Assembly (NCBI GenBank): GCA_000004985.1
Contig: GG738875.1
Direction: 5' to 3' (one strand)
Length of the DNA: 64,000 nt
Source of the DNA: Naegleria gruberi
Taxonomy: Eukaryota
The translations under genes and the position numbers were made by a program. The notes beneath the pieces were generated by a model. It was not told the DNA's origin and searched no databases. It saw only the letters and a list, made by a program, of their open reading frames with translations. Below are positions 1 through 64,000 of this stretch, piece after piece (the first letter of the stretch is position 1; every line of letters begins with the position of its first letter).

Positions 1-2
1 CA

Positions 3-2312
3 TTTGGAATTGATATTAAAAAATTATCAACACAAATAGAAAATGAAAATGTTGAAGATTTTTTAAAAGAATTTGAAAAACATAAAATTTATTCAATTTT
101 AATAATTAAAGATGAAAATAATTCCAATAGAAGAATTACAAAAATTAAAAATATTTTTATTGGATTTTGTGAATTATTTTATAATTATGAATTTGAAGAA
201 TTAAAATGTAATAATTATATTGAAAATATTAAATTTAATTATAATTATATTTATAATATTGATTTAAATTATAATAATAATTATACTAAATTAGTTAAAA
301 ATAGAATTGGTAAAATATTTTCTAAAAATAATATTTATTGTAGTTTTAATAGTAAATTACAATTACAATATTTATATGGTGATATTGATTTTAATATAAA
401 TGTTAATAATTTTAATAATTTAATATTTGATCCTTTAATTATGGATTGGATAACTGATACAAATATGGAACATGTTCCAAAAAAGTCAATTTATGATTTA
501 TATAATCATTATTTTAATAATAATTTTAATAATAATTTAAATAATAATTTAAATAATAATAATAGTGATAATAATTCTAATGATACAAGTCAAAAAGAGA
601 ATAAAGAAAGTAAAAAGAAAAAATCTAAAAAGAACTCTCAATCTAATAGTCAACAATCTAATAATAATTCTAATTCCAATTCATCCAATAATAATAATAT
701 CAATAATAATAATAATAATAGTCAAAAACAAGAAAAAGAACAATTTAATGAAATGTATGAAAATATAAATGAAATTCAAAATGGAAATAATTTATATATG
801 AATATAAAAATAATAATTAAATTATATGAAATGATATTAAATTTAAAATTATTAGAACCATTTATAAAAGAATGTAAATTAACATCAATAATATCAAATA
901 TGGAATGGAATGGAATTGGATATAATCCAAATCAAGTAAATGAATTAATTAATATAATTGAAAATGAAAAAAATGAACAAACTTTAATTTTACAAGAATT
1001 ATGTAATATTAATAATTATTCACATAAAAAAATTAAATTAACAAATAATAATGATATTGCTTTTATTTTATTTGATATTTTAAAAATGAAACCACCACAA
1101 TTAACTATTAAAAAAGGAAATAGATCTACTAAAAAGGATGCTTTAAAAATATTAATGATTGAATATCCAAATTATAAAAAAATTATTGAATTAATAATTT
1201 TATTTAGAAAAATACAAAATATTTCAACTAAATTTACAATTGATTTTTTTAATAAATATATTTATCAATATGATTATAATTTAAATAATTTAAATAATAA
1301 TAATAATATAAATAATATAAATATAAATAATTCAAGTAATAATGTAAATAATAATATAAATAATAATATAAATAATAATATAAATAATTCAAATAATAAT
1401 AATATAAATAATAATAATAATATAATATATTTAATACATTCAACACAAGAACAAAATTCAACATCAACAGGTAGAATTTCATGTAAAGAACCAAATTTAC
1501 AATCATTACCAAAACCATTAACTTTTTATAGTGAATATAAAAAAGGAAATTTAACATTTAATACAAGAAGTGTAATTAAAAGTACAAATGATAATCAAAT
1601 ATTATTATCAGCTGATTTTTCACAAATTGAAATTAGATTAATTGCACATTTTAGTAAAGATCCAATTTTAATATCATTACTAAAAAAGGGAGGTGATATA
1701 TTTTTAGAAATGGCTAAACAAGTATTTAAAACTGAAAATGTAACAAAAGAACAAAGATCACAAATTAAAACATTAACTTATGGTATTTTATATGGAATGG
1801 GTGATGATAAATTATCAATTGAATTATTTAATTCTATAAATAGAATTGAAGATGCTAAAAAATATAAATTAAATTTTTTTAATCAATTTAAAAATATTGA
1901 AATATTAAAAAATGAAATTGAATTTAATTTAACTAAAAATGGATATATTGAAACTATAAATGGAAGGAGAAGATATTTACAATCAATTTATTCAAATGAT
2001 TTAAATGAAATTTCTAAAACTAAAAGACAATCTTTTAATTCAACTATACAAGGATCAAGTGCAGATATAATTAAACAATCAATTATAAATGTACATTCAA
2101 ATATTATTAAATTTAATTTAAATATTAATTTAATTTTACAAATACATGATGAATTATTATTTCAAATTGATAAAAATCAAATTTTACAATCTTTTAATAT
2201 TATTAAAGAATCAATGGAAAATTCTTTTAATTTACTTGTACCAATACCTGTTAAAATTATGATTGGAAATAATTGGGGAAATATGAAGGAAGATTTTAAT
2301 GAATTTTTATAA
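3..2312 (+). CDS. Family A (Pol I/Pol theta-like) DNA polymerase, C-terminal polymerase domain; 5' end outside window
   Basis: The frame is open from base 3 and is the same frame as the track ORF at 441. Pol A motifs are present: LLSADFSQIEIRLIAH (motif A, DYSQIELR), RSQIKTLTYGILYGMG (motif B, K..NFG..YG) and QIHDELLFQ (motif C, HDE). ISCKEPNLQSLPKP matches the O-helix/PNLQNIP region. Poly-Asn inserts are present. The stop is TAA at 2310-2312. Confidence 0.8.
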   Translation, partial: FGIDIKKLSTQIENENVEDFLKEFEKHKIYSILIIKDENNSNRRITKIKNIFIGFCELFYNYEFEELKCNNYIENIKFNYNYIYNIDLNYNNNYTKLVKNRIGKIFSKNNIYCSFNSKLQLQYLYGDIDFNINVNNFNNLIFDPLIMDWITDTNMEHVPKKSIYDLYNHYFNNNFNNNLNNNLNNNNSDNNSNDTSQKENKESKKKKSKKNSQSNSQQSNNNSNSNSSNNNNINNNNNNSQKQEKEQFNEMYENINEIQNGNNLYMNIKIIIKLYEMILNLKLLEPFIKECKLTSIISNMEWNGIGYNPNQVNELINIIENEKNEQTLILQELCNINNYSHKKIKLTNNNDIAFILFDILKMKPPQLTIKKGNRSTKKDALKILMIEYPNYKKIIELIILFRKIQNISTKFTIDFFNKYIYQYDYNLNNLNNNNNINNININNSSNNVNNNINNNINNNINNSNNNNINNNNNIIYLIHSTQEQNSTSTGRISCKEPNLQSLPKPLTFYSEYKKGNLTFNTRSVIKSTNDNQILLSADFSQIEIRLIAHFSKDPILISLLKKGGDIFLEMAKQVFKTENVTKEQRSQIKTLTYGILYGMGDDKLSIELFNSINRIEDAKKYKLNFFNQFKNIEILKNEIEFNLTKNGYIETINGRRRYLQSIYSNDLNEISKTKRQSFNSTIQGSSADIIKQSIINVHSNIIKFNLNINLILQIHDELLFQIDKNQILQSFNIIKESMENSFNLLVPIPVKIMIGNNWGNMKEDFNEFL

Positions 2313-3647
2313 ATTATTTAATAATAAAGATGTGTTTTTTAAAATGATAATAGCAATTGTCAAGTTGGTAAAATTCAAACTCGTCCAAATTATCAGTGGG
2401 CAAGAAAGAACAATGTCTGTCCATTATGATTCTTTTTAAGAGATACAAATGGTAGAATTGCTGCTTTCTGGCAAGAGAGCATGATGTTAATTGTTTTGGG
2501 AATGATGAGAGATAAGCCATATACGATAATCATGTCCAGTAGCATATAATATTGAGTTGTGTTAACACCTTGTGATATTCGCTCAATAGTGGCTCAACTG
2601 GGAAATCTCTCATCATGTTGTAATGCAAAATTCCACTTACTGTTATAAATGGTTATAAACATGAACAGAATTCAAAGAGCAAAATGATGCACAACAAAAG
2701 AAGTCAAAATGCTGTAAATGGATGGAAATTTCTATGCCAAAATTGCTTGTTATCTTTTATGTTTTATTAAGCTGAGAATGAACATGAATTCGTTAAATTT
2801 ATAGACCATCAAGCATGCCAATAGATGAAAAACGGACCAAATATTTTATTGAGAAGTCCCCATTTGGCAATCTATGTGGCATTCTTAATTTTGAACATGT
2901 GCTATCATTATTTAATAATCGAAAGACTATACTTCCTTTTTATTTCAGGTACGGCTGGCTTACATTGAAGATATAAAAATAGCAAAATTAAATAAATCAG
3001 TACGACATCTTATATTCACGTGTACTCACACTCAGAAATAACCAATGGCATAGATACTTACGGTAAATATCTTAACTGTGTACACGTTTAATTTTTACAG
3101 AAGACCAGTATGGAACGTATTGGTTGAGGTATTAATAAGTTTCAACATTCGGTCATGCATAAATTTCAACAATCCTACCCCTTTCACACTAAATATCATA
3201 AAACTAACCGTAGCGCGGTCGTATATGTACCACTTACCCTAAGTAAGGTTAACAACATATATCGATTAACACTGTTCCGGTACCGTATTCGTTACCAGCA
3301 TATTAATGAAGTATTTGTATCAGTATACATTATACTCCATACATCCACGACACTATTGACTGAATATTTAGCAGTATTTTGAACAACATTCTTTATATGT
3401 CGTGAACATAAGTTTCTGATAACATAAAATAGATTACCTGATTTATATGGAACAAAAGCTGACAAATCATGGAAGGGATGTTGGCGTTAAAGATTAGGTG
3501 AGGAAATCTCAATGTTTGGAATGATGGTATTCTGCGTTCTTAGAAGCTTGTCGTAGTGGTTTTGTGTAAAATAATCTTTCCTTTTTACTTTGTTGTACCA
3601 AAAAGTTGTTTCATTGCATTTTGATTAAATTTCTTTCTTCAAAAAAT

Positions 3648-5083
3648 ATGTTCATTCTCAAAATCTCTTCAAAAGCATCAAAGTTATTAAGCCGTGTTCC
3701 TGAAAACACCCTTAACAAAAAACCACTTTTAAAAACTAGTAATTTAATTAACAATCATCAACTTAAACACTCAAGTAATCAGATTTTGCTTCCATTAGAA
3801 GAAGTAAACATTTTTATGTTGATAAAACTATTTTATTTCCATTATTGGAGGGAACAGGTAAACAATTATTTTTTGTTCGTCGTCCTAGATGGGGAAAATC
3901 ACTATTATTATCAATGCTTCCATCCTATTATGATATTAATAAATTGTCCAAGATCAGAACATGCTTTATTTAATTCAACCCAATCATTATTCTTGTTAAA
4001 TAAGATTGTAAATGATAAACATTTCAGAAATGTAATTCTAAAACAAGAAGAATAAGTGATATTACCATTTTATATGATAGTAATAATACTGTAATAAGTA
4101 AGAATGTATTTGCTACATTACCAAGTATTGTATCCAAAGATATTATTCAAAAATTACTTTCAAAAGATTATGTTTCAGTTACAGAATATATTTATCCAAC
4201 ATTAAATGTAAGGGAAATTATTAACCCATCATTAAATGAAAAATATCAACAAATAATTCATGATCATACTTTATCATTTATGTATTATTATGGAATGATT
4301 ACTTTGACAGAAGAGTCATCAAAACAATTAACTCCAACACAATTATTAATTCCAAATGAAATTACAAAAGTTCAATATTTAAAACAATTAACAAGATTAA
4401 TTTCTTTAAATCAAAATGTATCATCTATTATTAATGATCCAACACAAGATAATTTGAAAATCTTACTTTCTACAATTATAAAAAAACAAGAAACTATCAA
4501 TGATAACTCAATGTCTGATGGAGAATTACAAACAAGTATTGAATCTGCTTTAAGAGCATATTATTTATTTGGAAACAATGCAGAAAAAGAATATCACGTT
4601 ATCAACAATTCCAACTTGAATGTGGAGATTATCAAACGTGATGCTGATCTTGTGATTAGAACTTGTAAAAAAGTTGTAATCATTAAATTCAAATATATTA
4701 GACCAAATTCCTTAACAAAATATGAAAATATTAAGTATTGGACTCCACAAATACATAAAAATATATTTAAAGATTTATCTAAATATTCAGATGAAGAATT
4801 ATTGGAAATGGAAGTAATTACAGATACTAAAGAAAAAGTATTAGTAAATTCAATTTTAAACTCTGCAATTTCTCAAATGAAACAATATAATGATCAATAT
4901 GAGATTGATAATTCAAAAACCATTCATAAATTTGTAGTGTTTCAAGTTGGTTGGCCATTGATAGTCAGAGAGGTGTTTCTGGTATTGTTTCAACATTTTT
5001 CATCCTTATATTTCTCAGTTCTTGTTGAAATACAGTTTATGATTCCAATCCAACACACAACGTTGTTGCTAGAGGGGATATGA
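3648..5083 (+). CDS. Hypothetical protein, probably two exons: join(3648..3856, 4028..about 4950-5083)
   Basis: The first real ATG is at 3648; the track start at 3606 is a TTG. A donor cag|gtaaac lies at 3856/3857 and an acceptor atttcag|aaa at 4027/4028. Together they join frame 0 to the open frame that continues into the track ORF at 4280, which is open back to 4028. There is no recognisable domain. The 3' end is uncertain because the tail of the ORF looks like non-coding read-through. Confidence 0.35.
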
Positions 5084-5573
5084 CTTCTTTCTTTCTTCTT
5101 CAACTGGGTGTTGTCTCTGTGTGTTGGATTGGAATCATAAACTGTATTTCATCATCGAATTGTTGTTCTGCAACTTTTTCTTCTTCTATCAAGCAAACTA
5201 ATAAATTGATCATGCTAGTAATTACCATATCACACTCTCTCAAGTATTCCAAGGGATTGTGACAACTTGCTCCATCTTGTCATAAATTGTGTCAGAGTGA
5301 AAGCATTTAATGAATTGGTAGAGTCCATCATTGTCATCATTGTGCGTATCACAAAGTGAAACCAACATGTTGAAGAGACAAAGTGGTTTGTTTTTGTCTT
5401 CTTCAATTTATAAGAGTTCAAGCTCAGTTAAGTAAATAATTCAGTAAAGTGAATATTGAAATTGCTCAAGAAGAATTATCTCAATACGTATTTATTGCTA
5501 CTACAATTACAGATTAAACGTGCTCAATAAATTAAACACTTCTATGAGGGTTTGGAAAATGTTGTAAAGGAAG

Positions 5574-5645
5574 CATCACGTTTCGGAAATTAATCAAACA
5601 CATTCATATAGATATTGACAATAAACTATTCTCTCCGAAACGTGA
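5574..5645. promoter_or_regulatory. Perfect 11-12 bp inverted repeat (cacgtttcgga / tccgaaacgtg) about 47 bp apart, ending 10 bp upstream of the kinase gene ATG
   Basis: Read directly from the sequence at 5574-5587 and 5634-5645. It sits in the 5' flank of the CDS that starts at 5656. Confidence 0.3.
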
Positions 5646-5655
5646 TTAAAAAAAA

Positions 5656-8118
5656 ATGGAGAATGATGAAACATTGATAGAAATTGAATGTGATGGTACA
5701 ATAACACTGGAACATAACGGTCAATTAATAACAATCAATGCACCAACCGGACATCAAACATTTAAATTAAAAATCAAAAATAATCAAAACAAAACACCTA
5801 AAATCACAAGTAGTCCAAATGTCATTTTCAATGATGATGATAACATTATTAAAACAATTGTACAATCCAAATTCAAAAATGAAAAATTGGTGAAAAAGTA
5901 CGGATGGAGATGTGATAAAGAAAAAAAAGTCCAATTTTTCACATTCACAAGTTCACAAGATGGAAAACTGTATGTGGTTAAAGTTTTCAAAAAGGAGGGA
6001 TTTACTTGGGAAAGAGATTTCATACGAGAAGTTTCTTATGTGATTAATATAAGTCATCCCAATATTGTCAGGATTTATGAGGGAGATACATTTACAATTA
6101 ACGATGTAAAATTTAATTATTACAAAATGGATTATTATACTCATGGCTCTCTTGAAGCATGGGCAAATGAAAGGACAAATCTAAATGAAAAAAGTTTATT
6201 AATGATAATGTTACAATTGGTCAATGCTGTAAAATTCATTCAAACTAGAAACATTATTCATAGAGATATTAGACCAGCTAATATACTAATTCAACATATT
6301 AATAATAATGATGGAATACCAATAATTGCTCTTGCTGATTTTGAATATGCTACCAAACCAGAAAATTCTTCAGTTAAAGGAAGTATATGTGGAACTCCAA
6401 ACTATGATCCAAAAATTATAACTCATGGATATTCTTTTAATAGTGATTGTTATTCTATTGGTAGAACAATGTTTGACTTGATTGTTGAGAGTACAAATAA
6501 TGATAATTCATTATTTGATGATGATGATAATGATCTCAATTCAACCATAAAAGATGATGATAGACCTAAAATAGAAGATTTACTTGAACAAAATATCATT
6601 TCAGAAACATTTGCTAAATTAATTTTCAGTTTGTTGGAAGATAGTATTGATCTAGATATATTATGTATCAAGTTACTACAATTATTACAAAAATATATCA
6701 AATGGACCGAATATATTAAAGATGAATATATATTAAGTATTATACAATCTAATGTTTATATTGAATTCAAAGTAGTTGAAGAAGATTATACTAATTTTGA
6801 ATACATTTCAGAACAATCTAAAAATAATTACGAATTCAAAAAAAAATCAGTACAAAAGAATGGACTTGTCATTCAATATTTTACAAATGAAGATAAGAAT
6901 AATATAGAATTGGTAAAATTAGCTTTCAATAATAATTATAATTCACTTCAATTTGCATCAGAAGAAATAAGAAAAAATTTCAAATTAATGCAAGAATTTT
7001 CAGAAAAAGAACCATTATGTTTAGAATATATATTAGATGTTAATAACATTATATATAAACTGAATATGAAAAATCTAGTACAGAAAAATGGATTGGCACT
7101 TCAATATGCTACTGAATCAGATAAAAATAATATTGATATTGTAAAACTAGCTGTAAAACAAAATCCACAATCATTAAGATATTCCAGTAAGGATATTAGA
7201 GAAAATTTTTTACCATATTCTCTTAAAAGTATATTTGATATTTTTCGAAATTATTCAAATGAATTCACAAAGAATAAGAGAATAGTATTAGAATCTATCA
7301 GGGAAAATGTATTAGCTTTTGAATATGCTGATATAGTTTTCAAAAATGATTTTGAATTTATTTGTGAGGCTATTAAATACAACAATAAGATATTATCCTA
7401 TCTATTTAAATTGAATGATATGGAGGATATTCAAAATATAGTGGATTTAATTGATAAAAGAACCAACAATTTAACTCTAAACAAATGTCCGAGTAATGAA
7501 TTAATCAACTTTTTAAAAAAAATGAAACAATTAACTTTACTTGATTTTATTTATAATATTGGTGACGAAGGTGCCAAATTAATAAGTGAAATGAAACAAT
7601 TAACTTCACTTGATATTAGTGAAAATAATATTGGTGTTGAAGGTGCCAAATATATTAGTGAAATGAAACAATTAACTTCACTTAATATATGTAGAAATGA
7701 GATCGGTGTTGAAGGTGTCAAATATATTAGTGAAATGAAACAATTAACTTCACTTGATATTAGTTATAATAAGATTGGTGTTGAAGGTGCCAAATATATT
7801 AGTGAAATGAAACAATTAACTTCACTTGATATTAGTGAAAATAATATTGGTGTTGAAGGTGCCAAATATATTAGTGAAATGAAACAATTAACTTCACTTG
7901 ATATTAATTATAATAAGATTGGTGACGAAGGTGCCAAATATATTAGTAAAATGAAACAATTAACTTCACTTAATATACGTAGAAATGAGATTGGTGTTGA
8001 AGGTGTCAAATATATTAGTGAAATGAAACAATTAACTTCACTTGATATTAGTTATAATAAGATTGGTGTTGAAGGCGCAAAATACCTTAGTGAAATGAAA
8101 ACGAAAACAATTTATTGA
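5656..8118 (+). CDS. Protein kinase-like domain + two DUF4116-like repeats + about 8-10 ribonuclease-inhibitor-type leucine-rich repeats
   Basis: The catalytic loop is HRDIRPANILI. DFE replaces DFG in ADFEYAT. The activation segment is GTPNYDP. There is no GxGxxG loop. Two repeats, QKNGLVIQYFTNEDKNNIELVKLAFNNNYNSLQFASEEIRKNF and its second copy, match the DUF4116 pattern. The C-terminus consists of 24-aa units MKQLTSLDISENNIGVEGAKYISE, which are RI-type LRRs. Confidence 0.8.
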   Translation: MENDETLIEIECDGTITLEHNGQLITINAPTGHQTFKLKIKNNQNKTPKITSSPNVIFNDDDNIIKTIVQSKFKNEKLVKKYGWRCDKEKKVQFFTFTSSQDGKLYVVKVFKKEGFTWERDFIREVSYVINISHPNIVRIYEGDTFTINDVKFNYYKMDYYTHGSLEAWANERTNLNEKSLLMIMLQLVNAVKFIQTRNIIHRDIRPANILIQHINNNDGIPIIALADFEYATKPENSSVKGSICGTPNYDPKIITHGYSFNSDCYSIGRTMFDLIVESTNNDNSLFDDDDNDLNSTIKDDDRPKIEDLLEQNIISETFAKLIFSLLEDSIDLDILCIKLLQLLQKYIKWTEYIKDEYILSIIQSNVYIEFKVVEEDYTNFEYISEQSKNNYEFKKKSVQKNGLVIQYFTNEDKNNIELVKLAFNNNYNSLQFASEEIRKNFKLMQEFSEKEPLCLEYILDVNNIIYKLNMKNLVQKNGLALQYATESDKNNIDIVKLAVKQNPQSLRYSSKDIRENFLPYSLKSIFDIFRNYSNEFTKNKRIVLESIRENVLAFEYADIVFKNDFEFICEAIKYNNKILSYLFKLNDMEDIQNIVDLIDKRTNNLTLNKCPSNELINFLKKMKQLTLLDFIYNIGDEGAKLISEMKQLTSLDISENNIGVEGAKYISEMKQLTSLNICRNEIGVEGVKYISEMKQLTSLDISYNKIGVEGAKYISEMKQLTSLDISENNIGVEGAKYISEMKQLTSLDINYNKIGDEGAKYISKMKQLTSLNIRRNEIGVEGVKYISEMKQLTSLDISYNKIGVEGAKYLSEMKTKTIY

Positions 8119-8400
8119 AATTCAATAATTTCATCCTTATTGGTACATTAATTTCTCTCAAATACCATTAGTGAAATTCATTAATTAACTTCACTTGAAT
8201 TCATTATAATAAGTTGGTGATTAATTCCTTATACATTATAAAATCAATACAATCTATTTTCACTTCTTTTCCATAGAAATAATATTGGTGTTGAAGGTGT
8301 CAAATACATTAGTGAAATGAAACAATTAACTTCACTTGATATTAGTTATAATAAGATTGGTGATGAAGGCGCAAAATACCTTAGTGAAATGAAAACGAAA
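7540..8400 (+). repeat. Array of about 12 units of a 72-bp tandem repeat encoding LRRs, extending past the stop codon with one decayed and one intact extra unit
   Basis: The units are near-identical at the DNA level, for example atgaaacaattaacttcacttgatattagt...ggtgttgaaggtgccaaatatattagtgaa. Copies after the TGA lie at 8120-8280 (decayed) and 8281-8400 (intact). Confidence 0.85.
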
Positions 8401-8405
8401 ACAAT

Positions 8406-9582
8406 TTATTGAAATTCAATAATTTCATCCTTATTAGTTACATTAATTTCTCTCTTTAAAACCATTGAAGTATATTCATTAATAATTTCATTTAAATTCT
8501 TATTAACTTGAATGATTAATTCCTTTTTAACATTATCAAAATCAATAATTCTTTTTTGACCTCTTTTCCAAACAAGATAAAATCTATAAAAAGCACTTGA
8601 ATAAGCAATATTAAAAGCATCCATTACAGAATCTTCATACTTGTTAATAAATGATTTTAATTTACCTTCAATTAACATTTTTAAAATCATTTGAGTAATA
8701 TTTAAAGAAACAACAGCCATTGGAAATGATTGAGTTTGTGATAGAGAATAAATATCTTGAGTTGTTTTTTCATCACTATAAACAAAGAATAATAATTGTA
8801 AAATACCTAACATTCCAACTCCTCTTAAATCTGTTTTTGGATCATTTCCTTGAAATCCAATGGCTTCCCAATGTGCTCCAATAGATGGACAATTTTGTTT
8901 ATCTCCTGTTATTTTTTTATATATTGTAAATAATTGTCTTTCATGTTGTTCAATTTCATGATTTAATGGTATTTGTGTTAAGGCTATTAAAAATTCTTTT
9001 TCCTTTCTTATATTTTCATTATCTGTCTTTGAAAAACATGAAAATATTTTACTAAACATGGAATTTGATGATGAATTTGTTAATTTATCTCTTGCTACTT
9101 CTATTTCTGTTTTCATTTTAATTGAGTTATAATATTTAATAGTTTCATCATAACTAATATTTAATTCTCTACTATTTAATTCACTTATTTGAACTGTTTG
9201 TTGTCCATATTGTTGTTGTTCTCTTAATAATTGTACATCATCCCATTGTTTTTTAACATTTTCATAGGCTTCATTCATATCTTCTTCTTCAATTTGTATT
9301 GTTTCATTAGTAATAGTAGTATTTGTTATATTGTTATTAGTTGTATTAATAGTTATTGCTGATGTTGTATTATTGTTATTGGTTAGTAGTGTTAGTAATT
9401 TTAATTTGTTCTAATTGTTTAAATTCCTTAGAAATATCATTAGCAGATTCATCCCTATTTGATGTTTGATTCTTTGAAAATTCTTCATCCCAATTATAAG
9501 GCTCTTCATCTTTTTCTTCATTAAAATCAATATTTAAGTCATCATCATTCAATTCGTCAACTTCCTTATGGTGGAGATCCAT
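8406..9582 (-). CDS. ELMO/CED-12 domain protein; probable frame break near 9376-9400
   Basis: The ELMO motif is WEAIGFQGNDPKTDLRGVGMLGILQLL. The main ORF at 8406-9278 stays open upstream of its listed M. The ORF at 9376-9582 lies in another frame and encodes an acidic N-terminus. I interpret these as one gene with a 1-nt indel or a tiny intron. Confidence 0.7.
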
Positions 9583-9773
9583 TCTTTTTTTTGTAGTTTT
9601 AAATTCAAGTTTGGCGCCAAAATTGTGACTCTTTGCAGGAACACTGTAACAAGAGAAATAACAATTTTATAATTTTGTAAATGATATATTTTATTATATT
9701 AAATATTAGTAGTAGTAAAATAACCCAATTAAATTCCTTATTATTCTTATTTAAATATTATTTAAATATTAAA

Positions 9774-10974
9774 TTATTTAATAAAATTAAAAGATTGATG
9801 TATTTGTTTAAATAATAATTCAACATTATTATTAAAAGATTTAGAAATGGTATAAGTAGAAATAGAATAAACCATATTATTATATAATAAAGAAGATACC
9901 ATAAAAGTAAAAGAAGGATCAGAAGTATTCATAGTATAAGTAGAAGTAAAACAATCATGTCCATTATTTAATTGATGAATATATGAATCTATTATTTGTA
10001 TAGATGAATGTTCTAATAATTGTAATGATGTTTCTTTAACATCTTGAATATTTTTAACATTGGATGGTATTGGTTGTACTGATACCATTGTTTCTAATGT
10101 TAATTTATTTAAATATTCAATTATTTCATCATTATCATTTATATTACTATTATTACTAGTAGTAGTATTACTGGTAGTAGTGGTAGTGGTGGTAGTATTA
10201 CTAGTAGTATTAGTAACAAAAGATACAACTGGTTCTTGATGTGAAAATTGATGAATCATTTGATTACATGGTACTGTTTTCTAATATATTATTATTATTA
10301 TCAACAATATTACTATCATTATCAACAATATTATCAATATTATTAATAAATTTCAAAGACATTGCAGTTGAAATTGCTTCAGATTTAAAATCATTAAATA
10401 ATTCCTTTTTACATTTACAATTTAAAATATAAAAATTATTTAAATAATTAAAAATTAAATCTAAATATTCATTATCTTGATCATTATAATTAATAATATC
10501 ACATAAATAATTTAATTTATCAAAATTATTACCCATATTTAATAATTTAATTTCTTTTACAATATCATCTTTATGATATCTAACTAATGATAAATTATTT
10601 TTAAATACATATAATAAAGAAGGTAATAACATTTCAATTTCATCTTTTTTTAATATTGCTTTACCATATATAGTAGGTTTAATTATTTTTAATGTTTTTA
10701 AAATATTTCTAATTAAATTAATATTAAAATCATGTATTGTACCACTTCCTAATGAAACTAAATGTTGTACCATATAACATTTAAATTCTTGTGATATACT
10801 TGCTATATATGCTTTAATTGTATTATTACTATTTATATCAAATGTTATTTCTATACCTGGTAATCCATTACTTAATTGAAACATTTCTTGTTGTAATATA
10901 TTTATACTTCCAACTGATTGTTGTTGTAATAATTCTAAATTTTGTTGAGAATATTCAATTGAATCAAAATTCAT
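9774..10974 (-). CDS. Hypothetical Asn/Thr-rich protein; two adjacent ORFs in different frames, probably one gene
   Basis: The ORFs at 10264-10974 and 9774-10259 abut within 4 nt in the same orientation. No domain is recognised. There may be a frameshift or a very short intron at 10259-10264. Confidence 0.4.
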
Positions 10975-11177
10975 TATATTTTCTTCAATACTAATTAATA
11001 TTATAACAGGTGATTCTTTATCTATTATTATTATAATATTATATTGTAATGTAATATTATATTTAATATGTTATATTTAATATGTTATATTATATATTGT
11101 AATATGTTATATTTAAATGTTATATGATATTTAATAAATTGTAAAAATAAAAAACATACTATTATTATCAATTAATT

Positions 11178-12740
11178 NNNNNNNNNNNNNNNNNNNNNNN
11201 NNNNNNNNNNNNNNNNNNNNNNNNNNNNNNNNNNNNNNNNNNNNNNNNNNNNNNNNNNNNNNNNNNNNNNNNNNNNNNNNNNNNNNNNNNNNNNNNNNNN
11301 NNNNNNNNNNNNNNNNNNNNNNNNNNNNNNNNNNNNNNNNNNNNNNNNNNNNNNNNNNNNNNNNNNNNNNNNNNNNNNNNNNNNNNNNNNNNNNNNNNNN
11401 NNNNNNNNNNNNNNNNNNNNNNNNNNNNNNNNNNNNNNNNNNNNNNNNNNNNNNNNNNNNNNNNNNNNNNNNNNNNNNNNNNNNNNNNNNNNNNNNNNNN
11501 NNNNNNNNNNNNNNNNNNNNNNNNNNNNNNNNNNNNNNNNNNNNNNNNNNNNNNNNNNNNNNNNNNNNNNNNNNNNNNNNNNNNNNNNNNNNNNNNNNNN
11601 NNNNNNNNNNNNNNNNNNNNNNNNNNNNNNNNNNNNNNNNNNNNNNNNNNNNNNNNNNNNNNNNNNNNNNNNNNNNNNNNNNNNNNNNNNNNNNNNNNNN
11701 NNNNNNNNNNNNNNNNNNNNNNNNNNNNNNNNNNNNNNNNNNNNNNNNNNNNNNNNNNNNNNNNNNNNNNNNNNNNNNNNNNNNNNNNNNNNNNNNNNNN
11801 NNNNNNNNNNNNNNNNNNNNNNNNNNNNNNNNNNNNNNNNNNNNNNNNNNNNNNNNNNNNNNNNNNNNNNNNNNNNNNNNNNNNNNNNNNNNNNNNNNNN
11901 NNNNNNNNNNNNNNNNNNNNNNNNNNNNNNNNNNNNNNNNNNNNNNNNNNNNNNNNNNNNNNNNNNNNNNNNNNNNNNNNNNNNNNNNNNNNNNNNNNNN
12001 NNNNNNNNNNNNNNNNNNNNNNNNNNNNNNNNNNNNNNNNNNNNNNNNNNNNNNNNNNNNNNNNNNNNNNNNNNNNNNNNNNNNNNNNNNNNNNNNNNNN
12101 NNNNNNNNNNNNNNNNNNNNNNNNNNNNNNNNNNNNNNNNNNNNNNNNNNNNNNNNNNNNNNNNNNNNNNNNNNNNNNNNNNNNNNNNNNNNNNNNNNNN
12201 NNNNNNNNNNNNNNNNNNNNNNNNNNNNNNNNNNNNNNNNNNNNNNNNNNNNNNNNNNNNNNNNNNNNNNNNNNNNNNNNNNNNNNNNNNNNNNNNNNNN
12301 NNNNNNNNNNNNNNNNNNNNNNNNNNNNNNNNNNNNNNNNNNNNNNNNNNNNNNNNNNNNNNNNNNNNNNNNNNNNNNNNNNNNNNNNNNNNNNNNNNNN
12401 NNNNNNNNNNNNNNNNNNNNNNNNNNNNNNNNNNNNNNNNNNNNNNNNNNNNNNNNNNNNNNNNNNNNNNNNNNNNNNNNNNNNNNNNNNNNNNNNNNNN
12501 NNNNNNNNNNNNNNNNNNNNNNNNNNNNNNNNNNNNNNNNNNNNNNNNNNNNNNNNNNNNNNNNNNNNNNNNNNNNNNNNNNNNNNNNNNNNNNNNNNNN
12601 NNNNNNNNNNNNNNNNNNNNNNNNNNNNNNNNNNNNNNNNNNNNNNNNNNNNNNNNNNNNNNNNNNNNNNNNNNNNNNNNNNNNNNNNNNNNNNNNNNNN
12701 NNNNNNNNNNNNNNNNNNNNNNNNNNNNNNNNNNNNNNNN
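11178..12740. other. Assembly gap (N run)
   Basis: Run of n characters. Confidence 1.
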
Positions 12741-12742
12741 AA

Positions 12743-13951
12743 ACTGAAGAAATTTTAACAGATGATGAAGATAATGATCAATCTAATAATAATTTAAATA
12801 ATTCAAATTTAAATAATAATAATTTAAATAATAATTCAAATAATTTAAAAAATTTAAAAAATTTATATAAAAAACAAATATTAAAACAAATATTTAATTT
12901 AAATTTAACATGTCAACATATAAGTATAAGCATATTTCAAAATGAAGAATATTCCAATTTATTATGGAAATATATATTTCTAAATATAGTACCTAAAAAT
13001 CATCCATTTTATAAATCTAATACAGATAATAATTATTTACAAACATGTAATAATATGAAAATATATAGAAATTGTAAATATGGTAATACAATATTTAATA
13101 ATTTTAAATTAAAATGTAAATTATATCAATCCTATAAATGGAAAGTAATTAAAAATAGTTGTAAAATAATGAACATGTCTGCATCTTCATCATTTATATT
13201 AATGAATGAAGAAGGTGAATTATTAGATGCATCTTTATTAAAAATAATTTTAATTGGAAATAGACAAATTGGTAAAACAAGTTTACTTTCCTATTATATA
13301 AATAATACAAATATAGATAAAATAGAACCTACAATTGGATTTGATTTTACATCATGTTTAATTAAAGTATATGAAAATAGATTTAATTTATATGAAAATA
13401 AATTATCAATTAAATATTCATGTGGATTACAAATATGGGATTGTTCAGATTTAGATAAAGAATCAAATGAAATATGTACAAGTGTATTTAAAGATACAGA
13501 TGCTATTATATTATGTTATGATTGTAATAATTTACAATCTTTTATTGATTTAAAACAAATTCATTATCCTTTATTAGAAAATTATATTAAATTATATAAA
13601 AATATTGAATATTTACCTAAAATTATTGTTGGTTTAAAATCTGATTTACAAAATAATGTAAATGATCAATTAGTTTTAGATTTTGTTAAACAAAATGATA
13701 TGACTTTTATTAAAACAAGTATTTTTAAAAATTTAAATAATAATTTAAATGGAAATGATAATAATTTAAATAATTTAAATAATAATTACATGTTACCATT
13801 TAATTATGTAGTATATGCTAATAGACAAGATAACATGTTATTAAATAATAATAATAATAATTATAATTATCAATTAAATGAAGGTTTAGATTTGGCTTTA
13901 TTAAACATGTTTTTAAATTATGATTATGAAGAGGAAAATAATTTAATTTAA
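12743..13951 (+). CDS. Divergent Rab-like small GTPase; ORF open from the gap edge, N-terminus in gap
   Basis: The same frame is open from 12743 to the TAA at 13951. The G1 motif is KIILIGNRQIGKTSLL, switch I is TIGFDF, G3 is the degenerate LQIWDCSD in place of WDTAGQ, and G4 is GLKSD. Possibly a pseudo-GTPase. Confidence 0.6.
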   Translation, partial: TEEILTDDEDNDQSNNNLNNSNLNNNNLNNNSNNLKNLKNLYKKQILKQIFNLNLTCQHISISIFQNEEYSNLLWKYIFLNIVPKNHPFYKSNTDNNYLQTCNNMKIYRNCKYGNTIFNNFKLKCKLYQSYKWKVIKNSCKIMNMSASSSFILMNEEGELLDASLLKIILIGNRQIGKTSLLSYYINNTNIDKIEPTIGFDFTSCLIKVYENRFNLYENKLSIKYSCGLQIWDCSDLDKESNEICTSVFKDTDAIILCYDCNNLQSFIDLKQIHYPLLENYIKLYKNIEYLPKIIVGLKSDLQNNVNDQLVLDFVKQNDMTFIKTSIFKNLNNNLNGNDNNLNNLNNNYMLPFNYVVYANRQDNMLLNNNNNNYNYQLNEGLDLALLNMFLNYDYEEENNLI

Positions 13952-14005
13952 TAAATTGTTTTTTGTTATTATTTTACAACTTGTAAATTGTAAAGTGTGA
14001 TCATA

Positions 14006-14467
14006 ATGATTGGTTTAAAATTTCCAATAAATTTTGGAAGTATAAGATTAAAAAAAATGAAGAAACGATCTTTACCATCATGGGCTTCATCATCACCTAC
14101 TTCTAATAATAATAATACTTTATCATCAACAATAATTACATCTACAACCAATAATACTACAAGTGATCAACAACAATCTACTATTACTAATAATTATGAT
14201 AATAATATAAAATCGGAAGAAGTAAATGATGATAAACAAGATGATCGTAATTATTTATCACCATTCGAAATGTCTAAAAAAAGAAAAATTGAACAAGATC
14301 AATTATTACAATCTTCTTCACAATCATCCTCTCAACCATTAGATGATAATATTAATATTACTAATAATAATAATGATCATAAAAAAGTAAATTATTCCAA
14401 TTTAATTAAACCTAATAAGGAATTAATTAACAAATATATAAATTTCTATATGAAATATCAACGTTTA
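14006..14467 (+). CDS. 5' part of the DEDDh exonuclease gene (N-terminal Ser/Asn-rich region), truncated by the gap
   Basis: The first ATG is at 14006; the track start at 13997 is a GTG. The last 87 nt before the gap (14381-14467) are identical to 17819-17905, and the protein continues ...NKYINFYMKYQRL into IILDCETSGF. Confidence 0.5.
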
Positions 14468-16040
14468 NNNNNNNNNNNNNNNNNNNNNNNNNNNNNNNNN
14501 NNNNNNNNNNNNNNNNNNNNNNNNNNNNNNNNNNNNNNNNNNNNNNNNNNNNNNNNNNNNNNNNNNNNNNNNNNNNNNNNNNNNNNNNNNNNNNNNNNNN
14601 NNNNNNNNNNNNNNNNNNNNNNNNNNNNNNNNNNNNNNNNNNNNNNNNNNNNNNNNNNNNNNNNNNNNNNNNNNNNNNNNNNNNNNNNNNNNNNNNNNNN
14701 NNNNNNNNNNNNNNNNNNNNNNNNNNNNNNNNNNNNNNNNNNNNNNNNNNNNNNNNNNNNNNNNNNNNNNNNNNNNNNNNNNNNNNNNNNNNNNNNNNNN
14801 NNNNNNNNNNNNNNNNNNNNNNNNNNNNNNNNNNNNNNNNNNNNNNNNNNNNNNNNNNNNNNNNNNNNNNNNNNNNNNNNNNNNNNNNNNNNNNNNNNNN
14901 NNNNNNNNNNNNNNNNNNNNNNNNNNNNNNNNNNNNNNNNNNNNNNNNNNNNNNNNNNNNNNNNNNNNNNNNNNNNNNNNNNNNNNNNNNNNNNNNNNNN
15001 NNNNNNNNNNNNNNNNNNNNNNNNNNNNNNNNNNNNNNNNNNNNNNNNNNNNNNNNNNNNNNNNNNNNNNNNNNNNNNNNNNNNNNNNNNNNNNNNNNNN
15101 NNNNNNNNNNNNNNNNNNNNNNNNNNNNNNNNNNNNNNNNNNNNNNNNNNNNNNNNNNNNNNNNNNNNNNNNNNNNNNNNNNNNNNNNNNNNNNNNNNNN
15201 NNNNNNNNNNNNNNNNNNNNNNNNNNNNNNNNNNNNNNNNNNNNNNNNNNNNNNNNNNNNNNNNNNNNNNNNNNNNNNNNNNNNNNNNNNNNNNNNNNNN
15301 NNNNNNNNNNNNNNNNNNNNNNNNNNNNNNNNNNNNNNNNNNNNNNNNNNNNNNNNNNNNNNNNNNNNNNNNNNNNNNNNNNNNNNNNNNNNNNNNNNNN
15401 NNNNNNNNNNNNNNNNNNNNNNNNNNNNNNNNNNNNNNNNNNNNNNNNNNNNNNNNNNNNNNNNNNNNNNNNNNNNNNNNNNNNNNNNNNNNNNNNNNNN
15501 NNNNNNNNNNNNNNNNNNNNNNNNNNNNNNNNNNNNNNNNNNNNNNNNNNNNNNNNNNNNNNNNNNNNNNNNNNNNNNNNNNNNNNNNNNNNNNNNNNNN
15601 NNNNNNNNNNNNNNNNNNNNNNNNNNNNNNNNNNNNNNNNNNNNNNNNNNNNNNNNNNNNNNNNNNNNNNNNNNNNNNNNNNNNNNNNNNNNNNNNNNNN
15701 NNNNNNNNNNNNNNNNNNNNNNNNNNNNNNNNNNNNNNNNNNNNNNNNNNNNNNNNNNNNNNNNNNNNNNNNNNNNNNNNNNNNNNNNNNNNNNNNNNNN
15801 NNNNNNNNNNNNNNNNNNNNNNNNNNNNNNNNNNNNNNNNNNNNNNNNNNNNNNNNNNNNNNNNNNNNNNNNNNNNNNNNNNNNNNNNNNNNNNNNNNNN
15901 NNNNNNNNNNNNNNNNNNNNNNNNNNNNNNNNNNNNNNNNNNNNNNNNNNNNNNNNNNNNNNNNNNNNNNNNNNNNNNNNNNNNNNNNNNNNNNNNNNNN
16001 NNNNNNNNNNNNNNNNNNNNNNNNNNNNNNNNNNNNNNTN
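14468..16040. other. Assembly gap (N run, one stray t)
   Basis: Run of n characters. Confidence 1.
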
Positions 16041-16367
16041 TTGTGAAGAACGACTTCCTCCTCTATAATATTGTTGTTGTTGTTGCGACATTTTTTAATA
16101 CTTGTTCAATTAAATTGTTAGAGAAAAGGATTCTTCTTTATAAGAGACAGCGAAGAGTGGAAGGATGAGCTAGGGTTGTTATCCCAACTTGCTCAGTTGA
16201 ATCAATGTTTTCATTTTAGATGATTAACTGCTATCATAAGGCCAGTCTGTAGTGTTGGGATAAAGACCAAAGGTTCAATTCTCTCCTCCAGTCTATCATT
16301 ATTTTTCATACAAGTTGAAATTGAAGAATTGTTTTTTAACTTGACTTGCAGAAAATTGTGCAAAAAA

Positions 16368-17720
16368 ATGTTTGAACAACAAGAACAACAACAACAATTG
16401 GTAGTTACCAACAATAACACACCCACTTCAACAGGAGGAGATACATCATTAGCAACATCAGCAACAACAACAATAACATTTGGACAAGAAATTCATGAAC
16501 ATTATAAATTTCTAACCAATCAAAAAGAATATGGTACTAAAAATCACATGAACAAATTTATTGAAAGATTTTCTAAAGAATATCATTCAAGTTCTAAACA
16601 AACACAATTATTATTTAAAGTATTACATTTAATATCTAATGATTTATTAGTAAAATTTAATAGTAGTAATCAATTAGTAAATAGTAATGATTTATTATTT
16701 GTTAAGAATCATTTATATACTATTAGTATGGTATGTACATTTTTTACAATAATATATTTAATATTTATTACAATAATTTAATTATTTATTACAATTTAAT
16801 ATAGATTGCTAGAAATATTCCATTTAGAGGAGCATTTTCTGATCATGTTGAATTATTATTAGATTCAATGAAACATTTATGTGATTTATTTAATAATTTA
16901 CAATTTATTGAATATTTAAATCAAAATAATTTAAATTTTATTGTTAAAAATAATAATACTAATAATACTAATCAAATGCAAGATAATGAAAACAAGATGA
17001 AAATGATGAAGAAGAAGATAATCCAATTTAACTATTTCTGAAAATATAATTGAAAGTATAAAAATAGAAATTATTAGAGTATTTTTTAGAAGTGTTCAAA
17101 ATTTTTCTGATGCTATTGATGTTAAATGTTCAAATTATTATACAGAATTAATATTAAAATTTATATATTTACAAATTGATGAATATGATAAAAATAGACA
17201 TACTACTATATTAATGTGTACTGACTTTTTAAGAATATTCTTTTCAGCTGTTACACATCAAGCACATATTAATTCACCTATTTTATTACAAAAAGTATTA
17301 AATTTATTTTTATTAACTAACAGTGAGAATGATAGTGTATGGTCAGATGCAGAAGAATCTGAAATTATTACTTTAATTAGTCATATTTCATTAATTTCCT
17401 TAACAAGTAAGAGATCATATTCATCAATTCAATTTGAATTATTATCATCTACAATGTATAAAGATGATCAAGATGATTTGGAATTTGAAGAAGGACCAAT
17501 TGAAAAATTATTAAAAATTGAATGTGATTTTTCAAATATTAATTTAAATTTAATTAAAAATTCCATTTCTAGAATTATTACAAAATTACAATGTAAAAAA
17601 TTACTTGATGAAGAAACATTTGAACATTGTGTATTAGCATTAAGTTATTTAGTTACAATTACAAATCCTAAAAATTTAAATTTAAATCAAGATTTTAATT
17701 TACATTTTGAATTATTTGAA
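16368..17720 (+). CDS. Large hypothetical protein, 5' part: exon 1 at 16368-16730, intron at 16731-16804, exon 2 from 16805; continues across the gap into 21128-23005
   Basis: ATG at 16368. The intron runs gtatgtacat...aatatag. All three frames are blocked around 16990-17025, so there is either a frameshift or two genes. The frame is open from 17023 to the gap edge and ends ...HFELFE. Confidence 0.4.
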
Positions 17721-17770
17721 NNNNNNNNNNNNNNNNNNNNNNNNNNNNNNNNNNNNNNNNNNNNNNNNNN
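17721..17770. other. Assembly gap
   Basis: Run of n characters. Confidence 1.
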
Positions 17771-18739
17771 GATGATAATATTAATATTAATAATAATACC
17801 ACTATTACTAATAATAATGATAATAAAAAAGTAAATTATTCCAATTTAATTAAACCTAATAAGGAATTAATTAACAAATATATAAATTTCTATATGAAAT
17901 ATCAACGTTTAATAATTTTAGATTGTGAAACAAGTGGATTTACTAAAAATGATCAAGTGATTGAATTAGCAGCAATTGAAGTTATAAATGGAATGAAAAC
18001 AGGTTTAATATTTAATACAAGAATTAAATTAAATGAAAATGTTAAAATTCATGAAAAGGCTTTTAATGTTCATCAAATAAGTGAACAAGATTTAATTACA
18101 AAACCAAATTCTAATTTTATTTATTCTAATTTTATTGAATTTTTAAAAGATAAAAATAATTTAAATACTGGTATTATTGCACATAATTTAAATTTTGATT
18201 TAAGAATGATTAAACAAGATATTTTAAAATATTTATTTAATGAAAATTTAAATGATATTAATAATTTAAATGATAAATTACCAAATATATTAATAGATAC
18301 AAATAGACATTTTTGTACAATGAATTTTTATAAAAATATAAGAGGAAAGAATAATAGTTATGATTTAGATAGTACATTACATTATTTTGGAATTAATAAA
18401 AAACAAAGACAAGATAAACATACAGCACTCATTGATACACAAGTTACTTTTGAATTATTTAAAAGTTTAAAACAATATATTGAATTAAATATTAATAATC
18501 AATCTATTAATGATTATTATTATAAATATTTATTAAATAATAATACTATCAATAGTAGTAATAATATTATTAATACTAATACTACTAATAATGGTCAAGT
18601 AAATTCATCATCATCCTCTGTCAATACTACTACAACTATTAATGTGGTGGCAGAAAATGTATCTAATGATGAAATGAATATTGATAATGAAAATTATTCA
18701 ATATTTAGTTATATTAAAGATCTATTCAAATGGTTTTAA
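17771..18739 (+). CDS. DEDDh 3'-5' exonuclease (DnaQ/epsilon-like), 3' part of the gene begun at 14006
   Basis: Exo I is ILDCETSGF (DxE), Exo II is IIAHNLNFDLRMI and Exo III is HTALIDTQVTFELF (H-x4-D). The stop is TAA at 18737-18739. Confidence 0.75.
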   Translation, partial: DDNININNNTTITNNNDNKKVNYSNLIKPNKELINKYINFYMKYQRLIILDCETSGFTKNDQVIELAAIEVINGMKTGLIFNTRIKLNENVKIHEKAFNVHQISEQDLITKPNSNFIYSNFIEFLKDKNNLNTGIIAHNLNFDLRMIKQDILKYLFNENLNDINNLNDKLPNILIDTNRHFCTMNFYKNIRGKNNSYDLDSTLHYFGINKKQRQDKHTALIDTQVTFELFKSLKQYIELNINNQSINDYYYKYLLNNNTINSSNNIINTNTTNNGQVNSSSSSVNTTTTINVVAENVSNDEMNIDNENYSIFSYIKDLFKWF

Positions 18740-18800
18740 AATGAATCATTATCAACAATTCTATCACCAACAATTCAAATCAATTCAAATCATGTCTTAT

Positions 18801-19844
18801 TCATTCTTCTTGCTGTTCATTTAATAAAATAATAAATTCTCTTGAACTTTGACCAAATGTTAAAATATCATTATTTTTTAATTCATAATATCTTGAATCA
18901 TCAATTCTTTCACCATTAATAAATGTTCCATTTGTACTTTTTAAATCAATTATAAATGGTTTAATATCTTCTTCATTATTTAAAGATGATTGTACATATC
19001 TATTTTTATCATTATTAATAATTTTTCTAAAACAAATAACAGCATGTTGACTACTACATGATGGATTTAATAATGAAATATCTGTTACATCTTGATCTCT
19101 ACCTAATAACCATGCTTTTTGTTTATATAATAAAATTGGATTTGATTTTTCATTTTTCATTTCAACAATTATCCATTTTAAATTTGTTAATTTACATTCA
19201 GGTGGTGATTGCCATTTTAATATCGTTCCTTTTTGATTCACTATATTACTTTGTAATATTAATATACCACTATTTTCAAAATTAATTCCAACATTTATAT
19301 TATTAGTACTGGATAATGTTTGATCGTTATTATCATTTAAATTATTATCATTCTTATTATTAAAAGATGATGATGATGATGAATGACTATTGAATGATGA
19401 TGATTGTTGATTAGCCTTTTTTAATTGATATAATAAATTTCTCTTTTCTCTTTCTATTTTGTTTTCTTCATATATTTCATTATATGTTCTCTTATTAGAT
19501 TGTTGTTGTTGATTAGATGGATTCAATGATGATGTAGTATTTGATGTAGTAATAGTTGATGATTTCTTATTAGAAGCAAAAGGATCAATTCTTTCAGGTG
19601 ATAATTGATTATTTCTCCATTTTGAAGTGTAATCATTTTCTCTATCTGATATTGTTTTTGTTTTATATTTATCAAATACATCATTAGATTGATTTCTTTC
19701 ATAGTTTTTACTAACTTCTTGTACGTAACGTTGTGGATCATTCCATTGATTCTTTACACTTTCATTCCATCGACTAGAATTTTGATTATTATTATTATTA
19801 GAAGAGTTTTTAAAGGCTTCAAAACCAGAAAATTCCTCTCGTTT
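18801..19844 (-). CDS. SNIP1-like FHA-domain protein; 5' end in gap
   Basis: The C-terminal FHA domain reads LLGRDQDVTDISLLNPSCSSQHAVICF...IIDLKSTNGTFINGERIDDSRYYELKNNDILTFGQSSREFIILL and aligns closely to the SNIP1 FHA domain. The frame stays open upstream to the gap; the track M at 19526 is a TTG. Confidence 0.75.
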   Translation of the reverse strand, partial: KREEFSGFEAFKNSSNNNNNQNSSRWNESVKNQWNDPQRYVQEVSKNYERNQSNDVFDKYKTKTISDRENDYTSKWRNNQLSPERIDPFASNKKSSTITTSNTTSSLNPSNQQQQSNKRTYNEIYEENKIEREKRNLLYQLKKANQQSSSFNSHSSSSSSFNNKNDNNLNDNNDQTLSSTNNINVGINFENSGILILQSNIVNQKGTILKWQSPPECKLTNLKWIIVEMKNEKSNPILLYKQKAWLLGRDQDVTDISLLNPSCSSQHAVICFRKIINNDKNRYVQSSLNNEEDIKPFIIDLKSTNGTFINGERIDDSRYYELKNNDILTFGQSSREFIILLNEQQEE

Positions 19845-21127
19845 NNNNNNNNNNNNNNNNNNNNNNNNNNNNNNNNNNNNNNNNNNNNNNNNNNNNNNNN
19901 NNNNNNNNNNNNNNNNNNNNNNNNNNNNNNNNNNNNNNNNNNNNNNNNNNNNNNNNNNNNNNNNNNNNNNNNNNNNNNNNNNNNNNNNNNNNNNNNNNNN
20001 NNNNNNNNNNNNNNNNNNNNNNNNNNNNNNNNNNNNNNNNNNNNNNNNNNNNNNNNNNNNNNNNNNNNNNNNNNNNNNNNNNNNNNNNNNNNNNNNNNNN
20101 NNNNNNNNNNNNNNNNNNNNNNNNNNNNNNNNNNNNNNNNNNNNNNNNNNNNNNNNNNNNNNNNNNNNNNNNNNNNNNNNNNNNNNNNNNNNNNNNNNNN
20201 NNNNNNNNNNNNNNNNNNNNNNNNNNNNNNNNNNNNNNNNNNNNNNNNNNNNNNNNNNNNNNNNNNNNNNNNNNNNNNNNNNNNNNNNNNNNNNNNNNNN
20301 NNNNNNNNNNNNNNNNNNNNNNNNNNNNNNNNNNNNNNNNNNNNNNNNNNNNNNNNNNNNNNNNNNNNNNNNNNNNNNNNNNNNNNNNNNNNNNNNNNNN
20401 NNNNNNNNNNNNNNNNNNNNNNNNNNNNNNNNNNNNNNNNNNNNNNNNNNNNNNNNNNNNNNNNNNNNNNNNNNNNNNNNNNNNNNNNNNNNNNNNNNNN
20501 NNNNNNNNNNNNNNNNNNNNNNNNNNNNNNNNNNNNNNNNNNNNNNNNNNNNNNNNNNNNNNNNNNNNNNNNNNNNNNNNNNNNNNNNNNNNNNNNNNNN
20601 NNNNNNNNNNNNNNNNNNNNNNNNNNNNNNNNNNNNNNNNNNNNNNNNNNNNNNNNNNNNNNNNNNNNNNNNNNNNNNNNNNNNNNNNNNNNNNNNNNNN
20701 NNNNNNNNNNNNNNNNNNNNNNNNNNNNNNNNNNNNNNNNNNNNNNNNNNNNNNNNNNNNNNNNNNNNNNNNNNNNNNNNNNNNNNNNNNNNNNNNNNNN
20801 NNNNNNNNNNNNNNNNNNNNNNNNNNNNNNNNNNNNNNNNNNNNNNNNNNNNNNNNNNNNNNNNNNNNNNNNNNNNNNNNNNNNNNNNNNNNNNNNNNNN
20901 NNNNNNNNNNNNNNNNNNNNNNNNNNNNNNNNNNNNNNNNNNNNNNNNNNNNNNNNNNNNNNNNNNNNNNNNNNNNNNNNNNNNNNNNNNNNNNNNNNNN
21001 NNNNNNNNNNNNNNNNNNNNNNNNNNNNNNNNNNNNNNNNNNNNNNNNNNNNNNNNNNNNNNNNNNNNNNNNNNNNNNNNNNNNNNNNNNNNNNNNNNNN
21101 NNNNNNNNNNNNNNNNNNNNNNNNNNN
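19845..21127. other. Assembly gap
   Basis: Run of n characters. Confidence 1.
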
Positions 21128-23005
21128 TTTTGAATTATTTGAAAAAGTTTTTTTATTTTTACAAGAATTAATTAAAAAATTAGTTGCAGATCAAAAAACT
21201 AAAATTGGTAGAACACTTGTTTTACATTTATTAAAATCATGTAGAAAATTATTACAATTTAATAATTTTGAAATTTTCATGATTGAAAAGAGAATTTTAA
21301 TTTTATTTGAATTTTTAAATTTAATTAAAAATGGTTTATCAATTGCAAATAATTCTGGAAAGAAAGTTTTTAGAAGAAAGGTACAATTATATGCTTCTAA
21401 ATTAATTAGATGTTTTATGAATTTTACAAAACAATATTTAAATTATTTTAATTTAAATTTATTTGATTATTTTAAAAATACAAATCATTTAATTTTTATT
21501 AATAATAATTTAAATAATGAAAATAATAATAATAGTAATGAAAATAATAGTAATAATAATAATTTAAATAATTTAAATGATATGAAAAAAGATTTAATTA
21601 ATATTGAAATTAAAAATGAAATTGAAAAATTTGATAATTTTAAATATTTTATTTTAAATAATCCAGTTATAGAATTAATTACAGATAGATATTTATGGTT
21701 TGAATTACATTCAGAATATTTAAATTTAATGACAGAATATTATGTAATGAAACTGAAATGTTATTTAAAAATGTAATTGAACATGTTGTTACAATAACTT
21801 TACAATTTATTACAAAAGTTAAAGATAATGCTAAAAATGTATTAAATGGTTTAACTTTAGGTTCAAGAAAGAGACAACAACAATATGAAGATGATGAAGA
21901 TGATGAAGAAGATGTTAGACAAATTAAATTTACTAAAAAAGAAGTATCTAGAGCATTTAATTTATTAACAATTTCATTACCAAATATAGGTAGTGAATTA
22001 TTTAAATTAACATATCAAGAAATTACACAAATAGCAATATTCTTTACAGAAAAGAGTTTATTAACAGTTGGTGTTGATTCAATTTGTTTATTATCAAGTT
22101 TAATTAAATCAATGAAAAAATATGATATTGAATTACTTGAAAAGGAAATGACTATATATGTTAATAAGATATTCCCAATTATTAAAGGAAATTTTAAACA
22201 AGATGAAATTACAATGATGGAAAATAGTACACAAGAAGATGATGGTGATTTTGAAACTGAAATTGCATTAACATGTATTGATTTTTATCATGCTATATTT
22301 GTTGATTTGGAATTGAGAGAATTATTATTGAAAAAATTACCAAATTTTGTTCATAATTTATTTATTAATTTATGTAATTTTGTTAATAAGGAATGTTCAT
22401 ATGAATTGGAAAGTTTAGAACGTGTTGAACAATCAAAATTAGCTTTTAGAATTTTAGAATCAATGATTGAATTTGATTTTAATAATAATATTAATAGTAA
22501 TATTAATAGTAATAGTAATAATACATCTAATAGTAATAATACATCTAATAATAATCTAGTTAAAGCAAGTGATATTAAATCATTTGTAATTACACATTTA
22601 GATGGTATTATACGTTCATTTAAAACTGATAGAGATTATCACAAAATTGCAAAATATTTGAGAGCTTTAAATTTATTCTTTAAATTAGATAGCAAGTGTG
22701 CACAATTATTAGTTGATCATTTTAATAATTCGAATGGATCTAGTAGTAACAGTTCTGGTAATAATTCTAATAAGAAACAAAATAAGAAAAAGTCTTCTAA
22801 TAGTGGTAATAGTGGTAATAGTGGTGGATCATCACAACAACAACAATTAGGTAAACAATTTAGAGATTGTTGTCAATATATTGATAATTTAAAGAAACCA
22901 TCCAAGACATTTAATGATGAAACACCTCTATTTATTAGAAATGAATTATCAAATCAATCACAAGAATTAGTTTTAAAACTTAAACATTGGGGTTTATTAC
23001 AATAA
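21128..23005 (+). CDS. Large hypothetical protein, 3' part (continuation of 16368-17720); probable frame break near 21740-21776
   Basis: The first 16 nt, ttttgaattatttgaa, are identical to 17705-17720, and the translation FELFE continues cleanly. The ORFs at 19689-21776 and 21758-23005 overlap in different frames. No domain is recognised. The protein is Asn/Ser-rich. Confidence 0.45.
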
Positions 23006-23149
23006 AATATCTCTTTTTGAAATTATCAGCATTCTTTTAACATGTTGTTCAATAACACAATGGTAATGATGATGATGAAATATTCAATCAATTCTTAATT
23101 GATCAAAAGGTCAAGCGCAAACTTTTCATCAATCAATTTATTAAAAAAT

Positions 23150-24162
23150 ATGAAAATTTCTAACAAGACATTTATTGTTACCGGTGGTGCATCCGGATTA
23201 GGTGAAGCAACTGGTATGTTATTATATTTTAATATTAAAATATAATTAAATATAACAATATAACAATTAAATTGTCACAACTATTTTGTAATAATAATAA
23301 TAATATTTATAATAATAATAATATATTTAAATAGTTAGACATTTAGTTTCATTAGGTGCTAATGTAGTTATATTTGATCTTGGAGATGCTAAAGGAAAAT
23401 TATTAGAAACAGAATATTTAAATAAGGTTAAATATGTTCATGTTGATGTTTGTGATGAAAATCAAGTTCAAGATGGTATTGATCAACTTGTTAAAACTTT
23501 TGGAAATACTTTATATGGTGTTATTAATGCTGCTGGTATTGGTGTATGTTTTATTATTATTCATATTTAATTTATTAATATTTAACATGTTTACATTTTA
23601 CAATAATATTTAATCATGAATATAATAATAATCATAAATATAATAATAGGATCCATGTAGAGTATATAATCCAAAGAGTGGAATTGTTCATTCATTAAAA
23701 TCATTTAATAAGGTAATGAATGTTAATGTGACAGGTACATTTAATGTATTAAGATTGGCAGTTCAACAAATGATGAAACAAAATGCACCATTATGTGGTA
23801 AAGATCAAGAACGTGGTATTATAATTAATACAGCTTCTATTGCTGCTTATGAAGGTCAAATTGGACAAGCAAGTTATTCTGCAAGTAAAGGTGCAATTGT
23901 TTCAATGACTTTACCATTAGCAAGAGAATTGAGTATGTATAATATTAGATGTGTAACTATTGCTCCTGGTTTATTCCTCACACCAATGTTAATGAGTTTG
24001 GGTGAAAAAGTTAGAGAATCTTTAGCTAAACAAGTTCCATATCCAAAAAGATTAGGTGAACCAAATGAATATGCTTCACTTGTTCAATTCTTAATTGAAA
24101 ATTCTTTAATGAATGGTGAAGTTGTTAGAATGGATGGTTCAATTAGAATGTCATCTCTTTAA
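23150..24162 (+). CDS. 3-hydroxyacyl-CoA dehydrogenase type 2 (HSD17B10-like short-chain dehydrogenase); join(23150..23213, 23335..23543, 23650..24162)
   Basis: The N-terminus is [22 protein letters not shown]. The catalytic [17 protein letters not shown] motif (YxxxK) is present. The C-terminal half aligns closely with HSD17B10: [12 protein letters not shown]...[26 protein letters not shown]...[11 protein letters not shown]. Introns are gtatgtt...aatag, and the spliced protein is 261 aa. Confidence 0.85.
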
Positions 24163-24250
24163 AATTATCTTAAATACTTTATTGCTAAATTTATATTCTT
24201 AATATTCTTTTGGTAAATTTATCCATTATTCATTAAACATTGCAATAAAT

Positions 24251-25473
24251 TTAATATAATTTATTTTGATACAATGAAAATTCAACACTTGCTTCTTCTT
24301 CTAATAAATTTTTAACTGCTTGTTTAATTTCCTTATCTTGATAAATAATTCCATAAACAGCTGAAATAATTGGACAATTAATTCCAAGTTTTGTAACAAG
24401 TTCAAATGCAGCCTTAGTTGTTGGAACACCTTCTGCAACACTTCCTAAATTTGCTAAAATATCATTAATTTTCTCTCCTTTTCCTAATCTAAATCCAACT
24501 GTGAAATTTCTTGATTTTTCCGATGTACAAGTTAAGAATAAATCACCAATTCCAGCCAATCCACTCATTGTTAAAGGATTTGCTCCTAAAACATGTCCAA
24601 TTTTTGTAATTTCATTTAAACCTCTTGTTAAAAGAGCTGCTCTTGTATTCATTTGAAATCCTAAACCTGAACATACACCAGAAGCAATAGCTATAACGTT
24701 CTTAAGAGCTCCACAAACTTCAACTCCAACTGGATCATCTGAAGTATAAACTCTAAAATGTGAACTGTGACTGTTTATCAAATATAAACAACACTAATTT
24801 AAAGAAGTAAAACATACAAAACACGTTGTGCCCATAAAGCACTCTTAATATTTGAAGAAGCAACAGTTACACAAGTCACTTGTCTTTGACAAATTTCAAC
24901 AGCAAAAGAAGGACCACTTAAAAAGACACATTCATCAGCAAATTCCTTTCCCATAACATCTTCAATAATTTGATATGGTAATTGTAAAGTTTCACTTTCA
25001 ATGCCCTTATTAGCAAATATAAATAAATGTTTCATTTCTTTACAACTTTGTAAAATTAAATCTTTAAATTTCAATAAAACACCTCTCATAAATTGAGTTG
25101 GAATTGAAAATAATAAAACTGAATGATTATTAATAGTTTCCAAATCAATTGAATTTGTTGCTTTCATATTTTCAGGTAATTGAAATTGTGATAAATATTT
25201 TGGATTTAAATGTTGATTATTAATTGAATTGACTACATTTTCATCTCTTGCATAAATTGTAATACGATCATTCAAGTGATGGGCCAAGTGATAGGAAAGT
25301 GCCATACCAAAATTACCACCTCCGAATACAAGTACTGTATCAATGGGTAATTTTTCATTTATATTACTACTATTATTTTGTTCATTATTATTACTAATGG
25401 AAGGAATATTGGTTGTATAATTGGTTTTTTCCAAGTCTATTGGTAAATTAGAATAGGATGTTATTGATTTCAT
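24251..25473 (-). CDS. NAD-dependent glycerol-3-phosphate dehydrogenase; complement(join(24251..24770, 24818..25473))
   Basis: Motifs are VLVFGGGNFGMALS, FLSGPSFAVEI and GVEVCGALKNVIAIASGVCSGLGFQMNTRAALLTRGL. A 47-nt intron gtatgttttac...aaacag reconciles the two frames. Confidence 0.85.
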
Positions 25474-25487
25474 ATTTTAAATATATA

Positions 25488-25817
25488 TTAAATTAATAAT
25501 AATAATAATATTGGTAATGTGATGATGAAATAGTTGAATGATGAATGTGATGAAGGCTCCTGATGATCAAAAAGTAATGAACAGATCGGCAAGCAAGGGA
25601 CGTAAAGCCTTTTTTTTGAAAGGTTGTGATATGCAAGACCAAAGATGTGAGCAATCGTCACTGGCAAGTAATAAATCACTAAGGTAGGTTCGAGCTTTCT
25701 TTTCAGCTCCCTGGGAAGTCTTTGTTTTCTGGGATTTTCGAAATAGATAGCAATACCATCAGTGAAATCCAATTGTTCTCTGTTATTCTTTTTCAATGAA
25801 TTAACTGCAACATACAA
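25488..25817 (-). CDS. Hypothetical small protein with a C-terminal hydrophobic segment (weak)
   Basis: A 109-codon ORF in a GC-richer island. The track start is a TTG. No recognisable domain. Confidence 0.2.
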   Translation of the reverse strand: MYVAVNSLKKNNREQLDFTDGIAIYFENPRKQRLPRELKRKLEPTLVIYYLPVTIAHIFGLAYHNLSKKRLYVPCLPICSLLFDHQEPSSHSSFNYFIITLPILLLLLI

Positions 25818-26051
25818 GTATGAATTTCTTCAAAAATACTCAAATCTAGAATAAGGAAATTAAAATTATCTTCTTAATACTTGAAGATTCTATCATCTTT
25901 AAAAAAACCCATTTTTCCTCAACTTTCTCCCATTCAGTCAATTGAGTAAGGTCTATTTTCGTTGGAGTCCGTTTTTGTTAAGTCAAAAGTGACTAACTTT
26001 TGTGCTTCAAGAATCCCAGCAAAAATACAATCAAATTTATTATCCAAAAAA

Positions 26052-26702
26052 ATGACCAAACATCAAACATTAATTTCTGCAGTTAATCTGTTTAAAACAT
26101 GTTCTTTGAAAACACCATTGTATCAAACTTATCGGAATTTGAATACCTCTAAGAGTTTAATAGTATTATTAAATAATAATTATTTATCACAAGTCCGAAG
26201 TTTTTCAAATTGTAAATTTAATACAAATATTGCTGCTTCTACATCATCACCAAGTAATAATTCATCCACCAACAACAACACCACTACAACAAAAGCAGCA
26301 CCAAAAAAGAGAAGAGCAGTAGCAAAAAAACAAGTATTAACTGTAACAGATAGAGCAGCTGAAAGATTACAATACTTGTTATCAAAGAGACCTGGAGCAT
26401 TCGGAATTTTAATTGGATTAAAAAAGAGAGGATGTAATGGACTTTCATGGACTTTTGATTACATTTTCCAAGATACAGAAATACCCAAACTTGCAGAAAT
26501 TGTAGAAGATAAGGGTGTACGATTAATTGTTCAACCAAGTGCAGTAATGAATGTTATTGGTACTGTTATGGATTATGAAGAGAATGAAGTACATGCTAAA
26601 TTTGTTTTTAATAATCCAAATGCAATTGGTACTTGTGGTTGTGGAGAATCATTTAATGTGGATACTGCTGTAAATGAACATAAACGAGTTCAAAAGATGT
26701 AA
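26052..26702 (+). CDS. Iron-sulfur cluster assembly protein, IscA/HesB family, with an N-terminal presequence
   Basis: LTVTDRAAERLQYLL...GILIGLKKRGCNGLSWTFDY...GVRLIVQPSAVMNVIGTVMDYEE...CGCGESF shows the HesB signature and the three conserved Cys. The real ATG is at 26052; the track start is a TTG. Confidence 0.85.
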   Translation: MTKHQTLISAVNLFKTCSLKTPLYQTYRNLNTSKSLIVLLNNNYLSQVRSFSNCKFNTNIAASTSSPSNNSSTNNNTTTTKAAPKKRRAVAKKQVLTVTDRAAERLQYLLSKRPGAFGILIGLKKRGCNGLSWTFDYIFQDTEIPKLAEIVEDKGVRLIVQPSAVMNVIGTVMDYEENEVHAKFVFNNPNAIGTCGCGESFNVDTAVNEHKRVQKM

Positions 26703-26716
26703 AAAACTGTATATAT

Positions 26717-29144
26717 TTATTCAACTGCAATTTCAGACAGAATAAACTCAATATCAACAGCAAATTGATGTAATTTTGATGGATCACTCGATCTAAGTGT
26801 ACAAATTGTTTCTCCTTGTTGGAAAATCTTGGCTTCAATTAAAATATAATGAGTCTCGGCTGTTTGTGTGTAGAAATAAAACATATGAGGTTCGTTTCTG
26901 ATATTACTGGCCATAGTCAGTACACTGTTTTCTCTCAACTTTTCTTCAATTTCAGCATGACTTGGTCTATCGTTAAGGCTAAATCTACATGAATGTGTGG
27001 AAGCTACAAATGATTCAGATTTCCATTTTTGTTGATATTCTTGAGGTGTTAAAGCTTGTGGAACAACAATGGCAACATTATTAGTTTCATCATAATCCAT
27101 ATCTTCCAAAAGTCTTTCTTCATAAGCTTGCTTGCTTTCCTCTTCTTCTTCCTCTTCAGCCTCTTCTTCCTCAGCTTGTTCTTCAACTTCTTCTTCATCA
27201 TCACTTCCATCATCAATAGCTTGCCCAAGAACTTCAACATCCTTTACAATAAATCTTTCGCTTGGTTTGCCATAAATGATTGAAAGAGTATTGAATTCAG
27301 AGAATAAACGATCACGGAATTCTACTGACTCTTCTTCTGAGAACTTTGTGACAACATCCTTCTTTGTCAAAACTACACTCTTAGCCAAATCAACGTTAGC
27401 AGAGATTAATCTATAATAGAACAATGCACGATCGTGAACATCAGCGTGCGAAGTATCATTTACAGCAACTTCAAAAAGTCTTCCCAACATGGCTGACATT
27501 TCAGGTGCTCTAAGGAAGAACAATTTCATTGAACTAGTTAAAATTTGATTTCTAACACTATAGTGATAAGTCAAAAATGAATCAATAAAGTTTTCTAAAA
27601 TGTATGGAGCAGCTTGAATAATATCAGCTCTACCATATTCTCCCAAAATCCAAACAAATGAAGAAATGGCTTCTGGATCTTGAAGGGTGGACCAATGTTT
27701 GGTAATTGATGGAAGGTATACTTTACAAAATTCAAGATCATTGTACTTTCTCAAAATATCTTTCAAAACAATCATAGTTTCACTAATAATATGAAGAACT
27801 CCAGAATCTAAAAAGTCAATCAAGTGAGTCAAAGAATCTTCTGTAGCAAATGAAACTCTAACAGCAATTTCACCCAATGATTTAATGGCCTTTCTAGATG
27901 TTGAAACAGAAATATCTCCCAAAGAAACATAGTAACTTAATTCACTCATTATTTCTTGGACATTCTTTTCATTAGCCAAAAGAGTCAATACTTCTAACTT
28001 TAATTCCTTCAAGTAAGTTGGATCGTTATACTTAATATAAAAATCTTTAAAGAATGGTTGGAAAACTTGTGGACATCTAGAAATCATAAACTTTAAATGT
28101 TGCAAAATTGTATAGGCAAGTTCAGGACTTGAAGTAGCAAAAAGTAACAAAACTGGGTCTCTCAATCTTCCAAAAACTCTGGTGTGATTCTTTGGCATAT
28201 TTTGTGTGTAATGTAAGAATAAGTTAGTGATGGACATTACAACTGAAGCATTTGAAATTTCCAATTTATCATCCAATAAATTCATGATATCGAAAATTTC
28301 ATCATTAGTTTCTGGCTTATATTTTAATAATAATGTAACAACTTCAGTTAATTGCCATTCGGTATATTCAGCTAACTTGTTAAGAAGGTGATAAACCATC
28401 TTTTTAGTAACATTAACTCCACTTTCTTCAATTTCATTTAAGGAACGAATAGCGTTAACAATAACTTGACAATCCTTATCCTGAATCATATCATATAATC
28501 TATCATCAAACTTTTCAGCTGAAATATTTTTAGACTCCTTAATAATATTAAAACAACCTACCTTTAACAATATTTGAAGCAAGTTTGTATAATTTAGAAA
28601 CGCTAACAACAGCAGAACGTCTAACATACGGACTTGGATCGTTTAATCCTTCCTTGATAAGAGGAACCAAGTGTTCAGTGAGTTTAGAAATTCTCAAACT
28701 GCTCAATGAACGAAGAGCCAATCCACGAACAATAGGACTTTCATCTCTACAATCTCTTGCTAAAGTGTTAATAACTAAAATTGCCAAATCAACGTTTTGT
28801 CTAGCATAGTGAGTAATATATTGATAAATCATTTTCTTTTGAACAATATCCTTTGTGTTAACACCCATGATCATTCTATCAAACAATTTACTTGTATCCA
28901 AACCCATAGTAGTAAATCCAATCACACGTTGTAATACTTCTCTCTTCTTGGTTTGGTCGTTATCGATTGTTGGATCGGATAACAATTGTTTTAATTCTTG
29001 AATTTCACCCTTCTTATCCGGAAGATTGGTATTCTTATTTTGCTTCATCAGCGAACCGACAGAGCTCATAGTCTTGCTAATCGAAGAACCTAATTGTGAG
29101 GCTCCGGAAGAGAGTGTGTCACCCAACTGTTTGATTGCACTCAT
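26717..29144 (-). CDS. ap4b1: AP-4 adaptor complex beta subunit; complement(join(26717..28518, 28562..29144))
   Basis: The N-terminal trunk reads LQRVIGFTTMGLDTSKLFDRMIMGVNTKDIVQKKMIYQYITHYARQNVDLAILVINTLARDCRDESPIVRGLALRSLSSLR and aligns closely to AP4B1. There is an acidic hinge and a conserved C-terminal appendage. The 43-nt intron runs gtaggttg...atttcag. Confidence 0.85.
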
Positions 29145-29508
29145 TTTTTTATCGATATGTTTGTTGTGCTTTATGACGATGCGCTTTGTTGTTGGGTGTT
29201 ATCAGCGATTTTGTAATTTTACTGTTGATTTTTCATCAACAAGGCAGTAGTACTACCATAGATGATTCATTCAACAAGCCTTCTTCCCTTCTAATATAAC
29301 AAACAATGAGGTTGCAAATAAATGTAGCCTAGATTGCAATATGGTAGATTTATAGAAACCCTCTTCATAGTTGCAAATGATTTAAGCGTGTCCAATGTCT
29401 GTGCATTGATGGAACACTTCTTAAAAAAGAGACTCCCTCAAAAGTAAAGTGACCCGAGTCATAACAACAATACTCTTTATTGCACAATAATAAGTATAGT
29501 GCACATAC

Positions 29509-31804
29509 TTAATGCTCAATTTTAATAGTATGAATCATCATATCATTTCTACCTTGTTGAGTTGAAATTACTTTCCATTCAAAGGGATCTGTTATTTCAT
29601 TGGGTTGATGATTTAATTTTCCTCTCACTTGTTTCAATCCTCTCGATAATGCAAATAGAAATATTTGTCTACAATCTTTTAAATGTTGAGGGAGATGATT
29701 GTAATTTTGAGGATTACAACGAATTGCAAATTCCCCAATTTCCTTCATTGATTTAATTTCATCTCTAAGATGAATATACATATTAGGTTGTTTACAAAGT
29801 GTTGATTTCACAATTTTCAAATTAGTTTGAAATTGGATAGGTAAATTTTGAATATCTGTAAATGCACTAGTTTCAAATATTGCCTTTTCAACAAATTCTG
29901 AATCATTCAATAATTCATTACTGAAATATGAAAATGTAATACTGCTCAAATCAGCACTTTCGTAATAATTTCTTATATTTTTACAACAATCAATCAAATG
30001 CATTGCCATTTCCTTATTATTTGAATATGATTCATCCAATGTTATAATTCCTGGATTTAATTTCATTGCCACTTTGAAATAATCAGGATTCTTATAAATT
30101 GTTTCATCAAATAAAAATATATCAGTTCCATTTTCTAATACTTTTGTAATCCACTCTGGGGATGCCATCAGTTTCTCCTCTAATATCCCTTCAACTCTTA
30201 TATCAATCCCACTTTTTACAACAATATCAAATACTTCATCATCTTGAATAACNNNNNNNNNNNNNNNNNNNNNNNNNNNNNNNNNNNNNNNNNNNNNNNN
30301 NNATTTGCTTAATGAACGGAATGTTCCTTTGAAGGAGAGGTGGAAGTTTTTTGAAAAATTTAAACCCCATTTGAGAATTTTCCATATTTTCGAGGGATAA
30401 TTTAAACATTTCCATAATTGTTATGTTTGAAATATCGATTGGATATATAATGTACATTATGTTTTCTCCCCTTGATTTCACAGCTAATTGACAAAGTTCA
30501 GTATATTGATCGTAATGATAATATTTGGAATCTAACTTCTCAAATACATGTGGATGCTTTCTAATAATTTCAATGAGCTCATTATATCCAAGATAATGTT
30601 CATTGTGATGCAAAATGAGTGAAATGCCTTCAGGTACTATTGATACAATACTAGTTATGAACTCAATTTCATCCTTTGTGAATGGATTGATTCTATTTTT
30701 CCCCAAATAGGAAGAAAGATAGATGGATGAATAAAGTTCGAAATAACCAGTTGAAAAAGCTTGTCTAATAAGTGATTTATCACTTTCCAACTTATCAGAT
30801 AGTGTAACTGTTGAAACGAAATCATGCTCATAATACATTTTCCAATTAGGTATTCTCGGTTTACCATATTTTTTTCTAATATTAGTATTATCATAATGTC
30901 TAATGCAATAACTAACAAATTCTGAATCATCTTTCAAATAATTTGGCAAACAATCAAATGGTATTAAACCAAGTCGTATCAATAAATAAAATAAGTCCCT
31001 CCTATTATTGTACATTTCCATAAATTGAGCTAGTTCATTATTGTTAATGGTGCTACTGAAAAACTGTTTTAGATTTGTTAATCTCTCTTTCAACATATCC
31101 AACTCTTTAATTCCATGAGGATAAGTTGCAGATTTTAACATTAAATTTGATATTTTCTCAACATTTAAGTTTTGTAAAATTAGTTTTGGGTTTGAAGCAG
31201 CACTTTGCAATTCTTTTGAAATTTCAACCCAATTCAAATATTCCAATTTACAAAATTCATACCAAGCACTATTTAAATCCCTTCTTTCAATATCACTAAA
31301 CCATTTAAATCTTGACATTAAATTAGATAAAATTCTATGAAATCCATTTAATCTATTATCATCACAACTATCATCATGTTGTTCTTTGTGTGTCATCATT
31401 GTTCCTTTAAATTGAATTAATTCTTTACATTTTCTAAACGAAACTTCTCTCCCTCCCAAATATTTAACTCTTTTCATATAATAATTAATACATTGATTTA
31501 ATATTTGTTCATTTCCACTTGATGGTAAATCGTGAATTTGTAAAATCTTACCACTTGTCAATGGAAAGGCTAATTCAGGTTCAATCATGAATTTAATAAA
31601 TCGGAGTGTTTTAAAGTATTCATTCTCATTCATATTAAAATAATTAAATGAATTTGAAAGCATTAATGAAAACATTGAATTTGTATCGAGAAAGGAGATT
31701 ATATAGTGAAATAATTCTGTTGATAAATCACTTTGAATCATTACACCGATCATCATTTTAAAAACATTTTCCTCATCTTGTTGCATTTTTTTCAGACTGA
31801 TCAA
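29509..31804 (-). CDS. Hypothetical protein with DUF4116-like repeats; spans the 50-N gap
   Basis: The ORFs at 30239-31804 and 29509-30168 are collinear across the gap at 30253-30302. The repeats are AIRCNPQNYNHLPQHLKDCRQIFLFALSRGLKQV and LIRLGLIPFDCLPNYLKDDSEFVSYCIRHYD. Confidence 0.5.
30253..30302. other. Assembly gap
   Basis: Run of n characters. Confidence 1.
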
Positions 31805-32256
31805 TTAATCTTTCCAATTGGAAACCTAAACATTAAGGAAGGCTTCCATGTCCAATGAAAAATCTAATTAATCTTCTATCAAATATTACAATAAGAATAA
31901 AGAAAACCATTCAATTAGAAGGACAAAAAGGATTGACCACCAACATTAATGAATAATACCTATTTTTAAACCAATCTCCTCATTGAATGGCGAAGGGAAA
32001 TGAACACCAGCTGATTGTGGTGATGGAGAGATTAAAAAGCCTAGAGTGCGAAAAGGAACAACAAAAAAAACATCACAAAAGCATTCCCTCCATTTTGTAT
32101 TAATTACTTTAACCAACCTCCTAATATTGTACATCATTGATATATTGGTTGTATAGTAAATCAAACACACACATATCTAGATTCATAATCAAACAAAAAG
32201 TATCATCTTTAGATCATCACAATTTGTAAATTAAAAACTTTTCCGAATATAAAAAG

Positions 32257-33648
32257 ATGAGTAATAATCCTCTTCAAGGTTTAGTGTATAGAGCAACTGA
32301 TTCTAAAAATCCGACTGATGATTGGGATTCAATAATGCAATTATCTGATTTATTATGTCAAAATCCTGATGAAAATACAAAATTAATTCTTCCTTTGCTT
32401 AATGGTCGTCTTCGAGATACAAACAGTGCAACTGTTTTATATTCATTAACTCTTGCAGATGCTCTCATGAAGAATACTAGTGATTTTGTTAAACAACAAT
32501 TCCTAAGATCTGATTTTCTTACAATTATTAATAATTTATCAACTAGATCAAGTGATCAACAAGTTAGACAAAAAGCAACTGAAGTTATGAATGAAAATCA
32601 AATTCCACAAGCATCACAAACTATTCAACAACAATCACCCCCTGTGAGTCAACCAAGAACAGTTCCTCAACCAATGCCAGTTTCTCAACCACTTTCGACC
32701 AATACAAAACGTTCAACTACTAGAAAACTTGCAACCTATCAAGAAAAGATGGATAATGATTTGAATGTCGTTAGAGAAAATGTTGCTTTATTGAATGAAT
32801 TGGTTACTGCTTCTTCATCTCCTGGCGAATTAAGACAAGATGATACTGCAGCTCAATTAAGAGCTAATTGTGAAGAAATGAGTAGAAGAATTATTGGACT
32901 TATTGAAATGATTCCAGAGGAACAAGTTCTTTTAAAATTATTGGAAGTTCATGAAAATTTAAACAATTCAACACAAAGATATGATAAATTCATGACATCT
33001 GGCCAAAAGGAAGCAGTTAAGCTTGCTAGTCCAACAACTGGTAATAATTCATCTGCACCTCCTCTTTCTCCTCAAGTTTCTCAAGGATTTGGAGCATTAG
33101 CAAATAGAAATAATCAACCAAATGTAAATAGAAATCCACCAACCAAACCAAATAATGGAGCATTATCATTGGATGATTTTCTTGGAACAAATAGTACTCC
33201 TATTCAACCACAATCTAATCCTACTCCTGTTGTCAATCCTAATGTTAACTCAAATCAAAGGACACCATTATCATTGGACGACTTTTTAGGACTTCCAGTT
33301 CAACCATCCCAACCACAACCATCCATTCCTCAAAACAGTTATGCTCAACAACAACCAACTCACTACAATCCAAATCAACAACAACAATTCAATAATCCAC
33401 CACCTTCATATGAATATAGTAATAATCCATATGCTGATACAATGGAAAGAGAATTTTCAAGACTCAATGCTCCACAACAACAGCCTCAACAACCAAACAA
33501 CAACACCATGTATCCAAATGTTGGATATAACCCTTATTCATCCTCATCAGATCAAATCGATCCGAATGATCCTTTCGGCGTTTCTAAACAACAATCTCAA
33601 CCTCAAGAAGGTGGTTTTGCTGCTTTAGCCCATAGAAAGAAGAATTAA
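32257..33648 (+). CDS. Tom1-like protein with VHS + GAT domains and a Pro/Gln-rich C-terminus
   Basis: The N-terminus is VHS-like (ATDSKNPTDDWDSIMQLSDLL...TVLYSLTLADALMKN). The GAT-like helix region runs from QEKMDNDLNVVRENVALLNELV to RANCEEMSRRIIGLIE. The C-terminus is a P/Q-rich tail. Confidence 0.8.
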   Translation: MSNNPLQGLVYRATDSKNPTDDWDSIMQLSDLLCQNPDENTKLILPLLNGRLRDTNSATVLYSLTLADALMKNTSDFVKQQFLRSDFLTIINNLSTRSSDQQVRQKATEVMNENQIPQASQTIQQQSPPVSQPRTVPQPMPVSQPLSTNTKRSTTRKLATYQEKMDNDLNVVRENVALLNELVTASSSPGELRQDDTAAQLRANCEEMSRRIIGLIEMIPEEQVLLKLLEVHENLNNSTQRYDKFMTSGQKEAVKLASPTTGNNSSAPPLSPQVSQGFGALANRNNQPNVNRNPPTKPNNGALSLDDFLGTNSTPIQPQSNPTPVVNPNVNSNQRTPLSLDDFLGLPVQPSQPQPSIPQNSYAQQQPTHYNPNQQQQFNNPPPSYEYSNNPYADTMEREFSRLNAPQQQPQQPNNNTMYPNVGYNPYSSSSDQIDPNDPFGVSKQQSQPQEGGFAALAHRKKN

Positions 33649-33876
33649 ACCACAACACTTTAATGTATTATAAAATTAATTGTTTGTAAAGTTATTAAAG
33701 AGATTCAATATTGAATGATTAATAATCGTCTAATAATGATGAGTTTGCGTTATTATTTTATTTTACACCCGGTTCACTTATAATCGGGTGAGTTAAAATA
33801 TTGTTGCTTAGCAATAGATATGGATAGTAATAGAGTTAGGAAACGTGATTAAACGGTATGTTACATTCTAATGAAT

Positions 33877-34693
33877 TTATTGCTCGTCATCCTCAGCATC
33901 TTCAACTTTAGTTCCATCATTCTTTTCTTCTTGCATATCAGATGTCCACAAAGTCAAGTTGTCTCTCAACAATTGAAGAATGAGTGTAGAATCCTTGTAG
34001 GATTCTTCAGTAAGACTGTCCAATTCAGCGATAGCATCATCGAAAGCCTTCTTGGCCAATTGGCAAGCGCTTTGAGGTGAGTTCAAAATTTCATAGTAGA
34101 AAACAGAGAAGTTAAGGGCCAAACCCAATCTGATTGGATGGGTAGTTGGGAGTTCCTTGGCAACCTTGGTGGCAGTGTTGTAAGAATCCAAGGAGTTGTT
34201 AGCAGCTTCCTTTCTAGAATCACCTGTAGTGAATTCAGCAAGATATCTGTGGTAGTCACCCTTCATCTTGTAGTGGAAGACTTTAGATTCATCAGATTGG
34301 CTTGATGGAATCAAGTGTTGGTCCAAGATTTCCAAAATATCATTACAGATGTCAGTTAATTCACGTTCAACCTTTGTTCTGTATTTCTTGATCTTTTCAA
34401 CGTGATGTAAATTTCCCTTGCTTTCTTCCTTTTGTTCAATAGAGTTGATAATTCTCCATGAAGCACGTCTGGAACCAATAACGTTTTTGTATGCGACAGA
34501 CAAGAGATTTCTTTCCTCAACAGTCAATTCAACATCCAATTGGGCGACTCTCTTCATGCTTTGGACCATTTCTATTATTTACCATCATATTAAAATTTTT
34601 TGTTGTTGTATAATACTCACCATCATATCTTTCAGCTTGTTCAGCAAGCTTGGCCATGAAAACATTATCTTCTCTGGTTTCAGTTTCGCTCAT
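33877..34693 (-). CDS. 14-3-3 protein; complement(join(33877..34571, 34621..34693))
   Basis: Exon 1 encodes [24 protein letters not shown]. Exon 2 encodes [41 protein letters not shown]...[21 protein letters not shown]. The 49-nt intron runs gtgagtat...aataatag, and the protein is 255 aa. Confidence 0.9.
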
Positions 34694-35655
34694 TTTGATC
34701 TAAGTTTTTATAAATTGTATAATTGTATAAAGTAGGTACGGTACAGCGGTGTGAAGATGAGTATGAATACAATAGTCTTTAATAGTTACCTTCAGGGATT
34801 TTGTTTATTTTTTTTTGTTTTAAAAGAAGCTATCTTTTGTATTGCGAGCGAGCCAATAGCGGTTGAGCAAAAATCGATTGTAAACACTCGTCACAGTCTT
34901 GAAGTAAAAAGACGGCAAGCAACAAGCTGAACCTAAATTTATCTCCAAGTACGGTCGTAAATTAAGAGATGATTAAACAAATCAAGCACTGCTGAAACAA
35001 TCCATTATTCTTACAATTTGTCATAATATATCAATTAAAATTACAACAATTTAACTGAACCAACCATATACTTCATTCCTTATCAATTAAGGCTCTCTCC
35101 ATTGAAAATCTACAAGCTGGTCCTTCTTCTGATAATCTCCCACCAATAACAACACAATTCAAAGTCAATAAACAAAAAGTGCAACACAAATTCCGATATT
35201 TGTCTTCTCGGAACTCTCGCTCTCTCAAAAGCATTACGTGGCTTCCCGCCAAAATTGGTTAGACTCTAATTTGTACTTTTTGCTGTTTTTGCATTCTTAA
35301 GCACAATTCAATAAGATTTTCTTCTTATTGAATAACTTTGATTGTCGTGAGGTATTGAAATTATTATAATGGACTTATCAAGATTACAGTGAACTCTTGC
35401 TTTGAATTGGATATCATCAATGCGATTGAACACAAGAAGAAATTGGTTTATTCAACTTGTATCTCTCTGCTATCAAAATAACAATTATTGAAAATTTGAA
35501 CCAATTTTAAATAACCATCTCAGATGTGGTAATAATGATCGAATAAGATTTTGTTGTTTCACAAGATTTAACATGTTTCCTATTTGATTGCTACATCCAA
35601 AAAAACTCCAAAGATTGATTCACACATGTACCATCACGACAACAATTCAAAATAA

Positions 35656-35916
35656 TTATTCCTTCTTTTCCTCTGAGGTTACAGCATCCTGAAGTTGTTC
35701 TTGTTGTACAATATTATTATTTGCTTCATTATTTCTAGTGCTCGGAATGGCTCTTCTTCTTGCTCTTGCTTCTTTTGCTTTGGCAATTTCAGCCTCCTTC
35801 TTAGCCTTTTTTTCTTCTGCCATCTTTTCATCAATTTGTGGTTGCCAAGCATAAATGGTTGTTAAAAGACCAGCTACGGCAGGTAAGATGAAAAGTCCAG
35901 GTGGTCTTCTATTCAT
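35656..35916 (-). CDS. Small protein with an N-terminal TM segment and a charged Lys/Glu/Ala-rich tail
   Basis: The ORF encodes MNRRPPGLFILPAVAGLLTTIYAW followed by AEEKKAKKEAEIAKAKEARARRR. No homolog is recognised. Confidence 0.4.
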   Translation of the reverse strand: MNRRPPGLFILPAVAGLLTTIYAWQPQIDEKMAEEKKAKKEAEIAKAKEARARRRAIPSTRNNEANNNIVQQEQLQDAVTSEEKKE

Positions 35917-36267
35917 TTTTTTTAAAATTTATTAAAATGTAATTAAAATGGATTTCAAGTTGAGATTTTAATGCAAAATTTAATATTTAATTGTGTTTAA
36001 AAGTTTAGTTATTATTTAAATGGTAATTACAACAATTAAATGTGAAATTTAAATAAATATTGTAATTTATTGTAAATAATTAAATAAAATTGTAAACAAT
36101 TTTAATTATTAATAATTTAATTTAAATAAATGTTTGGAATATGGTACTAATTTCAATGGAACTTTCTGTTGCTCTTTTGTCAAATAAAAACATTTGAAAG
36201 GTGAAAAATTTAGCAAACAGCCGTTAAAAAAAAATTCCGTCATTTGACAATTGACAGACTCATCACC

Positions 36268-37210
36268 ATGGTGCAAAATATTAAAGTTGCTGTTTGCGGT
36301 TCAGGTGCTGTTGGTAAATCATGTTTAACTATTCAATTTGTACAAAATCAATTTGTTGAAGCGTAAGTAAAAATTAATTTAATTGACATTTTGACAGGTG
36401 AATAGATGGGATCCTACAATTGAGGACAGTTATCAAAAAACACTTAAAATTAATAATGATGTAGTACAATTAGATATATTGGACACAGCCGGACAAGGTT
36501 TGTTTTTTTATTCTTTACAATTTTTACAATTTTGTTAAAGATGGTATGTTTAATAGTAGTATTTTAAATATATCGGAGGAATTTTAATATTTTTTTTGAT
36601 CATTTGATAGAATACAAGGTATGTCATGATGATCAAGTTATTATTAATATCATTCAACTATTATTAATTGTAATACTTTACAAAAAATATTTAAATTATG
36701 TAAATTATTTAAAAGGCATTAAGAGATGAATATATGAGAACTGCTGATGGATTTTTATTGGTTTTTGATATTTCAAAACCAAAAACATTTGAAGATTTGA
36801 ATGAATTCCACAAACAAATTGTCAGAAGTAAAGATTGTGATTATCCACCAATTGTACTTGTTGGAAATAAGATTGATGTAAGTTAATTATTGTTTGTTGG
36901 GTGATGATGATGATATTTTTTATTACATTTTATCCTCAATCTAATCTCATCAACTATTTAATAATACATATTTAATAATAATTGTAAACTTTAGCTTCCA
37001 CCTGAAAAGAGAACAGTTTCGAAACAACAATCTGAGGAACTTTGCAGTAAATGGAAAATTGAATTTATTGAAACAAGTGCAAAAACAAGAACAAATGTCG
37101 ATGAAGCATTTCAAAAGTTAGTCAAATTTGTTTTGAGAGATTTGGAAAAAACCAAACCACCACAACCAACTACAACACAAAAGGAAAAGAAATCATGTAT
37201 TTTACTTTAA
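36268..37210 (+). CDS. Ras-subfamily small GTPase with CAAX box; join(36268..36362, 36406..36497, 36611..36618, 36716..36877, 36995..37210)
   Basis: The P-loop is [13 protein letters not shown], switch I is [10 protein letters not shown]3 is [12 protein letters not shown]4 is LVGNKID, G5 is ETSAK, and the C-terminus is CILL. All four introns are GT..AG. One exon is an 8-nt microexon. Confidence 0.8.
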
Positions 37211-37307
37211 TAATAGATGTAAATAAAAGATTGGAGATGAATTCCATTCACATAGTATTCAAAATCTTAGTGGAATAATATGTAAAAATCAACAATGAAA
37301 TTGTAAA

Positions 37308-40156
37308 CTAATCAATTTCAATGATTTCATTTGGATCTCTCTTACGTTTCTTCTTTTCAGCATTGGCAATAGCAACTTGATGAATACTATGGATTTCATG
37401 TTTGGCTGGGTTCTCTCCCATCAAAATATCAACCAAATTACGATAATCAACTACAACACAGTTTTCACATTTAGCACCAATCTTTTTGTGTTTGGAAAAT
37501 GTATTCTTATTAATAAGCACTAAGTTGGCATAGAAATTATCAATTTTTCCACCTCCACTCCTTATTAAACATTCAACTCTGCTCTTAGTGTGCTTCCTCA
37601 ATAGAACTTGTCCAGTCATGTGAGAGAAAACAAATGTTTTCAACGCCTTATGATTCTGATTTACCTTTAGTAGAGTTTGAACTTTAGAGTCGAATTCATG
37701 TGCACACTTATTGAAAAGATAAGGTTCTTCGTCAATCCAACATTGAGATTCAATACTCTTTTGAATATACTCTGGTTTAACAATGGCACAATTACCAGCT
37801 ACTGCACATAGAAAATTGTAATCTTCCGTGTTGAGATGATTTGCCACAAAGTGAGTTGTAACATTTGGAACAAACTCCTTATTGATTTGATAATGTGTTA
37901 ATATTCCAATATCTTTGGTCAATTCATTTTCCAATTCTGGATTTTGGAAAAGGATATTTCTTTGTGAGATTTCATTGGACCAATTATCTGCACTCTTTAA
38001 AATCATATTTTGTACATCAGTTTTGTCTTCAACTCCTGATAACCATTGATTAATAACTTGTAAACTTTCTTCATCCAAACTTGTTTCGAACATTTTCAAA
38101 CATTTCATTACTAAATGTTCTGCATCTAATTTGTGAGCAATGTCCAACATTGGAATCACCAAATCATTCTCTACAACAGGCTCAATTCCATAGAACATCA
38201 TTAAAATATTTTTCAATGCTCTTGTTTTGATTTGAGATTCAGGATCAATAAGCAATTGCTTCTCCTCATCACTCATTTCTGCAAAATTAATTAATGCACC
38301 ATCAGCTACATCTTCATCATTGAAGAGATTAATTTCATCAGAAGCAAAATGACCAGTGTAAAAAGCTTCAAAAAATGTACTTTGTGCAATTAAGACACTT
38401 CTATGACATTTGATCTTTTCAGTGCCAAACTGATCTATAATGATGGTAGTATCTGATGAATCAGAATTAAATAGACTTTCTAGACATGAATGAGTGGTTG
38501 GTAAAGTAGCAAAGTTCCCATTTTTCATAAATGTCGATAAATCCTTCCCTAATATCTTTGGATCTATTCCTTCCTGTTTCAACATCTTTATGAATTTGTC
38601 AGCAATTGGCTCAAAACCTATACATTTTGAAATGTGAACTAAACTCAAATACATTAGTGGGGCTGTAAAATCATTAAAATCTACACACATCCTTTCAAGA
38701 TAGTATAATAGCTCTGCAATCATTGAGGTTGAATATTTCTTCATAAATGAGCAATTTTCTGAGAAACAATAATCAACCAAATCTTGAAGAATATTTGGTG
38801 AATTTTCAGAATTAACTAAGTTATCTTGTTTGAGGAATGTATAAAATGAAGGATTTCTAATTTGGATAAATGCAAGGAATGTGTAAATGTTATTCGAATT
38901 ACCAATTTGAATTGTATCAGAGGATAATTTGAATTGTTTGGCCTTTTCTGAAACAAGTTGATAAATTGATTTTTCAACTTGGTGTGGTGAGTAATCTGAT
39001 TTGTAAAATATTAATTCATCGTCATTGAAATTAACTCTAGCATTTGAATCAGTTCCAAAATTAACAATTAAAACTGGTTCGTTCACACTGGTATTTTCTA
39101 CCATGACTGTATTCATACCATCTGTGGTTTGAATGTGCATATTATTGGTGGTTTTTTCATTGCAAAATAAGAGTACATCCTCTGAATCATTGTTTTGGTA
39201 TTCAATTTGAGTACTATATCTGTTGCCTCTGTGATTGTTTTAGTGAACTTGGTGGTGAAAACAATTTTTTTAGGTAAGCAATAAACAGCCTCAATACTAG
39301 GCAAATAATATATATAGAATATTATCAATATTAATAACATACCTATCAAACTGTTGTAGAGTTGGAATAACTTTAGTGTTTCGCAATGGTGTTTCCCCTA
39401 AAAATTGGCCATAAGCAACATATGATCCATCACTCAATTTAAATAAAGAGTATGATCTGCCACAATAAACATCAACTATGTTTTCCTTAAGCTCAGTAAT
39501 TCTCTGAGGTGTAGAAAGATAGACCGAATCGTTTTCAAACGTCTGTTGTCCATAATAATTACTACCACAAGTGTAAATCTTTTTAGTATTGGTAAAGAAT
39601 AAAGTGAAGGCATCTCCACATGCAATCTTTACAACCTTGTCCTTATACTTTTTGCTATTTATATTGATTCTATCAAAGAAATTCAATGGAACAAAATCAT
39701 GCACTGTATCCAAATGTCCCAATCCCAATTGACCATAATCATTTTTCTAATAAAGTAAATTAAATTAAATTATATTAATACTATATTAATACTAACACCC
39801 ATTCCATAAACTTTTGATTTTCCCAAGAGAAATAAATGTGTATTTGTACCAACAATGTCCAACACTGAATCATTAATTGTATCAACCAATTTCAATATTG
39901 AATAAGATTCACTATATTTGCATTTGTACAATTTTCCCTCACTATCAATCACAAATAAATTGCTTTGAGAGACAATAGCCTTCTTGATCACAATATCATT
40001 CGGAATGGAAATTTGATAGGTTTGTGTGGTGGGTACTGCGTAGCCCTTCAAGGATGGAGCATAAACTGAGAGGACAATAATCTTATCATCAACATCAATA
40101 TTAATTTGTTTGGGCTCCACAGTGTAAGTTTTTTTGGTGGTGGCAAAATGAAACAT
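37308..40156 (-). CDS. RCC1-repeat + BTB domain protein (RCBTB-like); complement(join(37308..39213, 39343..39746, 39797..40156))
   Basis: RCC1 repeats occur in exons 1-2 (KVYGMG, NDYGQLGLGH, GSNYYGQQ). The BTB domain is IIIDQFGTEKIKCHRSVLIAQSTFFEAFYTG. Choosing the acceptor atatag|t at 39213/39214 gives a 129-nt intron, joins exon 2 in frame to the 610-codon ORF, and yields an 889-aa protein. Confidence 0.8.
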
Positions 40157-40356
40157 TTTTTTTCGATTGGTTATTAGAAAATTTGTTTTCCACCTTTTAA
40201 AGGAGAAGAATAGCACAATTCTTTGTGATTAATCATCCGAGTCAAGAATTTAATAGAAATATTTATAAGTGATGAATATTCAGCTTAATTCTTCAAAGTT
40301 TAGAACATTCTTCTCGGCAAAATATTAGGTTCTAAATGTCAGGAACAAAACTTCAA

Positions 40357-40429
40357 CTCCCCCTGGTGGGCTCGAACCACCGACCTGCAGATTAACAGTC
40401 TGACGCTCTACCGACTGAGCTAAGGGGGA
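40357..40429 (-). tRNA. tRNA-Asn (anticodon GUU), 73 nt, no intron
   Basis: The minus-strand reading is TCCCCCT-TA-GCTC-AGTCGGTA-GAGC-G-TCAGA-CTGTTAA-TCTGC-AGGTC-GGTGG-TTCGAGC-CCACC-AGGGGGA-G. The acceptor stem has 7 bp, the D-arm is GCTCAGTCGGTAGAGC, the anticodon loop is CU-GUU-AA, and the T-loop is TTCGAGC. Confidence 0.85.
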
Positions 40430-41202
40430 CTTCTGTCGTCATTTGTTTTTTAGTATTCGGTTTAATATTTTATCTTCAAGAACAAATAAGCACCAGGAAG
40501 TGGTGTTTATTAAGCACAAGAACAGTCTTTTTCTTTGATGGCTATTTGGCATAGAGTTCAGCTCCTTTTCTCTCATTTTAGGAGTTGTATACTATATTAA
40601 ATCGAAATTAGTGAATTCCATCTCATTATCTGTAAGCAAATTGAAAAGGGAGTCAAATCATTTATTTGAATAGTGAAAGCACCATTTTGAACAACAACCT
40701 TTGATTATTTCTTGCTCCTTGAAAAGATTTGAAAGCACTTAACATGTTGGTCTCCAGATATAGAAGAGTGAAAAGTTATTACCCATAACTACTGAAATGA
40801 ATCTTGTTGAAAGAAATAGGACTAAAGCGATTTTACATTTCATTTATTGAAAGAAAAGGTTCAGAAATACCTCCACAACAAGATGAAATTCTTCGAAAAC
40901 AATTGAAGATAGCATTCAAAAACCACCATACGAAACTACTGATTCTTGCTCAGAACAATTGTGGGGTCCTATTTTGTTAATTGACTTGTTGTTATTGTTA
41001 ATATTTAAATTAGATTAATATTCAAATACTAGGTCGAAACAGTCATTCAGATCCAATATTATGTTTGATTTGTTAATAGTTTATTGAACTTTACATTTTG
41101 AAATGAGGTTGTATAGGTCAACCCAAGTTACAGCCAAGTTCCTCCAAAGAGAAATAATCAACTAATTCCTTTGATGTTTATAATTCAATTCCAATAAAAA
41201 AA

Positions 41203-41956
41203 ATGTCTTCACCAACCTTTACTTTGATTGATGAGAATCCACAAAAAACCATCGATGAAGTTCTCATTGAACAACAAAGCCACAGTGAAAGATTATTGGA
41301 CAAACCAATGGAAAAGGGATTTTCCTTTAAATTTGATTATGTTGCAACCATCGGAAAAACTGGACATGAAGGAAATGGACACGATGAATTTAATAGACCA
41401 GACGATGTGATCATTACAAGAGATAGATATTTAATTGTTGCAGATAAAGAAAATGAAAGATTGCAAGTTTTTATTGAAGATTATTCATTAATTTGGAAAT
41501 ATTTCACAACCATCAAAACTCCTCAAGTGAAACCATACTGTTTAGAATTGAAAGAAAGTGAAAGTGGAGAAGAAACTTTATGGGTCTTGGGTGATCATTC
41601 AAATCAACAAGTGTTGAAATTTTCAAACATTTCACAATTCATTTCTGATATTAACAATGGAAAGGAAACTAAACCAGAACAAGTTGATAAAAAAACTAGC
41701 GGATCATTTGTTAATTTCCAATTTTCAATCACAACAGATAAATTTAAAGGTTGGTCAATTCGTTCAGAACCATACGAACATGAATTGGAAGTTTATGGAG
41801 CTGATTTTGAGATGGTTTTTAAATATGCTAAGGATAAAGGAAGTGGTCCTGGAAATGATCAATTATATGTTCCATGTGGATCATGTATTGATTATAAACA
41901 TGGACACTTTTTGATTTGGTGATTCTGCCAATCACAGAATTCAAATATTCCAATAA
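41203..41956 (+). CDS. NHL-repeat protein; the ORF ends at 41922 but a 1-nt frameshift continues into a perfect NHL motif that ends at 41956
   Basis: NHL-like units are present, including GKTGHEGNGHDEFNRPDDVIITRDRYLIVADKENERLQVF. After ...KHGHFLIW*, removing one nucleotide in attTgg gives FLIGDSANHRIQIFQ*. Confidence 0.6.
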
Positions 41957-42572
41957 AACCAAAACCAGTATTGAGTCTAATTTCACACTGACAAGGTTAC
42001 AATTTCTTTCAATTCATAATTCTTTCAACAATATCCACTTCAAAGAACAACTTGGTCATCATCGTTCTCTATTGACACAGCCAATCTATCATTATCCATT
42101 CTATATTCCTTCTTTAATAATTTCTAAAGAAATAGTCAAGTGAAATTGAATTTTCCATTCACTGGTGCGTGTTTCTATTACCAATAAACTAGCGAAATAT
42201 ACAATTAACACCTTTACATATAATTTTCCATTCAATTTAAATTTGTCATCCTATTTACTACTATCATGATTTAGTTTAATAGGAAAGAATGTATTTGATT
42301 TTAAGGATTTGACTTCTATCCAAATACATCTATCAATACCATACTCCAACACAAATTCGCTATGGAGTGTTGGTTGGAGTTGAAAATATTGTCATGAAAT
42401 AATAACGGAGCTAGTTGAATAACCGACATTCGTTCAATAACAAGATTATCCAATAAAATAATAATAACAAATTCAATTATTTACATATGATGAAGATGTA
42501 TTGTCTCCATCTAAATAAACAATATGTTTATTATTAATGATACATTTCAATTTACAAGCAACTTTCGTCCAT

Positions 42573-42749
42573 TTAGAAAACGAAACCAAAGACAGCCAAG
42601 ATAGCAATCAACAAGATAGCAGCGAAACCTTGTTCAGGAGCACCAGCATAAACTTCAGATTCGTGATATTGAGCGTTAATTGGAGAGGCAAAGAAGAACA
42701 TGATGCAGGCCAAGAGCATCATCATGACAATAGTTTGAGTGGAAGACAT
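42573..42749 (-). CDS. 58-aa small secreted or membrane protein (signal peptide + C-terminal hydrophobic segment) with strong codon bias
   Basis: The protein is MSSTQTIVMMMLLACIMFFFASPINAQYHESEVYAGAPEQGFAAILLIAILAVFGFVF*, with a real ATG at 42747-42749 and a TAA at 42573-42575. The ttc/atc/gct/ggt/gtc codon bias is typical of highly expressed genes. The track instead lists the antisense ORF at 42537-42758. Confidence 0.45.
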   Translation of the reverse strand: MSSTQTIVMMMLLACIMFFFASPINAQYHESEVYAGAPEQGFAAILLIAILAVFGFVF

Positions 42750-43401
42750 TTCGAATAGTTAGTTTTTTTTGTTGTTATTTGTTGAAGAGGATGAACAAGA
42801 GAGCAGTGATCCTTTAAATTCAAAAACTGAAACAACCGGTAATATGTACAATTGAGGTTTCGAACATCCTTCATACAATTTTTATAACTTACCTTCTATA
42901 TTAAGACCGGCAACGAAACAAGAGGTTTTTCAAATAAGGTTGAATAGAAGCATCAATGGATATGCACATCCATGTTGGTTTGTCGTGAATCTCTTGCACC
43001 GAAAACGCAGATTTTACTAGCTTTGACTTGGTTTTTTGTAATAGTTTACAATGAGGTGATTGTAAAGTTTACTATTTAATACATGCACTCATTAAAAGTT
43101 GTTCTACTTTCCATTAACGTTTGCTTTACAAAAATATCAACAAGTGCACTCTTTGAATTTGTACCATTTCGAATATTACTTTCCATTGTTCAAAGCGAAT
43201 AAAATTAATTATCTCTCTACTCTAGTCCGCTAAATATTCATTCTCCTAGCAAAAAATAAACACTCTATAATCATTTTGAATTAAACTATAATTTTTAATG
43301 ATGATACAATAATATTCTAAATTTCTTAAATATATAAAAAAGGGATACAAAAATGAATAAATCTATTCCATATTCATAATACACTGGTATGTAGTATACT
43401 A

Positions 43402-46400
43402 TTAATTTCTATTTGTAAATAATAAAACAACAGATAATGCAATAAGAATTAAAGTGACAATTGACTTGGCATCAAAAGATTTCAAACCAGCATCTGGAGT
43501 AGCACAATCAATCTTTTGAGTGTAACCAGTGAAACATTGACAAACACCTTCACTTGAACATAATCCATTACCATTACAATCATTTGGACATTTTCTACGT
43601 TCACAACTGACACCAGAGTAAGAATCATCACAAGTACAAATACCAATTGAAGTATCACAAGTACCATGACCATTACATTTTGGATCAACACAATTGTACA
43701 AATCACAATCAAATCCAGTGAATGAATCTTCACATGTACAGAAACCTGTAACTGGATCACAAGTACCCTTATAGTTACAATCTCCAGGACATGGTTTAGT
43801 ACCTGTAATGATTAATGAATGTTCTGTACCTAAAGCAACATCAATGGCAAGTTCTCCATTTGGAATTGGAACCTTAGTTGGAGTATAAACATTATTTTGA
43901 TGACCTAAACCCAATTGACCCTTATCATTCAAACCAAACATGTAAACTGCACCACTAGCTGTTAAGAAACCAGCATAATAACCATCAGGTTGAGAAATAA
44001 CAATCTTGACAGCAGTAATTGGAATACTTGGATTCAAAACTGGTGTAGTAATTCTAGAACCATTGAGATTTGGATCTAAACCCAATTGACCATAAGTATT
44101 ATCACCAACAACATAAACACCAACACTTGTTACAATAAATGTAGAGTCAGCACTTGTAATAATGTTAGTAATTGTTGTAATGTTTGTAAATGTACCAACA
44201 GAATTACTGTTAGAATTACTATTCACATTACCAATTTCACGGAAACTTGAACTAGCAGTCAAAGCACCGAAACCTAATTGACCATAAGTACTATCACCAG
44301 TACCATAAACTCTATTGAAATAAGTTCTTGTAGTACCAGAACCACCCTTTGATTCATATGAAACATAAGTTGAATGGAATGGACCAGCAGCAGCCATAAC
44401 GACAGTATTGGTTGACAAACGAATTGGAGCTTCCTTTTCAACGTTAGCAATTTGACCTCTACTGTTACCACCCATAACGAAAAGTGACATGGTAGTTGCT
44501 GTAGTTCTTCTAGCTTTCATAATTGTGTGAATGGCACCACATGAAACTGATTCAATGACAATGGTACCGTTTTCATATTGAATAGTACGTGGAATGAGTG
44601 TAACGTTTGAAGTTGATGTTCCAGTACCAAGACCCATTTGACCATTTGAGTTACTACCCATGGCAAGAACGAGAGTTGAAACATTGGTCATGAAAAAGAC
44701 AGTTGTTTGTACTTTTGATGAATAAGTACCATAACCAATTGAAATACCAGTAACATTGTAAGAATTCAATTCAGGAATAGCACGTGGAACTTGTTGATCA
44801 ATATAAATGTTTGGATTTAAGAAATTGTATGGAGATCTATTACTACCCCATGCCCAAGTCTTACCAGTCAAATATTCAGTAGCAAATGAAACACCATTAC
44901 TAGCATAAACATGATCAAATTGAACATTTGATGCAATGGTACTCAAAACAGTTGGAGAAGTATAGTAAACTTGATCACCAGTTGTGGAAATCTTACCCAT
45001 ACTATAAACACCATTATCAGTAGTTAATACGAAAGTATTCTTTGAGGAAACTGCTAAAATGTATGAGGCAGTTTTTCCACTTGGAACAGTTGTTGAACTC
45101 TTAACAGCTCCAGTAACTGAAGAAGACCATGGATTTAAACCCAATTGACCTTCAGAATTGTCACCACAAACATAAACATCACCAGAAGATGTCAATAAAA
45201 CAGAATGTTGATAAGCAGTGGTAATTTGAGTAATAGTTGTAGATAAAGAAGGTGAGAATAAAGCAGATGAAACTTGAACTGGATAATATGAGCTAGTAGT
45301 TGAAGTACAGAATGAAGCCATATCATTCTTACCCCAGAAATATACCTTGTTTTGATTAGTTGAAGCCAAAGCACCCAATTTGTAAACTGAAATATCTAAA
45401 ACAGTTTCACCATTCAATTGAACTTGAACTGGAGTAGCTTGTTGAGTGATAGAAGTACCATTAATACCCAAAACACCTTCATCATTTGAACCACCAGCAA
45501 AGAGTTTACCATCAGTTGTCAAAACAAACATGGAACGAGAATAACCAACAACTTTTTGAACTGTAGTATAATAGGAAGTACCTAAAAGTGTTGGAGCTTG
45601 AACAATATAATCAGTAATACCCATCTTTTGGAATGCATTATCACCCCATCCATATAATAAATTAGTACTAATTTGAATACCAAATGAAGAATATCCAAAT
45701 GCAAATACTTTGGCTAATTTGAGAGTTGGCACACTATCCATAATTGTGAGATTAGTTGGAGCAACCAAATAATCAAAACCTTTACCAAGTTGTTGATAAT
45801 TGTCTATTTAAATTCATGGATACATAAATAATAATTTTAACACAATAAATGTCAAGTTTTCAAATGCAATCAAATATTTGAAAATGATATGTTAACAAAT
45901 GATCATATAAAATAGATTACATACTATTACCAAAACCATAAAGATCCGAATTTCCATTATTCAAAAGATAGATAACATGTTCAGTACCACAGGCCAATGA
46001 TTTAATACCAACACTGTAGGAAGCAATCAATTGTGGAACTGTGAAACTAGAAGTAGTATTCAAACCTAAATTATTATTATTAGTATTATCATTCAAAAAT
46101 AATCATTATATTCATCACAATTATAATCACACAATTTTAAATAATCACAAATAATAATAATAATATACGTATGTGAGTGAGTGAATGTGATATTACACAA
46201 TTTGTTGCAAATTTTCATCAATTATTATTACATTCTAATAACAACAAACATACCTAATAAATAATTAACAGTTGATGAGAGTGTGTTTGTACTTGAACCC
46301 ATTCCATATAATTTACTTTCTCCTGTAGTTTCGGATACAACAAAGAAAACTCTAACATTTGAACCAGAATCATCTTGTTGAGCGCAAACAAAAGAAACAT

Positions 46401-46703
46401 TCTTTCCTTTGAAAGTATCAATAGCTTGTGGAATGTAGTAATTTTCTTGTCCTAATTGACCAGCAGCATTTGAACCAAATCCATAAACTTTACGTCCTGA
46501 AACTGTTGATGGAAGAGATGATAATCTTTTAGCACGCGGTTTAGTAAATGGATTGTAGGATTTACAATAGATGGAATTTGCAATAAGTATACTGCAAAGT
46601 AGTACAATTAATAGTTTAAATGACAAGTTTCTAATGGTTTCGAATAAGTTTATAATGTTTAGTTTTGTGATAACATTAGAATAATACGTTACCTTGATGT
46701 CAT
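43402..46703 (-). CDS. Type I membrane protein with an extracellular RCC1-like propeller, 3 EGF-like modules, a TM segment and a short tail; complement(join(43402..45803, 45925..46065, 46254..46630, 46693..46703))
   Basis: Exon 1 (atg aca tca ag) plus a 62-nt intron gives the signal peptide MTSRNLSFKLLIVLLCSILIANSIYC. There are at least 10 RCC1-type repeats (KVYGFGSNAAGQLG, GDNSEGQLGLNP, GSNSNGQMGLG, GDNTYGQLGLDP, LNDKGQLGLGH). The EGF modules read CPGDCNYKGTCDPVTGFCTCEDSFTGFDCD, and two further copies follow. The TM segment is IVTLILIALSVVLLF. Introns are 62, 186 and 121 nt, all GT..AG, and the protein is 976 aa. Confidence 0.8.
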
Positions 46704-47039
46704 TTTTTTCTTCTGTTGAAAATTTGACAAGTGACTTTGTTGATTGGTAACGGCTGCCTTCAAAAATGACATGACAGAACGAATAAATAGAAAGGAATGC
46801 GTCAAATGGATCTTGTTCAATTTTACTTGAGTTTTTTGTTCGTTCACAAATTTTCTTCTAATATCAAACTAGTAGTATGATTCGAACGAATCATTTGGCG
46901 CCATTTTTATTCATCAATGTTTACACTGTAAATTCCAAGCCTCGAGGCTTTCTTGTTAAAAATAGCGAACTTTTACAACAAATAAGTCCTCACTGTTAAA
47001 GTCTTGCGTTTTAATTTTCCAATTTTTAAAAGAAAAAAA

Positions 47040-50000
47040 ATGCCACCAAAGAAGAGGAATATTAATTATGATGATGACGACGATGCTGATGAAAACGATA
47101 ATGCAGGAAATGAGAGTTTAATTGTTCGGGAGCGATTAAATTTTGCTAACCGAAGCAGTAATGGATCATCTTCGGGTGGTGGTAGTGTAGGATCATCGAA
47201 TAGTACTAATCAGTGGTGTGCTTTTAATATTGGTGATAAATCGGAGAATGATATTGAACGTGTGATGATTGCCTACTTGGAAAAGTATCACTTGCAAGAT
47301 ATTAGAGATATTTTGTGTCCTCCTCTCACTCTAACAAATGATGATACAATTCACTATAGTGTATTTATTGATGTTTCACATTTCATGTCTGCAAATATTG
47401 AAATTGGATCAATTTTATTATCATACCCAACAGAATTAATTCCTATTTTTGAGAGAGCACTGATTAAAACACAGCAACGTCACATTGAAAAACAAGAAGT
47501 TATGAAGGAACAATTTAAATTGAAAACATTTGTGCATGTTAGACTTCATACGTTACCACAATGTTCCGAAGTAACAAAAACATCAGTGAGATCTGTGAGG
47601 AGTTGTGACGCTAATAGATTAATTTCTGTCAGTGGTACTGTCATTAAAACAGGGCCTATCAAAATGTTGGAGTATAAGAAGATTTATATTTGTAAAAAGT
47701 GTAAAAAGTCATTTGATATTGTTGCAGATAGAGAACAATTTAATAGTATAACGAAACCAACACAATGCCCAATTGAAGATTGTGGAGGAAAATCATTTAT
47801 TTCGAGAGAGGATGAAATTGTTTGTAGAGATTATCAGGAAATCAAAATTCAAGACAAAATTTCACAACTACATGTTGGTTCAATTCCTCGTTCCATTCTT
47901 GTAGTTTTGGAAGATGATTTAGTGGATGTTGTAAAAGCTGGAGATGATGTAATTTTAACAGGAATACCTTTCAGAAGATGGAAAACTTTTAAAAACGATG
48001 CTAGATGTGGTGTTGATATGGCTGTATGGAGTAATCACATTCGTATTGGAAATGAAAAGAAGAGTGCAATGAACGTTACAGAAGAATTGAAATCAGAATT
48101 TAAACACTTTTGGGAAAAGTATAAGGAGAATCCATTGGCAGGAAGAAGCTTAATTTTGAAGAGTATGTGCCCTCAATTATTTGGATTGTACTTTGTCAAG
48201 TTGGCAGTTGCGTTGACTATTATTGGAGGAGTACCAATGAAAAAGAATAATACACGTATTAGAGGAGAGTCACATTTATTGATTGTTGGTGATCCAGGTA
48301 CTGGAAAAAGTCAATTTTTGAAATATGCCTCTAAATTGAGTCCCAGATATGTAATGACAAATGGAATTGGTACAACTAGTGCCGGTCTGACAGTTATGGC
48401 TTCAAAAGAGTCTGGAGGAGATTGGGCCCTTGAAGCAGGTGCTCTTGTTTTGGCTGATGGAGGAGTTTGTTGCATTGATGAATTTGATGCTATCAGAGAA
48501 CATGACAGAGTAACCATTCACGAAGCTATGGAACAACAAACCCTCAGTATTGCAAAAGCTGGTTTAGTTTGTAAATTGAATACGAGAACAACTGTTTTGG
48601 CAGCATGTAATCCAAAGGGAAAGTATGATTTGGAAGCAAGTATTTCTGTAAATTGTGCACTTGCTAGTCCATTGTTGAGTCGTTTTGACATTGTACTTGT
48701 ACTTTTAGATTCCCAAGATGAAGAGTGGGACAATAGAGTTTCATCATTCATTCTCAATGAGCAACAAATGGAAGAGGAAGATTCTCAGTTATGGTCATTT
48801 GATAAGTTGAGAGCTTATATTTCCTATATCAAATCAGAATATCATCCACAAATACCGCCAGAAAGTGGTAGAATCTTAACAGAATACTATAGACTTCAAA
48901 GAAGAGCTGACAGAAGAGTTGCTGCAAGAACAACTATTCGTTTGCTTGAGTCTTTAGTTAGATTAGCCCAAGCTCATGCCAGACTCATGTGTAGAAAAGA
49001 GGTTACTGTCCAAGATGCTGTAATGTCTGTATTAACTGTTGATATTTCTTCCAATACTTCATCTTTACTGAATGTTTCATCTGTACTTCATTCTAATTTC
49101 CCAGACGATCCAGATAGTGATTATAAGGGTTATATTGAAATGGTTCTTTTCAAGTTAGGTATTGGTTTACAAGATCCTAGAACTGTTAATTTTTCAATGC
49201 CTCCTCAAAATCAAAGACAACAAATCACACAAAAGAAACCAACACAACAAGCCACTCAAAGAGAAGAAAGAGTGGATGAACCCTTAATAGACGATGATGA
49301 TGACCAAGTTGATTTTGGTTTTACTGATGATGAACCTCAACCTGAACAAGTTACCAGTCATGCTGTGAGAACTCCAACAAAACCTAATCAAGGATCATCC
49401 AAACGTAAAATTGAGCATCACCAGGAAGAGCCTGAAGAGGATTATCGATCTCCACAAAAAAAGAAGAAAAGTGTCTTCTCAACCCAAGATCTAGAAGAAG
49501 TAGAAAATGATATTCATAGAACACCTTCTCTTCCTTCAAATCGTAACCTAAACAATTTTAAAGAGCATTTGAGATCTAAGGGAAAGGATTTGGAAACATC
49601 AGAGCTCCCTCAACCTCCAAAACCTATTGAGCCACCAAGGTCTATTTTACAAAAACCTCAAGCTCCACCAATTGTTGAAAAAACCTCCTCTTCTGTCCAA
49701 TTTAACAAACCTTCACCACCTCCACAACAACAAAATGTACAGCAACCAAAAGATAATATCCCTAGTATAAATCCACCCCCTTCAAAACCACCTTCCAGAC
49801 AAACTCCTCAAGATATTATTCCTCCAGTAACCAATAATCAACAACAGCCTACAAAACCAGCCCAACAAGCAACTCCACAAACAGGAAGAGGTAGAAGTTT
49901 ATTATCTAATCTTGGTTCACGAACTAATCAAGTAGCTCAACAACCTCCACCCCAACAATTTCAACAACCTCCACGACCAGCTCAACCAGCTACAGATCAA

Positions 50001-50159
50001 CCTCAAAAGGATGATTCATTTGAATTACCAGAATCGTTTACGTTAGGAGATGATACCAGCTTCTTACTAGACGCAACCCCAACCAAACCATCCAATAGCT
50101 CTGGAAATAATTCTAAAAGACTTATTGATGATAATGATGAGCTTGATGGACTAATTTAA
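47040..50159 (+). CDS. mcm9: DNA helicase MCM9
   Basis: A zinc motif is present: CKKCKKSFDIV...CPIEDCGG. The MCM AAA+ core reads IRGESHLLIVGDPGTGKSQFLKYASKLSPRYVMTNGIGTTSAGLTV...ALVLADGGVCCIDEFD...SRFDIVLVLLD and is near-identical to the MCM9 Walker A, Walker B and arginine-finger region. A long P/Q-rich C-terminal extension follows. The real ATG is at 47040. Confidence 0.9.
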   Translation: MPPKKRNINYDDDDDADENDNAGNESLIVRERLNFANRSSNGSSSGGGSVGSSNSTNQWCAFNIGDKSENDIERVMIAYLEKYHLQDIRDILCPPLTLTNDDTIHYSVFIDVSHFMSANIEIGSILLSYPTELIPIFERALIKTQQRHIEKQEVMKEQFKLKTFVHVRLHTLPQCSEVTKTSVRSVRSCDANRLISVSGTVIKTGPIKMLEYKKIYICKKCKKSFDIVADREQFNSITKPTQCPIEDCGGKSFISREDEIVCRDYQEIKIQDKISQLHVGSIPRSILVVLEDDLVDVVKAGDDVILTGIPFRRWKTFKNDARCGVDMAVWSNHIRIGNEKKSAMNVTEELKSEFKHFWEKYKENPLAGRSLILKSMCPQLFGLYFVKLAVALTIIGGVPMKKNNTRIRGESHLLIVGDPGTGKSQFLKYASKLSPRYVMTNGIGTTSAGLTVMASKESGGDWALEAGALVLADGGVCCIDEFDAIREHDRVTIHEAMEQQTLSIAKAGLVCKLNTRTTVLAACNPKGKYDLEASISVNCALASPLLSRFDIVLVLLDSQDEEWDNRVSSFILNEQQMEEEDSQLWSFDKLRAYISYIKSEYHPQIPPESGRILTEYYRLQRRADRRVAARTTIRLLESLVRLAQAHARLMCRKEVTVQDAVMSVLTVDISSNTSSLLNVSSVLHSNFPDDPDSDYKGYIEMVLFKLGIGLQDPRTVNFSMPPQNQRQQITQKKPTQQATQREERVDEPLIDDDDDQVDFGFTDDEPQPEQVTSHAVRTPTKPNQGSSKRKIEHHQEEPEEDYRSPQKKKKSVFSTQDLEEVENDIHRTPSLPSNRNLNNFKEHLRSKGKDLETSELPQPPKPIEPPRSILQKPQAPPIVEKTSSSVQFNKPSPPPQQQNVQQPKDNIPSINPPPSKPPSRQTPQDIIPPVTNNQQQPTKPAQQATPQTGRGRSLLSNLGSRTNQVAQQPPPQQFQQPPRPAQPATDQPQKDDSFELPESFTLGDDTSFLLDATPTKPSNSSGNNSKRLIDDNDELDGLI

Positions 50160-51323
50160 AGTTAAAACTCCAACACTATTATAAAATACCAACAAATATT
50201 GGTCTGATGAGTCATGTTTGTGAATAAAAATAACTTTCTTCCCAATTTTGACTCTTGAAACCACTTTGTAATTTTCTTCAATATCAATCTTGTTGATTAT
50301 TGAGATTTTTTCCTCTGGTAAATATTCTACAAACAAGATTTTCTTGCCATCAACTAGTGAATGAAGTATTTGATGTTTGTTTTTTCTTGAAGTAAAATCT
50401 GCAACTAGTTCAATCTTTTCAGTAATGGTGTTGAAAATAAAAATACATCCTGAATTCTGAATCAAAACCTTTCCAACATCTACTCGTTGAATATTATTGT
50501 ACGAAGCGTTTGTCGTTGGAATGCAAGGAAAGAAGAATTCATCACACTTTTTGAAAACAGCTTTCTTATTCCCTGGATCTGTTTCTACTAAATCAATGTA
50601 CGTGTATTTCACTGTTGTTTCACTAAGCATAATCAAACATTCCTTTTTAGAATCTATTTTAACAGATTTAATCTTATAAATTGATTTGTCAAATAATTTC
50701 TCACTAACTGCACGGGCCGTATTGGTCATGAAAACCACACAAGTAATTCTTCCACTGAAAAATTCGAATTAAATCCGTAAAACCAATACTTACTGATCAC
50801 TTGATAGATACCAAACATTTTTATCTATCGAACTAGGAGTAAATGATCTTATTTTCTGGCATGAAAAATCTGAAAACTCCAGAGTCAATCTAATATTCTG
50901 GAATGAATCCAACAATGTAAATTTAGGAATAAAAGTATCTCCCACAAGTGTATAAGATCCAAATGTGTGTAAATATAAATTTCCATTTGAAAGATTCTTC
51001 TTTTCCAATCCCAATGATTTATAATCCTTGATTTTAGGGTCATCTATTCCAATTCCATCTTCTTTTTTGGTCAATCCAACTAAACAAATTTGATTATTAT
51101 TATAAAAAACCATTTTGGCGGCTCCCTTAATACATCCAACCAAGTTATCAATGGGAATTTGAACTTCTGGAATTCTCTTAGGTATTGGTGATAGTGAAAA
51201 GTTTTTCTCTTTCATAATTACAATATGTTGATCGAATTGATAGGGTTTGCATTTCTTTTGAGGAGATTCCTCAGCTAATCTTGTTGTCACAGTTTTTCTT
51301 TTTGGTGTCTTAGGATGATCCAC
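50151..51323 (-). CDS. Hypothetical protein; complement(join(50151..50754, 50794..51323)); 5' end unresolved
   Basis: A 39-nt intron gtaagtattgg...ttttcag joins the ORFs at 50790-51323 and 50151-50738 in frame (...SSDH|GRITCVV...). The listed M at 51323 is a GTG. The frame is open further upstream without an ATG. No domain is recognised. Confidence 0.45.
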
Positions 51324-51439
51324 TGTATCATTGATTGTTTGAGAAGTTGATGCTGAGGCATATGACGTCGAGGTAGAACTTTGGTTTGCTGTTGTTTGAG
51401 AATAAATGTGAGATTGAAGGGTGGGTAGTTCTACGTTAA

Positions 51440-52203
51440 TTACATCTGTCCTCCTAATTCCTCAAAGCATTCCTCATCAACTATTTGAGAAATAGATTTA
51501 AATTGCACATCACTTGACTCTCCAATTGTGACAATAGCTCCTTTATCAGGTCTGGATTGATTTGATTTAGGCTTTTTTGTAATCATATTGGGTGATGTTT
51601 CAATTCTTGTTTGTGACTTGGGATGTAAAAAGTGTTGTGTATGATAATTAATAAATTTTTCCTTGGCATCTTGAAAATCAAATTGTCTAACCTTAAATTC
51701 AGCTTGAAGTTGTTTCACTCTCATATGATACGGGCCATTATTTATACGAAACAAGTTGACAACCTCATTAATTCTTTCCATTACTTTTTTACTAGCTCCA
51801 ATATTCTTACTATTATGAATTTAATGAGTTTAAATATGACTTTGATTACTAACTTTGCAATTTCATATATTAAATGTGTTTGTAATAATGAAAGAATGCA
51901 ATCCTTGACTGATTTTACTACATTTCCATCATTGGATAAATACCTGGAAATATAACAAAAACCATGATCAAATTCATTATTTTCTACAAAATCCAATAAA
52001 TGTTCAATGTTAAAGTGGTTTGTCTCCCTGTCAAATTCTTGTTTAATAGAATATAATTTTCTAATCTGTAAATAATTACTAATAAATAAATCAACACTAG
52101 AAATAAATTCCTGGTCTGTTGCTACCAATTGTCTAATTTCCGATAGAGATGGAAAAATGTAACCAGTAGTTGTTGTAGAAAAACCCTCTTCTTGTTGGGA
52201 CAT
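51440..52203 (-). CDS. Hypothetical 239-aa protein; complement(join(51440..51809, 51854..52203))
   Basis: ATG at 52203. A 44-nt intron gttagtaatc...ataatag joins ...LIYEIA|NKNIGASKKVMERINEVVNLFRINNG... to the C-terminus ...EECFEELGGQM*. Confidence 0.5.
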
Positions 52204-52266
52204 TTTTTTTTCTGGTTTTTTACAAGAGAATTAAATTATGAATGTTTGAGAAGTTATGGAGATAGT

Positions 52267-53308
52267 TTATTGTTTCTTTTCTTCAGCCTTCTTTTGCATC
52301 TTCTTCATGAGACCAGAAAGGAAACCCTTCATTTGCTTCATCAAGAATGATTCAGGAACCAAAGCCAACAAACTGACAACCAAATCATGTGGCCAGTAAG
52401 CAGAAGTCAAACCATAGCTGACACCGAATGGACAACCAATAATATCAACACATGATCTAGCATAAACAGTAGCTTCTGGCTTCATCAAAGTAGCTCTTCT
52501 AACCATAGTCATGTCAGACTTGACCCACATTGGAGAAAGACCATAAACTTCCATCTTTGGAGCTTCATATTTCAAAGCAAGACTGAAAGCATTAATGAAT
52601 GACTTGGTAGCAGCATAAACAGTCATCAATGGAGTTGGATATTGAGCAGTATATGAAGAAAGATTCAAAATAGTACCTCTTTCATTCATGATTGGCATAA
52701 TAGCTCTGGTAACACTCAAAACTGAATGAAGGTTAACCTTGATAAGCTTATCAAAATCACTTTCTGGTTGTTCAGTGAATGGGAATGGAGAATTGTTAGT
52801 ATTATTAATACCAACATTGTTAACCAAAACATCAACCTTGTTGTTACCAACAACATTCAACAAGGCTTGTTTGATTTCTTCTCTTGAAGCCTTTTCGAAA
52901 TCAACAATAGCAATAGAAACTTGATTCTTATACTTGGTTTCGAGAGTATTCTTCAAGTTTTGTCCCTTTTCTTCGTTTCTGGCAACAACAATAACGTTGG
53001 CTCCACGTCTACTGAATTCATGAGCAAATCCTTCTCCGATACCTATTATTTAATAATAATATAATTAATAATATTTCATCAGAAATTAATTGTCATCATT
53101 AATCGGCCAATTATGATTAATAAAAACACCACTCTCTAATAAACCTACCAGAAGTAGCACCAGTAATCAAAACATTCTTTCCTCTGTAATTAGTTGAATT
53201 CTTATAGATGAAGTGAGCATAGATAAAACCAACAACCTTCTTGAGCAAGACAAGGCCAAGGATGACACCCAATGTGTAAACGACGCAGGAAAATCCACAA
53301 CAAGACAT
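52267..53308 (-). CDS. Very-long-chain 3-oxoacyl-CoA reductase (HSD17B12/KAR-like short-chain dehydrogenase); complement(join(52267..53042, 53149..53308))
   Basis: There is an N-terminal TM segment. The Rossmann motif is GKNVLITGATSG|IGEGFAHEF. The catalytic motif is NLSSYTAQYPTPLMTVYAATKSFINAF (YxxxK). The C-terminus is Lys-rich (KKMQKKAEEKKQ). The 106-nt intron runs gtaggttt...aataatag, and the protein is 311 aa. Confidence 0.85.
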
Positions 53309-53521
53309 TTTTTATTTTCGATCCTCGTTGCTTGAATTGTTCATGGAGAATCTCACACTTTTAAATATTTCACACACAAAACACCTCCACAAATTGTGAA
53401 TCATATTGATGGTTCAATATTAAATTGACAGTTGGTGGGGGTAATACTTTTGCAACGAATAGTAAGGATGATGACTGTTCATTTGATGTCCTCTTATTTA
53501 GTGGTTTGTCAATATAATGTA

Positions 53522-54619
53522 CTATACTTTGAAATGAGTCCATGGAATGGAATTGCTCTTATTGATTTCAGAGTCATTTTCTGGCATGAATAATGGATCT
53601 GTATCTCTGTAATAGTAATGAATATTTCCTTGATTATCCATTAGAATGATTGTTTGGGATCTGGTTTTAAAGTAGGTCTTATTTACATAAATGTTGTAAT
53701 GTGAGTCAAGTCGTGATCTGAAATGAAGAGGACCAGCACCGTCTTTCATAAAGTGTTGTGGAATCAGATTCAACAGGGATGGGTCTTTGCTATGATCCAG
53801 TTGTTCAATGTTTGTAAGGTGATTGATAATTTGTTCTTCCTCCTTGAAATGTTCTCTGAATCTATTAGTAATACATTTTTCTAATTTTTGGAGCATTACA
53901 TCTGGATCTGTGATTTCTCTATTTTCTTTCACAGTTTTTTCAAGTAAATTCTTGAGAAGATCAAGTTTGTATTTCTTATAAAGTTCATTCCTACAATCAT
54001 CCAAATATGTATTTGAAACAATGTGAATCTCATTATTGATCTCCTCAATTTTGTAATAGTTTAGGAGATTTTGAGCTTGATCATCTCTATTGGTCATGTA
54101 AAACATTGGATTTACGCCATCCAGATTTCCCATAATAATGTTAAATCCTCGCATGTGTTTTTCTTCTCCAAAATATTGATCGAGAACATTTTTCCTTAAT
54201 TCTTCAATTTCAATTGAGGATTTCAATTTTTTTGGAAATAAACAAATTCCATTCACAATAAATCCTCTAGAAATCAAATGATCTGTATCTGCAGTTGGAC
54301 CAAATACATTTGTCAACACAACCATATTCTTTGTATCTAAATTGAGACTATTTACAATTAAATTTGGAAAATAAATGAAAACAAACCCCATCCATGTTCC
54401 TCCCTCTTTCTTATCAATACATGAGAGAATTCTAAATCCTGTTTGAGAATCTACTCTGATATCAATTTCACCTGTAGATCTAAGTGGATCTTCATCTCTA
54501 AAATTTTCAATCAAAAAAAAATTAATTTTTTAAAAATCCAAAAATAACTCATACCTATTGTCAACCAAAATGAAAGGGAAGTAAGGGTGAAATGATTGAA
54601 TACACCCTACAATACACAT
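53522..54619 (-). CDS. TANGO2 (NRDE family) homolog; complement(join(53522..54497, 54555..54619))
   Basis: Exon 1 encodes MCIVGCIQSFHPYFPFILVDNR, matching the MCI start and NRDE motif. Exon 2 encodes DEDPLRS...KKEGGTWMGF...SQTIILMDNQGNIHYYY. The 57-nt intron runs gtatgagtt...aattttag. Confidence 0.8.
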
Positions 54620-54636
54620 TTTTTTTATTTTTAATT

Positions 54637-54993
54637 TTATTCCAATTGTTTCTTCTTGAGTAATGCATCAATTTGTTGATTTGCTTGAGCCAATTCTCCA
54701 TACCATTCATGATGGTGCATATCAGCATATTGCTTATCTCCTCTAAGTGGACTAGAATTGGAGAGTGGGAACAATACGTCACTAGTAATTTTATTAATTT
54801 GATGTTCGGCACTCTTGAAGGTTGATCTATTAAAATCAACACAAGAATTAATTGGTACACATTCAATAGCATACATTCCGATGATGATGAAGATTACAGT
54901 TATATTAATAACAATAAATATATAATGAACATGAATCAAAAAAACATACCCAAACACTGATTTGACTACTCCTCTCGCCAAAGCACACAACAT
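54637..54993 (-). CDS. Small 77-aa protein with a presequence-like N-terminus; complement(join(54637..54826, 54950..54993))
   Basis: The start is ATG TTG TGT GCT..., encoding MLCALARGVVKSVFG. A 123-nt intron runs gtatgttttt...ttttaatag. The second exon encodes STFKSAEHQINKITSDVLFPLSNSSPLRGDKQYADMHHHEWYGELAQANQQIDALLKKKQLE*. The stop lies 17 bp upstream of the TANGO2 ATG. Confidence 0.45.
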   Translation of the reverse strand: MLCALARGVVKSVFGYVFLIHVHYIFIVINITVIFIIIGMYAIECVPINSCVDFNRSTFKSAEHQINKITSDVLFPLSNSSPLRGDKQYADMHHHEWYGELAQANQQIDALLKKKQLE

Positions 54994-55094
54994 TTTTCTA
55001 AAATTGATTTCTTCTATTTGTTGTGTAGCGTTAATTTGATGGCACGTGAAGAAAAACAACAAGAAGCAAATTAAAAGGCGCAAAGTGAAAAAAA

Positions 55095-58000
55095 ATGATA
55101 TCGACACCACAAAAACGTTCCTCTCGAAGAAACATCTCTTCGGGGCCAACATCACTTTCTGGTGGATCGTCATCTCACGCAACAAATAGATCAAGCCATC
55201 AAAAGTTACTTCAATTTATTGAACACATTAAATTCGAGACTAACAAGGATAAATTAAATCACTACCTACAACAAATTGATGATATTTTGATCAGCACAAC
55301 AGAAAGGTATGTTAATAGTAAAATTTGCTGGAAATTGGAAATTATTGTGTAGTGATAATGACTTGGTAAACGAATATTTGCCTAAAATTCTTCAGATTCA
55401 ACATCCTGTGCACCCTCAAGATTTTAAACTTTTCCTTTCTCTCTTGATTGAAAAAGTTATGAACAAGGTTCAAAATGTTTCTGTTGAAAATACAAAGAGT
55501 TGTGCTGAAACATTGTCTTTAATTCTGATTTCTACTGATAGTACAAACTTGATGAAGCGTATTATTACAACAAGTATTTCAATTGTTAGGAAATCTATTG
55601 AATTAATTACTCTGGATCCAAACAACAAGCATAATAGTATTTTATTCAGTCACATGTCACTTTTGATTAAGAGAATTTTGAGTTATATTGATAAGGATAA
55701 TGAAGGTATTCAAACTCATGCTGTACATTTTATTGAAAATTTAATTTTAATGTACAGTAGTATTAATAAGTCAAATATGGAAATCAATGAAGAAAACCTT
55801 TCGAACCTCTTATCTTACCTTCAACTTTCTGGTAACACCTACAAGGTTCAATATATAGATCCTTACCCAATTGACTTGAGCTTTGTTTCAAGTTATGCAG
55901 AGAATGGTAAAGTTGGATGTTTCAATGTTGAAAATATGAGAGATGAAGGAGCAAGATATTTGGAAAAATTGATTGAAAAATTTAAAAAGGAGGATTGTCC
56001 ATCATCTGTAATTTCAGTCATCATCCAAGCTTTACTGAATATTGCAAAACAAAGACATGGATTTTGGAACACAATTATTCCTTTCCTTTCTAATCAGGCT
56101 TACTATTATTTGGGAAAAGGTAGAACTAACAACACACAAAAACAAACTTTGAAGACTTTATTGAAAACAGCTATTTTGTTTTTATTGAAAATGCCAGAAA
56201 CTAGACACAAATGGAGACCAACTATTCTTCATGGATTGGGTGAGCTTGATGTAAGCAATACTTCGATCGGAATGATTACTAAATTTGTGGATAAACATAC
56301 TACAGTTTTAAAAAGAAAGGAACCACCTGCAGAGGAAAAAGAAGCCAAGGTTAGGAAGAATGATATCTCTCAAGCTTCTCAAAATCAAACTGGAGCTCAA
56401 CCTACTCAAGATTTGGAGCCTACATCAGTTTTATATATCAGCTATGTTCCAAATGCTATGACTAACGTTGAGCTGGCAAATACAGTTCTTGGAAATCTTT
56501 CTCGAATTGAATCAAAATCTAATAGACCACCTAAGAATCTTGAGAATAGTAATCAATTGGTTGGTGTCGTTATGTCTGCCCTCTCTAGTCACTATAAGAA
56601 AGGTAATACATATTCTTCAGAAGAACAGCAACAATATATGAGTTCCGTACAATTATACTTATCAGAACCTATTCCATCATTCAACTCTAGTCTTGTCACA
56701 GTATCTGTACTCCAACAACAAGCAAATCCTTATCAAGCTAGACAAGTTGCTACAACACCTTACGGAAGAAGTCCATATAGCAGAGCTGCTCCAGTCCAAT
56801 CACAAAAAGCTGACCCAAGACTTACCCAAAAAGATCCAAGAACAGCATATGTTCCTGATAAGAGTAATGCTTTCAGTTCTAATCAATCTAAAGCCTCTGG
56901 AGATGATTCTGATGAGGAAGAGGTTGTCACATACAAACAACAAACAACTGTCAAACAAGAAAAGGTTGCTGAGCCAGTTGAAGAAGATGTTAAGGAGGAT
57001 TTATCAAAACAATTCAAACTTAAATTATCTATTGTTGATGATAACTGCAAACAACAACTCAAAAAATTCAATTGGAACAAGATGTTAATGAATGAAAAGG
57101 GGATGAAAAGAGAAGGAAAAGATCACTATAGAATTAAGCTCATTTGTCTTATGGCTGTAAGAAGTGCCGAAACAGACGAGCAATATCAACAACTCTACAA
57201 TTTCATTAAAGAGGATGTTAAGGGCCGATTCTCACTACTCATGATGTGGTTGTATATGGAGTATAAACACTCCATTGAACAAGAATATAATGTCAAAAAA
57301 GAAGAAAGTTCCGAAAATAGATATACAAGACTTTTCCACAAGTTTTTACTCAGTTTCGATAAGAGTGAAAGTATTCTTGCCAGATTTTTGGTTCAATCTC
57401 CACACATTACGCAATATACATTGGATTATATTTGTAAAGATCTTTGTGAAAGCGATAATTACATAGGACATGGACTAACAGCTCTAAGAGATATAGTTAT
57501 TTACAGACAAAATTTAAGAGAAAGGTGTTTGAATATGTTACTAAATTATGGTATTCACCAAAACTCTAAGATTCGTACACCTGCAATCCAGATTTTGCGT
57601 GATAAAACTCTGTATACTTTATTTGAGAAAGAAATTACCGACTTTGCATATTCAAGTATTATGGACATGAAACCTCTAATTGAGCAATCAACTTCAACTG
57701 ACGAAATGGTAGATGAACAAGAATCAAGCACTGATGCTAATAATGAAATTATTAAGAGGTACAGCTCCCTTTATTTGGCTCTTAGCTCGTCGTATTGTGA
57801 AGCAACATTTGAGAAACTCCTTAATGATGTTTATGCTAACTACAAGAGTTCAGAAAATATGGAGCCAGTTGTAGCAGTCTTGGAGAAAGACATTTTAAGT
57901 ACTGTGAAATCGAGCTTGAACAGAGCAACTGTGATACAGTATTTGAAAAATTTCAAGGAGGCCGAGTGTCTCGATATTAGTATTAAGATTATGCAACAAT

Positions 58001-58782
58001 TATCACTTCAACCACAAGGTATTGATGAAAATCTCTCCAAGGTGCTCATTTACACATTTTTCGAAAGAAACATCAAAGATCCAAGAATGGTTTTACCTAT
58101 TTTGTCTCAATTAACCAAAGAACAAGCCAAGGAAGCCCTTCCAATCGTTTTCAAATCTGTTACTGATGTTGAATTACTAAAAAAGAATATTATCAGTATG
58201 GTGACAGCCAATTCAAAGGCCGAGAAGAGTGACAAGCTTTCAGGAGATGAAATTCTTGTAATTTTACATCAAATAGAGGCCAATAGTGAAGTACAATCTG
58301 TGGCATTTAATAATACAAGAAATGTACTTGATGCATGTCTTATTGGAGATGGAAAGCAACTATTCACTTCACAAATGTTGAAAACAGCTCTCCAACAAAT
58401 TGTTGATATTGTACCAGTACCAAAGTTAGTTATAAGAACAGCTATTCAATCTTTGAACTTGCATAACGGTTTAGCTCAATTCCTTCTCAAATTTTCTTTC
58501 CCATCTCTTATCAAAAAGAGAGCCTACGAAAGCAAGACAATATTGTTTGGTTTAGCAAAGTGTCTCTCTGATAAGCTAACCTTATTCCAACCACCAAAAG
58601 TAGTAGAGTTCCTTTTAGACTTGGGAGAATTGAGTGAAACTGCCTTGTTGGAAGTATTAGAACAGCAAAACCTTAGAGATTTATTTAAGGAAACTATTCA
58701 AATTCAGCAGCATCCAAGAGCTTCACACTATAATTCTCTTTTAGCCAACCAACAAACAACAAGTGGTGCTGAACAAAAGTAA
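55095..58782 (+). CDS. Large (about 1213 aa) helical-repeat (HEAT/ARM-like) scaffold protein, possibly symplekin/Pta1-like; join(55095..55306, 55353..58782)
   Basis: A 46-nt intron gtatgttaatag...ttgtgtag joins MISTPQKRSS...ILISTTE to SDNDLVNEYLPKILQIQHP.... The protein has long predicted helical repeats and Ser/Gln-rich linkers. The symplekin assignment is only tentative. Confidence 0.55.
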
Positions 58783-58801
58783 ATAATAATTTATGTTTTT
58801 T

Positions 58802-59469
58802 TTACTGATTTGAAGATGACATTTTGGTGTAAATATGTTTCATAACTGTAGAAATAAAGTGTTTTTGTCTATATATACAATCTTTTAAGCAATCTGCTTC
58901 CTTAGGTGCTAAATGTTCTGTGGTTTTTTCCATAGTTTTAAATCTATCGTATTCATCCAATGGATTCAGATAATACTGACTAACACATCTCTCATAACAT
59001 AACCCTGTCAAATAAGCTTGTTCCAAATATTTATCCTTTTCAATATTAGCCTTATGTTTCAAGTCATCCATGTGTTGATTGAAAAATAATTGTTGTTGCA
59101 TCATGAATTGCTCTGGATTCATATACATAAAATTAGGATCATAATAATTGTTATAAGACATTCCGAAATTATTAAAATTATTATTCATTGAATCTTGAGG
59201 AAAATTAAAACCAGACATATCCGTTGTTGTCCAAAATTATCGTTTGTCATCATATTATTTTGCACATCTTGTTGTTGGAATGAATTATTAATATTATTAT
59301 TATTATTATTGCTGGTAGTAGGACTTGTTGTGAAAGGTAAGAATGGTGATTCCGCATAAAACTTTCCTACAAATCCTTTAGTTGTCGGAGAAATAGCTGG
59401 TGGATTTTGATTGAGAATGTTTGTGTCGACGTTTACTTCGTCCATTTTTTTATTGTTGTTTTCAATCAA
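58802..59469 (-). CDS. Asn-rich protein with a C-terminal twin Cx3C motif (small-Tim-like); two overlapping frames, so a probable frameshift near 59185-59218
   Basis: The Cx3C pairs are GLCYERCV and CLKDCIY, separated by 31 aa. The upstream ORF at 59185-59469 is collinear but in a different frame. Confidence 0.4.
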
Positions 59470-59555
59470 ATTGTGTATTAATTTAATAAATAATAATTTA
59501 TTATCTTTTCTAAATCAGAATATTGTTAAATAAATAATTTTGTTGATTCTTTTAT

Positions 59556-60782
59556 TTACAGTTCAAATTTCTTCAAAACAGTTGACTGAGAAATTGCATT
59601 ATATGACATTTGAGCTCCCTTAAATTGAACAGTGACAGAAGCAATGAAATTAGCCAACTTGATGGATTCTTCCACTGGAATATCACAAGAAACGAAATAA
59701 GCAAAACTTCCAACCCAAGCATCACCTGCACCAGTTGAATCCATTACATCTACAATTTCACCCTCCACATACTTATAGATTGTTTCTCCATTTTCAGTGT
59801 ACAAAGCAGCGCAACCTCTCTTGCCTAAAGTTATTATGACATTTGAGACTGATAATTTTTCTTTGATTTCTCTACATAAGCTTTCAACTGAGCTTTGATC
59901 CTCAACATAGGAGTCAGCCAATTCCTTTCCAATAATTAAAGGTGCTTCTGTTTCATTTGGAATAATATAATCCACATATTTTGGAAGATCAGCAAGTTCA
60001 GGAGGTAAAGTTAAGAGATTGACAGCAGGAGCTGGATTAAAAATGGTAATCAATCCTTCTTCCTTTCCTCTCTTAAGAGCATGATATGTAGCATTGAGAG
60101 GTGTTTCATTTTGACATACAAGTACTTTACATTGTTTGATATCATCCCATGAGTCATCAACCATTTGTGGAGTAAGATGTTCGTTTGATCCTCCTACAAG
60201 AACAATTGAATTATTTCCTGTTGCTTTTTCAACAAAAATCAAAGCTTGTCCACTCACAGAATCAACAATTCTTACATTTTTGTCCACATTATATAAATTA
60301 TTAGTTCTAAAGTTTTCTTTGCCTTGTTGGCCAAAAGCATCATTACCAACAACAGTAACAAAAACTACTTTAGCCTCCTTGCTCGATAATTTAGAAATAC
60401 AGACTGCTTGATTAGCTCCTTTTCCACCAAATTGTTGGTCAAAACTATCAGCAAAAAGTGTTTCACCGACTTTAGGAATTCTTTTTACTCCCTATTAGTT
60501 TTATCATGATCAAAATTAATTTTGTTTATACATCAATATTATCAATAAATATTATTATCAATAATGACATTGTTGTTGTAGTAGTAAATATCTTTCCATC
60601 ATCACGGATTTGTAAATACTTACATAAGTAAGATCAACGTTGGAACTACCAACAATAGCGACACCTGAATATATATTTTAAATATTATTCTGTATAGTCT
60701 CATCAAACATACCTTGTTCTTGTGTAAACCCATCAAAGGCAGACTCACCAATATTGGCACCAGAAGGAGAGGAAGCGATCAT
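59556..60782 (-). CDS. Ribokinase (PfkB family); complement(join(59556..60491, 60624..60664, 60713..60782))
   Basis: The N-terminal region reads VAIVGSSNVDLTY|GVKRIPKVGETLFADSFDQQFGGKGANQAV. The anion-hole motif is DSTGAGDAWVGSFAY. Introns are 48 and 132 nt, both GT..AG, and the protein is 348 aa. Confidence 0.85.
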
Positions 60783-61134
60783 TTTTTTTAGAGTTGGAGC
60801 TTTTTTAAAACCCGATTAGACTTGCTCGGCCACGGTGACTATTGAATTTGAAACTTGATTATTTCAGTGTTATTGTTGTTGTATGATGACGATAAAGGAG
60901 GAGAGTAATCTTTAAACTCTTCAAAATTCATTTCGTACTTTATAATGTTGAAGTGCTATTATTATTCAAAAGGTGTCAAGCCAAGTGTGTACAAGAACAA
61001 AATGGAGCAGTTACATTCTAGTAATTTCATAGAGCCCATTATTGTACATTGATTTGGCGCCAATAAAGTTCAAACTGTAGACTGGACAAAGTGAGGCGGT
61101 TTGAGGTTTTTTTAAAAAAACATAGCGCCAAAAA

Positions 61135-62886
61135 ATGTCTGAAGAAGAACATAACGAATCAGGTGAAGGTTTTGAATCATTCAACTATGAAGAAGATGAA
61201 GAACATGAAGAAGAAGAACAACAATCTTCACCAAAACAAGCAACATCACCTTCTCAAAAATCATCAGCCCCTTCATCACCAGCAAATAGACAGCCATCAT
61301 CTCCATCTATGAGACCAACATCAACAAGGAGTACTAAAATGCTTGCTCAATTCTCTTCAAGGCCTAGTACAAATACACACTTTATGGAAAAGTTTGAACA
61401 TGAAAAATCCGACTATTCTAACGACAATGTCCCTGTTGATGATAGAGTTAGAATTCTTGTAAATACAGATAAAAACAACGAAGTTGAAGGTGAAACAAAT
61501 AATGCGGATGAATCATTTGAATCATTTGGTGACGAATTTGAAAATAAGGAAGAAGAAATTGAACCTACAGAGGAATATAAGAATGATCTCGGTATTAAAC
61601 CGTCTGACTCCCATGAAGTTCAAGAATTGAAAAAAGCTCTCAATTCAGATAAACAATTAATTGCTAAGCTTAAAAAGAATAACCAAGGTCTGAAGGAGCA
61701 ACTTGTACAACTCAATCAAATAGTGGAGGAACAACTTGAACAAAACGGAGTTAAAATTCAAAAGCCAAAACCAACAGTCAAAACAGTTCTTGTAGGAAAT
61801 GATCAAGAGCTTAAACTTTTAAGAAAACAACATGAAATTGATAAGAAAACAATTGAAAAATTACAAAAGCAACTCTTTAGTGAAGGAAATCCAGAAAGAA
61901 TCAAACTTTTAGTTAATAAGATGAGTGAATTAACTAAACAACTAGAAGATCTTGAAAAGGAAAATAAGAGCTTGAAGATTATCCAAAGAGAGCAAAGCAA
62001 AGCTCTGGAAACATCTGCTGGTGTTCAAGACAAGACAATTGATGTTATGAAGAACGAATCAAGGTTCCAAAGCGGTAAAATTGAACAGCTGAAAGACAAG
62101 ATTAAAGAGCTCGAAGAAGTAGTTAACCAAAAGAATAAGATGCTAGGTGTTCATGAGCAAAAAGCAAAGAATTTAGAAACAATTTTGAAGAGAAAGAACT
62201 TGACAGAAGATGGTGTCACAAAAATTGATGAATTGACAAAGCAAATTGAAGAATTATCTAAAGAAAATGACAAATTGAAAAAGGATACTATTGTTATGAA
62301 CAAATCGAAAGAAGTGTTGGAAAAGAAAGCAAAAATGATTAGTTACCAATCCAAACAAGAAGTTAAGAAATTTTCTCAAGAAAATACAGAACTAAGGATG
62401 ATGTTAGAAAAGAGAGAGAAGGATATAAGAGCTTCGAACATGATTCTCAAACAAAACAACCTTACTCAACACATGATAACCATTAGTCCTTTATCTACTC
62501 CAAATAGTTCTTCAGACCTTTTTGCAACCAACCAAACATCTACAAATCAACCAACAAGTGGTGGTGGCTCTTCTGGTAGTCAAAGAAAGGTAACAGCAAG
62601 TCCAAGTCCAACAGCTCCAAAGACAAAGACTGTAACTAAAACAACAAATGCTGCTGTCACTGAACACAAGAAAATAGCCAAGAAGAATAATATTCAAACT
62701 TTGGGAGAAAAGAAGAAGAGTATAACAAGCACAGCTCAAGAAATTCTGAATACTGTTGAAGAAGCAGTAGATGATGAATTTTTCGGTGATGATTTTGCAG
62801 GAGACGACTTTGATGACAGCGAAGAACCACCAAAGCAATCATCTAACAATAACGAAGAATCATCAATATTTGCTCCAAGTTTTTAA
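61135..62886 (+). CDS. Coiled-coil protein with an acidic N-terminus, a Ser/Pro-rich segment and an acidic C-terminal tail
   Basis: 583-codon ORF. Long heptad-like stretches are present: LKEQLVQLNQIVEEQLEQ and KLQKQLF...LTKQLEDLEKENKSLK. The C-terminus reads DDEFFGDDFAGDDFDD. Confidence 0.6.
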   Translation: MSEEEHNESGEGFESFNYEEDEEHEEEEQQSSPKQATSPSQKSSAPSSPANRQPSSPSMRPTSTRSTKMLAQFSSRPSTNTHFMEKFEHEKSDYSNDNVPVDDRVRILVNTDKNNEVEGETNNADESFESFGDEFENKEEEIEPTEEYKNDLGIKPSDSHEVQELKKALNSDKQLIAKLKKNNQGLKEQLVQLNQIVEEQLEQNGVKIQKPKPTVKTVLVGNDQELKLLRKQHEIDKKTIEKLQKQLFSEGNPERIKLLVNKMSELTKQLEDLEKENKSLKIIQREQSKALETSAGVQDKTIDVMKNESRFQSGKIEQLKDKIKELEEVVNQKNKMLGVHEQKAKNLETILKRKNLTEDGVTKIDELTKQIEELSKENDKLKKDTIVMNKSKEVLEKKAKMISYQSKQEVKKFSQENTELRMMLEKREKDIRASNMILKQNNLTQHMITISPLSTPNSSSDLFATNQTSTNQPTSGGGSSGSQRKVTASPSPTAPKTKTVTKTTNAAVTEHKKIAKKNNIQTLGEKKKSITSTAQEILNTVEEAVDDEFFGDDFAGDDFDDSEEPPKQSSNNNEESSIFAPSF

Positions 62887-63011
62887 ATAAAAATTGGTTT
62901 TGTAATTATCTAAAAACCCAGTTTATTCGGTTTAATTAAAGCTGATTCACAGTTCTTGGGAGATCTTTATAATTGTTATTAATTACATAATCATCAAACA
63001 TTACTACATAC

Positions 63012-63358
63012 CTTCCATAGGAGTTTCACTTTCACCTTCAACTCTTTCGAAAACGGCATCCTTGAAAGCGTTAATCTTTCTCATTTCTACCTTTCTGATC
63101 TTTGGGTCCTTGATAACTCTTCTCAAGAAGTATGAGTTCAATTGGATATACTTCAAGAAAGACAATCCGTTACGATAAGCCTAATTAAATTAAAAAAACA
63201 TCCGAATAATAATAATTAATATTGATGATGAATTTAAAAAATAATTATTCAACAGCGAGTATTGTTCATGATGACAAATTTTGTAGTGATGAAGACAAGA
63301 TACGGAAAATGTTTTAGAGGCCTGCAGGAGAGAAAAAATGACTTACTTGTTCAGACAT
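63012..63358 (-). CDS. Small strongly codon-biased protein; exon 1 at 63347-63358 (MSEQ), a 166-nt intron, exon 2 at 63012-63180; a further 3' exon is likely
   Basis: MSEQ|AYRNGLSFLKYIQLNSYFLRRVIKDPKIRKVEMRKINAFKDAVFERVEGESETPMEG is followed by the donor gaa g|gtatgtag at 63011. Codon usage is C-ending (aag, ttc, atc, aac). The protein is not confidently identified. Confidence 0.4.
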
Positions 63359-63720
63359 CGTTTGATATTTTTTTTAGAGAGGGAGATGTTTACAATAACT
63401 TTAATACTGGCGACCATTGCTGGTCATTTTTACTATTCCACTCAAAATTGAGTTTAATTGAGTTTTTAATATTTAAAACCTTAGTTTCTTCCTCATTCAC
63501 ATATTCTCTTTGATTTATTCTTCTTAGACAATCAAAAGAACTTGGAAAAAACGCATGGTCTTCACTTTCGCTTTGAAGTGAATGTTTGTTGTAAAACAAA
63601 AAAGCGCAGGAGCATTTTGTCCCTTTTTAGATCGCAATAAACACCAGAAAAAATTAGAGTCATCTATGGACTCTTGTTAACTTGTAAAATTATCTAACTA
63701 CTTGATATTAAAATCGGAAT

Positions 63721-64000
63721 GCCAAAGAAGAAAAGAGTACAATCTAAAAATTCTCCATCGTCGTCTGATGATAGTTCTGGAGATTCTGATGAAGAAAGAC
63801 CAACTATTAAAAATAAGGCTAAAAGGAAGAAGGTGGCCTCTTTTGTTGACTTTACTACAACTGATGAGTTTTTGAATGGACTAAGTGATGCTGTTTATTT
63901 TAGCAGATTACCATATGAAAAACTAAGTGTGGAAGAAATTAAAGATTTAGACATTTCATACGCCTTAGAATGTAATGAAGAATATTTAGCTGTCAGAAAT
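63721..64000 (+). CDS. Hypothetical protein, 5' part (runs off the window)
   Basis: ATG at 63721 begins MPKKKRVQSKNSPSSSDDSSGDSDEE..., and the frame is open to the window end. Confidence 0.4.

What the first reader, a model, noticed from the sequence alone, without database searches (positions are those of the whole stretch)
7540..8460. Near-identical 72-bp coding repeats, with the gene end and ELMO gene end duplicated in tandem
The LRR units are nearly identical at the nucleotide level, which implies recent expansion, concerted evolution or assembly collapse. The segment 8078-8160 (last repeat + stop + about 40 nt) recurs at 8376-8460. Between the two copies lie a decayed repeat unit and another intact unit. 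The second copy contains the true 3' end of the convergent ELMO gene (...NKDEIIEFQ* on the minus strand), so about 290 bp spanning the tail-to-tail junction of the two genes is tandemly duplicated.
Basis: seen in the sequence. Interest (0 to 1): 0.6.

Follow-up and report, generated by a model that had tools for sequence, protein, structure and literature searches.

The report
Probable assembly-made duplicate of a gene junction
The near-identical 72-base repeats are an ordinary leucine-rich-repeat array in an annotated Naegleria gruberi kinase gene, and the apparent 294-base tandem duplication of the kinase/ELMO gene ends is most likely an error of the draft Sanger assembly, not a biological duplication.

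Summary
The sequence is as described. The window is Naegleria gruberi NEG-M draft sequence. ORF 5656-8118(+) is the annotated 820-aa protein NAEGRDRAFT_68813, made of a kinase domain, four DUF4116 repeats and 24-residue RNI/GALA-type LRRs. ORF 8406-9278(-) is the annotated ELMO protein NAEGRDRAFT_68814.

Seven 72-nt units are 82-100% identical, two of them exactly. They form a 4-unit (288 nt) higher-order repeat.

Segment 7982-8160 recurs at 8276-8455, 294 nt further on, with 156 of 160 identical before one indel.

The 118 nt between the copies (8161-8278) is not a simple duplication junction. It is a position-by-position blend of two unrelated sequences:
- the true ELMO tail (8455-8575);
- the LRR units that precede copy 1 (7863-7981).

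Every base matches one or the other. There are about 18 alternations, no private bases and sharp edges. Random decay never reproduced this (0/2000 simulations). A per-column merge of the two sequences reproduces it quantitatively.

This is what a consensus over a false overlap of two sequence sets looks like. The same window has six N gaps and another unmerged contig-end overlap.

The duplication is most likely an assembly artefact (about 0.65). A genuine duplication is not excluded, because no reads were available. Interest is low.

The parts
5656..8118 (+). Kinase-DUF4116-LRR gene, single ORF of 820 aa (NAEGRDRAFT_68813, XP_002675835.1)
   Evidence: ORF. 100% identical over the full length to the annotated N. 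gruberi protein. Pfam hits: Pkinase at residues 97-329, DUF4116 x4, LRR_6.
7513..8088 (+). Array of eight 72-nt (24-codon) LRR units. Unit 1 is diverged; units 2-8 are 82-100% identical in DNA; there is a 288-nt higher-order period.
   Evidence: The best solved-structure matches are GALA-type LRR proteins.
8089..8118 (+). Truncated ninth unit and stop codon (SEMK|TKTIY*). The LRR-derived sequence ends after SEMK and the reading frame runs into the ELMO 3' flank.
   Evidence: Paralogues also end abruptly inside a unit.
7982..8160 (+). Junction copy 1: end of unit 7, unit 8, the kinase stop and 42 nt of antisense ELMO tail. It carries a 1-nt deletion that breaks the ELMO frame.
8161..8278 (.). 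Hybrid zone X: a per-position blend of the ELMO tail (8455-8575) and LRR units (7863-7981). It is non-coding in all six frames.
8276..8455 (+). Junction copy 2. It contains an open LRR reading frame RNNIGVEGVKYISEMKQLTSLDISYNKIGDEGAKYLSEMKTKTIY* that is not joined to the kinase ORF, plus the true ELMO stop.
   Evidence: No credible intron joins it to the kinase ORF.
8406..9278 (-). ELMO/CED-12 domain gene, annotated CDS of 290 aa (NAEGRDRAFT_68814). The stop codon is at 8406-8408.
8455..8575 (-). Genuine ELMO C-terminal coding sequence, one of the two parents of the hybrid zone.
   Evidence: The tail is conserved in the relative P0122 and in more distant homologues. It is not similar to LRR units (z -1.3 and -0.7).
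9376..9582 (-). Probable upstream coding part of the ELMO gene, left out of the annotated model. It is separated from the main ORF by a 1-nt frameshift.

Best explanation
The 72-nt repeats are a genuine RNI/GALA-type leucine-rich-repeat array at the C-terminus of an annotated N. gruberi kinase. The array was kept or made near-identical by in-place unit amplification and exchange, with a 4-unit, 288-nt period.

The second copy of the gene-end junction is most likely not in the genome. Two sets of Sanger reads (or two contig ends) both contained '...LRR units - last two units - kinase stop - ELMO tail...'. They were laid out about 294 nt out of register, roughly one higher-order repeat plus alignment slack, instead of on top of each other. 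Where the end of the first set (ELMO tail) lay over the start of the second (LRR units), the consensus caller chose one or the other base column by column. That gave the 118-nt hybrid at 8161-8278.

The two sets may be two alleles of one locus. The copies differ at 4 of 160 sites, always between variants already seen in other units. Alternatively they may be a short (8-unit) and a long (12-unit) allele.

In the true sequence the two convergent coding regions would then abut and overlap by 7 nt (8406-8412). Both annotated proteins are unaffected, because each gene is read from the outer copy.

What is shown: the anatomy and the blend statistics. What is inferred: that the blend arose in the assembly software and not in the cell.
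For: 1. Two unrelated parents. The hybrid zone is significantly similar to both. For 8161-8222, z is 12.7 against the LRR consensus and 6.8 against the ELMO tail. For 8223-8278, z is 4.4 and 9.5. The ELMO tail itself is not similar to LRR units (z -1.3 and -0.7).
2. No private bases. All 118 positions match one parent or the other (73 both, 25 ELMO only, 20 LRR only, 0 neither). Random decay of either parent to the same identity leaves 8-10 private bases on average and never 0 in 2000 simulations each. Decoy parents leave at least 4-7. With four scoring schemes the observed count is 0-2, against 8-19 expected, and at most 1 of 1000 simulations reaches it.
3. A merge model fits. Choosing per column from the aligned parents predicts length 120, 81% match to each parent and 0 private bases. 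Observed: length 118, 83% and 79%, and 0.
4. Too many switches. The 45 informative sites fall into 18 runs, far more switches than a recombination junction would give.
5. Edges and polarity. The zone has sharp edges: 8119-8160 has 17 ELMO-only and 1 LRR-only site, and 8279-8300 has 9 LRR-only and 1 ELMO-only. The polarity is not that of a tandem duplication: the left half has 12 LRR-only and 9 ELMO-only sites, the right half 8 and 14.
6. The lag of 294 nt is within 6 nt of the array's own 288-nt higher-order period.
7. Assembly context. This is a Sanger draft of a heterozygous strain (PMC9928731). The window has six N runs and three contigs of about 2 kb within 3-12 kb of the locus. The last ~90 nt before the gap at 14468 are identical to 17823-17911, just inside a later contig, which is another unmerged overlap. 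A 1-nt frameshift splits the ELMO gene.
8. Known error class. Duplicated overlapping contig ends from haplotype differences are described in PMC2864568. False duplicates joined by unsupported sequence are described in PMC9516828.
Against: - No reads, depth or second assembly of N. gruberi could be consulted. The exact protein look-ups and the two metagenome scans found nothing, so the artefact is inferred from the consensus sequence alone.
- The two copies lie in one contig with no N between them. Kelley and Salzberg state that duplications within a single contig are rarely misassembled.
- An assembler should not normally accept a 118-nt overlap of about 62% identity, so the exact software path is unexplained.
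- The copies differ at 4 substitutions. They therefore come from two distinct real sequences, which a true duplication would also give.
Confidence: 0.65

Rival explanations
1. Genuine tandem duplication made by unequal exchange. Two chromatids or homologues paired out of register by four LRR units. The exchange ran past the end of the array, so the ELMO tail was paired with LRR units. Short-patch repair of that heteroduplex left a mosaic junction. The result would separate two convergent genes whose coding regions previously overlapped by 7 nt.
For: - The lag of 294 nt is close to the 288-nt higher-order period.
- The array shows clear signs of repeated unit exchange, such as unit 2 being identical to unit 5.
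- The copies differ at 4 of 160 sites, as two real sequences would.
- The sequence is contiguous in one contig.
- A blend with sharp edges is also what a repaired heteroduplex tract would look like in principle.
Against: - The two paired sequences are unrelated. They are about 62% identical only with 30 gap columns, and have no local similarity above shuffles.
- From general knowledge of homologous recombination, a 118-nt heteroduplex between such sequences and about 17 repair switches within it are not expected.
- No private mutation has accumulated in a non-coding stretch, so the event would have to be very recent.
Confidence: 0.25
2. Genuine older tandem duplication with one simple junction. 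The redundant middle part then decayed by ordinary mutation, while gene conversion kept the LRR part similar.
For: - The outer parts are 97% identical and the middle only about 72-83% identical to the ELMO tail.
- The middle has stop codons in all frames, and the ELMO frame in copy 1 is broken.
Against: - Random decay predicts 8-19 bases matching neither parent. Observed: 0-2, reached in at most 1 of 1000-2000 simulations.
- Wherever the zone departs from the ELMO tail it matches the LRR units at the matching offset, and the reverse also holds.
- LRR-like and ELMO-like patches are interleaved throughout, not split at one junction.
Confidence: 0.04
3. The second LRR piece (8279-8412) is a real 3' exon of the kinase gene, and 8119-8278 is an intron, so the protein has more units than annotated.
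For: - The second piece keeps an open LRR frame ending in the same TKTIY*.
- 8275-8278 reads ATAG, a possible acceptor.
Against: - The acceptor at 8278 is not phase-compatible with any GT donor.
- The only 10 frame-preserving GT..AG pairs all use an AG inside GAAG|GT at 8296, with non-consensus donors inside LRR codons, and they delete unit parts.
- The in-frame stop at 8116-8118 precedes the region, and the annotated model ends there.
Confidence: 0.02

Closest known systems
False duplications in draft assemblies: 'duplicated overlapping contigs' from haplotype differences (Kelley and Salzberg 2010, PMC2864568) and heterotype false duplications joined by gaps or unsupported sequence (Ko et al. 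2022, PMC9516828)
   Same: - Two adjacent, nearly identical copies (97%) of a stretch that includes coding sequence.
- A Sanger draft of a heterozygous organism.
- Between the copies lies sequence that looks like no real parent alone.
- A second unmerged contig-end overlap and several gaps lie in the same window.
   Different: The copies sit inside one contig, joined by a hybrid consensus and not by an N gap. The diagnostic read-depth and mate-pair tests could not be run.
RNI-like / GALA-type 24-residue leucine-rich repeats (Pfam LRR_6, PF13516; Ralstonia GALA proteins, PDB 9j7j and 4xa9), and the large N. gruberi family of such proteins
   Same: The unit LTSLDISxNxIGxEGAKYISEMKQ is 24 residues long. 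LRR_6 scores 135 bits. The best solved-structure match is a GALA protein, E 2e-42. At least 18 N. gruberi paralogues have 44-75% identical arrays, and many end inside a unit.
   Different: Here the array follows a kinase domain and four DUF4116 repeats, not an F-box-like N-terminus. Units within the gene (82-100% in DNA) are more alike than any paralogue is to the array (at most 75% in protein).
LRR-containing kinases: ROCO/LRRK kinases and plant LRR receptor kinases
   Same: A protein kinase domain and an LRR array occur in one polypeptide.
   Different: There is no Roc GTPase or COR domain. The LRRs are C-terminal to the kinase, not N-terminal. The kinase domain is closest to CaMK/ULK/DCLK-type kinases. 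It is not a member of either family.
ELMO/CED-12 domain proteins of the ELMOD type
   Same: PF04727 covers residues 97-250 (E 3e-39). Homologues are named ELMO domain-containing protein 3-like.
   Different: Nothing unusual was seen, except that the annotated model probably lacks its N-terminal part.

Membership tests
Genuine simple tandem duplication | Two head-to-tail copies of one unit | tested here: met
   7982-8160 and 8276-8455 lie 294 nt apart with 156/160 identical. Weaker similarity continues to 8278/8575.
Genuine simple tandem duplication | A single junction, with the 3' part of the unit (ELMO tail) on its left and the 5' part (LRR) on its right | tested here: not met
   45 informative sites fall in 18 alternating runs across 118 nt. 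The left half has 12 LRR-only and 9 ELMO-only sites, the right half 8 and 14.
Genuine simple tandem duplication | Redundant non-coding copy accumulates private mutations | tested here: not met
   0-2 private bases against 8-19 expected. At most 1 of 1000-2000 simulations reaches the observed value.
False duplication from assembly (duplicated overlapping contigs / heterotype duplication) | Adjacent near-identical copies differing by a few substitutions or indels | tested here: met
   4 substitutions in 160 nt, plus one indel.
False duplication from assembly (duplicated overlapping contigs / heterotype duplication) | Gap or read-unsupported sequence between the copies | tested here: inconclusive
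   There is no N gap. The intervening 118 nt behaves as a per-column merge of the two flanking contexts, which suggests unsupported consensus, but read support could not be examined.
False duplication from assembly (duplicated overlapping contigs / heterotype duplication) | Half or low read depth, and discordant mate pairs | not testable with these tools
   No reads were available. The exact look-ups and metagenome scans found no other copy of the locus.
RNI-like / GALA-type LRR (Pfam LRR_6) | Tandem 24-residue units with LxxLxLxxNxIGxxGA consensus, scoring above the family threshold | tested here: met
   LRR_6 scores 135.5 bits against a cutoff of 23.4. GALA protein 9j7j matches at E 2e-42.
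Protein kinase superfamily | Pkinase domain above threshold, with catalytic HRD and a DFG-type aspartate | tested here: met
   Pkinase scores 109 bits against a cutoff of 31.7. The sequence reads IIHRDIRPANIL and ALADFEY, that is DFE in place of DFG, so the aspartate is kept (direct reading). Activity was not tested.
ROCO / LRRK kinases | Roc GTPase and COR domains between the LRRs and the kinase | tested here: not met
   No Roc or COR family appears among the Pfam hits. The order is kinase - DUF4116 - LRR.
ELMO/CED-12 domain family | PF04727 domain above threshold | tested here: met
   135.4 bits against a cutoff of 23.3, covering residues 97-250.

The most novel reading that the evidence does not exclude
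The 294-nt duplication is real. It would have been produced by an unequal exchange between LRR arrays misaligned by one 4-unit higher-order repeat. The exchange ran beyond the array into the neighbouring gene, and repair left a fine-scale mosaic junction. In doing so it separated two convergent genes whose coding regions had overlapped by 7 nt, giving each a private 3' flank.
Probability: 0.2. Interest if true: 0.4.

Novelty: not a real feature. Interest (0 to 1): 0.1.

Why it matters
The value is mainly a caution about the assembly.

- The N. gruberi NEG-M reference is still the only assembly of this species used in comparative work, and this locus probably contains about 294 nt that do not exist.
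- Both annotated proteins are unaffected.
- The intergenic distance is affected: +287 nt in the assembly, against a probable 7-nt overlap of the two coding regions.
- Any 3' UTR or antisense-transcript analysis, and any count of LRR units or 'recent duplications', would be misled.
- The per-column blend test used here asks whether the stretch between two copies matches 'what should follow copy 1' or 'what should precede copy 2' at every base. It is a simple way to flag such joins without reads.
- If the duplication were real, it would be a small, neat example of repeat-array instability spilling into a neighbouring gene.

Tried and rejected
- Independent copies of the locus. Exact-product look-ups for the kinase found nothing. 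The kinase is alone in its cluster. Two exact-pattern scans of metagenome contigs, one for the junction and one for the ELMO body, found nothing. The original genome paper and a review are not in the held library.
- The ELMO tail as a diverged antisense LRR unit, which would make the hybrid zone an evolutionary intermediate. Rejected: the tail has no similarity to LRR units (z -1.3 and -0.7). It is also conserved in a 63%-identical relative and recognisable in distant homologues.
- An intron joining the kinase ORF to the second LRR piece. Rejected.
- Conserved gene order as a test. In the relative's contig the convergent neighbour of ELMO is IFT43, 4 nt away. No IFT43 homologue is in this window. 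The kinase-ELMO adjacency is therefore not shared, and the relative cannot show the ancestral junction.
- 'AT-rich islands' seen in the composition profile. These turned out to be N runs.
- The bacterial promoter and terminator scan. It is irrelevant for a eukaryote and showed nothing.
Full report
**Source and genes.** The window is Naegleria gruberi NEG-M draft sequence. ORF 5656-8118(+) translates to 820 aa. It is 100% identical over its full length to the annotated protein NAEGRDRAFT_68813 / XP_002675835.1. Pfam finds a protein kinase domain (residues 97-329), four DUF4116 repeats and an LRR_6 array. The kinase domain is closest to CaMK/ULK/DCLK-type kinases, and the LRRs to GALA-type 24-residue LRR proteins. 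On the other strand, ORF 8406-9278 is 100% identical to NAEGRDRAFT_68814, a 290-aa ELMO/CED-12 domain protein. The strain was sequenced by Sanger shotgun (40.9 Mb, 1,977 scaffolds) and is reported to be heterozygous (PMC9928731).

**The repeats.** Tandem Repeats Finder gives a 72-nt period over 7520-8394. In frame there are eight 24-codon units at 7513-8088, with the consensus SEMKQLTSLDISxNxIGVEGAKYI. Unit 1 is diverged. Units 2-8 share 59-72 of 72 nt, and units 2 and 5 are identical. Identity is 94% at a lag of 288 nt and 88% at a lag of 72 nt, so the array is built from a 4-unit higher-order repeat. N. gruberi has many paralogues with such arrays, at 44-75% protein identity, and many of them end abruptly inside a unit. 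The units within this gene are more alike than any paralogue is to the array. That points to in-place amplification or exchange, which is ordinary behaviour for LRR arrays. A ninth unit is cut after SEMK, and the frame runs TKTIY* into what is the 3' flank of the ELMO gene.

**The duplication in the assembly.** Segment 7982-8160 holds the end of unit 7, unit 8, the stop and 42 nt beyond. It recurs at 8276-8455, 294 nt further on. Of the first 160 positions, 156 are identical, followed by one indel plus one substitution at 8142-8145. All four substitutions switch between variants that other units already carry (RNE/RNN, IGV/IGD, TAT/TAC). The second copy contains the real ELMO stop at 8406-8408. 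The ELMO C-terminal tail is genuine: a 63%-identical relative from an ENA metagenome contig ends ...EKAELAEF*, and distant homologues keep a tail of similar length. In the second copy the kinase-type TGA (8410-8412) overlaps the last ELMO codon (8409-8411). In a one-copy state the two convergent coding regions would therefore overlap by 7 nt. Such tight tail-to-tail spacing is normal here: in the relative, ELMO and its convergent neighbour IFT43 are 4 nt apart.

**The decisive observation: the 118 nt between the copies (8161-8278, called X).** A simple tandem duplication predicts that X starts as ELMO tail and switches once to LRR sequence. Instead X is similar throughout to both of the following:
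- E, the ELMO tail that follows copy 2 (8455-8575);
- L, the LRR units that precede copy 1 (7863-7981).

Local alignment z-scores against dinucleotide shuffles are as follows. For 8161-8222, z is 12.7 against the LRR consensus and 6.8 against E. For 8223-8278, z is 4.4 and 9.5. E itself is not similar to LRR units (z -1.3 and -0.7).

Position by position, all 118 bases of X match E or L: 73 match both, 25 match E only, 20 match L only and none matches neither.

Controls:
- If E or L is decayed at random to the same identity, 8-10 bases on average match neither parent, and none of 2000 simulations each reaches zero.
- Replacing either parent by decoy stretches of the window leaves at least 4-7 unmatched bases.
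- With four different scoring schemes the observed count is 0-2, against 8-19 expected, and at most 1 of 1000 simulations reaches it.
- A model that aligns E to L and picks one of the two bases per column predicts length 120, 81% match to each parent and no private bases. Observed: length 118, 83% and 79%, and none.

The 45 informative sites fall into 18 runs. The zone has sharp edges. Segment 8119-8160 is ELMO-type (17 E-only sites, 1 L-only), and 8279-8300 is LRR-type (9 L-only, 1 E-only). Inside the zone the LRR signal is, if anything, stronger on the left, which is the wrong polarity for a duplication junction. X has stop codons in all six frames.

**Interpretation.** A column-wise mixture of two unrelated sequences, with no private changes and with sharp ends, is what a consensus looks like when the end of one sequence set is laid over the start of another. 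Both sets contain the stretch L - last units - stop - E. They should have been superimposed, but they were placed about 294 nt apart. That is the array's 288-nt higher-order period plus a few alignment columns. The four differences between the copies show that two distinct real sequences are involved. These are most simply two alleles, either of the same length or one with 8 units and one with 12.

This class of error is documented for Sanger assemblies of heterozygous genomes: duplicated overlapping contigs (PMC2864568), and false duplicates connected by gaps or unsupported sequence (PMC9516828).

The local context fits this reading:
- The window has six N runs and three contigs of about 2 kb, starting 2.7 kb from the locus.
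- The last ~90 nt before the gap at 14468 are identical to 17823-17911, just inside a later contig, so another overlap was left unmerged.
- The ELMO gene is split by a 1-nt frameshift.

**Points against this reading.**
- No reads or second assembly could be examined.
- The copies lie inside one contig, where misassembled duplications are said to be rare.
- I cannot say how the assembler came to accept a roughly 62%-identical overlap.

A real alternative exists. An unequal exchange between arrays misaligned by four units could have run past the array end and been resolved with patchy repair. I rate it at about 0.25, because it needs a heteroduplex between unrelated sequences and about 17 repair switches in 118 nt.

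Plain duplication followed by decay is disfavoured by the simulations. An intron joining the second LRR piece to the kinase ORF is not supported.

**Verdict.** The repeats are a real and ordinary LRR array in an already annotated gene. The junction duplication is probably an assembly artefact (confidence 0.65). Both protein models stand. The intergenic spacer of 287 nt probably does not exist. Interest is low. The decisive tests are read mapping or a single PCR across 7450-8650.

Noticed in passing
window 14378-14467 and 17823-17911: The last ~90 nt of the contig that ends at the gap starting at 14468 are identical to sequence 50 nt inside the contig that starts at 17771. The blast hit is 124 nt at 94%. 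Between them lie a 1.7-kb contig and two gaps. This looks like an unmerged contig overlap or a misplaced small contig.
   Followed up: partly
window 11178-12740, 14468-16038, 16040, 17721-17770, 19845-21127, 30253-30302: Six runs of N (4,518 N in all) break the window into contigs of 11.2, 1.7, 1.7, 2.1, 9.1 and 33.7 kb. The very low GC values in a composition profile are these gaps, not AT-rich islands.
   Followed up: yes
window 9279-9582, minus strand: The annotated ELMO model starts at 9278. However, ORF 9376-9582 (MDLHHKEVDE...SKEFKQLEQIK) is homologous to the N-termini of the N. fowleri and metagenomic relatives. It joins the main frame through a 1-nt frameshift in an Asn/Thr-rich stretch with no GT..AG intron. 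This is either a base error in the consensus or a truncated gene model.
   Followed up: partly
L001 1189-1196, compared with window 8406-8412: In a 63%-identical Naegleria-like relative, ELMO and a convergent IFT43 gene end 4 nt apart. Here ELMO's neighbour is the kinase-LRR gene, and no IFT43 homologue is in the window. The gene order at this junction therefore differs between the two organisms.
   Followed up: partly
window 6240-6420 (kinase catalytic core): The kinase keeps HRD (IIHRDIRPANIL). It reads DFE in place of DFG, and GTPNYDP where APE is usual, so catalytic competence is uncertain.
   Followed up: no
proteins P0146, P0148, P0149, P0157, P0159, P0172 (N. gruberi paralogues): A large N. 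gruberi family combines an F-box-like N-terminus with the same SEMKQLTSL-type LRR units. Many models stop abruptly inside a unit. This suggests either frequent breakpoints in such arrays or frequent assembly or annotation truncation.
   Followed up: no
window 1276-1443: A short direct repeat with a lag of 63 nt (119 nt at 82%) lies in a very AT-rich stretch at the start of the window. It was not examined.
   Followed up: no

What the first reader, a model, noticed from the sequence alone, without database searches (positions are those of the whole stretch)
14381..21143. Gap-edge identities show that two loci are interleaved in the scaffold
The 87 nt before gap 2 (14381-14467) are identical to 17819-17905, just after gap 3. 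A further 50 nt on each side are similar, differing by low-complexity indels. The protein ...NKYINFYMKYQRL continues seamlessly into the DEDDh exonuclease (IILDCETSGF). Independently, the 16 nt before gap 3 (17705-17720, ttttgaattatttgaa, encoding FELFE) are identical to the first 16 nt after gap 4 (21128-21143), where the ORF continues FELFEKVFLF.... Contig A therefore continues in A' at 17771-19844, and contig B continues in B' at 21128 onward. The current order A-gap-B-gap-A'-gap-B' is very likely a scaffolding artefact. The alternative explanation is a haplotig or segmental duplication. Either way the exonuclease gene and the large hypothetical gene are each split.
Basis: seen in the sequence. 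Interest (0 to 1): 0.75.

Follow-up and report, generated by a model that had tools for sequence, protein, structure and literature searches.

The report
Two contigs swapped in draft scaffold
Two small contigs in this draft amoeba (Naegleria-like) scaffold are placed in the wrong order and padded with about 2.9 kb of empty Ns, which makes three normal genes look broken; it is an assembly artefact, not biology.

Summary
The gap-edge identities are real. Homology runs back to 14342/17771, with one in-frame 15-nt indel and 2 substitutions. B's last 16 nt (17705-17720) equal B' first 16 nt (21128-21143), the only suffix-prefix overlap among all contig ends.

Joining A to A' restores a 429-aa DEDDh exonuclease. 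Joining B to B' restores a roughly 1050-aa conserved protein. Both joins align with Naegleria orthologs without a gap.

An FHA/SNIP1-like gene on the minus strand has its body at the right end of A' and a 17-codon start at the left end of B. Butting 19844 to 16041 is in frame and yields a 364-aa ORF with no residues missing.

Three relatives share the gene order Ras-exo-FHA-(variable)-big-adh_short-GPD. That fits only A, A', B, B'.

Gap 2 (1571 N) is about the unique length of A' (1933). Gap 4 (1283 N) is about the length of B (1664). This suggests two interleaved sub-scaffolds joined end to end by a nominal 50-N gap.

The verdict is a scaffolding artefact. A collapsed real tandem duplication of about 3.6 kb is not excluded (about 10%).

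The parts
12741..14467 (+). Contig A. It holds the C-terminal roughly 390 codons of a Ras/Roc-family gene (12743-13951) and the 5' part of the exonuclease gene (ATG 14006 to the contig end, 154 codons).
   Evidence: tblastn of the N. lovaniensis and L005 Ras proteins hits 12878-13927. ORF translation.
14342..14467 (+). A-side of the A/A' overlap. 14379-14467 is exactly identical to 17823-17911. 14342-14378 is a variant of 17771-17822 (15-nt in-frame indel plus 2 substitutions).
   Evidence: (family D10)
14468..16038 (.). Gap 2 (1571 N), the place where the unique part of A' (17912-19844, 1933 nt) belongs. It holds no independent missing sequence under the favoured reading.
16039..17720 (+). 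Contig B, which starts 'TNTTG'. It holds the first 17 codons of the FHA gene on the minus strand (ATG 16091-16089, down to 16041), a 276-nt divergent intergenic region (16092-16367), and the 5' part of the big conserved gene (exon 1 16368-16730, intron 16731-16804, exon 2 from 16805). It has at least one homopolymer frameshift near 16990-17035.
17721..17770 (.). Gap 3 (50 N), a nominal spacer between two pieces that are not neighbours. It is probably the end-to-end join of two interleaved sub-scaffolds.
   Evidence: inference
17771..19844 (+). Contig A'. 17771-17911 overlaps the end of A. The 3' part of the exonuclease gene continues at 17912-18739 (+). The FHA/SNIP1-like gene body is at 18801-19844 on the minus strand and is open to the contig edge.
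19845..21127 (.). Gap 4 (1283 N), the place where contig B (about 1664 nt net of its overlaps) belongs.
21128..23005 (+). Start of contig B' (the contig runs to 30252). 21128-21143 repeats the last 16 nt of B. The big gene continues from 21144 to its stop at 23005, with a 1-nt homopolymer frameshift near 21745-21750.

Best explanation
This is a scaffolding artefact in a draft assembly of a Naegleria-related amoeba. The four contigs A (12741-14467), A' (17771-19844), B (16039-17720) and B' (21128-30252) tile one continuous locus in the order A, A', B, B'. In the scaffold, B and A' are swapped.

The three junctions failed to merge for different reasons:
- A and A' overlap by 141/126 nt, but the overlap contains an in-frame 15-nt indel and two substitutions in a low-complexity Asn/Thr-coding stretch. 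These are probably two alleles, and they would drop the overlap below a merge threshold.
- B and B' overlap by only 16 nt, which is too short to detect.
- A' and B appear to abut inside a T5 run (A' ends ...CGTTT, B starts TNTTG), a spot with uncertain homopolymer length.

Mate-pair links then probably produced two chains, A -1571- B and A' -1283- B', each skipping the contig that really sits in its gap. The two interleaved chains were probably concatenated with a nominal 50-N spacer.

The consequences are about 2.9 kb of Ns that stand for nothing, about 160 nt of duplicated bases, and three genes that look split: the DEDDh exonuclease, the FHA/SNIP1-like protein and a roughly 1050-aa conserved protein.

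Shown here: the overlaps, the ortholog colinearity, the synteny and the restored ORFs. Inferred: the way the scaffolder went wrong, the allelic nature of the indel, and the exact abutment of A' and B.
For: - Overlaps: 89-nt exact and 141-nt gapped identity between the end of A and the start of A'. The 16-nt B/B' identity is the only suffix-prefix overlap among all contig ends, and chance gives about 1e-4 or less.
- Exonuclease: the merged protein (429 aa) hits Pfam RNase_T over the full profile. It aligns with the N. lovaniensis, N. fowleri and metagenome orthologs with no gap at ...YMKYQRL|IILDCETSGF....
- Big protein: the merged sequence aligns without a gap at ...HFELFE|KVFLFLQ... with three orthologs. 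Invariant residues F427, E428 and V430 straddle the join.
- FHA gene: the A' fragment lacks about 18 N-terminal residues, and B's left edge supplies a 17-codon minus-strand ORF start. That start begins MSQQ, as in ortholog P0009, and resembles the N. fowleri N-terminus. The concatenate aligns with no missing residues. The direct join 19844|16041 is in frame and gives a 364-aa ORF.
- Synteny: N. lovaniensis, N. fowleri and metagenome contig L005 all have Ras-exo-FHA-(variable)-big-adh_short-GPD with the same relative strands. The window matches only in the order A, A', B, B'.
- Gap sizes: gap 2 = 1571 against the 1933 nt unique to A'. Gap 4 = 1283 against 1664 nt of B. Both are about 370 nt short, in the same direction.
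- Sequence quality: contig B is poor (an N at 16040, frameshift(s) at homopolymers). This fits thin coverage and not a double-coverage collapsed repeat.
Against: - No reads, mate pairs or second assembly of the same organism could be consulted, so the scaffolder's behaviour is inferred.
- A competent scaffolder with A-A', A'-B and B-B' links should have ordered them correctly. The order actually produced is what a true tandem duplication would give.
- The similarity of the 17-residue N-terminus to FHA orthologs is weak. It scores 22 against shuffles with p of about 0.03, and the shuffle test was similarly 'significant' against two unrelated N-termini. The exact A'|B abutment is therefore only probable.
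- Relatives carry one or two genes (TrxR, F-box-like) between FHA and the big gene. These genes are absent from the sequenced part of the window.
- Both gap estimates are about 20% short.
Confidence: 0.8

Rival explanations
1. The scaffold order is right because the genome carries a recent tandem duplication of a roughly 3.6-kb unit (the A' unique part plus B). The assembler collapsed the two copies, so each contig is placed once: B in copy 1 and A' in copy 2. Gap 2 would then hold copy 1 of A', gap 4 would hold copy 2 of B, and gap 3 would hold the duplication junction. One intact copy of each gene would exist, together with a 3'-truncated copy of the big gene and a 5'-truncated copy of the exonuclease gene.
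For: This model predicts the observed order, a small gap 3, and gap 2 and gap 4 lengths close to those of A' and B (1571 against 1933, and 1283 against 1664), without assuming a scaffolder error. The differences between A and A' at 14342-14378 and 17771-17822 could be differences between the two copies.
Against: - Only 141 nt and 16 nt are actually present twice.
- A collapsed two-copy region should have high coverage and good consensus. Contig B instead has an N and homopolymer frameshifts, and there is a contig break inside the supposed repeat unit, at A'|B.
- Three differences in 52 nt followed by none in 89 nt is an odd pattern for copies similar enough to collapse over 3.6 kb.
- A 16-nt overlap of B' with B is shorter than reads spanning a repeat boundary would normally give.
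- Relatives have single copies of all three genes.
Confidence: 0.1
2. The order A, A', B, B' is correct, but A' and B do not abut. A real unsequenced stretch of about 1-2.5 kb lies between them and holds the true FHA start plus another gene (a TrxR or F-box-like gene, as in relatives). On this reading the 17-codon ORF at B's left edge is the start of that other gene.
For: N. lovaniensis and N. fowleri have a TrxR gene divergent from the big gene at a similar distance (284-344 nt, against 276 nt here). L005 and N. fowleri have an F-box-like gene upstream of FHA. Neither gene is found anywhere in the sequenced window. The peptide similarity test is weak.
Against: - The region between FHA and the big gene differs in every relative examined (TrxR alone; TrxR plus F-box; F-box alone), so an empty interval here is not surprising.
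- The 17 residues are exactly the number the FHA fragment lacks. They start MSQQ as in ortholog P0009, score best against the FHA N-termini, and join in frame.
- An extra 1-2.5 kb would make the gap 2 and gap 4 estimates wrong by 1.4-2.9 kb instead of about 0.37 kb.
Confidence: 0.15
3. A' and B' (or A and B) are haplotigs, that is, the second haplotype of the same region assembled separately and inserted beside the first.
For: The in-frame 15-nt indel and two substitutions between the end of A and the start of A' look like allelic variation. Heterozygosity is reported for Naegleria (PMC9928731).
Against: Haplotigs duplicate whole stretches. Here every segment occurs once, and only 141 nt and 16 nt at contig ends are redundant. 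The pieces are complementary, not alternative.
Confidence: 0.03

Closest known systems
Local contig mis-ordering or interleaved scaffolds in mate-pair scaffolding of draft assemblies
   Same: Small contigs (1.7 and 2.1 kb), comparable in size to the clone inserts, are placed in the wrong relative order. Each gap is about the size of the contig that belongs in it. Swapping two contigs restores colinearity with relatives.
   Different: The assembler, the libraries and the reads are unknown here, so the mechanism (two chains joined end to end) is inferred from the numbers only.
Unmerged overlapping contig ends ('negative gaps') padded with a fixed run of N
   Same: Neighbouring contigs share 141 nt (with an indel), 16 nt and about 2 nt. 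A 50-N spacer occurs here and again at 30253-30302.
   Different: In this case the 50-N spacer separates two contigs that are not the overlapping partners.
Contig break at a heterozygous indel in a low-complexity coding repeat
   Same: The A/A' overlap differs by an in-frame 15-nt indel plus two codon substitutions in an Asn/Thr-rich linker, followed by perfect identity.
   Different: Allelic origin is not shown. The difference could be between duplicate copies, or a consensus error.
Collapsed recent tandem duplication
   Same: It would give the same contig order and the same gap sizes.
   Different: The region shows no sign of raised coverage or quality. There is a contig break inside the putative unit, the sequence of B is poor, and relatives are single-copy.

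Membership tests
Scaffold mis-order / mis-join artefact | Sequence overlap between the ends of contigs that are not adjacent in the scaffold | tested here: met
   A/A' share 89 nt exact identity within a 141-nt gapped overlap. B/B' share 16 nt, the only suffix-prefix overlap among all contig ends.
Scaffold mis-order / mis-join artefact | The proposed joins restore uninterrupted genes that are colinear with orthologs | tested here: met
   The exonuclease, the big protein and the FHA protein all align without a gap at the joins. ORFs of 429 and 364 aa appear in the re-ordered sequence.
Scaffold mis-order / mis-join artefact | The gene order of related genomes supports the corrected order and not the scaffold order | tested here: met
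   The order Ras-exo-FHA-(x)-big-adh_short-GPD is found in N. lovaniensis, N. fowleri and L005.
Scaffold mis-order / mis-join artefact | Reads or mate pairs contradict the scaffold order and support the corrected one | not testable with these tools
   No reads or second assembly were available. Exact-protein look-ups and metagenome junction scans found nothing.
Segmental / tandem duplication | Two copies of the duplicated unit are present in the sequence | tested here: not met
   Only 141 nt and 16 nt occur twice. The rest of each putative copy would have to lie in runs of N.
Segmental / tandem duplication | About two-fold read depth over the unit, and a novel junction read | not testable with these tools
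   No read data. The indirect signs (an N and frameshifts in B) suggest low rather than high coverage.
Haplotig | Extended redundancy: the same region present twice with allelic differences | tested here: not met
   No second copy of 17912-19844 or 16041-17704 exists in the window.
DEDDh exonuclease (Pfam RNase_T, PF00929) | Profile match above the curated cut-off, and the D-E-D-D-H catalytic residues | tested here: met
   The merged protein scores 72.8 bits (cut-off 24) over profile positions 1-164 of 164, residues 155-337. D158, E160, D250, H324 and D329 are invariant in the ortholog alignment. The domain is complete only after A and A' are joined.
FHA-domain, SNIP1-like protein (PF00498) | FHA profile match above the cut-off, and orthologs named SNIP1 | tested here: met
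   61.2 bits against a cut-off of 20.7. Many database hits are named smad nuclear-interacting protein 1 by their sources.

The most novel reading that the evidence does not exclude
The scaffold order is true, and this amoeba carries a very recent 3.6-kb tandem duplication. Its junction would fuse the first ~430 codons of the big conserved gene to the 3' three-quarters of the DEDDh exonuclease gene, leaving truncated or chimeric gene copies beside intact ones.
Probability: 0.08. Interest if true: 0.25.

Novelty: not a real feature. Interest (0 to 1): 0.1.

Why it matters
This matters only for the quality of the assembly and its annotation. As the scaffold stands, three conserved genes (the DEDDh exonuclease, the FHA/SNIP1-like protein and a roughly 1050-aa Naegleria-conserved protein) cannot be predicted intact. 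That would make them appear 'absent' in pangenome or ortholog surveys of this species. None of my three protein searches returned a product from this genome. The region is also about 3.06 kb too long. Swapping 16039-17720 with 17771-19844, merging the overlaps and deleting three runs of N repairs all three genes. It has no biological novelty.

Tried and rejected
- Species identification by exact-protein look-up of three long window ORFs found nothing on record. The organism is therefore known only as a relative of Naegleria. Its proteins are 38-58% identical to N. lovaniensis and N. fowleri with conserved synteny, and 36% identical to Willaertia. The window's GC content of 28.7% is below the 33-37% quoted for Naegleria genomes.
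- Metagenome scans for the predicted A'|B and B|B' junction sequences gave 0 hits.
- An Rfam scan of 12741-31000 for an RNA gene in the slightly GC-richer patch 16130-16300 gave 0 hits. blastn of the intergenic region against relatives showed only chance-level matches.
- A search of the window for the TrxR and F-box-like genes that relatives carry between FHA and the big gene found nothing.
- Willaertia magna synteny was uninformative, because the neighbours there are different.
- The shuffle test on the 17-aa N-terminal peptide gave only weak support and was not specific. I do not rest the order on it.
- I considered and rejected an intron as the cause of the frame change near 17000, because there is no GT donor in the interval.
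- I considered and rejected haplotigs, because there is no redundancy.
Full report
**What the sequence shows.** The window is AT-rich (28.7% GC) and contains six runs of N: 11178-12740, 14468-16038, a lone N at 16040, 17721-17770 (50 N), 19845-21127 and 30253-30302 (50 N). This defines contigs A 12741-14467, B 16039-17720, A' 17771-19844 and B' 21128-30252.

The 87-mer 14381-14467 recurs at 17825-17911, which is a 6-nt slip. The full exact block is 89 nt, 14379-14467 = 17823-17911. Upstream of it, 14342-14378 aligns to 17771-17822 with 35 matches, two substitutions and one 15-nt indel. All of these keep the reading frame: DDNINITNNNNDHKK in A against DDNININNNTTITNNNDNKK in A'.

The 16-nt identity 17705-17720 = 21128-21143 is exact and occurs nowhere else in the window. 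It is the only exact suffix-prefix overlap of 8 nt or more among all oriented pairs of contig ends. Two random positions of this window share a 16-mer with an empirical probability of 7e-7. Even after about 120 end pairings, chance gives about 1e-4. The 89-nt block is far beyond chance.

**What organism and what genes.** All three protein searches gave Naegleria as the best hits and returned no protein from this genome itself.
- The joined exonuclease is 38-43% identical to N. lovaniensis C9374_005786 and N. fowleri FDP41_005449.
- The big protein is 53-58% identical to N. lovaniensis C9374_005783 and an N. fowleri fragment, and 36% identical to Willaertia magna.
- The FHA protein is 49-54% identical to C9374_005785 and FDP41_005450. 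More distant hits are named smad nuclear-interacting protein 1 by their sources.

The source is therefore a Naegleria-lineage heterolobosean. I could not identify the species.

**Test of the A to A' join.** Joining 14006-14467 to 17912-18739 gives a 429-aa ORF. The full Pfam RNase_T profile (positions 1-164 of 164, 72.8 bits) maps to residues 155-337, starting one residue after the join. In the alignment with three orthologs there is no gap at the join: KELINKYINFYMKYQRL|IILDCETSGF against KDLVKEFVNFYTSCPRV IVLDCETSGF. Conserved N-terminal motifs (KKRSLPSW, SPFEMxKKR) sit in contig A, and the DEDDh residues sit in A'.

**Test of the B to B' join.** The conceptual protein consists of exon 1 16368-16730, intron 16731-16804, exon 2 from 16805 to 17720, then 21144-23005. 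It aligns end to end with the 925-aa N. lovaniensis protein. At the join, HFELFE|KVFLFLQELIKKLV matches HWRIFE RVFKVLQNRIRTLV without a gap. Residues that are invariant across four species lie on both sides of the join.

**A third split gene gives the order.** On the minus strand, A' carries an FHA/SNIP1-like gene from its stop at 18801 up to the contig edge at 19844, and the ORF is still open there. Compared with its orthologs, this fragment lacks about 18 N-terminal residues.

The left edge of contig B carries a minus-strand ATG at 16091, followed by 17 codons (MSQQQQQYYRGGSRSSQ) that run into gap 2. Concatenating the two pieces aligns with the orthologs with no residue missing. The metagenomic ortholog P0009 also begins with MSQQ.

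Joining 19844 directly to 16041 is in frame (...TCA CAA AAA CGA GAG...) and gives a 364-aa ORF. The junction lies in a T5 run. A' ends ...CGTTT and B begins TNTTG, so the break coincides with an ambiguous homopolymer.

The peptide similarity on its own is weak and not specific. I therefore rate the exact abutment at about 65-70%.

**Synteny.** N. lovaniensis and N. fowleri have, in this window's orientation, Ras(+) exo(+) FHA(-) TrxR(-) [plus an F-box gene in N. fowleri] big(+) adh_short(+) GPD(-). A metagenome relative (L005/L006) has Ras, exo, FHA, an F-box-like ORF, then the big gene.

The window has Ras at 12743-13951 and adh_short and GPD at 23716-25473. The whole series is reproduced with the right strands only if A' is placed before B.

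The interval between FHA and the big gene differs in every relative. The window contains no TrxR or F-box homolog. An empty 276-nt divergent intergenic region is therefore plausible, but a hidden gene in a real gap cannot be excluded.

**Gap arithmetic.** The unique part of A' is 1933 nt and gap 2 is 1571 N. B net of its overlaps is 1664 nt and gap 4 is 1283 N. Each gap is therefore about the size of the contig that belongs in it, and both are short by about 370 nt.

This is what two chains, A -gap- B and A' -gap- B', would look like if each skipped the intervening contig and the two were concatenated with a nominal 50-N spacer. Between the end of A and the start of B', the re-ordered sequence is 3597 nt and the scaffold is 6660 nt, so the scaffold is 3063 nt too long.

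A plausible trigger, which I infer, is that the polymorphic A/A' overlap could not be merged. A's right end would then have been linked to the next contig, B, and A' to B'.

**Rivals.** A true tandem duplication of the roughly 3.6-kb unit, collapsed by the assembler, predicts the same order and the same gap sizes without any scaffolder error. I hold it at about 10% for these reasons:
- Only 141 and 16 nt are present twice.
- Contig B looks thinly covered. It has an N and one or two homopolymer frameshifts near 16990-17035, and a further frameshift lies in B' near 21748.
- There is a contig break inside the supposed repeat unit.
- Relatives are single-copy.

Haplotigs are rejected because nothing is redundant, although the two versions of the 37/52-nt stretch may be alleles. 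Heterozygosity is reported in Naegleria (PMC9928731).

**Verdict.** This is an assembly artefact with no biological novelty. Its practical value is a concrete repair: order the contigs A, A', B, B'; merge the overlaps; and drop gaps 2, 3 and 4. That restores three conserved genes.

Noticed in passing
window 30253-30302: The second 50-N gap cuts a minus-strand gene. The ORF is open to both gap edges: ...LQRNIPFIKQ on the right side, and VIQDDEVFDIVVKSG...MASPEWITKV... on the left side. The 219-aa ORF at 29509-30168 is therefore probably the C-terminal part of the 30303-31804 gene. No sequence overlap between the flanks was found.
   Followed up: partly
window 11178-12740 (gap 1): The Ras/Roc-family gene in contig A begins at about ortholog residue 140. 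Its N-terminal part is not in the end of the preceding contig. This gap therefore seems to hide real sequence, unlike gaps 2-4.
   Followed up: partly
window ~16990-17035 and ~21745-21750: There are frame changes inside the big conserved gene at A/T homopolymers, for example gtaatg where gtaaatg would keep the frame. There is no GT donor that would allow an intron. These look like base-calling or consensus indel errors and indicate thin coverage.
   Followed up: partly
L001 9682-9696 and L002 6921-6935 (N. lovaniensis, N. fowleri): The thioredoxin-reductase-like gene between FHA and the big gene ends ...GGA TGC TGA GGA TAA. This is Gly-Cys-UGA-Gly-stop, the classic selenocysteine C-terminus. 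The annotated products stop at the UGA. The gene is absent from the sequenced part of this window.
   Followed up: partly
L001 14848-16335 (N. lovaniensis): A 495-aa gene with HTH_OrfB_IS605 / OrfB_IS605 / Cas12f-like TNB domains (TnpB/Fanzor-like) sits beside the Ras gene. Nothing comparable was noticed in the window.
   Followed up: no
window 7409-8440: There are about eight or more tandem copies of a 72-nt (24-codon) unit, 70-94% identical, inside an 820-aa ORF (5656-8118), with a further copy near 8259-8438.
   Followed up: no
window 5023-5059 / 5118-5154: A 37-nt inverted repeat, 97% complementary, with a 58-nt spacer.
   Followed up: no
window 16130-16300: The divergent FHA/big-gene intergenic region is somewhat GC-richer (39%) than the window average (29%). 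It has no Rfam match and no conservation with relatives.
   Followed up: yes

What the first reader, a model, noticed from the sequence alone, without database searches (positions are those of the whole stretch)
43402..46703. Membrane protein that displays an RCC1 beta-propeller and tenascin-like EGF repeats extracellularly
RCC1 repeats are normally nucleo-cytoplasmic, where they act as GEFs or binding platforms. Here at least 10 RCC1-type blades follow a cleavable signal peptide. They are followed by three Cys-rich EGF modules, a single TM helix and a 5-residue tail. This predicts a cell-surface RCC1 propeller, possibly an adhesion or recognition molecule, which is attractive for a social amoeba. 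The four-exon model uses only canonical splice sites.
Basis: partly seen in the sequence, partly recalled or inferred. Interest (0 to 1): 0.65.

Follow-up and report, generated by a model that had tools for sequence, protein, structure and literature searches.

The report
Surface-anchored double RCC1 propeller, Naegleria
This is a real but uncharacterised Naegleria gruberi gene for a secreted, membrane-anchored glycoprotein that carries two RCC1-type beta-propellers on a short EGF stalk; the arrangement is unusual for a eukaryote but has precedents in plants and bacteria.

Summary
A four-exon gene on the minus strand (46703..43402, all introns GT..AG) encodes a 976-aa protein. It is 100% identical to the annotated Naegleria gruberi protein NAEGRDRAFT_80122 / XP_002675919.1. 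The organism is therefore a heterolobosean amoeboflagellate, not a dictyostelid social amoeba.

The protein has:
- an N-terminal signal peptide;
- 14 RCC1 blades, not about 10, forming two complete seven-bladed RCC1-like domains;
- three tenascin/teneurin-type EGF modules with 18 invariant Cys;
- a 17-residue C-terminal hydrophobic segment followed by only NRN.

Eleven relatives share the architecture: N. lovaniensis, N. fowleri, Willaertia, Acrasis and seven metagenome sequences. In 8 of the 12 proteins the hydrophobic end has a tail of 0-1 residues. All 12 have small residues a few positions upstream of it. I therefore favour a GPI-attachment signal over a true transmembrane helix.

The 11-nt first exon is supported. 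Exon 2 has no usable ATG, and N. lovaniensis has a 14-nt first exon split at the same Arg codon.

Most likely function: a cell-surface binding or adhesion module, not a GEF.

Extracellular RCC1-like propellers are already known in plant CRINKLY4 kinases and in many bacterial surface proteins. No paper in the library searched names any accession of this protein or its orthologues. Interest is moderate.

The parts
46693..46703 (-). Exon 1, 11 nt (ATGACATCAAG; Met1-Thr-Ser plus the first 2 nt of the Arg4 codon), followed by a GTAACG donor
   Evidence: Exon 2's reading frame has no ATG/GTG/TTG between an upstream in-frame TAG (46860-46858, read off the sequence) and the TTG at 46626, so a spliced start exon is needed. 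N. lovaniensis has a 14-nt exon 1 split in the same Arg codon.
46631..46692 (-). Intron 1 (62 nt, GT..AG)
46254..46630 (-). Exon 2: hydrophobic core of the signal peptide (residues 5-26 = 46629-46564), a linker, and blades 1-2 of the first propeller
46066..46253 (-). Intron 2 (188 nt, GT..AG). The N. lovaniensis orthologue appears to lack it.
   Evidence: In one search, tblastn covers N. lovaniensis residues 3-179 in one block.
45925..46065 (-). Exon 3 (141 nt), completes blade 2 and begins blade 3
45804..45924 (-). Intron 3 (121 nt, GT..AG). An intron at about the same codon is present in N. lovaniensis.
43402..45803 (-). Exon 4: rest of blade 3, blades 4-14, three EGF modules, C-terminal anchor signal and the stop codon (43402-43404)
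   Evidence: One continuous ORF.
45007..46494 (-). RCC1-like domain 1 (residues 50-442, blades 1-7; the span includes introns 2 and 3)
   Evidence: Pfam WD40_RLD best stretch at residues 50-355. AF2 pLDDT is mostly 80-92 across this domain from about residue 140 and lower (53-84) over blades 1-2. Foldseek TM 0.81 to UVR8 over about 400 columns.
43798..45006 (-). RCC1-like domain 2 (residues 443-845, blades 8-14)
   Evidence: AF2 on this segment alone gives pLDDT 85.4 and pTM 0.87. Foldseek gives TM normalised to the target of 0.84 for HERC1 RLD3, 0.74-0.78 for UVR8 and 0.75-0.77 for human RCC1.
43504..43797 (-). Three tenascin/teneurin-type EGF modules (residues 846-943, 18 Cys)
   Evidence: Pfam EGF_2 and EGF_Teneurin, 3 stretches each. 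All 18 Cys are invariant in 12 family members. PDB sequence hits to teneurin-2/3 EGF regions.
43486..43494 (-). Candidate GPI omega site: Asp947-Ala948-Gly949
   Evidence: The aligned triplets in 7 orthologues are D-A-G, D-R-A (twice), D-V-A, D-A-A, S-A-A and G-A-A. They lie roughly 4-8 residues before the hydrophobic end (7 in N. gruberi). This is manual inspection only; no GPI predictor was available.
43414..43464 (-). C-terminal hydrophobic segment SIVTLILIALSVVLLFT (residues 957-973): hydrophobic part of a GPI signal, or a short TM anchor
43405..43413 (-). Three-residue polar tail Asn-Arg-Asn (residues 974-976)
46704..46760 (-). Conserved non-coding 5' region shared with N. lovaniensis (blocks CCGTTACC.ATCA, AGTCACTTGTCA and AACAGAA.AAAAAAATG)
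   Evidence: In N. lovaniensis this region contains an in-frame TAA. This argues against use of the upstream in-frame ATG at about window 46772.

Best explanation
NAEGRDRAFT_80122 is a conserved heterolobosean cell-surface glycoprotein, apparently single-copy in N. gruberi.

Proposed pathway:
1. A cleavable signal peptide (cleavage around residues 23-26) takes it into the ER.
2. The mature ectodomain of about 98 kDa, with 11 N-glycosylation sequons, consists of two complete seven-bladed RCC1-like propellers.
3. The propellers are held off the membrane by a rigid stalk of three disulfide-bonded tenascin/teneurin-type EGF modules.
4. The C-terminal 30 residues (small-residue site D947-A-G, a 7-residue spacer, a 17-residue hydrophobic stretch, NRN) are most probably a GPI-attachment signal. 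It would be cleaved and replaced by a lipid anchor. If not, the stretch serves as a minimal transmembrane anchor.

Either way there is no cytoplasmic domain. The protein therefore cannot signal by itself and cannot be a GTPase exchange factor.

I infer that it works as a ligand-binding or adhesion module, with the propeller faces as binding platforms for substrate, prey surface or a partner membrane protein.

Shown: gene structure, domain content, fold, family conservation and the termini. Inferred: topology, GPI versus TM anchoring, and the binding function.
For: - Gene model. It matches the public annotation exactly. The micro-exon and its split Arg codon are conserved in N. lovaniensis. Exon 2 has no alternative ATG.
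- Domains. RLD, RCC1 and EGF Pfam matches are far above the curated cut-offs.
- Blades and fold. There are 14 blades. Two full propellers are seen by AF2 plus Foldseek.
- Secretory topology. Only two hydrophobic segments exist, at the two extreme termini. Signal-peptide-like N-termini occur in every N-terminally complete relative. All 18 EGF Cys are invariant. The EGF region is the most conserved part, at 47-77% identity. The sequons at N526 and N550 are conserved in 11/12 and 10/12 members.
- GPI reading. The hydrophobic end is 14-20 residues long across the family (15-20 by script for the first seven; down to about 14 by eye in the five metagenome members). The tail is 0-1 residues in 8 of 12 members and 3-4 in the Naegleria clade. 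A small-residue triplet is conserved roughly 4-8 residues upstream of the hydrophobic end.
- Family distribution. It is found in Naegleria (3 species), Willaertia, Acrasis and 7 metagenome sequences. One of these lies on a contig with typically eukaryotic genes.
Against: - No transcript, proteomic or localisation data were available, and no paper in the library names any accession.
- No SignalP, TMHMM or GPI predictor could be run. The signal-peptide and omega-site calls rest on hydrophobicity scans and inspection.
- In the Naegleria clade the hydrophobic end is followed by basic residues (NRN, KRM, NRRG). That is more typical of a stop-transfer TM anchor than of a GPI signal.
- I did not verify that Naegleria has a GPI transamidase. 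One paper only mentions 'evidence of GPI-anchored proteins' (PMC9928731).
- The ligand and cellular role are pure inference. The destination could be another secretory-pathway compartment rather than the plasma membrane.
- The AF2 model has low confidence in the EGF region.
Confidence: 0.7

Rival explanations
1. This is the first reader's version: a type I single-pass membrane protein. The C-terminal hydrophobic segment stays in the mature protein as a transmembrane helix, with a 3-4 residue cytoplasmic tail.
For: The four Naegleria-clade members keep basic residues right after the hydrophobic run (NRN, KRM, KRM, NRRG), as the positive-inside rule predicts. AF2 draws a helix over residues 955-975. 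The mean hydropathy of the segment is high, at 2.75.
Against: Only 17 uncharged residues are available, which is short for a plasma-membrane helix. Eight of 12 family members end with the hydrophobic run and have no cytoplasmic residue, or only one. A conserved small-residue triplet plus spacer precedes the run, as in GPI signals.
Confidence: 0.3
2. The protein travels the secretory pathway, but its working place is not the trophozoite plasma membrane. Candidates are the cyst wall, the flagellate surface, the food-vacuole or lysosomal lumen, or shedding into the medium after anchor cleavage.
For: Nothing in the sequence specifies the final destination. GPI proteins are often shed or built into walls. 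The PDB sequence search also hit EGF modules of stramenopile tubular mastigoneme proteins (9ufe chains), which shows that this EGF type occurs in flagellar-surface structures.
Against: There are no lysosomal or ER-retention motifs: the protein does not end in a KDEL-like C-terminus, and it has no cytoplasmic tail to carry sorting signals. Conservation extends to Acrasis, which has a different life cycle. The mastigoneme hits cover the EGF modules only.
Confidence: 0.2
3. It is an ordinary cytosolic RCC1-like protein (a GEF or scaffold), and the apparent signal peptide comes from a wrong 5' gene model.
For: The first exon is only 11 nt, and I have no transcript evidence. An upstream in-frame ATG exists at about window 46772 (the 52-aa ORF at 46689-46847).
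Against: The hydrophobic N-terminal core is encoded in the same exon and frame as blades 1-2, so it is part of the protein whichever ATG is used. Every complete orthologue has it. Eighteen invariant EGF cysteines and a C-terminal hydrophobic end make no sense in the cytosol. In N. lovaniensis an in-frame stop lies 15 nt upstream of the ATG.
Confidence: 0.03
4. It is a UV-B photoreceptor of the UVR8 type, as the automatic name of the Acrasis kona orthologue ('ultraviolet-B receptor') and the Naegleria pangenome paper's 'RCC1 (UVR8)' category suggest.
For: UVR8 is among the best PDB matches by sequence (1.7e-21) and by fold (TM about 0.8). The naming appears.
Against: No GWRHT motif is present, and the whole 976-aa protein has only 5 Trp. 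HERC1, HERC2, RPGR and RCC1 match equally well, so the similarity is generic to the fold. The secretory signals and EGF stalk are incompatible with UVR8's cytosolic and nuclear mode of action.
Confidence: 0.01

Closest known systems
Plant CRINKLY4 / ACR4 receptor-like kinases
   Same: A eukaryotic membrane protein with a signal peptide, an extracellular seven-repeat RCC1-related beta-propeller, and then a Cys-rich module next to the membrane (PMC4617170). It is the clearest precedent for an extracellular RCC1-type propeller in a eukaryote.
   Different: CR4 has one propeller of about 39-aa 'crinkly' repeats with regularly spaced Cys. It has a TNFR-like Cys-rich domain rather than EGF, a true TM helix and a cytoplasmic kinase. 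The Naegleria protein has two canonical RLDs (50-64-aa blades matching Pfam RCC1), three EGF modules and no cytoplasmic domain. I made no direct sequence comparison with ACR4.
Bacterial cell-surface and secreted RCC1-repeat proteins (proteins carrying the Gram-positive anchor domain PF00746, Ig-like/Big_2 fusions, 'choice-of-anchor D' proteins, BLIP-II, giant Oscillospiraceae RCC1 proteins)
   Same: RCC1-type propellers, often in tandem, exported and displayed outside the cell. These are the highest-scoring hits outside the family (P0008-P0051, including architectures with PF00746, PF02368 and PF09479).
   Different: They use prokaryotic anchoring and have no EGF modules. Scored domain by domain, they are no closer than animal HERC4 (92 vs 78 bits for RLD1, 71 vs 70.5 bits for RLD2). 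There is therefore no evidence that the Naegleria gene was acquired from bacteria.
Canonical nucleo-cytoplasmic RLD proteins (RCC1, HERC1/2, RPGR, UVR8, WBSCR16)
   Same: The same seven-bladed fold and repeat motif. PDB sequence E-values run from 7e-23 down to about 1e-10-1e-17, and Foldseek TM values normalised to the target are about 0.7-0.84.
   Different: Those proteins lack signal peptides and work in the cytosol, nucleus or mitochondria as GEFs, scaffolds or photoreceptors. Here the domain lies between a signal peptide and an EGF stalk with an anchor, and it is duplicated.
Tenascin / teneurin EGF arrays, and beta-propeller-plus-EGF surface receptors such as the LDL-receptor family (the latter from general knowledge)
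   Same: The six-Cys EGF modules match Pfam EGF_2, EGF_Teneurin and EGF_TEN and the teneurin-2/3 structures. The general design of a propeller held on an EGF stalk at the cell surface is the same as in YWTD-EGF receptors.
   Different: There are only three EGF modules. No other tenascin or teneurin domains are present (no FN3, fibrinogen, NHL or YD shell). The propeller is of the RCC1 type, not YWTD or NHL. The protein is not a member of those families.

Membership tests
RCC1-like domain (RLD) superfamily | Tandem 50-68-aa RCC1 repeats recognised by the family profiles above the curated thresholds | tested here: met
   PF25390 scores 322 bits (cut-off 150), PF00415 199 bits (cut-off 21.7) and PF13540 112.5 bits. 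There are 14 repeats of 50-64 aa.
RCC1-like domain (RLD) superfamily | Closed seven-bladed beta-propeller fold | tested here: met
   AF2 models. Foldseek against the PDB gives TM normalised to the target of 0.81 for UVR8 with the whole protein. RLD2 alone gives up to 0.84 (HERC1 RLD3), with TM normalised to the query of 0.70-0.76. These are predicted structures, not experimental ones.
RCC1 proper / RanGEF-type function | Access to a cytosolic or nuclear GTPase substrate (no secretory signals) | tested here: not met
   An N-terminal signal-peptide-like segment, an EGF stalk and a C-terminal anchor place the propellers on the lumenal or extracellular side. This is sequence inference only; localisation was not measured.
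UVR8 photoreceptors | GWRHT motifs and the Trp-rich chromophore cluster | tested here: not met
   No GW[RK]H[TS] motif, and only 5 Trp in 976 aa.
EGF_2 / tenascin-teneurin-type EGF modules | Six-cysteine module matched by the profiles, with the cysteines conserved | tested here: met
   EGF_2 scores 46.5 bits (cut-off 22.1) and EGF_Teneurin 47.3 bits (cut-off 24.3), each in 3 stretches. All 18 Cys are invariant in 12 sequences. EGF_TEN at 53.7 bits is below its cut-off of 65, so this is not a full teneurin EGF array.
GPI-anchored proteins | N-terminal ER signal peptide | tested here: met
   Residues 1-9 are polar or basic, followed by the hydrophobic core LLIVLLCSILIA and small residues at S23 and C26. 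The feature is conserved in 9 of 9 N-terminally complete relatives. SignalP was not available.
GPI-anchored proteins | Hydrophobic stretch of about 12-20 residues at the extreme C-terminus, with no cytoplasmic domain | tested here: met
   The stretch is 17 residues plus NRN in N. gruberi. Across the family it is 14-20 residues, with tails of 0-1 residues in 8 of 12 members. The basic 3-4-residue tails in the Naegleria clade are atypical.
GPI-anchored proteins | Omega site with small residues at omega and omega+2, followed by a short polar spacer | tested here: inconclusive
   The aligned D-A-G, D-R-A, D-V-A, D-A-A, S-A-A and G-A-A triplets lie roughly 4-8 residues before the hydrophobic run (7 in N. 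gruberi). This rests on manual inspection only. NetGPI, PredGPI and big-PI were not available.
GPI-anchored proteins | The organism has a GPI transamidase, and the protein is released by PI-PLC | not tested
   I had no query sequence for PIG-K/GPI8. The only support is a passing literature remark (PMC9928731). The biochemistry is not testable with these tools.
Type I single-pass transmembrane proteins | Hydrophobic helix of about 19 or more residues, flanked by cytoplasmic basic residues | tested here: inconclusive
   There are 17 uncharged residues, then N-R-N. The basic flank is present in the 4 Naegleria-clade members and absent in the 8 others.
CRINKLY4 receptor kinases | TNFR-like Cys-rich domain and a cytoplasmic Ser/Thr kinase after the propeller | tested here: not met
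   There is no kinase or TNFR Pfam match, and only 3 residues follow the hydrophobic segment.

The most novel reading that the evidence does not exclude
The family is a Heterolobosea-specific, GPI-anchored double-RCC1-propeller receptor, used by these amoebae to bind prey bacteria or substrate. It may also be used by Acrasis in aggregation and by N. fowleri in host-cell contact. If so, it would be the first functionally defined extracellular RCC1-type receptor outside plants, and an independent invention of the 'propeller on an EGF stalk' adhesion design.
Probability: 0.3. Interest if true: 0.55.

Novelty: new variant of a known kind. Interest (0 to 1): 0.35.

Why it matters
- It places the RCC1 propeller, usually discussed as a GEF or scaffold inside the cell, on the outside of a free-living protist. 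The architecture (two RLDs, three EGF modules and a lipid or TM anchor) appeared in my searches only in Heterolobosea and related environmental eukaryotes.
- The orthologue in the brain-eating amoeba N. fowleri (FDP41_005456, 53% identical) is a large, probably surface-exposed glycoprotein. To my knowledge, and untested here, it has no human counterpart of this architecture. That makes it a conceivable antigen or adhesion factor to test.
- The automatic annotations need correcting. 'Ultraviolet-B receptor' for the Acrasis orthologue is not supported by the sequence features tested here. The JGI metagenome label 'alpha-tubulin suppressor-like' is a generic RCC1-family name that says nothing about this architecture.
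- Beyond that it is an ordinary, already-annotated hypothetical protein. Extracellular RCC1-like propellers are not new in principle.

Tried and rejected
1. Bacterial origin by horizontal transfer. The best hits outside the family are bacterial multi-RLD proteins. Scored domain by domain, they are no better than insect HERC4. The high totals come from summing many repeats, so I rejected this as unsupported.
2. UVR8-type photoreceptor. Rejected.
3. Upstream in-frame ATG at about window 46772 as the true start. Unlikely: the intervening sequence is a conserved non-coding block that carries an in-frame stop in N. lovaniensis.
4. Paralogues or tandem copies in the window. None found.
5. Synteny with N. 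lovaniensis. The flanking genes differ: an MCM gene in N. gruberi, and glycerol-3-phosphate dehydrogenase and a short-chain dehydrogenase in N. lovaniensis. This was not informative.
6. Literature look-ups by locus tag or accession. Nothing relevant turned up; the single hit was a false match in a bone-screw paper.
7. Searches for other eukaryotic extracellular RCC1 proteins. They gave only CRINKLY4. The Zymoseptoria Zt89160 and Paramecium/Toxoplasma Nd6 cases are intracellular.
8. Foldseek against AFDB50, to look for the same architecture in other eukaryotes. The library was not available.
9. The exhaustive profile search. It was flooded by giant 2-7 kaa repeat proteins. The two I checked were a pure RCC1 giant and a pure EGF giant, not fusions. 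The architecture's absence outside this family is therefore not proven.
10. Recent internal duplication of the two RLDs. Rejected: they show only about 26% local identity.
Full report
**What is there.**
- The window is AT-rich eukaryotic DNA with about 30% GC and five assembly gaps.
- On the minus strand between 46703 and 43402 there is a four-exon gene. The exons are 46703-46693 (11 nt), 46630-46254, 46065-45925 and 45803-43402. The introns of 62, 188 and 121 nt all begin GT and end AG.
- The 976-aa translation is 100% identical over its full length to the public model 'predicted protein [Naegleria gruberi]'. Its identifiers are NAEGRDRAFT_80122, XP_002675919.1 and UniProt D2VIX1.
- The organism is the heterolobosean amoeboflagellate Naegleria gruberi, not a dictyostelid social amoeba.

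**Is the 11-nt first exon credible?**
- The reading frame of exon 2 is open upstream only as far as a TAG at 46860-46858. It contains no ATG, GTG or TTG before the TTG at 46626 (sequence).
- The hydrophobic N-terminus and blades 1-2, which are conserved in all orthologues, can therefore only be translated if a start codon is spliced on.
- The N. lovaniensis orthologue (locus L001) has the same arrangement. Its first exon is 14 nt (ATGGCCAAGATGAG|GTATGT). A 417-nt intron follows, and the acceptor completes the same Arg codon just before the hydrophobic core.
- The roughly 55 nt upstream of the ATG contain blocks shared by the two species: CCGTTACC.ATCA, AGTCACTTGTCA and AACAGAA.AAAAAAATG.
- In N. 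lovaniensis this stretch carries an in-frame TAA. The additional in-frame ATG at about window 46772 in N. gruberi is therefore unlikely to be the start.
- This is comparative support, not transcript evidence. Both models are computational predictions.

**Domain content.**
- Pfam gives RCC1-like domain PF25390 at E = 6.6e-96 in three stretches, RCC1 PF00415 in nine stretches and RCC1_2 PF13540 in five. EGF_2 and EGF_Teneurin each match in three stretches.
- Ten blades carry the canonical motif (for example VYGFGSNAAGQLG). Four more are degenerate, at about residues 112, 331, 443 and 493.
- That makes 14 repeats of 50-64 residues, or two sets of seven.
- AlphaFold2 on the whole protein with a 7-sequence alignment gave mean pLDDT 71. 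The first propeller is mostly at 80-92 from about residue 140 onward, with blades 1-2 lower. Foldseek aligned about 400 columns to UVR8 and the HERC1/2 RLDs, with TM normalised to the target of about 0.8.
- Residues 443-845 modelled alone with a 12-sequence alignment gave pLDDT 85.4 and pTM 0.87. This model matched complete RLD structures: HERC1 RLD3 at TM 0.84, UVR8 at 0.74-0.78 and human RCC1 at 0.75-0.77.
- The protein therefore has two complete seven-bladed RCC1-like propellers. They are old, diverged copies with only about 26% local identity to each other.
- The EGF region (residues 846-943) has three six-Cys modules. It hits the teneurin-2/3 EGF regions in the PDB.

**Topology.**
- A hydropathy scan finds only two hydrophobic segments, residues 6-24 and 957-973.
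- The N-terminus has a short polar or basic n-region, the core LLIVLLCSILIA, and small residues at S23 and C26. Alignment with the ...HG|A...FG|Q and ...YG|Q motifs of relatives favours cleavage near residue 26.
- Every relative with a complete N-terminus has such a segment.
- All 18 EGF cysteines are invariant across 12 sequences.
- The EGF stalk is the most conserved part, at 47-77% identity, against 21-56% for the propellers.
- The sequons at N526 and N550 are kept in 11/12 and 10/12 sequences.
- Together these features argue that the propellers are lumenal or extracellular and glycosylated.
- The RCC1, EGF and anchor parts lie in one uninterrupted exon. The 'two separate genes' refutation is excluded.

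**Anchor: transmembrane helix or GPI?**
- The C-terminus reads C943-ATP-D947-A-G-LKSFDAK-SIVTLILIALSVVLLFT-NRN.
- The uncharged run is 17 residues and the tail is 3 residues, or 4 counting Thr973. It is not 5.
- Across the family the hydrophobic end is 14-20 residues long.
- In Willaertia, Acrasis and six metagenome members it is the very end of the protein, with a tail of 0-1 residues. Only the four Naegleria-clade sequences add NRN, KRM or NRRG.
- A triplet with small residues at the first and third positions aligns in the first seven orthologues: D-A-G, D-R-A, D-V-A, D-A-A, S-A-A, G-A-A. It sits roughly 4-8 residues before the hydrophobic run, and 7 residues before it in N. gruberi.
- From general knowledge of GPI signals, this is the expected layout: omega and omega+2 small, a short polar spacer, then a terminal hydrophobic stretch.
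- I therefore rate GPI anchoring at about 0.6 and a minimal type I anchor at about 0.3.
- No GPI predictor was available, and I did not verify the transamidase in Naegleria.
- Either way there is no cytoplasmic domain.

**Family and relatives.**
- Full-length relatives with the same Pfam set are N. lovaniensis (54% identity), N. fowleri (53%), Willaertia magna (45%), Acrasis kona (30%) and two JGI metagenome sequences.
- An exhaustive profile search of 1.84 billion representatives added five more full-length metagenome members.
- One of these sits on a 23-kb contig with DOCK, RasGEF, RhoGEF and Pho88 genes, so it is eukaryotic.
- Only one N. gruberi sequence appeared, and there is no paralogue in the window.
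- The rest of the top 150 were giant 2-7 kaa repeat proteins. The two I checked were a pure RCC1 giant and a pure EGF giant.
- Outside the family, the best hits are bacterial exported RCC1 proteins. They include fusions with the Gram-positive anchor domain PF00746, Ig-like domains and choice-of-anchor D domains.
- Domain by domain these are no closer than insect HERC4, so I see no evidence for horizontal transfer.

**How it most likely works.**
- The protein has no cytoplasmic part and its propellers are outside. It cannot be a GTPase exchange factor and cannot signal alone.
- The design is two large propeller faces on a rigid three-EGF stalk tethered to the outer leaflet. That is the design of a binding or adhesion module.
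- Apparent single-copy status in N. gruberi and conservation from Naegleria to Acrasis point to a basic surface function. Candidates are substrate adhesion, prey capture or partnering with a signalling receptor.
- This pattern does not suggest a polymorphic self-recognition system.
- The functional assignment is inference. I found no expression, proteomic or genetic data.

**Comparison with what is known.**
- Plant CRINKLY4/ACR4 receptor kinases have an extracellular RCC1-related seven-bladed propeller followed by a Cys-rich module and a TM helix. BLIP-II is a secreted bacterial example (PMC4617170).
- Giant extracellular RCC1 proteins occur in gut Clostridia (bioRxiv 10.1101/2023.11.21.568195).
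- A Tetrahymena RCC1-repeat protein is part of mitochondrial complex IV (PDB 7w5z and 8gym).
- The Naegleria family is not a CR4 member: it has no TNFR domain and no kinase. It is not a teneurin or tenascin, and it is not UVR8-like (no GWRHT motif, 5 Trp).
- The name 'ultraviolet-B receptor' attached to the Acrasis orthologue is not supported by these tests.
- I file it as a new variant of a known kind: an extracellular RLD protein with a lineage-specific architecture.

**Verdict.**
Surface display is likely, but the organism is not a social amoeba and the arrangement is not unprecedented. The anchor is probably GPI.
- It is an already-annotated but unstudied gene. Interest is 0.35.

Noticed in passing
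window 46704-46760 (minus strand) and L001 5950-6000: The roughly 55 nt upstream of the start codon contain blocks conserved between N. gruberi and N. lovaniensis: CCGTTACC.ATCA, AGTCACTTGTCA and an A-rich run before the ATG. The proteins themselves are only 54% identical. This may be a promoter or 5'-UTR element in the 336-bp divergent intergenic region shared with the MCM gene.
   Followed up: partly
window 47040-50156 (+): The divergently transcribed neighbour is an MCM-family helicase with OB, P-loop and lid domains and a long, low-complexity, Pro/Gln-rich C-terminal extension of about 370 aa. I did not determine which MCM paralogue it is.
   Followed up: partly
window 11178-12740, 14468-16038, 17721-17770, 19845-21127, 30253-30302: Five runs of N (assembly gaps) total about 4.5 kb. 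The first 23 kb of the window is also noticeably more AT-rich (14-27% GC) than the rest (about 31%). ORFs reported across the gaps, such as 13997-16168 and 19689-21776, are artefacts.
   Followed up: partly
window 5656-8115 (+): This ORF combines a protein kinase domain, DUF4116 repeats and leucine-rich repeats (Pfam). It is an unusual multi-domain kinase that I did not examine further.
   Followed up: no
window 441-2309, 26720-28627, 32257-33645, 37311-39140, 55309-58779, 61135-62883: The other large ORFs are ordinary eukaryotic genes: a family-A DNA polymerase, beta-adaptin, a VHS-GAT protein, a BTB protein, symplekin and a lebercilin-like ciliary protein. Nothing links them functionally to the finding.
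   Followed up: partly
proteins P0126-P0149 and others (metagenomes, not in the window): Public metagenomes hold very many giant proteins of 2,000-7,200 aa built almost entirely of RCC1-like domains, with up to 36 matched stretches. P0126, for example, has 64 RCC1 repeat matches. A separate giant made only of teneurin-type EGF repeats also turned up (P0173/P0277). In all, 151,905 representatives matched the profile at E <= 1e-3.
   Followed up: partly
P0106 (metagenome or NCBI protein, not in the window): An 1130-aa hit combines RCC1 repeats with the NCLDV major-capsid-protein domains PF04451 and PF16903. This suggests a giant-virus capsid protein fused to an RCC1 propeller.
   Followed up: no
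L001 (N. lovaniensis) 6001-9581 versus the window gene: Intron positions differ between the orthologues. N. gruberi intron 2 (after residue 130) appears to be absent in N. lovaniensis. Intron 1 is 62 nt in N. gruberi and 417 nt in N. lovaniensis. The flanking genes are not syntenic.
   Followed up: partly

What the first reader, a model, noticed from the sequence alone, without database searches (positions are those of the whole stretch)
54619..54993. Tandem same-strand genes only 17 bp apart (small presequence protein, then TANGO2)
The stop of the 77-aa gene is at 54637 and the TANGO2 ATG is at 54619, both on the minus strand. The TANGO2 promoter would have to lie inside the upstream gene, unless the two are co-transcribed. 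The whole 50-55 kb stretch is five minus-strand genes with spacers of 17 to about 210 bp.
Basis: seen in the sequence. Interest (0 to 1): 0.5.

Follow-up and report, generated by a model that had tools for sequence, protein, structure and literature searches.

The report
Two Naegleria genes 17 bases apart
In the amoeba Naegleria gruberi, a conserved but unannotated 77-residue gene stops 17 bases before the TANGO2 start codon, most likely as two separate, overlapping transcription units in a genome already known for ultrashort UTRs, so it is ordinary for this organism.

Summary
On the minus strand the small gene's TAA ends at 54637 and the TANGO2 ATG is at 54619, so 17 nt (AATTAAAAATAAAAAAA) lie between them. 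An independent assembly of another strain has the same junction.

The window is Naegleria gruberi. Both genes are real:
- TANGO2 matches Pfam PF05742 (E=4.7e-30).
- The 77-aa protein has orthologues in N. fowleri, N. lovaniensis, a third Naegleria and Willaertia. They share an intron position, and dN/dS is 0.06.

The tight spacing is not conserved: 17, 131, 816 and 1060 nt in four Naegleria. An opposite-strand DUF4112 gene sits between the two genes in N. fowleri and N. lovaniensis. In Willaertia the two genes lie on different contigs.

The small gene's stop codon lies inside an AATAAA, and a second AATAAA follows. N. gruberi is published to use such "dual-use" stops, with 3'UTRs of about 22 nt. 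Its mRNA should therefore end at about the TANGO2 start codon.

The best reading is two overlapping but independent transcription units. A functional dicistronic mRNA is unlikely but cannot be excluded without RNA data. This is an extreme case of a known property of this genome, of modest interest.

The parts
54950..54993 (-). Small gene exon 1 (44 nt; MLCALARGVVKSVF + 2 nt). It encodes the basic, acid-free, presequence-like leader.
   Evidence: Sequence. The model was reproduced by script. Exon 1 is 44 nt and phase 2 in N. fowleri and N. lovaniensis as well, 38 nt in the third Naegleria and 32 nt in Willaertia.
54827..54949 (-). Small gene intron (123 nt, GTATGT...AATAG). It is in frame and free of stops, so ORF callers read through it.
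   Evidence: GC is 0.24, against 0.36-0.46 in the exons. Strain L001 has a 2-nt deletion plus 3 substitutions here, which would frameshift a coding reading. The intron position is conserved in five species while its length varies: 123, 101, 57, 37 and 50 nt.
54637..54826 (-). Small gene exon 2 with the stop TAA (54639-54637). It holds the conserved core ITSDVLFPL..P.R.DKQY.D.HHH.W...AN.
   Evidence: Alignments A1 and A2. Orthologues P0006 and P0007. dN/dS is 0.056 between N. fowleri and N. lovaniensis.
54636..54641 (-). AATAAA hexamer overlapping the stop codon (GA-ATAA-A), a 'dual-use' stop/poly(A) signal.
   Evidence: Sequence. N. gruberi uses AAUAAA, and 11-13% of its stop codons overlap it, with a median 3'UTR of 22 nt (PMC11529991). 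Seven of the 14 stop codons inspected (the small gene's plus 13 others in this window) are embedded in AATAAA or ATTAAA.
54620..54636 (-). The 17-nt spacer AATTAAAAATAAAAAAA. It contains ATTAAA (54635-54630), a second AATAAA (54629-54624), and the A-run that precedes the TANGO2 ATG.
   Evidence: The A-run context is shared by almost all of the 28 gene starts listed. The spacer has no AG and no pyrimidine tract, so it has no 3' splice or trans-splice acceptor (read from the sequence).
54637..54647 (-). AATTGGAATAA: the last codons plus the stop of the small gene. The same 11-mer lies upstream of N. fowleri TANGO2, and its core ATTGGAA lies 13-27 nt upstream of the TANGO2 ATG in all four Naegleria.
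   Evidence: sequences; a shared non-poly-A 7-mer appears in 5 of 20000 shuffles; the 7-mer occurs about once per 3.4 kb in the window, so it is not a general promoter element. Any role as a TANGO2 5' element is inferred.
54599..54619 (-). TANGO2 codons 1-7 (ATGTGTATTGTAGGGTGTATT). They are GU/U-rich and are the predicted downstream element and cleavage zone for the small gene's mRNA.
   Evidence: Sequence. U-rich downstream elements are reported for N. gruberi (PMC11529991). A 22-nt 3'UTR would end at about 54615. This is inferred.
54555..54619 (-). TANGO2 exon 1 (MCIVGCIQSFHPYFPFILVDN + AG of the R codon).
   Evidence: Pfam alignment starts at residue 1. Orthologue alignment A3.
54498..54554 (-). 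TANGO2 intron 1 (57 nt, GTATGA...TTTTAG, GC 0.14). It splits the NRDE motif.
   Evidence: All indels between the two strains in this area fall inside it. The third Naegleria has no intron here and reads VDNRDEDP continuously.
54387..54497 (-). TANGO2 exon 2.
54348..54386 (-). TANGO2 intron 2 (39 nt, GTTTGT...AAATAG, in frame and stop-free). This is newly proposed. Removing it deletes a 13-aa insert found only in N. gruberi.
   Evidence: Alignment A3: WMG[VFIYFPNLIVNSL]NLDTKN in N. gruberi against WMGFNADTKN, WMGYNLTTHN and WMGLNKDYKN in the orthologues. The boundaries were read.
53522..54347 (-). TANGO2 exon 3 with the stop TAG (53524-53522). The mature protein is 333 aa.
   Evidence: Both differences between strains here (54344, 54284) are synonymous (codon positions read).
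54994..55094 (.). The 101-nt divergent spacer between the small-gene ATG and the symplekin ATG (55095, + strand).
   Evidence: Symplekin exon 1 (55095-55306) is 69% identical to the N-terminus in the third Naegleria (E=2e-19). The equivalent spacer there is only 40 nt.

Best explanation
These are two independent protein-coding genes of Naegleria gruberi whose transcription units physically overlap.

The upstream gene encodes a 77-aa protein found only in Naegleria and Willaertia. It is helical, His-containing and probably targeted to an organelle. It is transcribed from the 101-nt region it shares divergently with symplekin, and it is spliced once.

Its mRNA is cleaved and polyadenylated under the direction of an AAUAAA that contains its own stop codon, backed up by an AUUAAA and a second AAUAAA in the 17-nt spacer. 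The mRNA should therefore end about 20-35 nt past the stop, in the first few codons of TANGO2.

TANGO2 is transcribed separately. Its start site would lie at or just upstream of the small gene's stop codon, giving an A-rich leader of roughly 27 nt or less. Its core promoter would then lie inside exon 2 of the small gene.

The arrangement is a lineage-specific collapse of an intergenic region that is 131-1060 nt in other Naegleria. It is not an operon.

Shown: the coordinates, the reality of both genes, the signals present, and the comparative spacing. Inferred: the positions of the RNA ends and the location of the promoter.
For: 1. Both genes are real and separately conserved.
- TANGO2 matches PF05742 at E=4.7e-30.
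- The small protein is 48-62% identical in four other species.
- Its intron position is conserved, and dN/dS is 0.056.

2. The adjacency is loose in relatives.
- The spacer is 17 nt in N. gruberi, 131 nt in the third Naegleria, 816 nt in N. lovaniensis and 1060 nt in N. fowleri.
- A minus-strand DUF4112 gene (PF13430, E=6e-20) lies between the two genes in N. lovaniensis and N. fowleri. TANGO2 must have its own promoter there.
- In Willaertia the genes are on different contigs.

3. Poly(A) signals lie between the ORFs: AATAAA over the stop, then ATTAAA, then AATAAA. Nanopore direct RNA sequencing of N. gruberi found AAUAAA as the top signal, a median 3'UTR of 39 nt, 11-13% dual-use stop codons with a median 3'UTR of 22 nt, and U-rich downstream elements (PMC11529991). 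Seven of the 14 stop codons inspected (the small gene's plus 13 others in this window) are dual-use.

4. ATTGGAA lies 13-27 nt upstream of the TANGO2 ATG in all four Naegleria (5 of 20000 shuffles). In N. gruberi it coincides with the small gene's last codons.

5. Overlap of neighbouring units is routine here.
- Convergent CDS ends lie at -9, 14 and 19 nt.
- A tandem spacer of 63 nt exists.
- Divergent ATG-ATG spacers are 101 nt here and 40 nt in the third Naegleria.

6. Heterolobosea show no directional gene clusters or other genomic signs of polycistrony (bioRxiv 10.64898/2026.07.29.740908).
Against: - No transcript data for this locus could be reached, so no TSS or poly(A) site is actually mapped.
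- Naegleria promoters are uncharacterised. Workers still use about 1 kb of upstream DNA for transgenes (PMC12845041).
- If the TANGO2 TSS lies upstream of the AATAAA hexamers, they would sit in its own 5' leader and would have to be ignored there.
- The upstream UGUA auxiliary element reported for N. gruberi is absent before this signal.
- The ATTGGAA match in N. gruberi can also be read as the small gene's own C-terminal codons. CAA TTG GAA aligns in frame with CAA [AAC AAT] TCG GAA of N. lovaniensis, so its status as a TANGO2 element is uncertain.
- This is the tightest tandem junction in the window, so it is an outlier even here.
Confidence: 0.7

Rival explanations
1. Functional dicistronic mRNA. 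One transcript from the small gene's promoter carries both ORFs. TANGO2 is translated from it by termination-reinitiation 17 nt after the small ORF's stop, or by leaky scanning.
For: The two ORFs are only 17 nt apart on the same strand, with no room for a conventional promoter. The order small gene then TANGO2 is kept in four Naegleria. Read-through multi-gene transcripts are documented in other compacted eukaryotic genomes, for example E. cuniculi (PMC2803860).
Against: - Three poly(A)-signal hexamers lie between the ORFs, in an organism that uses AAUAAA efficiently.
- The upstream ORF has 77 codons, and six further AUGs precede the TANGO2 AUG in the spliced mRNA. By the established scanning rules (my own knowledge), leaky scanning is implausible and reinitiation after such a long ORF with a 17-nt gap is inefficient.
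- The spacer has no AG or pyrimidine tract for trans-splicing.
- In N. fowleri and N. lovaniensis an opposite-strand gene intervenes, and in Willaertia the genes are on different contigs. Coupling is therefore not ancestral.
- Heterolobosea show about 2 genes per directon, with no polycistronic signature.
Confidence: 0.08
2. The small ORF is not a gene. It would be a chance ORF, or a regulatory upstream ORF or 5' leader of TANGO2, so there is only one gene here.
For: It has no Pfam hit. No homologue was found outside Naegleria and Willaertia in 5.8 billion and 1.84 billion protein searches. It is absent from the N. gruberi protein set. The AlphaFold model has low confidence (pLDDT 63).
Against: - It is 48-62% identical across five species, as well conserved as TANGO2 itself.
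- dN/dS is 0.056.
- The intron position and phase are conserved while intron lengths diverge.
- It is annotated independently in N. fowleri, N. lovaniensis and Willaertia.
- In Willaertia it sits next to MCM9, on a different contig from TANGO2.
Confidence: 0.02
3. Shared promoter with alternative splicing. TANGO2 mRNA would start at the small gene's TSS and skip exon 2 by splicing exon 1 to an acceptor near the TANGO2 start. This might add the presequence to TANGO2.
For: Exon 1 encodes only a targeting-like leader. TANGO2 is linked to mitochondria in animals (my own knowledge).
Against: There is no AG in the 17-nt spacer. The first AG downstream is TTGTAG|G, in TANGO2 codons 3-4. Joining phase-2 exon 1 there gives GGG GTG TAT TCA..., which runs into TGA after 15 codons and is out of frame with TANGO2 (read). 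The conserved N-terminal Met-Cys of TANGO2 would be buried by such a fusion.
Confidence: 0.02
4. Assembly or sequencing artefact. A deletion in the draft scaffold would have collapsed a longer intergenic region.
For: The window is a draft scaffold with several N gaps. At least one homopolymer indel differs between the two strains elsewhere, at 59223.
Against: An independent short-read metagenome assembly of another strain (two assemblers, L001 and L002) has the identical junction.
Confidence: 0.01

Closest known systems
Ultrashort 3'UTRs and 'dual-use' stop codon/poly(A) signals in N. gruberi and Giardia (Genome Res 2024, PMC11529991)
   Same: AAUAAA overlaps the small gene's stop codon. The spacer available (17 nt) is close to the published median 3'UTR for such genes in this species (22 nt). 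The same stop/signal overlap is seen at 6 of the 13 other stop codons checked in this window, counting both AATAAA and ATTAAA.
   Different: That paper describes 3' ends genome-wide. It does not describe a downstream same-strand start codon falling inside the predicted 3'UTR. The small gene is unannotated in the assembly they used, so it was not in their set. The upstream UGUA element they report is missing here.
Overlapping transcription in compacted eukaryotic genomes, for example microsporidia (E. cuniculi, PMC2803860)
   Same: Intergenic spacers are shorter than the UTRs they must hold. 5' leaders are very short. Promoter or termination signals lie in neighbouring genes. Read-through transcripts are possible.
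   Different: N. gruberi is free-living, with a genome of about 41 Mb (my own knowledge), and is not a reduced parasite. Its other intergenic spacers in these loci are about 60-430 nt. No RACE data exist for this locus.
Polycistronic transcription units of Euglenozoa and dicistronic genes of other eukaryotes
   Same: Same-strand ORFs lie very close together, in a member of Discoba, the supergroup that contains the polycistronic kinetoplastids.
   Different: There is no trans-splice acceptor in the spacer. Poly(A) signals lie between the ORFs. The adjacency is not conserved. Heterolobosea lack directional gene clusters.
TANGO2 / NRDE family (Pfam PF05742)
   Same: The downstream gene matches the profile end to end, with N-terminal Met-Cys and the NRDE motif.
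   Different: Nothing unusual. The public N. gruberi model (267 aa) lacks the N-terminal 66 residues.

Membership tests
TANGO2 (PF05742) | Profile match above the curated gathering score over most of the domain | tested here: met
   106 bits against a cut-off of 22.6, E=4.7e-30, profile positions 1-254 of 257.
TANGO2 (PF05742) | N-terminal Met-Cys and the conserved N-R-D-E motif (family hallmarks from my own knowledge of the family) | tested here: met
   MCIVG... and VDNR|DEDP, with the motif spanning intron 1. Both are invariant in alignment A3.
Eukaryotic dicistronic / operon-like unit | A single mature transcript carries both ORFs | not testable with these tools
   No transcript-derived contigs or proteins for this locus exist in the searched collections.
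Eukaryotic dicistronic / operon-like unit | No cleavage/polyadenylation signal between the ORFs | tested here: not met
   AATAAA (over the stop), ATTAAA and AATAAA all lie within 54641-54624. AAUAAA is the N. gruberi signal.
Eukaryotic dicistronic / operon-like unit | A route for ribosomes to reach the second AUG: few or no intervening AUGs, a short upstream ORF, or a trans-splice acceptor | tested here: not met
   The upstream ORF has 77 codons and six further AUGs precede the TANGO2 AUG. The spacer has no AG or pyrimidine tract.
Eukaryotic dicistronic / operon-like unit | Tight adjacency conserved in related species | tested here: not met
   Spacers are 17, 131, 816 and 1060 nt. An opposite-strand DUF4112 gene lies between the pair in two species. 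The genes are on different contigs in Willaertia.
Dual-use stop codon / poly(A) signal (N. gruberi, Giardia) | The species' poly(A) hexamer overlaps the stop codon | tested here: met
   GA-ATAA-A at 54641-54636, with the stop at 54639-54637.
Dual-use stop codon / poly(A) signal (N. gruberi, Giardia) | Cleavage about 20 nt downstream, giving an ultrashort 3'UTR | not testable with these tools
   This needs 3' RACE or direct-RNA reads. The published median for such genes is 22 nt.
Overlapping transcription units of compact genomes | The inter-CDS spacer is shorter than the UTR lengths typical for the species | tested here: met
   17 nt against a median 3'UTR of 39 nt, or 22 nt for dual-use stops.
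Overlapping transcription units of compact genomes | The downstream gene's TSS maps inside the upstream gene or its UTR | not testable with these tools
   No TSS data were reachable. Only a conserved ATTGGAA element at -13 to -27 suggests where the 5' region lies.

The most novel reading that the evidence does not exclude
The small gene and TANGO2 of N. gruberi would be expressed from one dicistronic mRNA, with TANGO2 translated by termination-reinitiation across a 17-nt gap. This would be an operon-like unit that arose recently, by loss of the intergenic DNA, in a heterolobosean. Heterolobosea are the monocistronic sister lineage of the polycistronic Euglenozoa. A weaker variant is a functional link between the conserved-His small protein and TANGO2, given that the gene order is kept across Naegleria.
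Probability: 0.07. Interest if true: 0.6.

Novelty: new member of a known kind. Interest (0 to 1): 0.25.

Why it matters
The main value is for annotation and as an example.
- A conserved 77-aa gene is missing from the public N. gruberi gene set, and the public TANGO2 model is truncated at its N-terminus. The tight junction is therefore invisible in the current annotation.
- It is a clean natural test case for how far two Pol II units can be compressed in a free-living eukaryote. A stop codon, a poly(A) signal and the neighbour's 5' leader share the same 20-30 nt.
- Comparison with three other Naegleria shows the collapse is recent: 1060 to 17 nt, with the intervening DUF4112 gene absent from this locus.
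- It could help define the still-unknown Naegleria core promoter, which would be useful for the emerging transfection systems.

It does not point to a new mechanism.

Tried and rejected
- **Organism:** I first took it for a dictyostelid from composition. The TANGO2 search showed it is N. gruberi.
- **Unspliced 118-aa reading of the small gene:** the intron is in frame and stop-free, with a TM-like stretch. I rejected this because strain L001 has a 2-nt deletion there, GC is low, and intron lengths in the orthologues are not multiples of three.
- **Identity of the small protein:** nothing significant came from Pfam, PDB sequence profiles (best hit ferritin, E=0.05), 5.8 billion word-indexed proteins or 1.84 billion representatives. 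One weak repetitive 3233-aa hit, P0008, has no Pfam domain. The AlphaFold model shows two helices at pLDDT 63. That is too weak for a fold search, so none was run.
- **Transcript evidence:** No transcript-derived clusters appeared for either gene.
- **RNA genes:** Rfam found nothing in 53400-55400, so there is no intronic snoRNA.
- **ATTGGAA as a general promoter motif:** rejected. It is not upstream of other genes and is only mildly over-represented in the window (38 against 27 expected).
- **Literature:** I found nothing on Naegleria TSSs, promoters or 5'UTR lengths. The N. gruberi genome paper is not held.
- **Low-GC 'island' at 10-22 kb:** largely explained by assembly gaps.
Full report
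**What is there**

On the minus strand the sequence reads ...AAA CAA TTG GAA TAA-AATTAAAAATAAAAAAA-ATG TGT ATT GTA GGG....
- The TAA occupies 54639-54637.
- The next ATG is at 54619-54617.
- Exactly 17 nt lie between them.

My script reproduced it.

The downstream gene is TANGO2. The spliced product matches Pfam PF05742 from profile position 1 (E=4.7e-30), and intron 1 (54554-54498) splits the NRDE motif.

An independent metagenome assembly of a second strain (L001/L002) is 99.4% identical over 6.3 kb and has no difference from 54819 to 54529. The junction is therefore not an assembly error.

**Organism and reality of the two genes**

The TANGO2 protein is 100% identical to a 'predicted protein' of Naegleria gruberi. 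Its next relatives are N. fowleri (52%), an unnamed Naegleria from a metagenome (50%, here 'sp5') and Willaertia magna (37%). The public N. gruberi model (267 aa) starts at MVVLTNVFG, so it lacks the true N-terminus.

The small protein has no Pfam or PDB relative. Its only exact-species hit is a read-through ORF from the second strain. It does have clear orthologues:
- an annotated 84-aa gene in N. fowleri (sequence);
- an 82-aa gene in N. lovaniensis and an 83-aa gene in Willaertia;
- an unannotated copy in sp5.

Identity is 48-62%, the same level as for TANGO2. All five share a phase-2 intron at the same place in the N-terminal leader, while intron length varies (123, 101, 57, 37 and 50 nt). 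Over the 52-codon core, N. fowleri against N. lovaniensis gives dN=0.024 and dS=0.43, a ratio of 0.056.

Between the two N. gruberi strains:
- the intron carries a 2-nt deletion and three substitutions;
- exon 1 has one synonymous change;
- exon 2 has one replacement;
- both changes in the TANGO2 CDS are synonymous.

So both are real, selected genes, and the N. gruberi small gene is simply missing from the annotation. Its N-terminus is presequence-like: 17-21 residues with no acidic residue, 2-4 K/R, and apolar runs of 6 or fewer. Targeting was not tested with a trained predictor. The AlphaFold model shows two helices at low confidence.

**Comparative anatomy of the junction**

The order symplekin (opposite strand), small gene, TANGO2 holds in four Naegleria. 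The stop-to-ATG spacer varies widely:

| Species | Spacer (nt) |
|---|---|
| N. gruberi | 17 |
| sp5 | 131 |
| N. lovaniensis | 816 |
| N. fowleri | 1060 |

In N. fowleri and N. lovaniensis the spacer holds an unannotated gene on the opposite strand of the DUF4112 family (PF13430, E=6e-20). It is absent from the whole N. gruberi window. In those species TANGO2 must therefore be driven by its own promoter.

In Willaertia the small gene is followed after 93 nt by MCM9, and TANGO2 lies on another contig behind a CoA-transferase. Tight coupling is thus a derived state in N. gruberi, not a conserved requirement.

**Signals in and around the 17 nt**

The small gene's stop codon is embedded in AATAAA (54641-54636). 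ATTAAA (54635-54630) and a second AATAAA (54629-54624) follow. The first TANGO2 codons (AUGUGUAUUGUAGGGUGUAUU) are GU/U-rich.

Nanopore direct RNA sequencing of N. gruberi (PMC11529991) found:
- AAUAAA is the main poly(A) signal;
- the median 3'UTR is 39 nt;
- 11-13% of stop codons overlap AAUAAA ('dual-use'), with a median 3'UTR of 22 nt;
- U-rich downstream and UGUA upstream elements assist.

In this window, 7 of the 14 stop codons I inspected are embedded in AATAAA or ATTAAA. By inference, the small gene's mRNA ends at about 54615-54600, in the first codons of TANGO2.

One expected element, the upstream UGUA, is missing. The spacer has no AG or pyrimidine tract, so trans-splicing of a polycistronic precursor is not possible at this site.

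**A conserved element before TANGO2**

Almost every gene start in these loci is preceded by a run of 5-8 A. Further upstream, the four Naegleria TANGO2 genes share ATTGGAA, 13-27 nt before the ATG. The 11-mer AATTGGAATAA is identical in N. gruberi and N. fowleri.

A shared non-poly-A 7-mer arises in 5 of 20000 composition-preserving shuffles. The motif is not found before other genes and occurs about once per 3.4 kb in the window. In N. gruberi it is the last two codons plus the stop of the small gene.

A caution applies. The same N. gruberi bases also align in frame with the small gene's own C-terminus in N. lovaniensis (AAA CAA [AAC AAT] TCG GAA against AAA CAA TTG GAA). N. fowleri has AATTCGGAA at the small-gene end and AATTGGAA upstream of TANGO2. 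One reading, which is inference only, is a deletion between these two short repeats that removed everything in between.

**How unusual is it here?**

It is the tightest same-strand junction in the 64-kb window. The next is 63 nt. Tandem spacers in the annotated relatives are 90-434 nt.

The locus is nevertheless full of near-touching units:
- the MCM9 and opposite-strand CDS ends overlap by 9 nt;
- IscA and beta-adaptin stops are 14 nt apart, and the symplekin stop and an opposite ORF's stop are 19 nt apart;
- the small gene and symplekin start codons are 101 nt apart, and only 40 nt apart in sp5.

UTR overlap with neighbours is therefore normal in this genome, and leaders must be very short.

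**Mechanism**

I judge two independent, overlapping transcription units most likely (confidence 0.7). The small gene terminates through its dual-use signal at about the TANGO2 start. TANGO2 initiates at or just before the small gene's stop, from a promoter embedded in the small gene's last exon.

A functional dicistronic mRNA (0.08) is disfavoured by:
- the poly(A) signals between the ORFs;
- the 77-codon upstream ORF and six intervening AUGs;
- the comparative data above;
- the absence of any polycistronic signature in Heterolobosea.

Occasional read-through transcripts, as in microsporidia (PMC2803860), are compatible with the main model but would not be the productive TANGO2 mRNA.

None of the RNA ends is measured. 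Naegleria promoters are uncharacterised, and I could reach no transcript data.

**Other gene-model points**

TANGO2 has a second, 39-nt, in-frame, stop-free intron (54386-54348). Removing it deletes a 13-residue insert that no orthologue has, giving a 333-aa protein.

Symplekin starts at 55095 with a 212-nt first exon.

No start codon in the usual context exists between 51440 and 51323, and the downstream frame is open across the upstream stop.

**Verdict**

This is an extreme but expected product of a known property of N. gruberi, namely ultrashort UTRs and dual-use stop codons. Its added value is for annotation and as a test locus for promoter mapping. Interest is about 0.25, and I class it as a new member of a known kind.

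Noticed in passing
window 11178-12740, 14468-16038, 17721-17770, 19845-21127, 30253-30302: These are runs of N (assembly gaps). They produce the apparent 5-10% GC bins and the long 'ORFs' open on both strands around 14-16 kb.
   Followed up: yes
window 1-23000, especially 441-2312 (+): The left third of the window is genuinely lower in GC (15-25% excluding N) than the rest (28-38%). The ORF at 441-2312 is a family-A DNA polymerase (PF00476, E=2e-82) in a segment of only about 15% GC, with very Asn/Ile-rich coding nearby. The reason for the compositional break is unexplained.
   Followed up: partly
window 50151-50159; 26702-26717; 58782-58802: Convergent genes almost touch or overlap. The MCM9 (+) and minus-strand CDS ends overlap by 9 nt. 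IscA (+) and beta-adaptin (-) stops are 14 nt apart. The symplekin (+) stop and a minus-strand ORF's stop are 19 nt apart. Their 3'UTRs must run antisense into the neighbour's coding region.
   Followed up: partly
window stops at 52267, 26717, 33877, 59556, 24251, 33648, 54637: Seven of 14 inspected stop codons lie inside AATAAA or ATTAAA. These are 'dual-use' stop/poly(A) signals, well above the 11-13% reported genome-wide for AAUAAA alone. The sample is small and chosen by hand.
   Followed up: partly
L003 5100-5745 (-) and L006 5451-5979 (-): An unannotated two-exon DUF4112 gene (PF13430) lies on the opposite strand between the small gene and TANGO2 in N. fowleri and N. lovaniensis. It is absent from the N. 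gruberi window and from the sp5 contig.
   Followed up: yes
window 54348-54386 and 54827-54949 (-): Two N. gruberi introns (39 nt in TANGO2, 123 nt in the small gene) are multiples of three and free of stops. Prokaryote-style ORF callers therefore read straight through them, as in the 79-aa call P0001 and the 330-aa ORF.
   Followed up: yes
window 53522-54619 (-) compared with P0002: The public N. gruberi TANGO2 model (267 aa) starts at an internal Met and lacks the Met-Cys N-terminus and the NRDE motif. The 77-aa neighbour has no entry in the N. gruberi protein set.
   Followed up: yes
window 59223; ORF 58802-59218 (-): A 1-nt homopolymer indel between the window and strain L001 changes the ORF downstream of the PfkB kinase from 138 aa (window) to 214 aa (L001). 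It is either a draft error or a real polymorphism or intron.
   Followed up: no
window 51323-51464 (-): There is no ATG in the usual A-run context for the ORF 50790-51323. Its frame stays open across the stop of the upstream ORF (51440). The two may be one gene, or the draft may have a frameshift.
   Followed up: partly
L007 5001-8356: In Willaertia magna the small gene is followed after 93 nt by MCM9. MCM9 is also only about 5 kb from the small gene in N. gruberi (47004-50159). This is a trace of older micro-synteny that does not involve TANGO2.
   Followed up: no
28 gene starts in window, L003-L007: Nearly every start codon in Naegleria and Willaertia is preceded directly by 5-8 A, often as TAAAAA(A)ATG. 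This is useful for start-codon calling and hints at very short A-rich leaders.
   Followed up: partly
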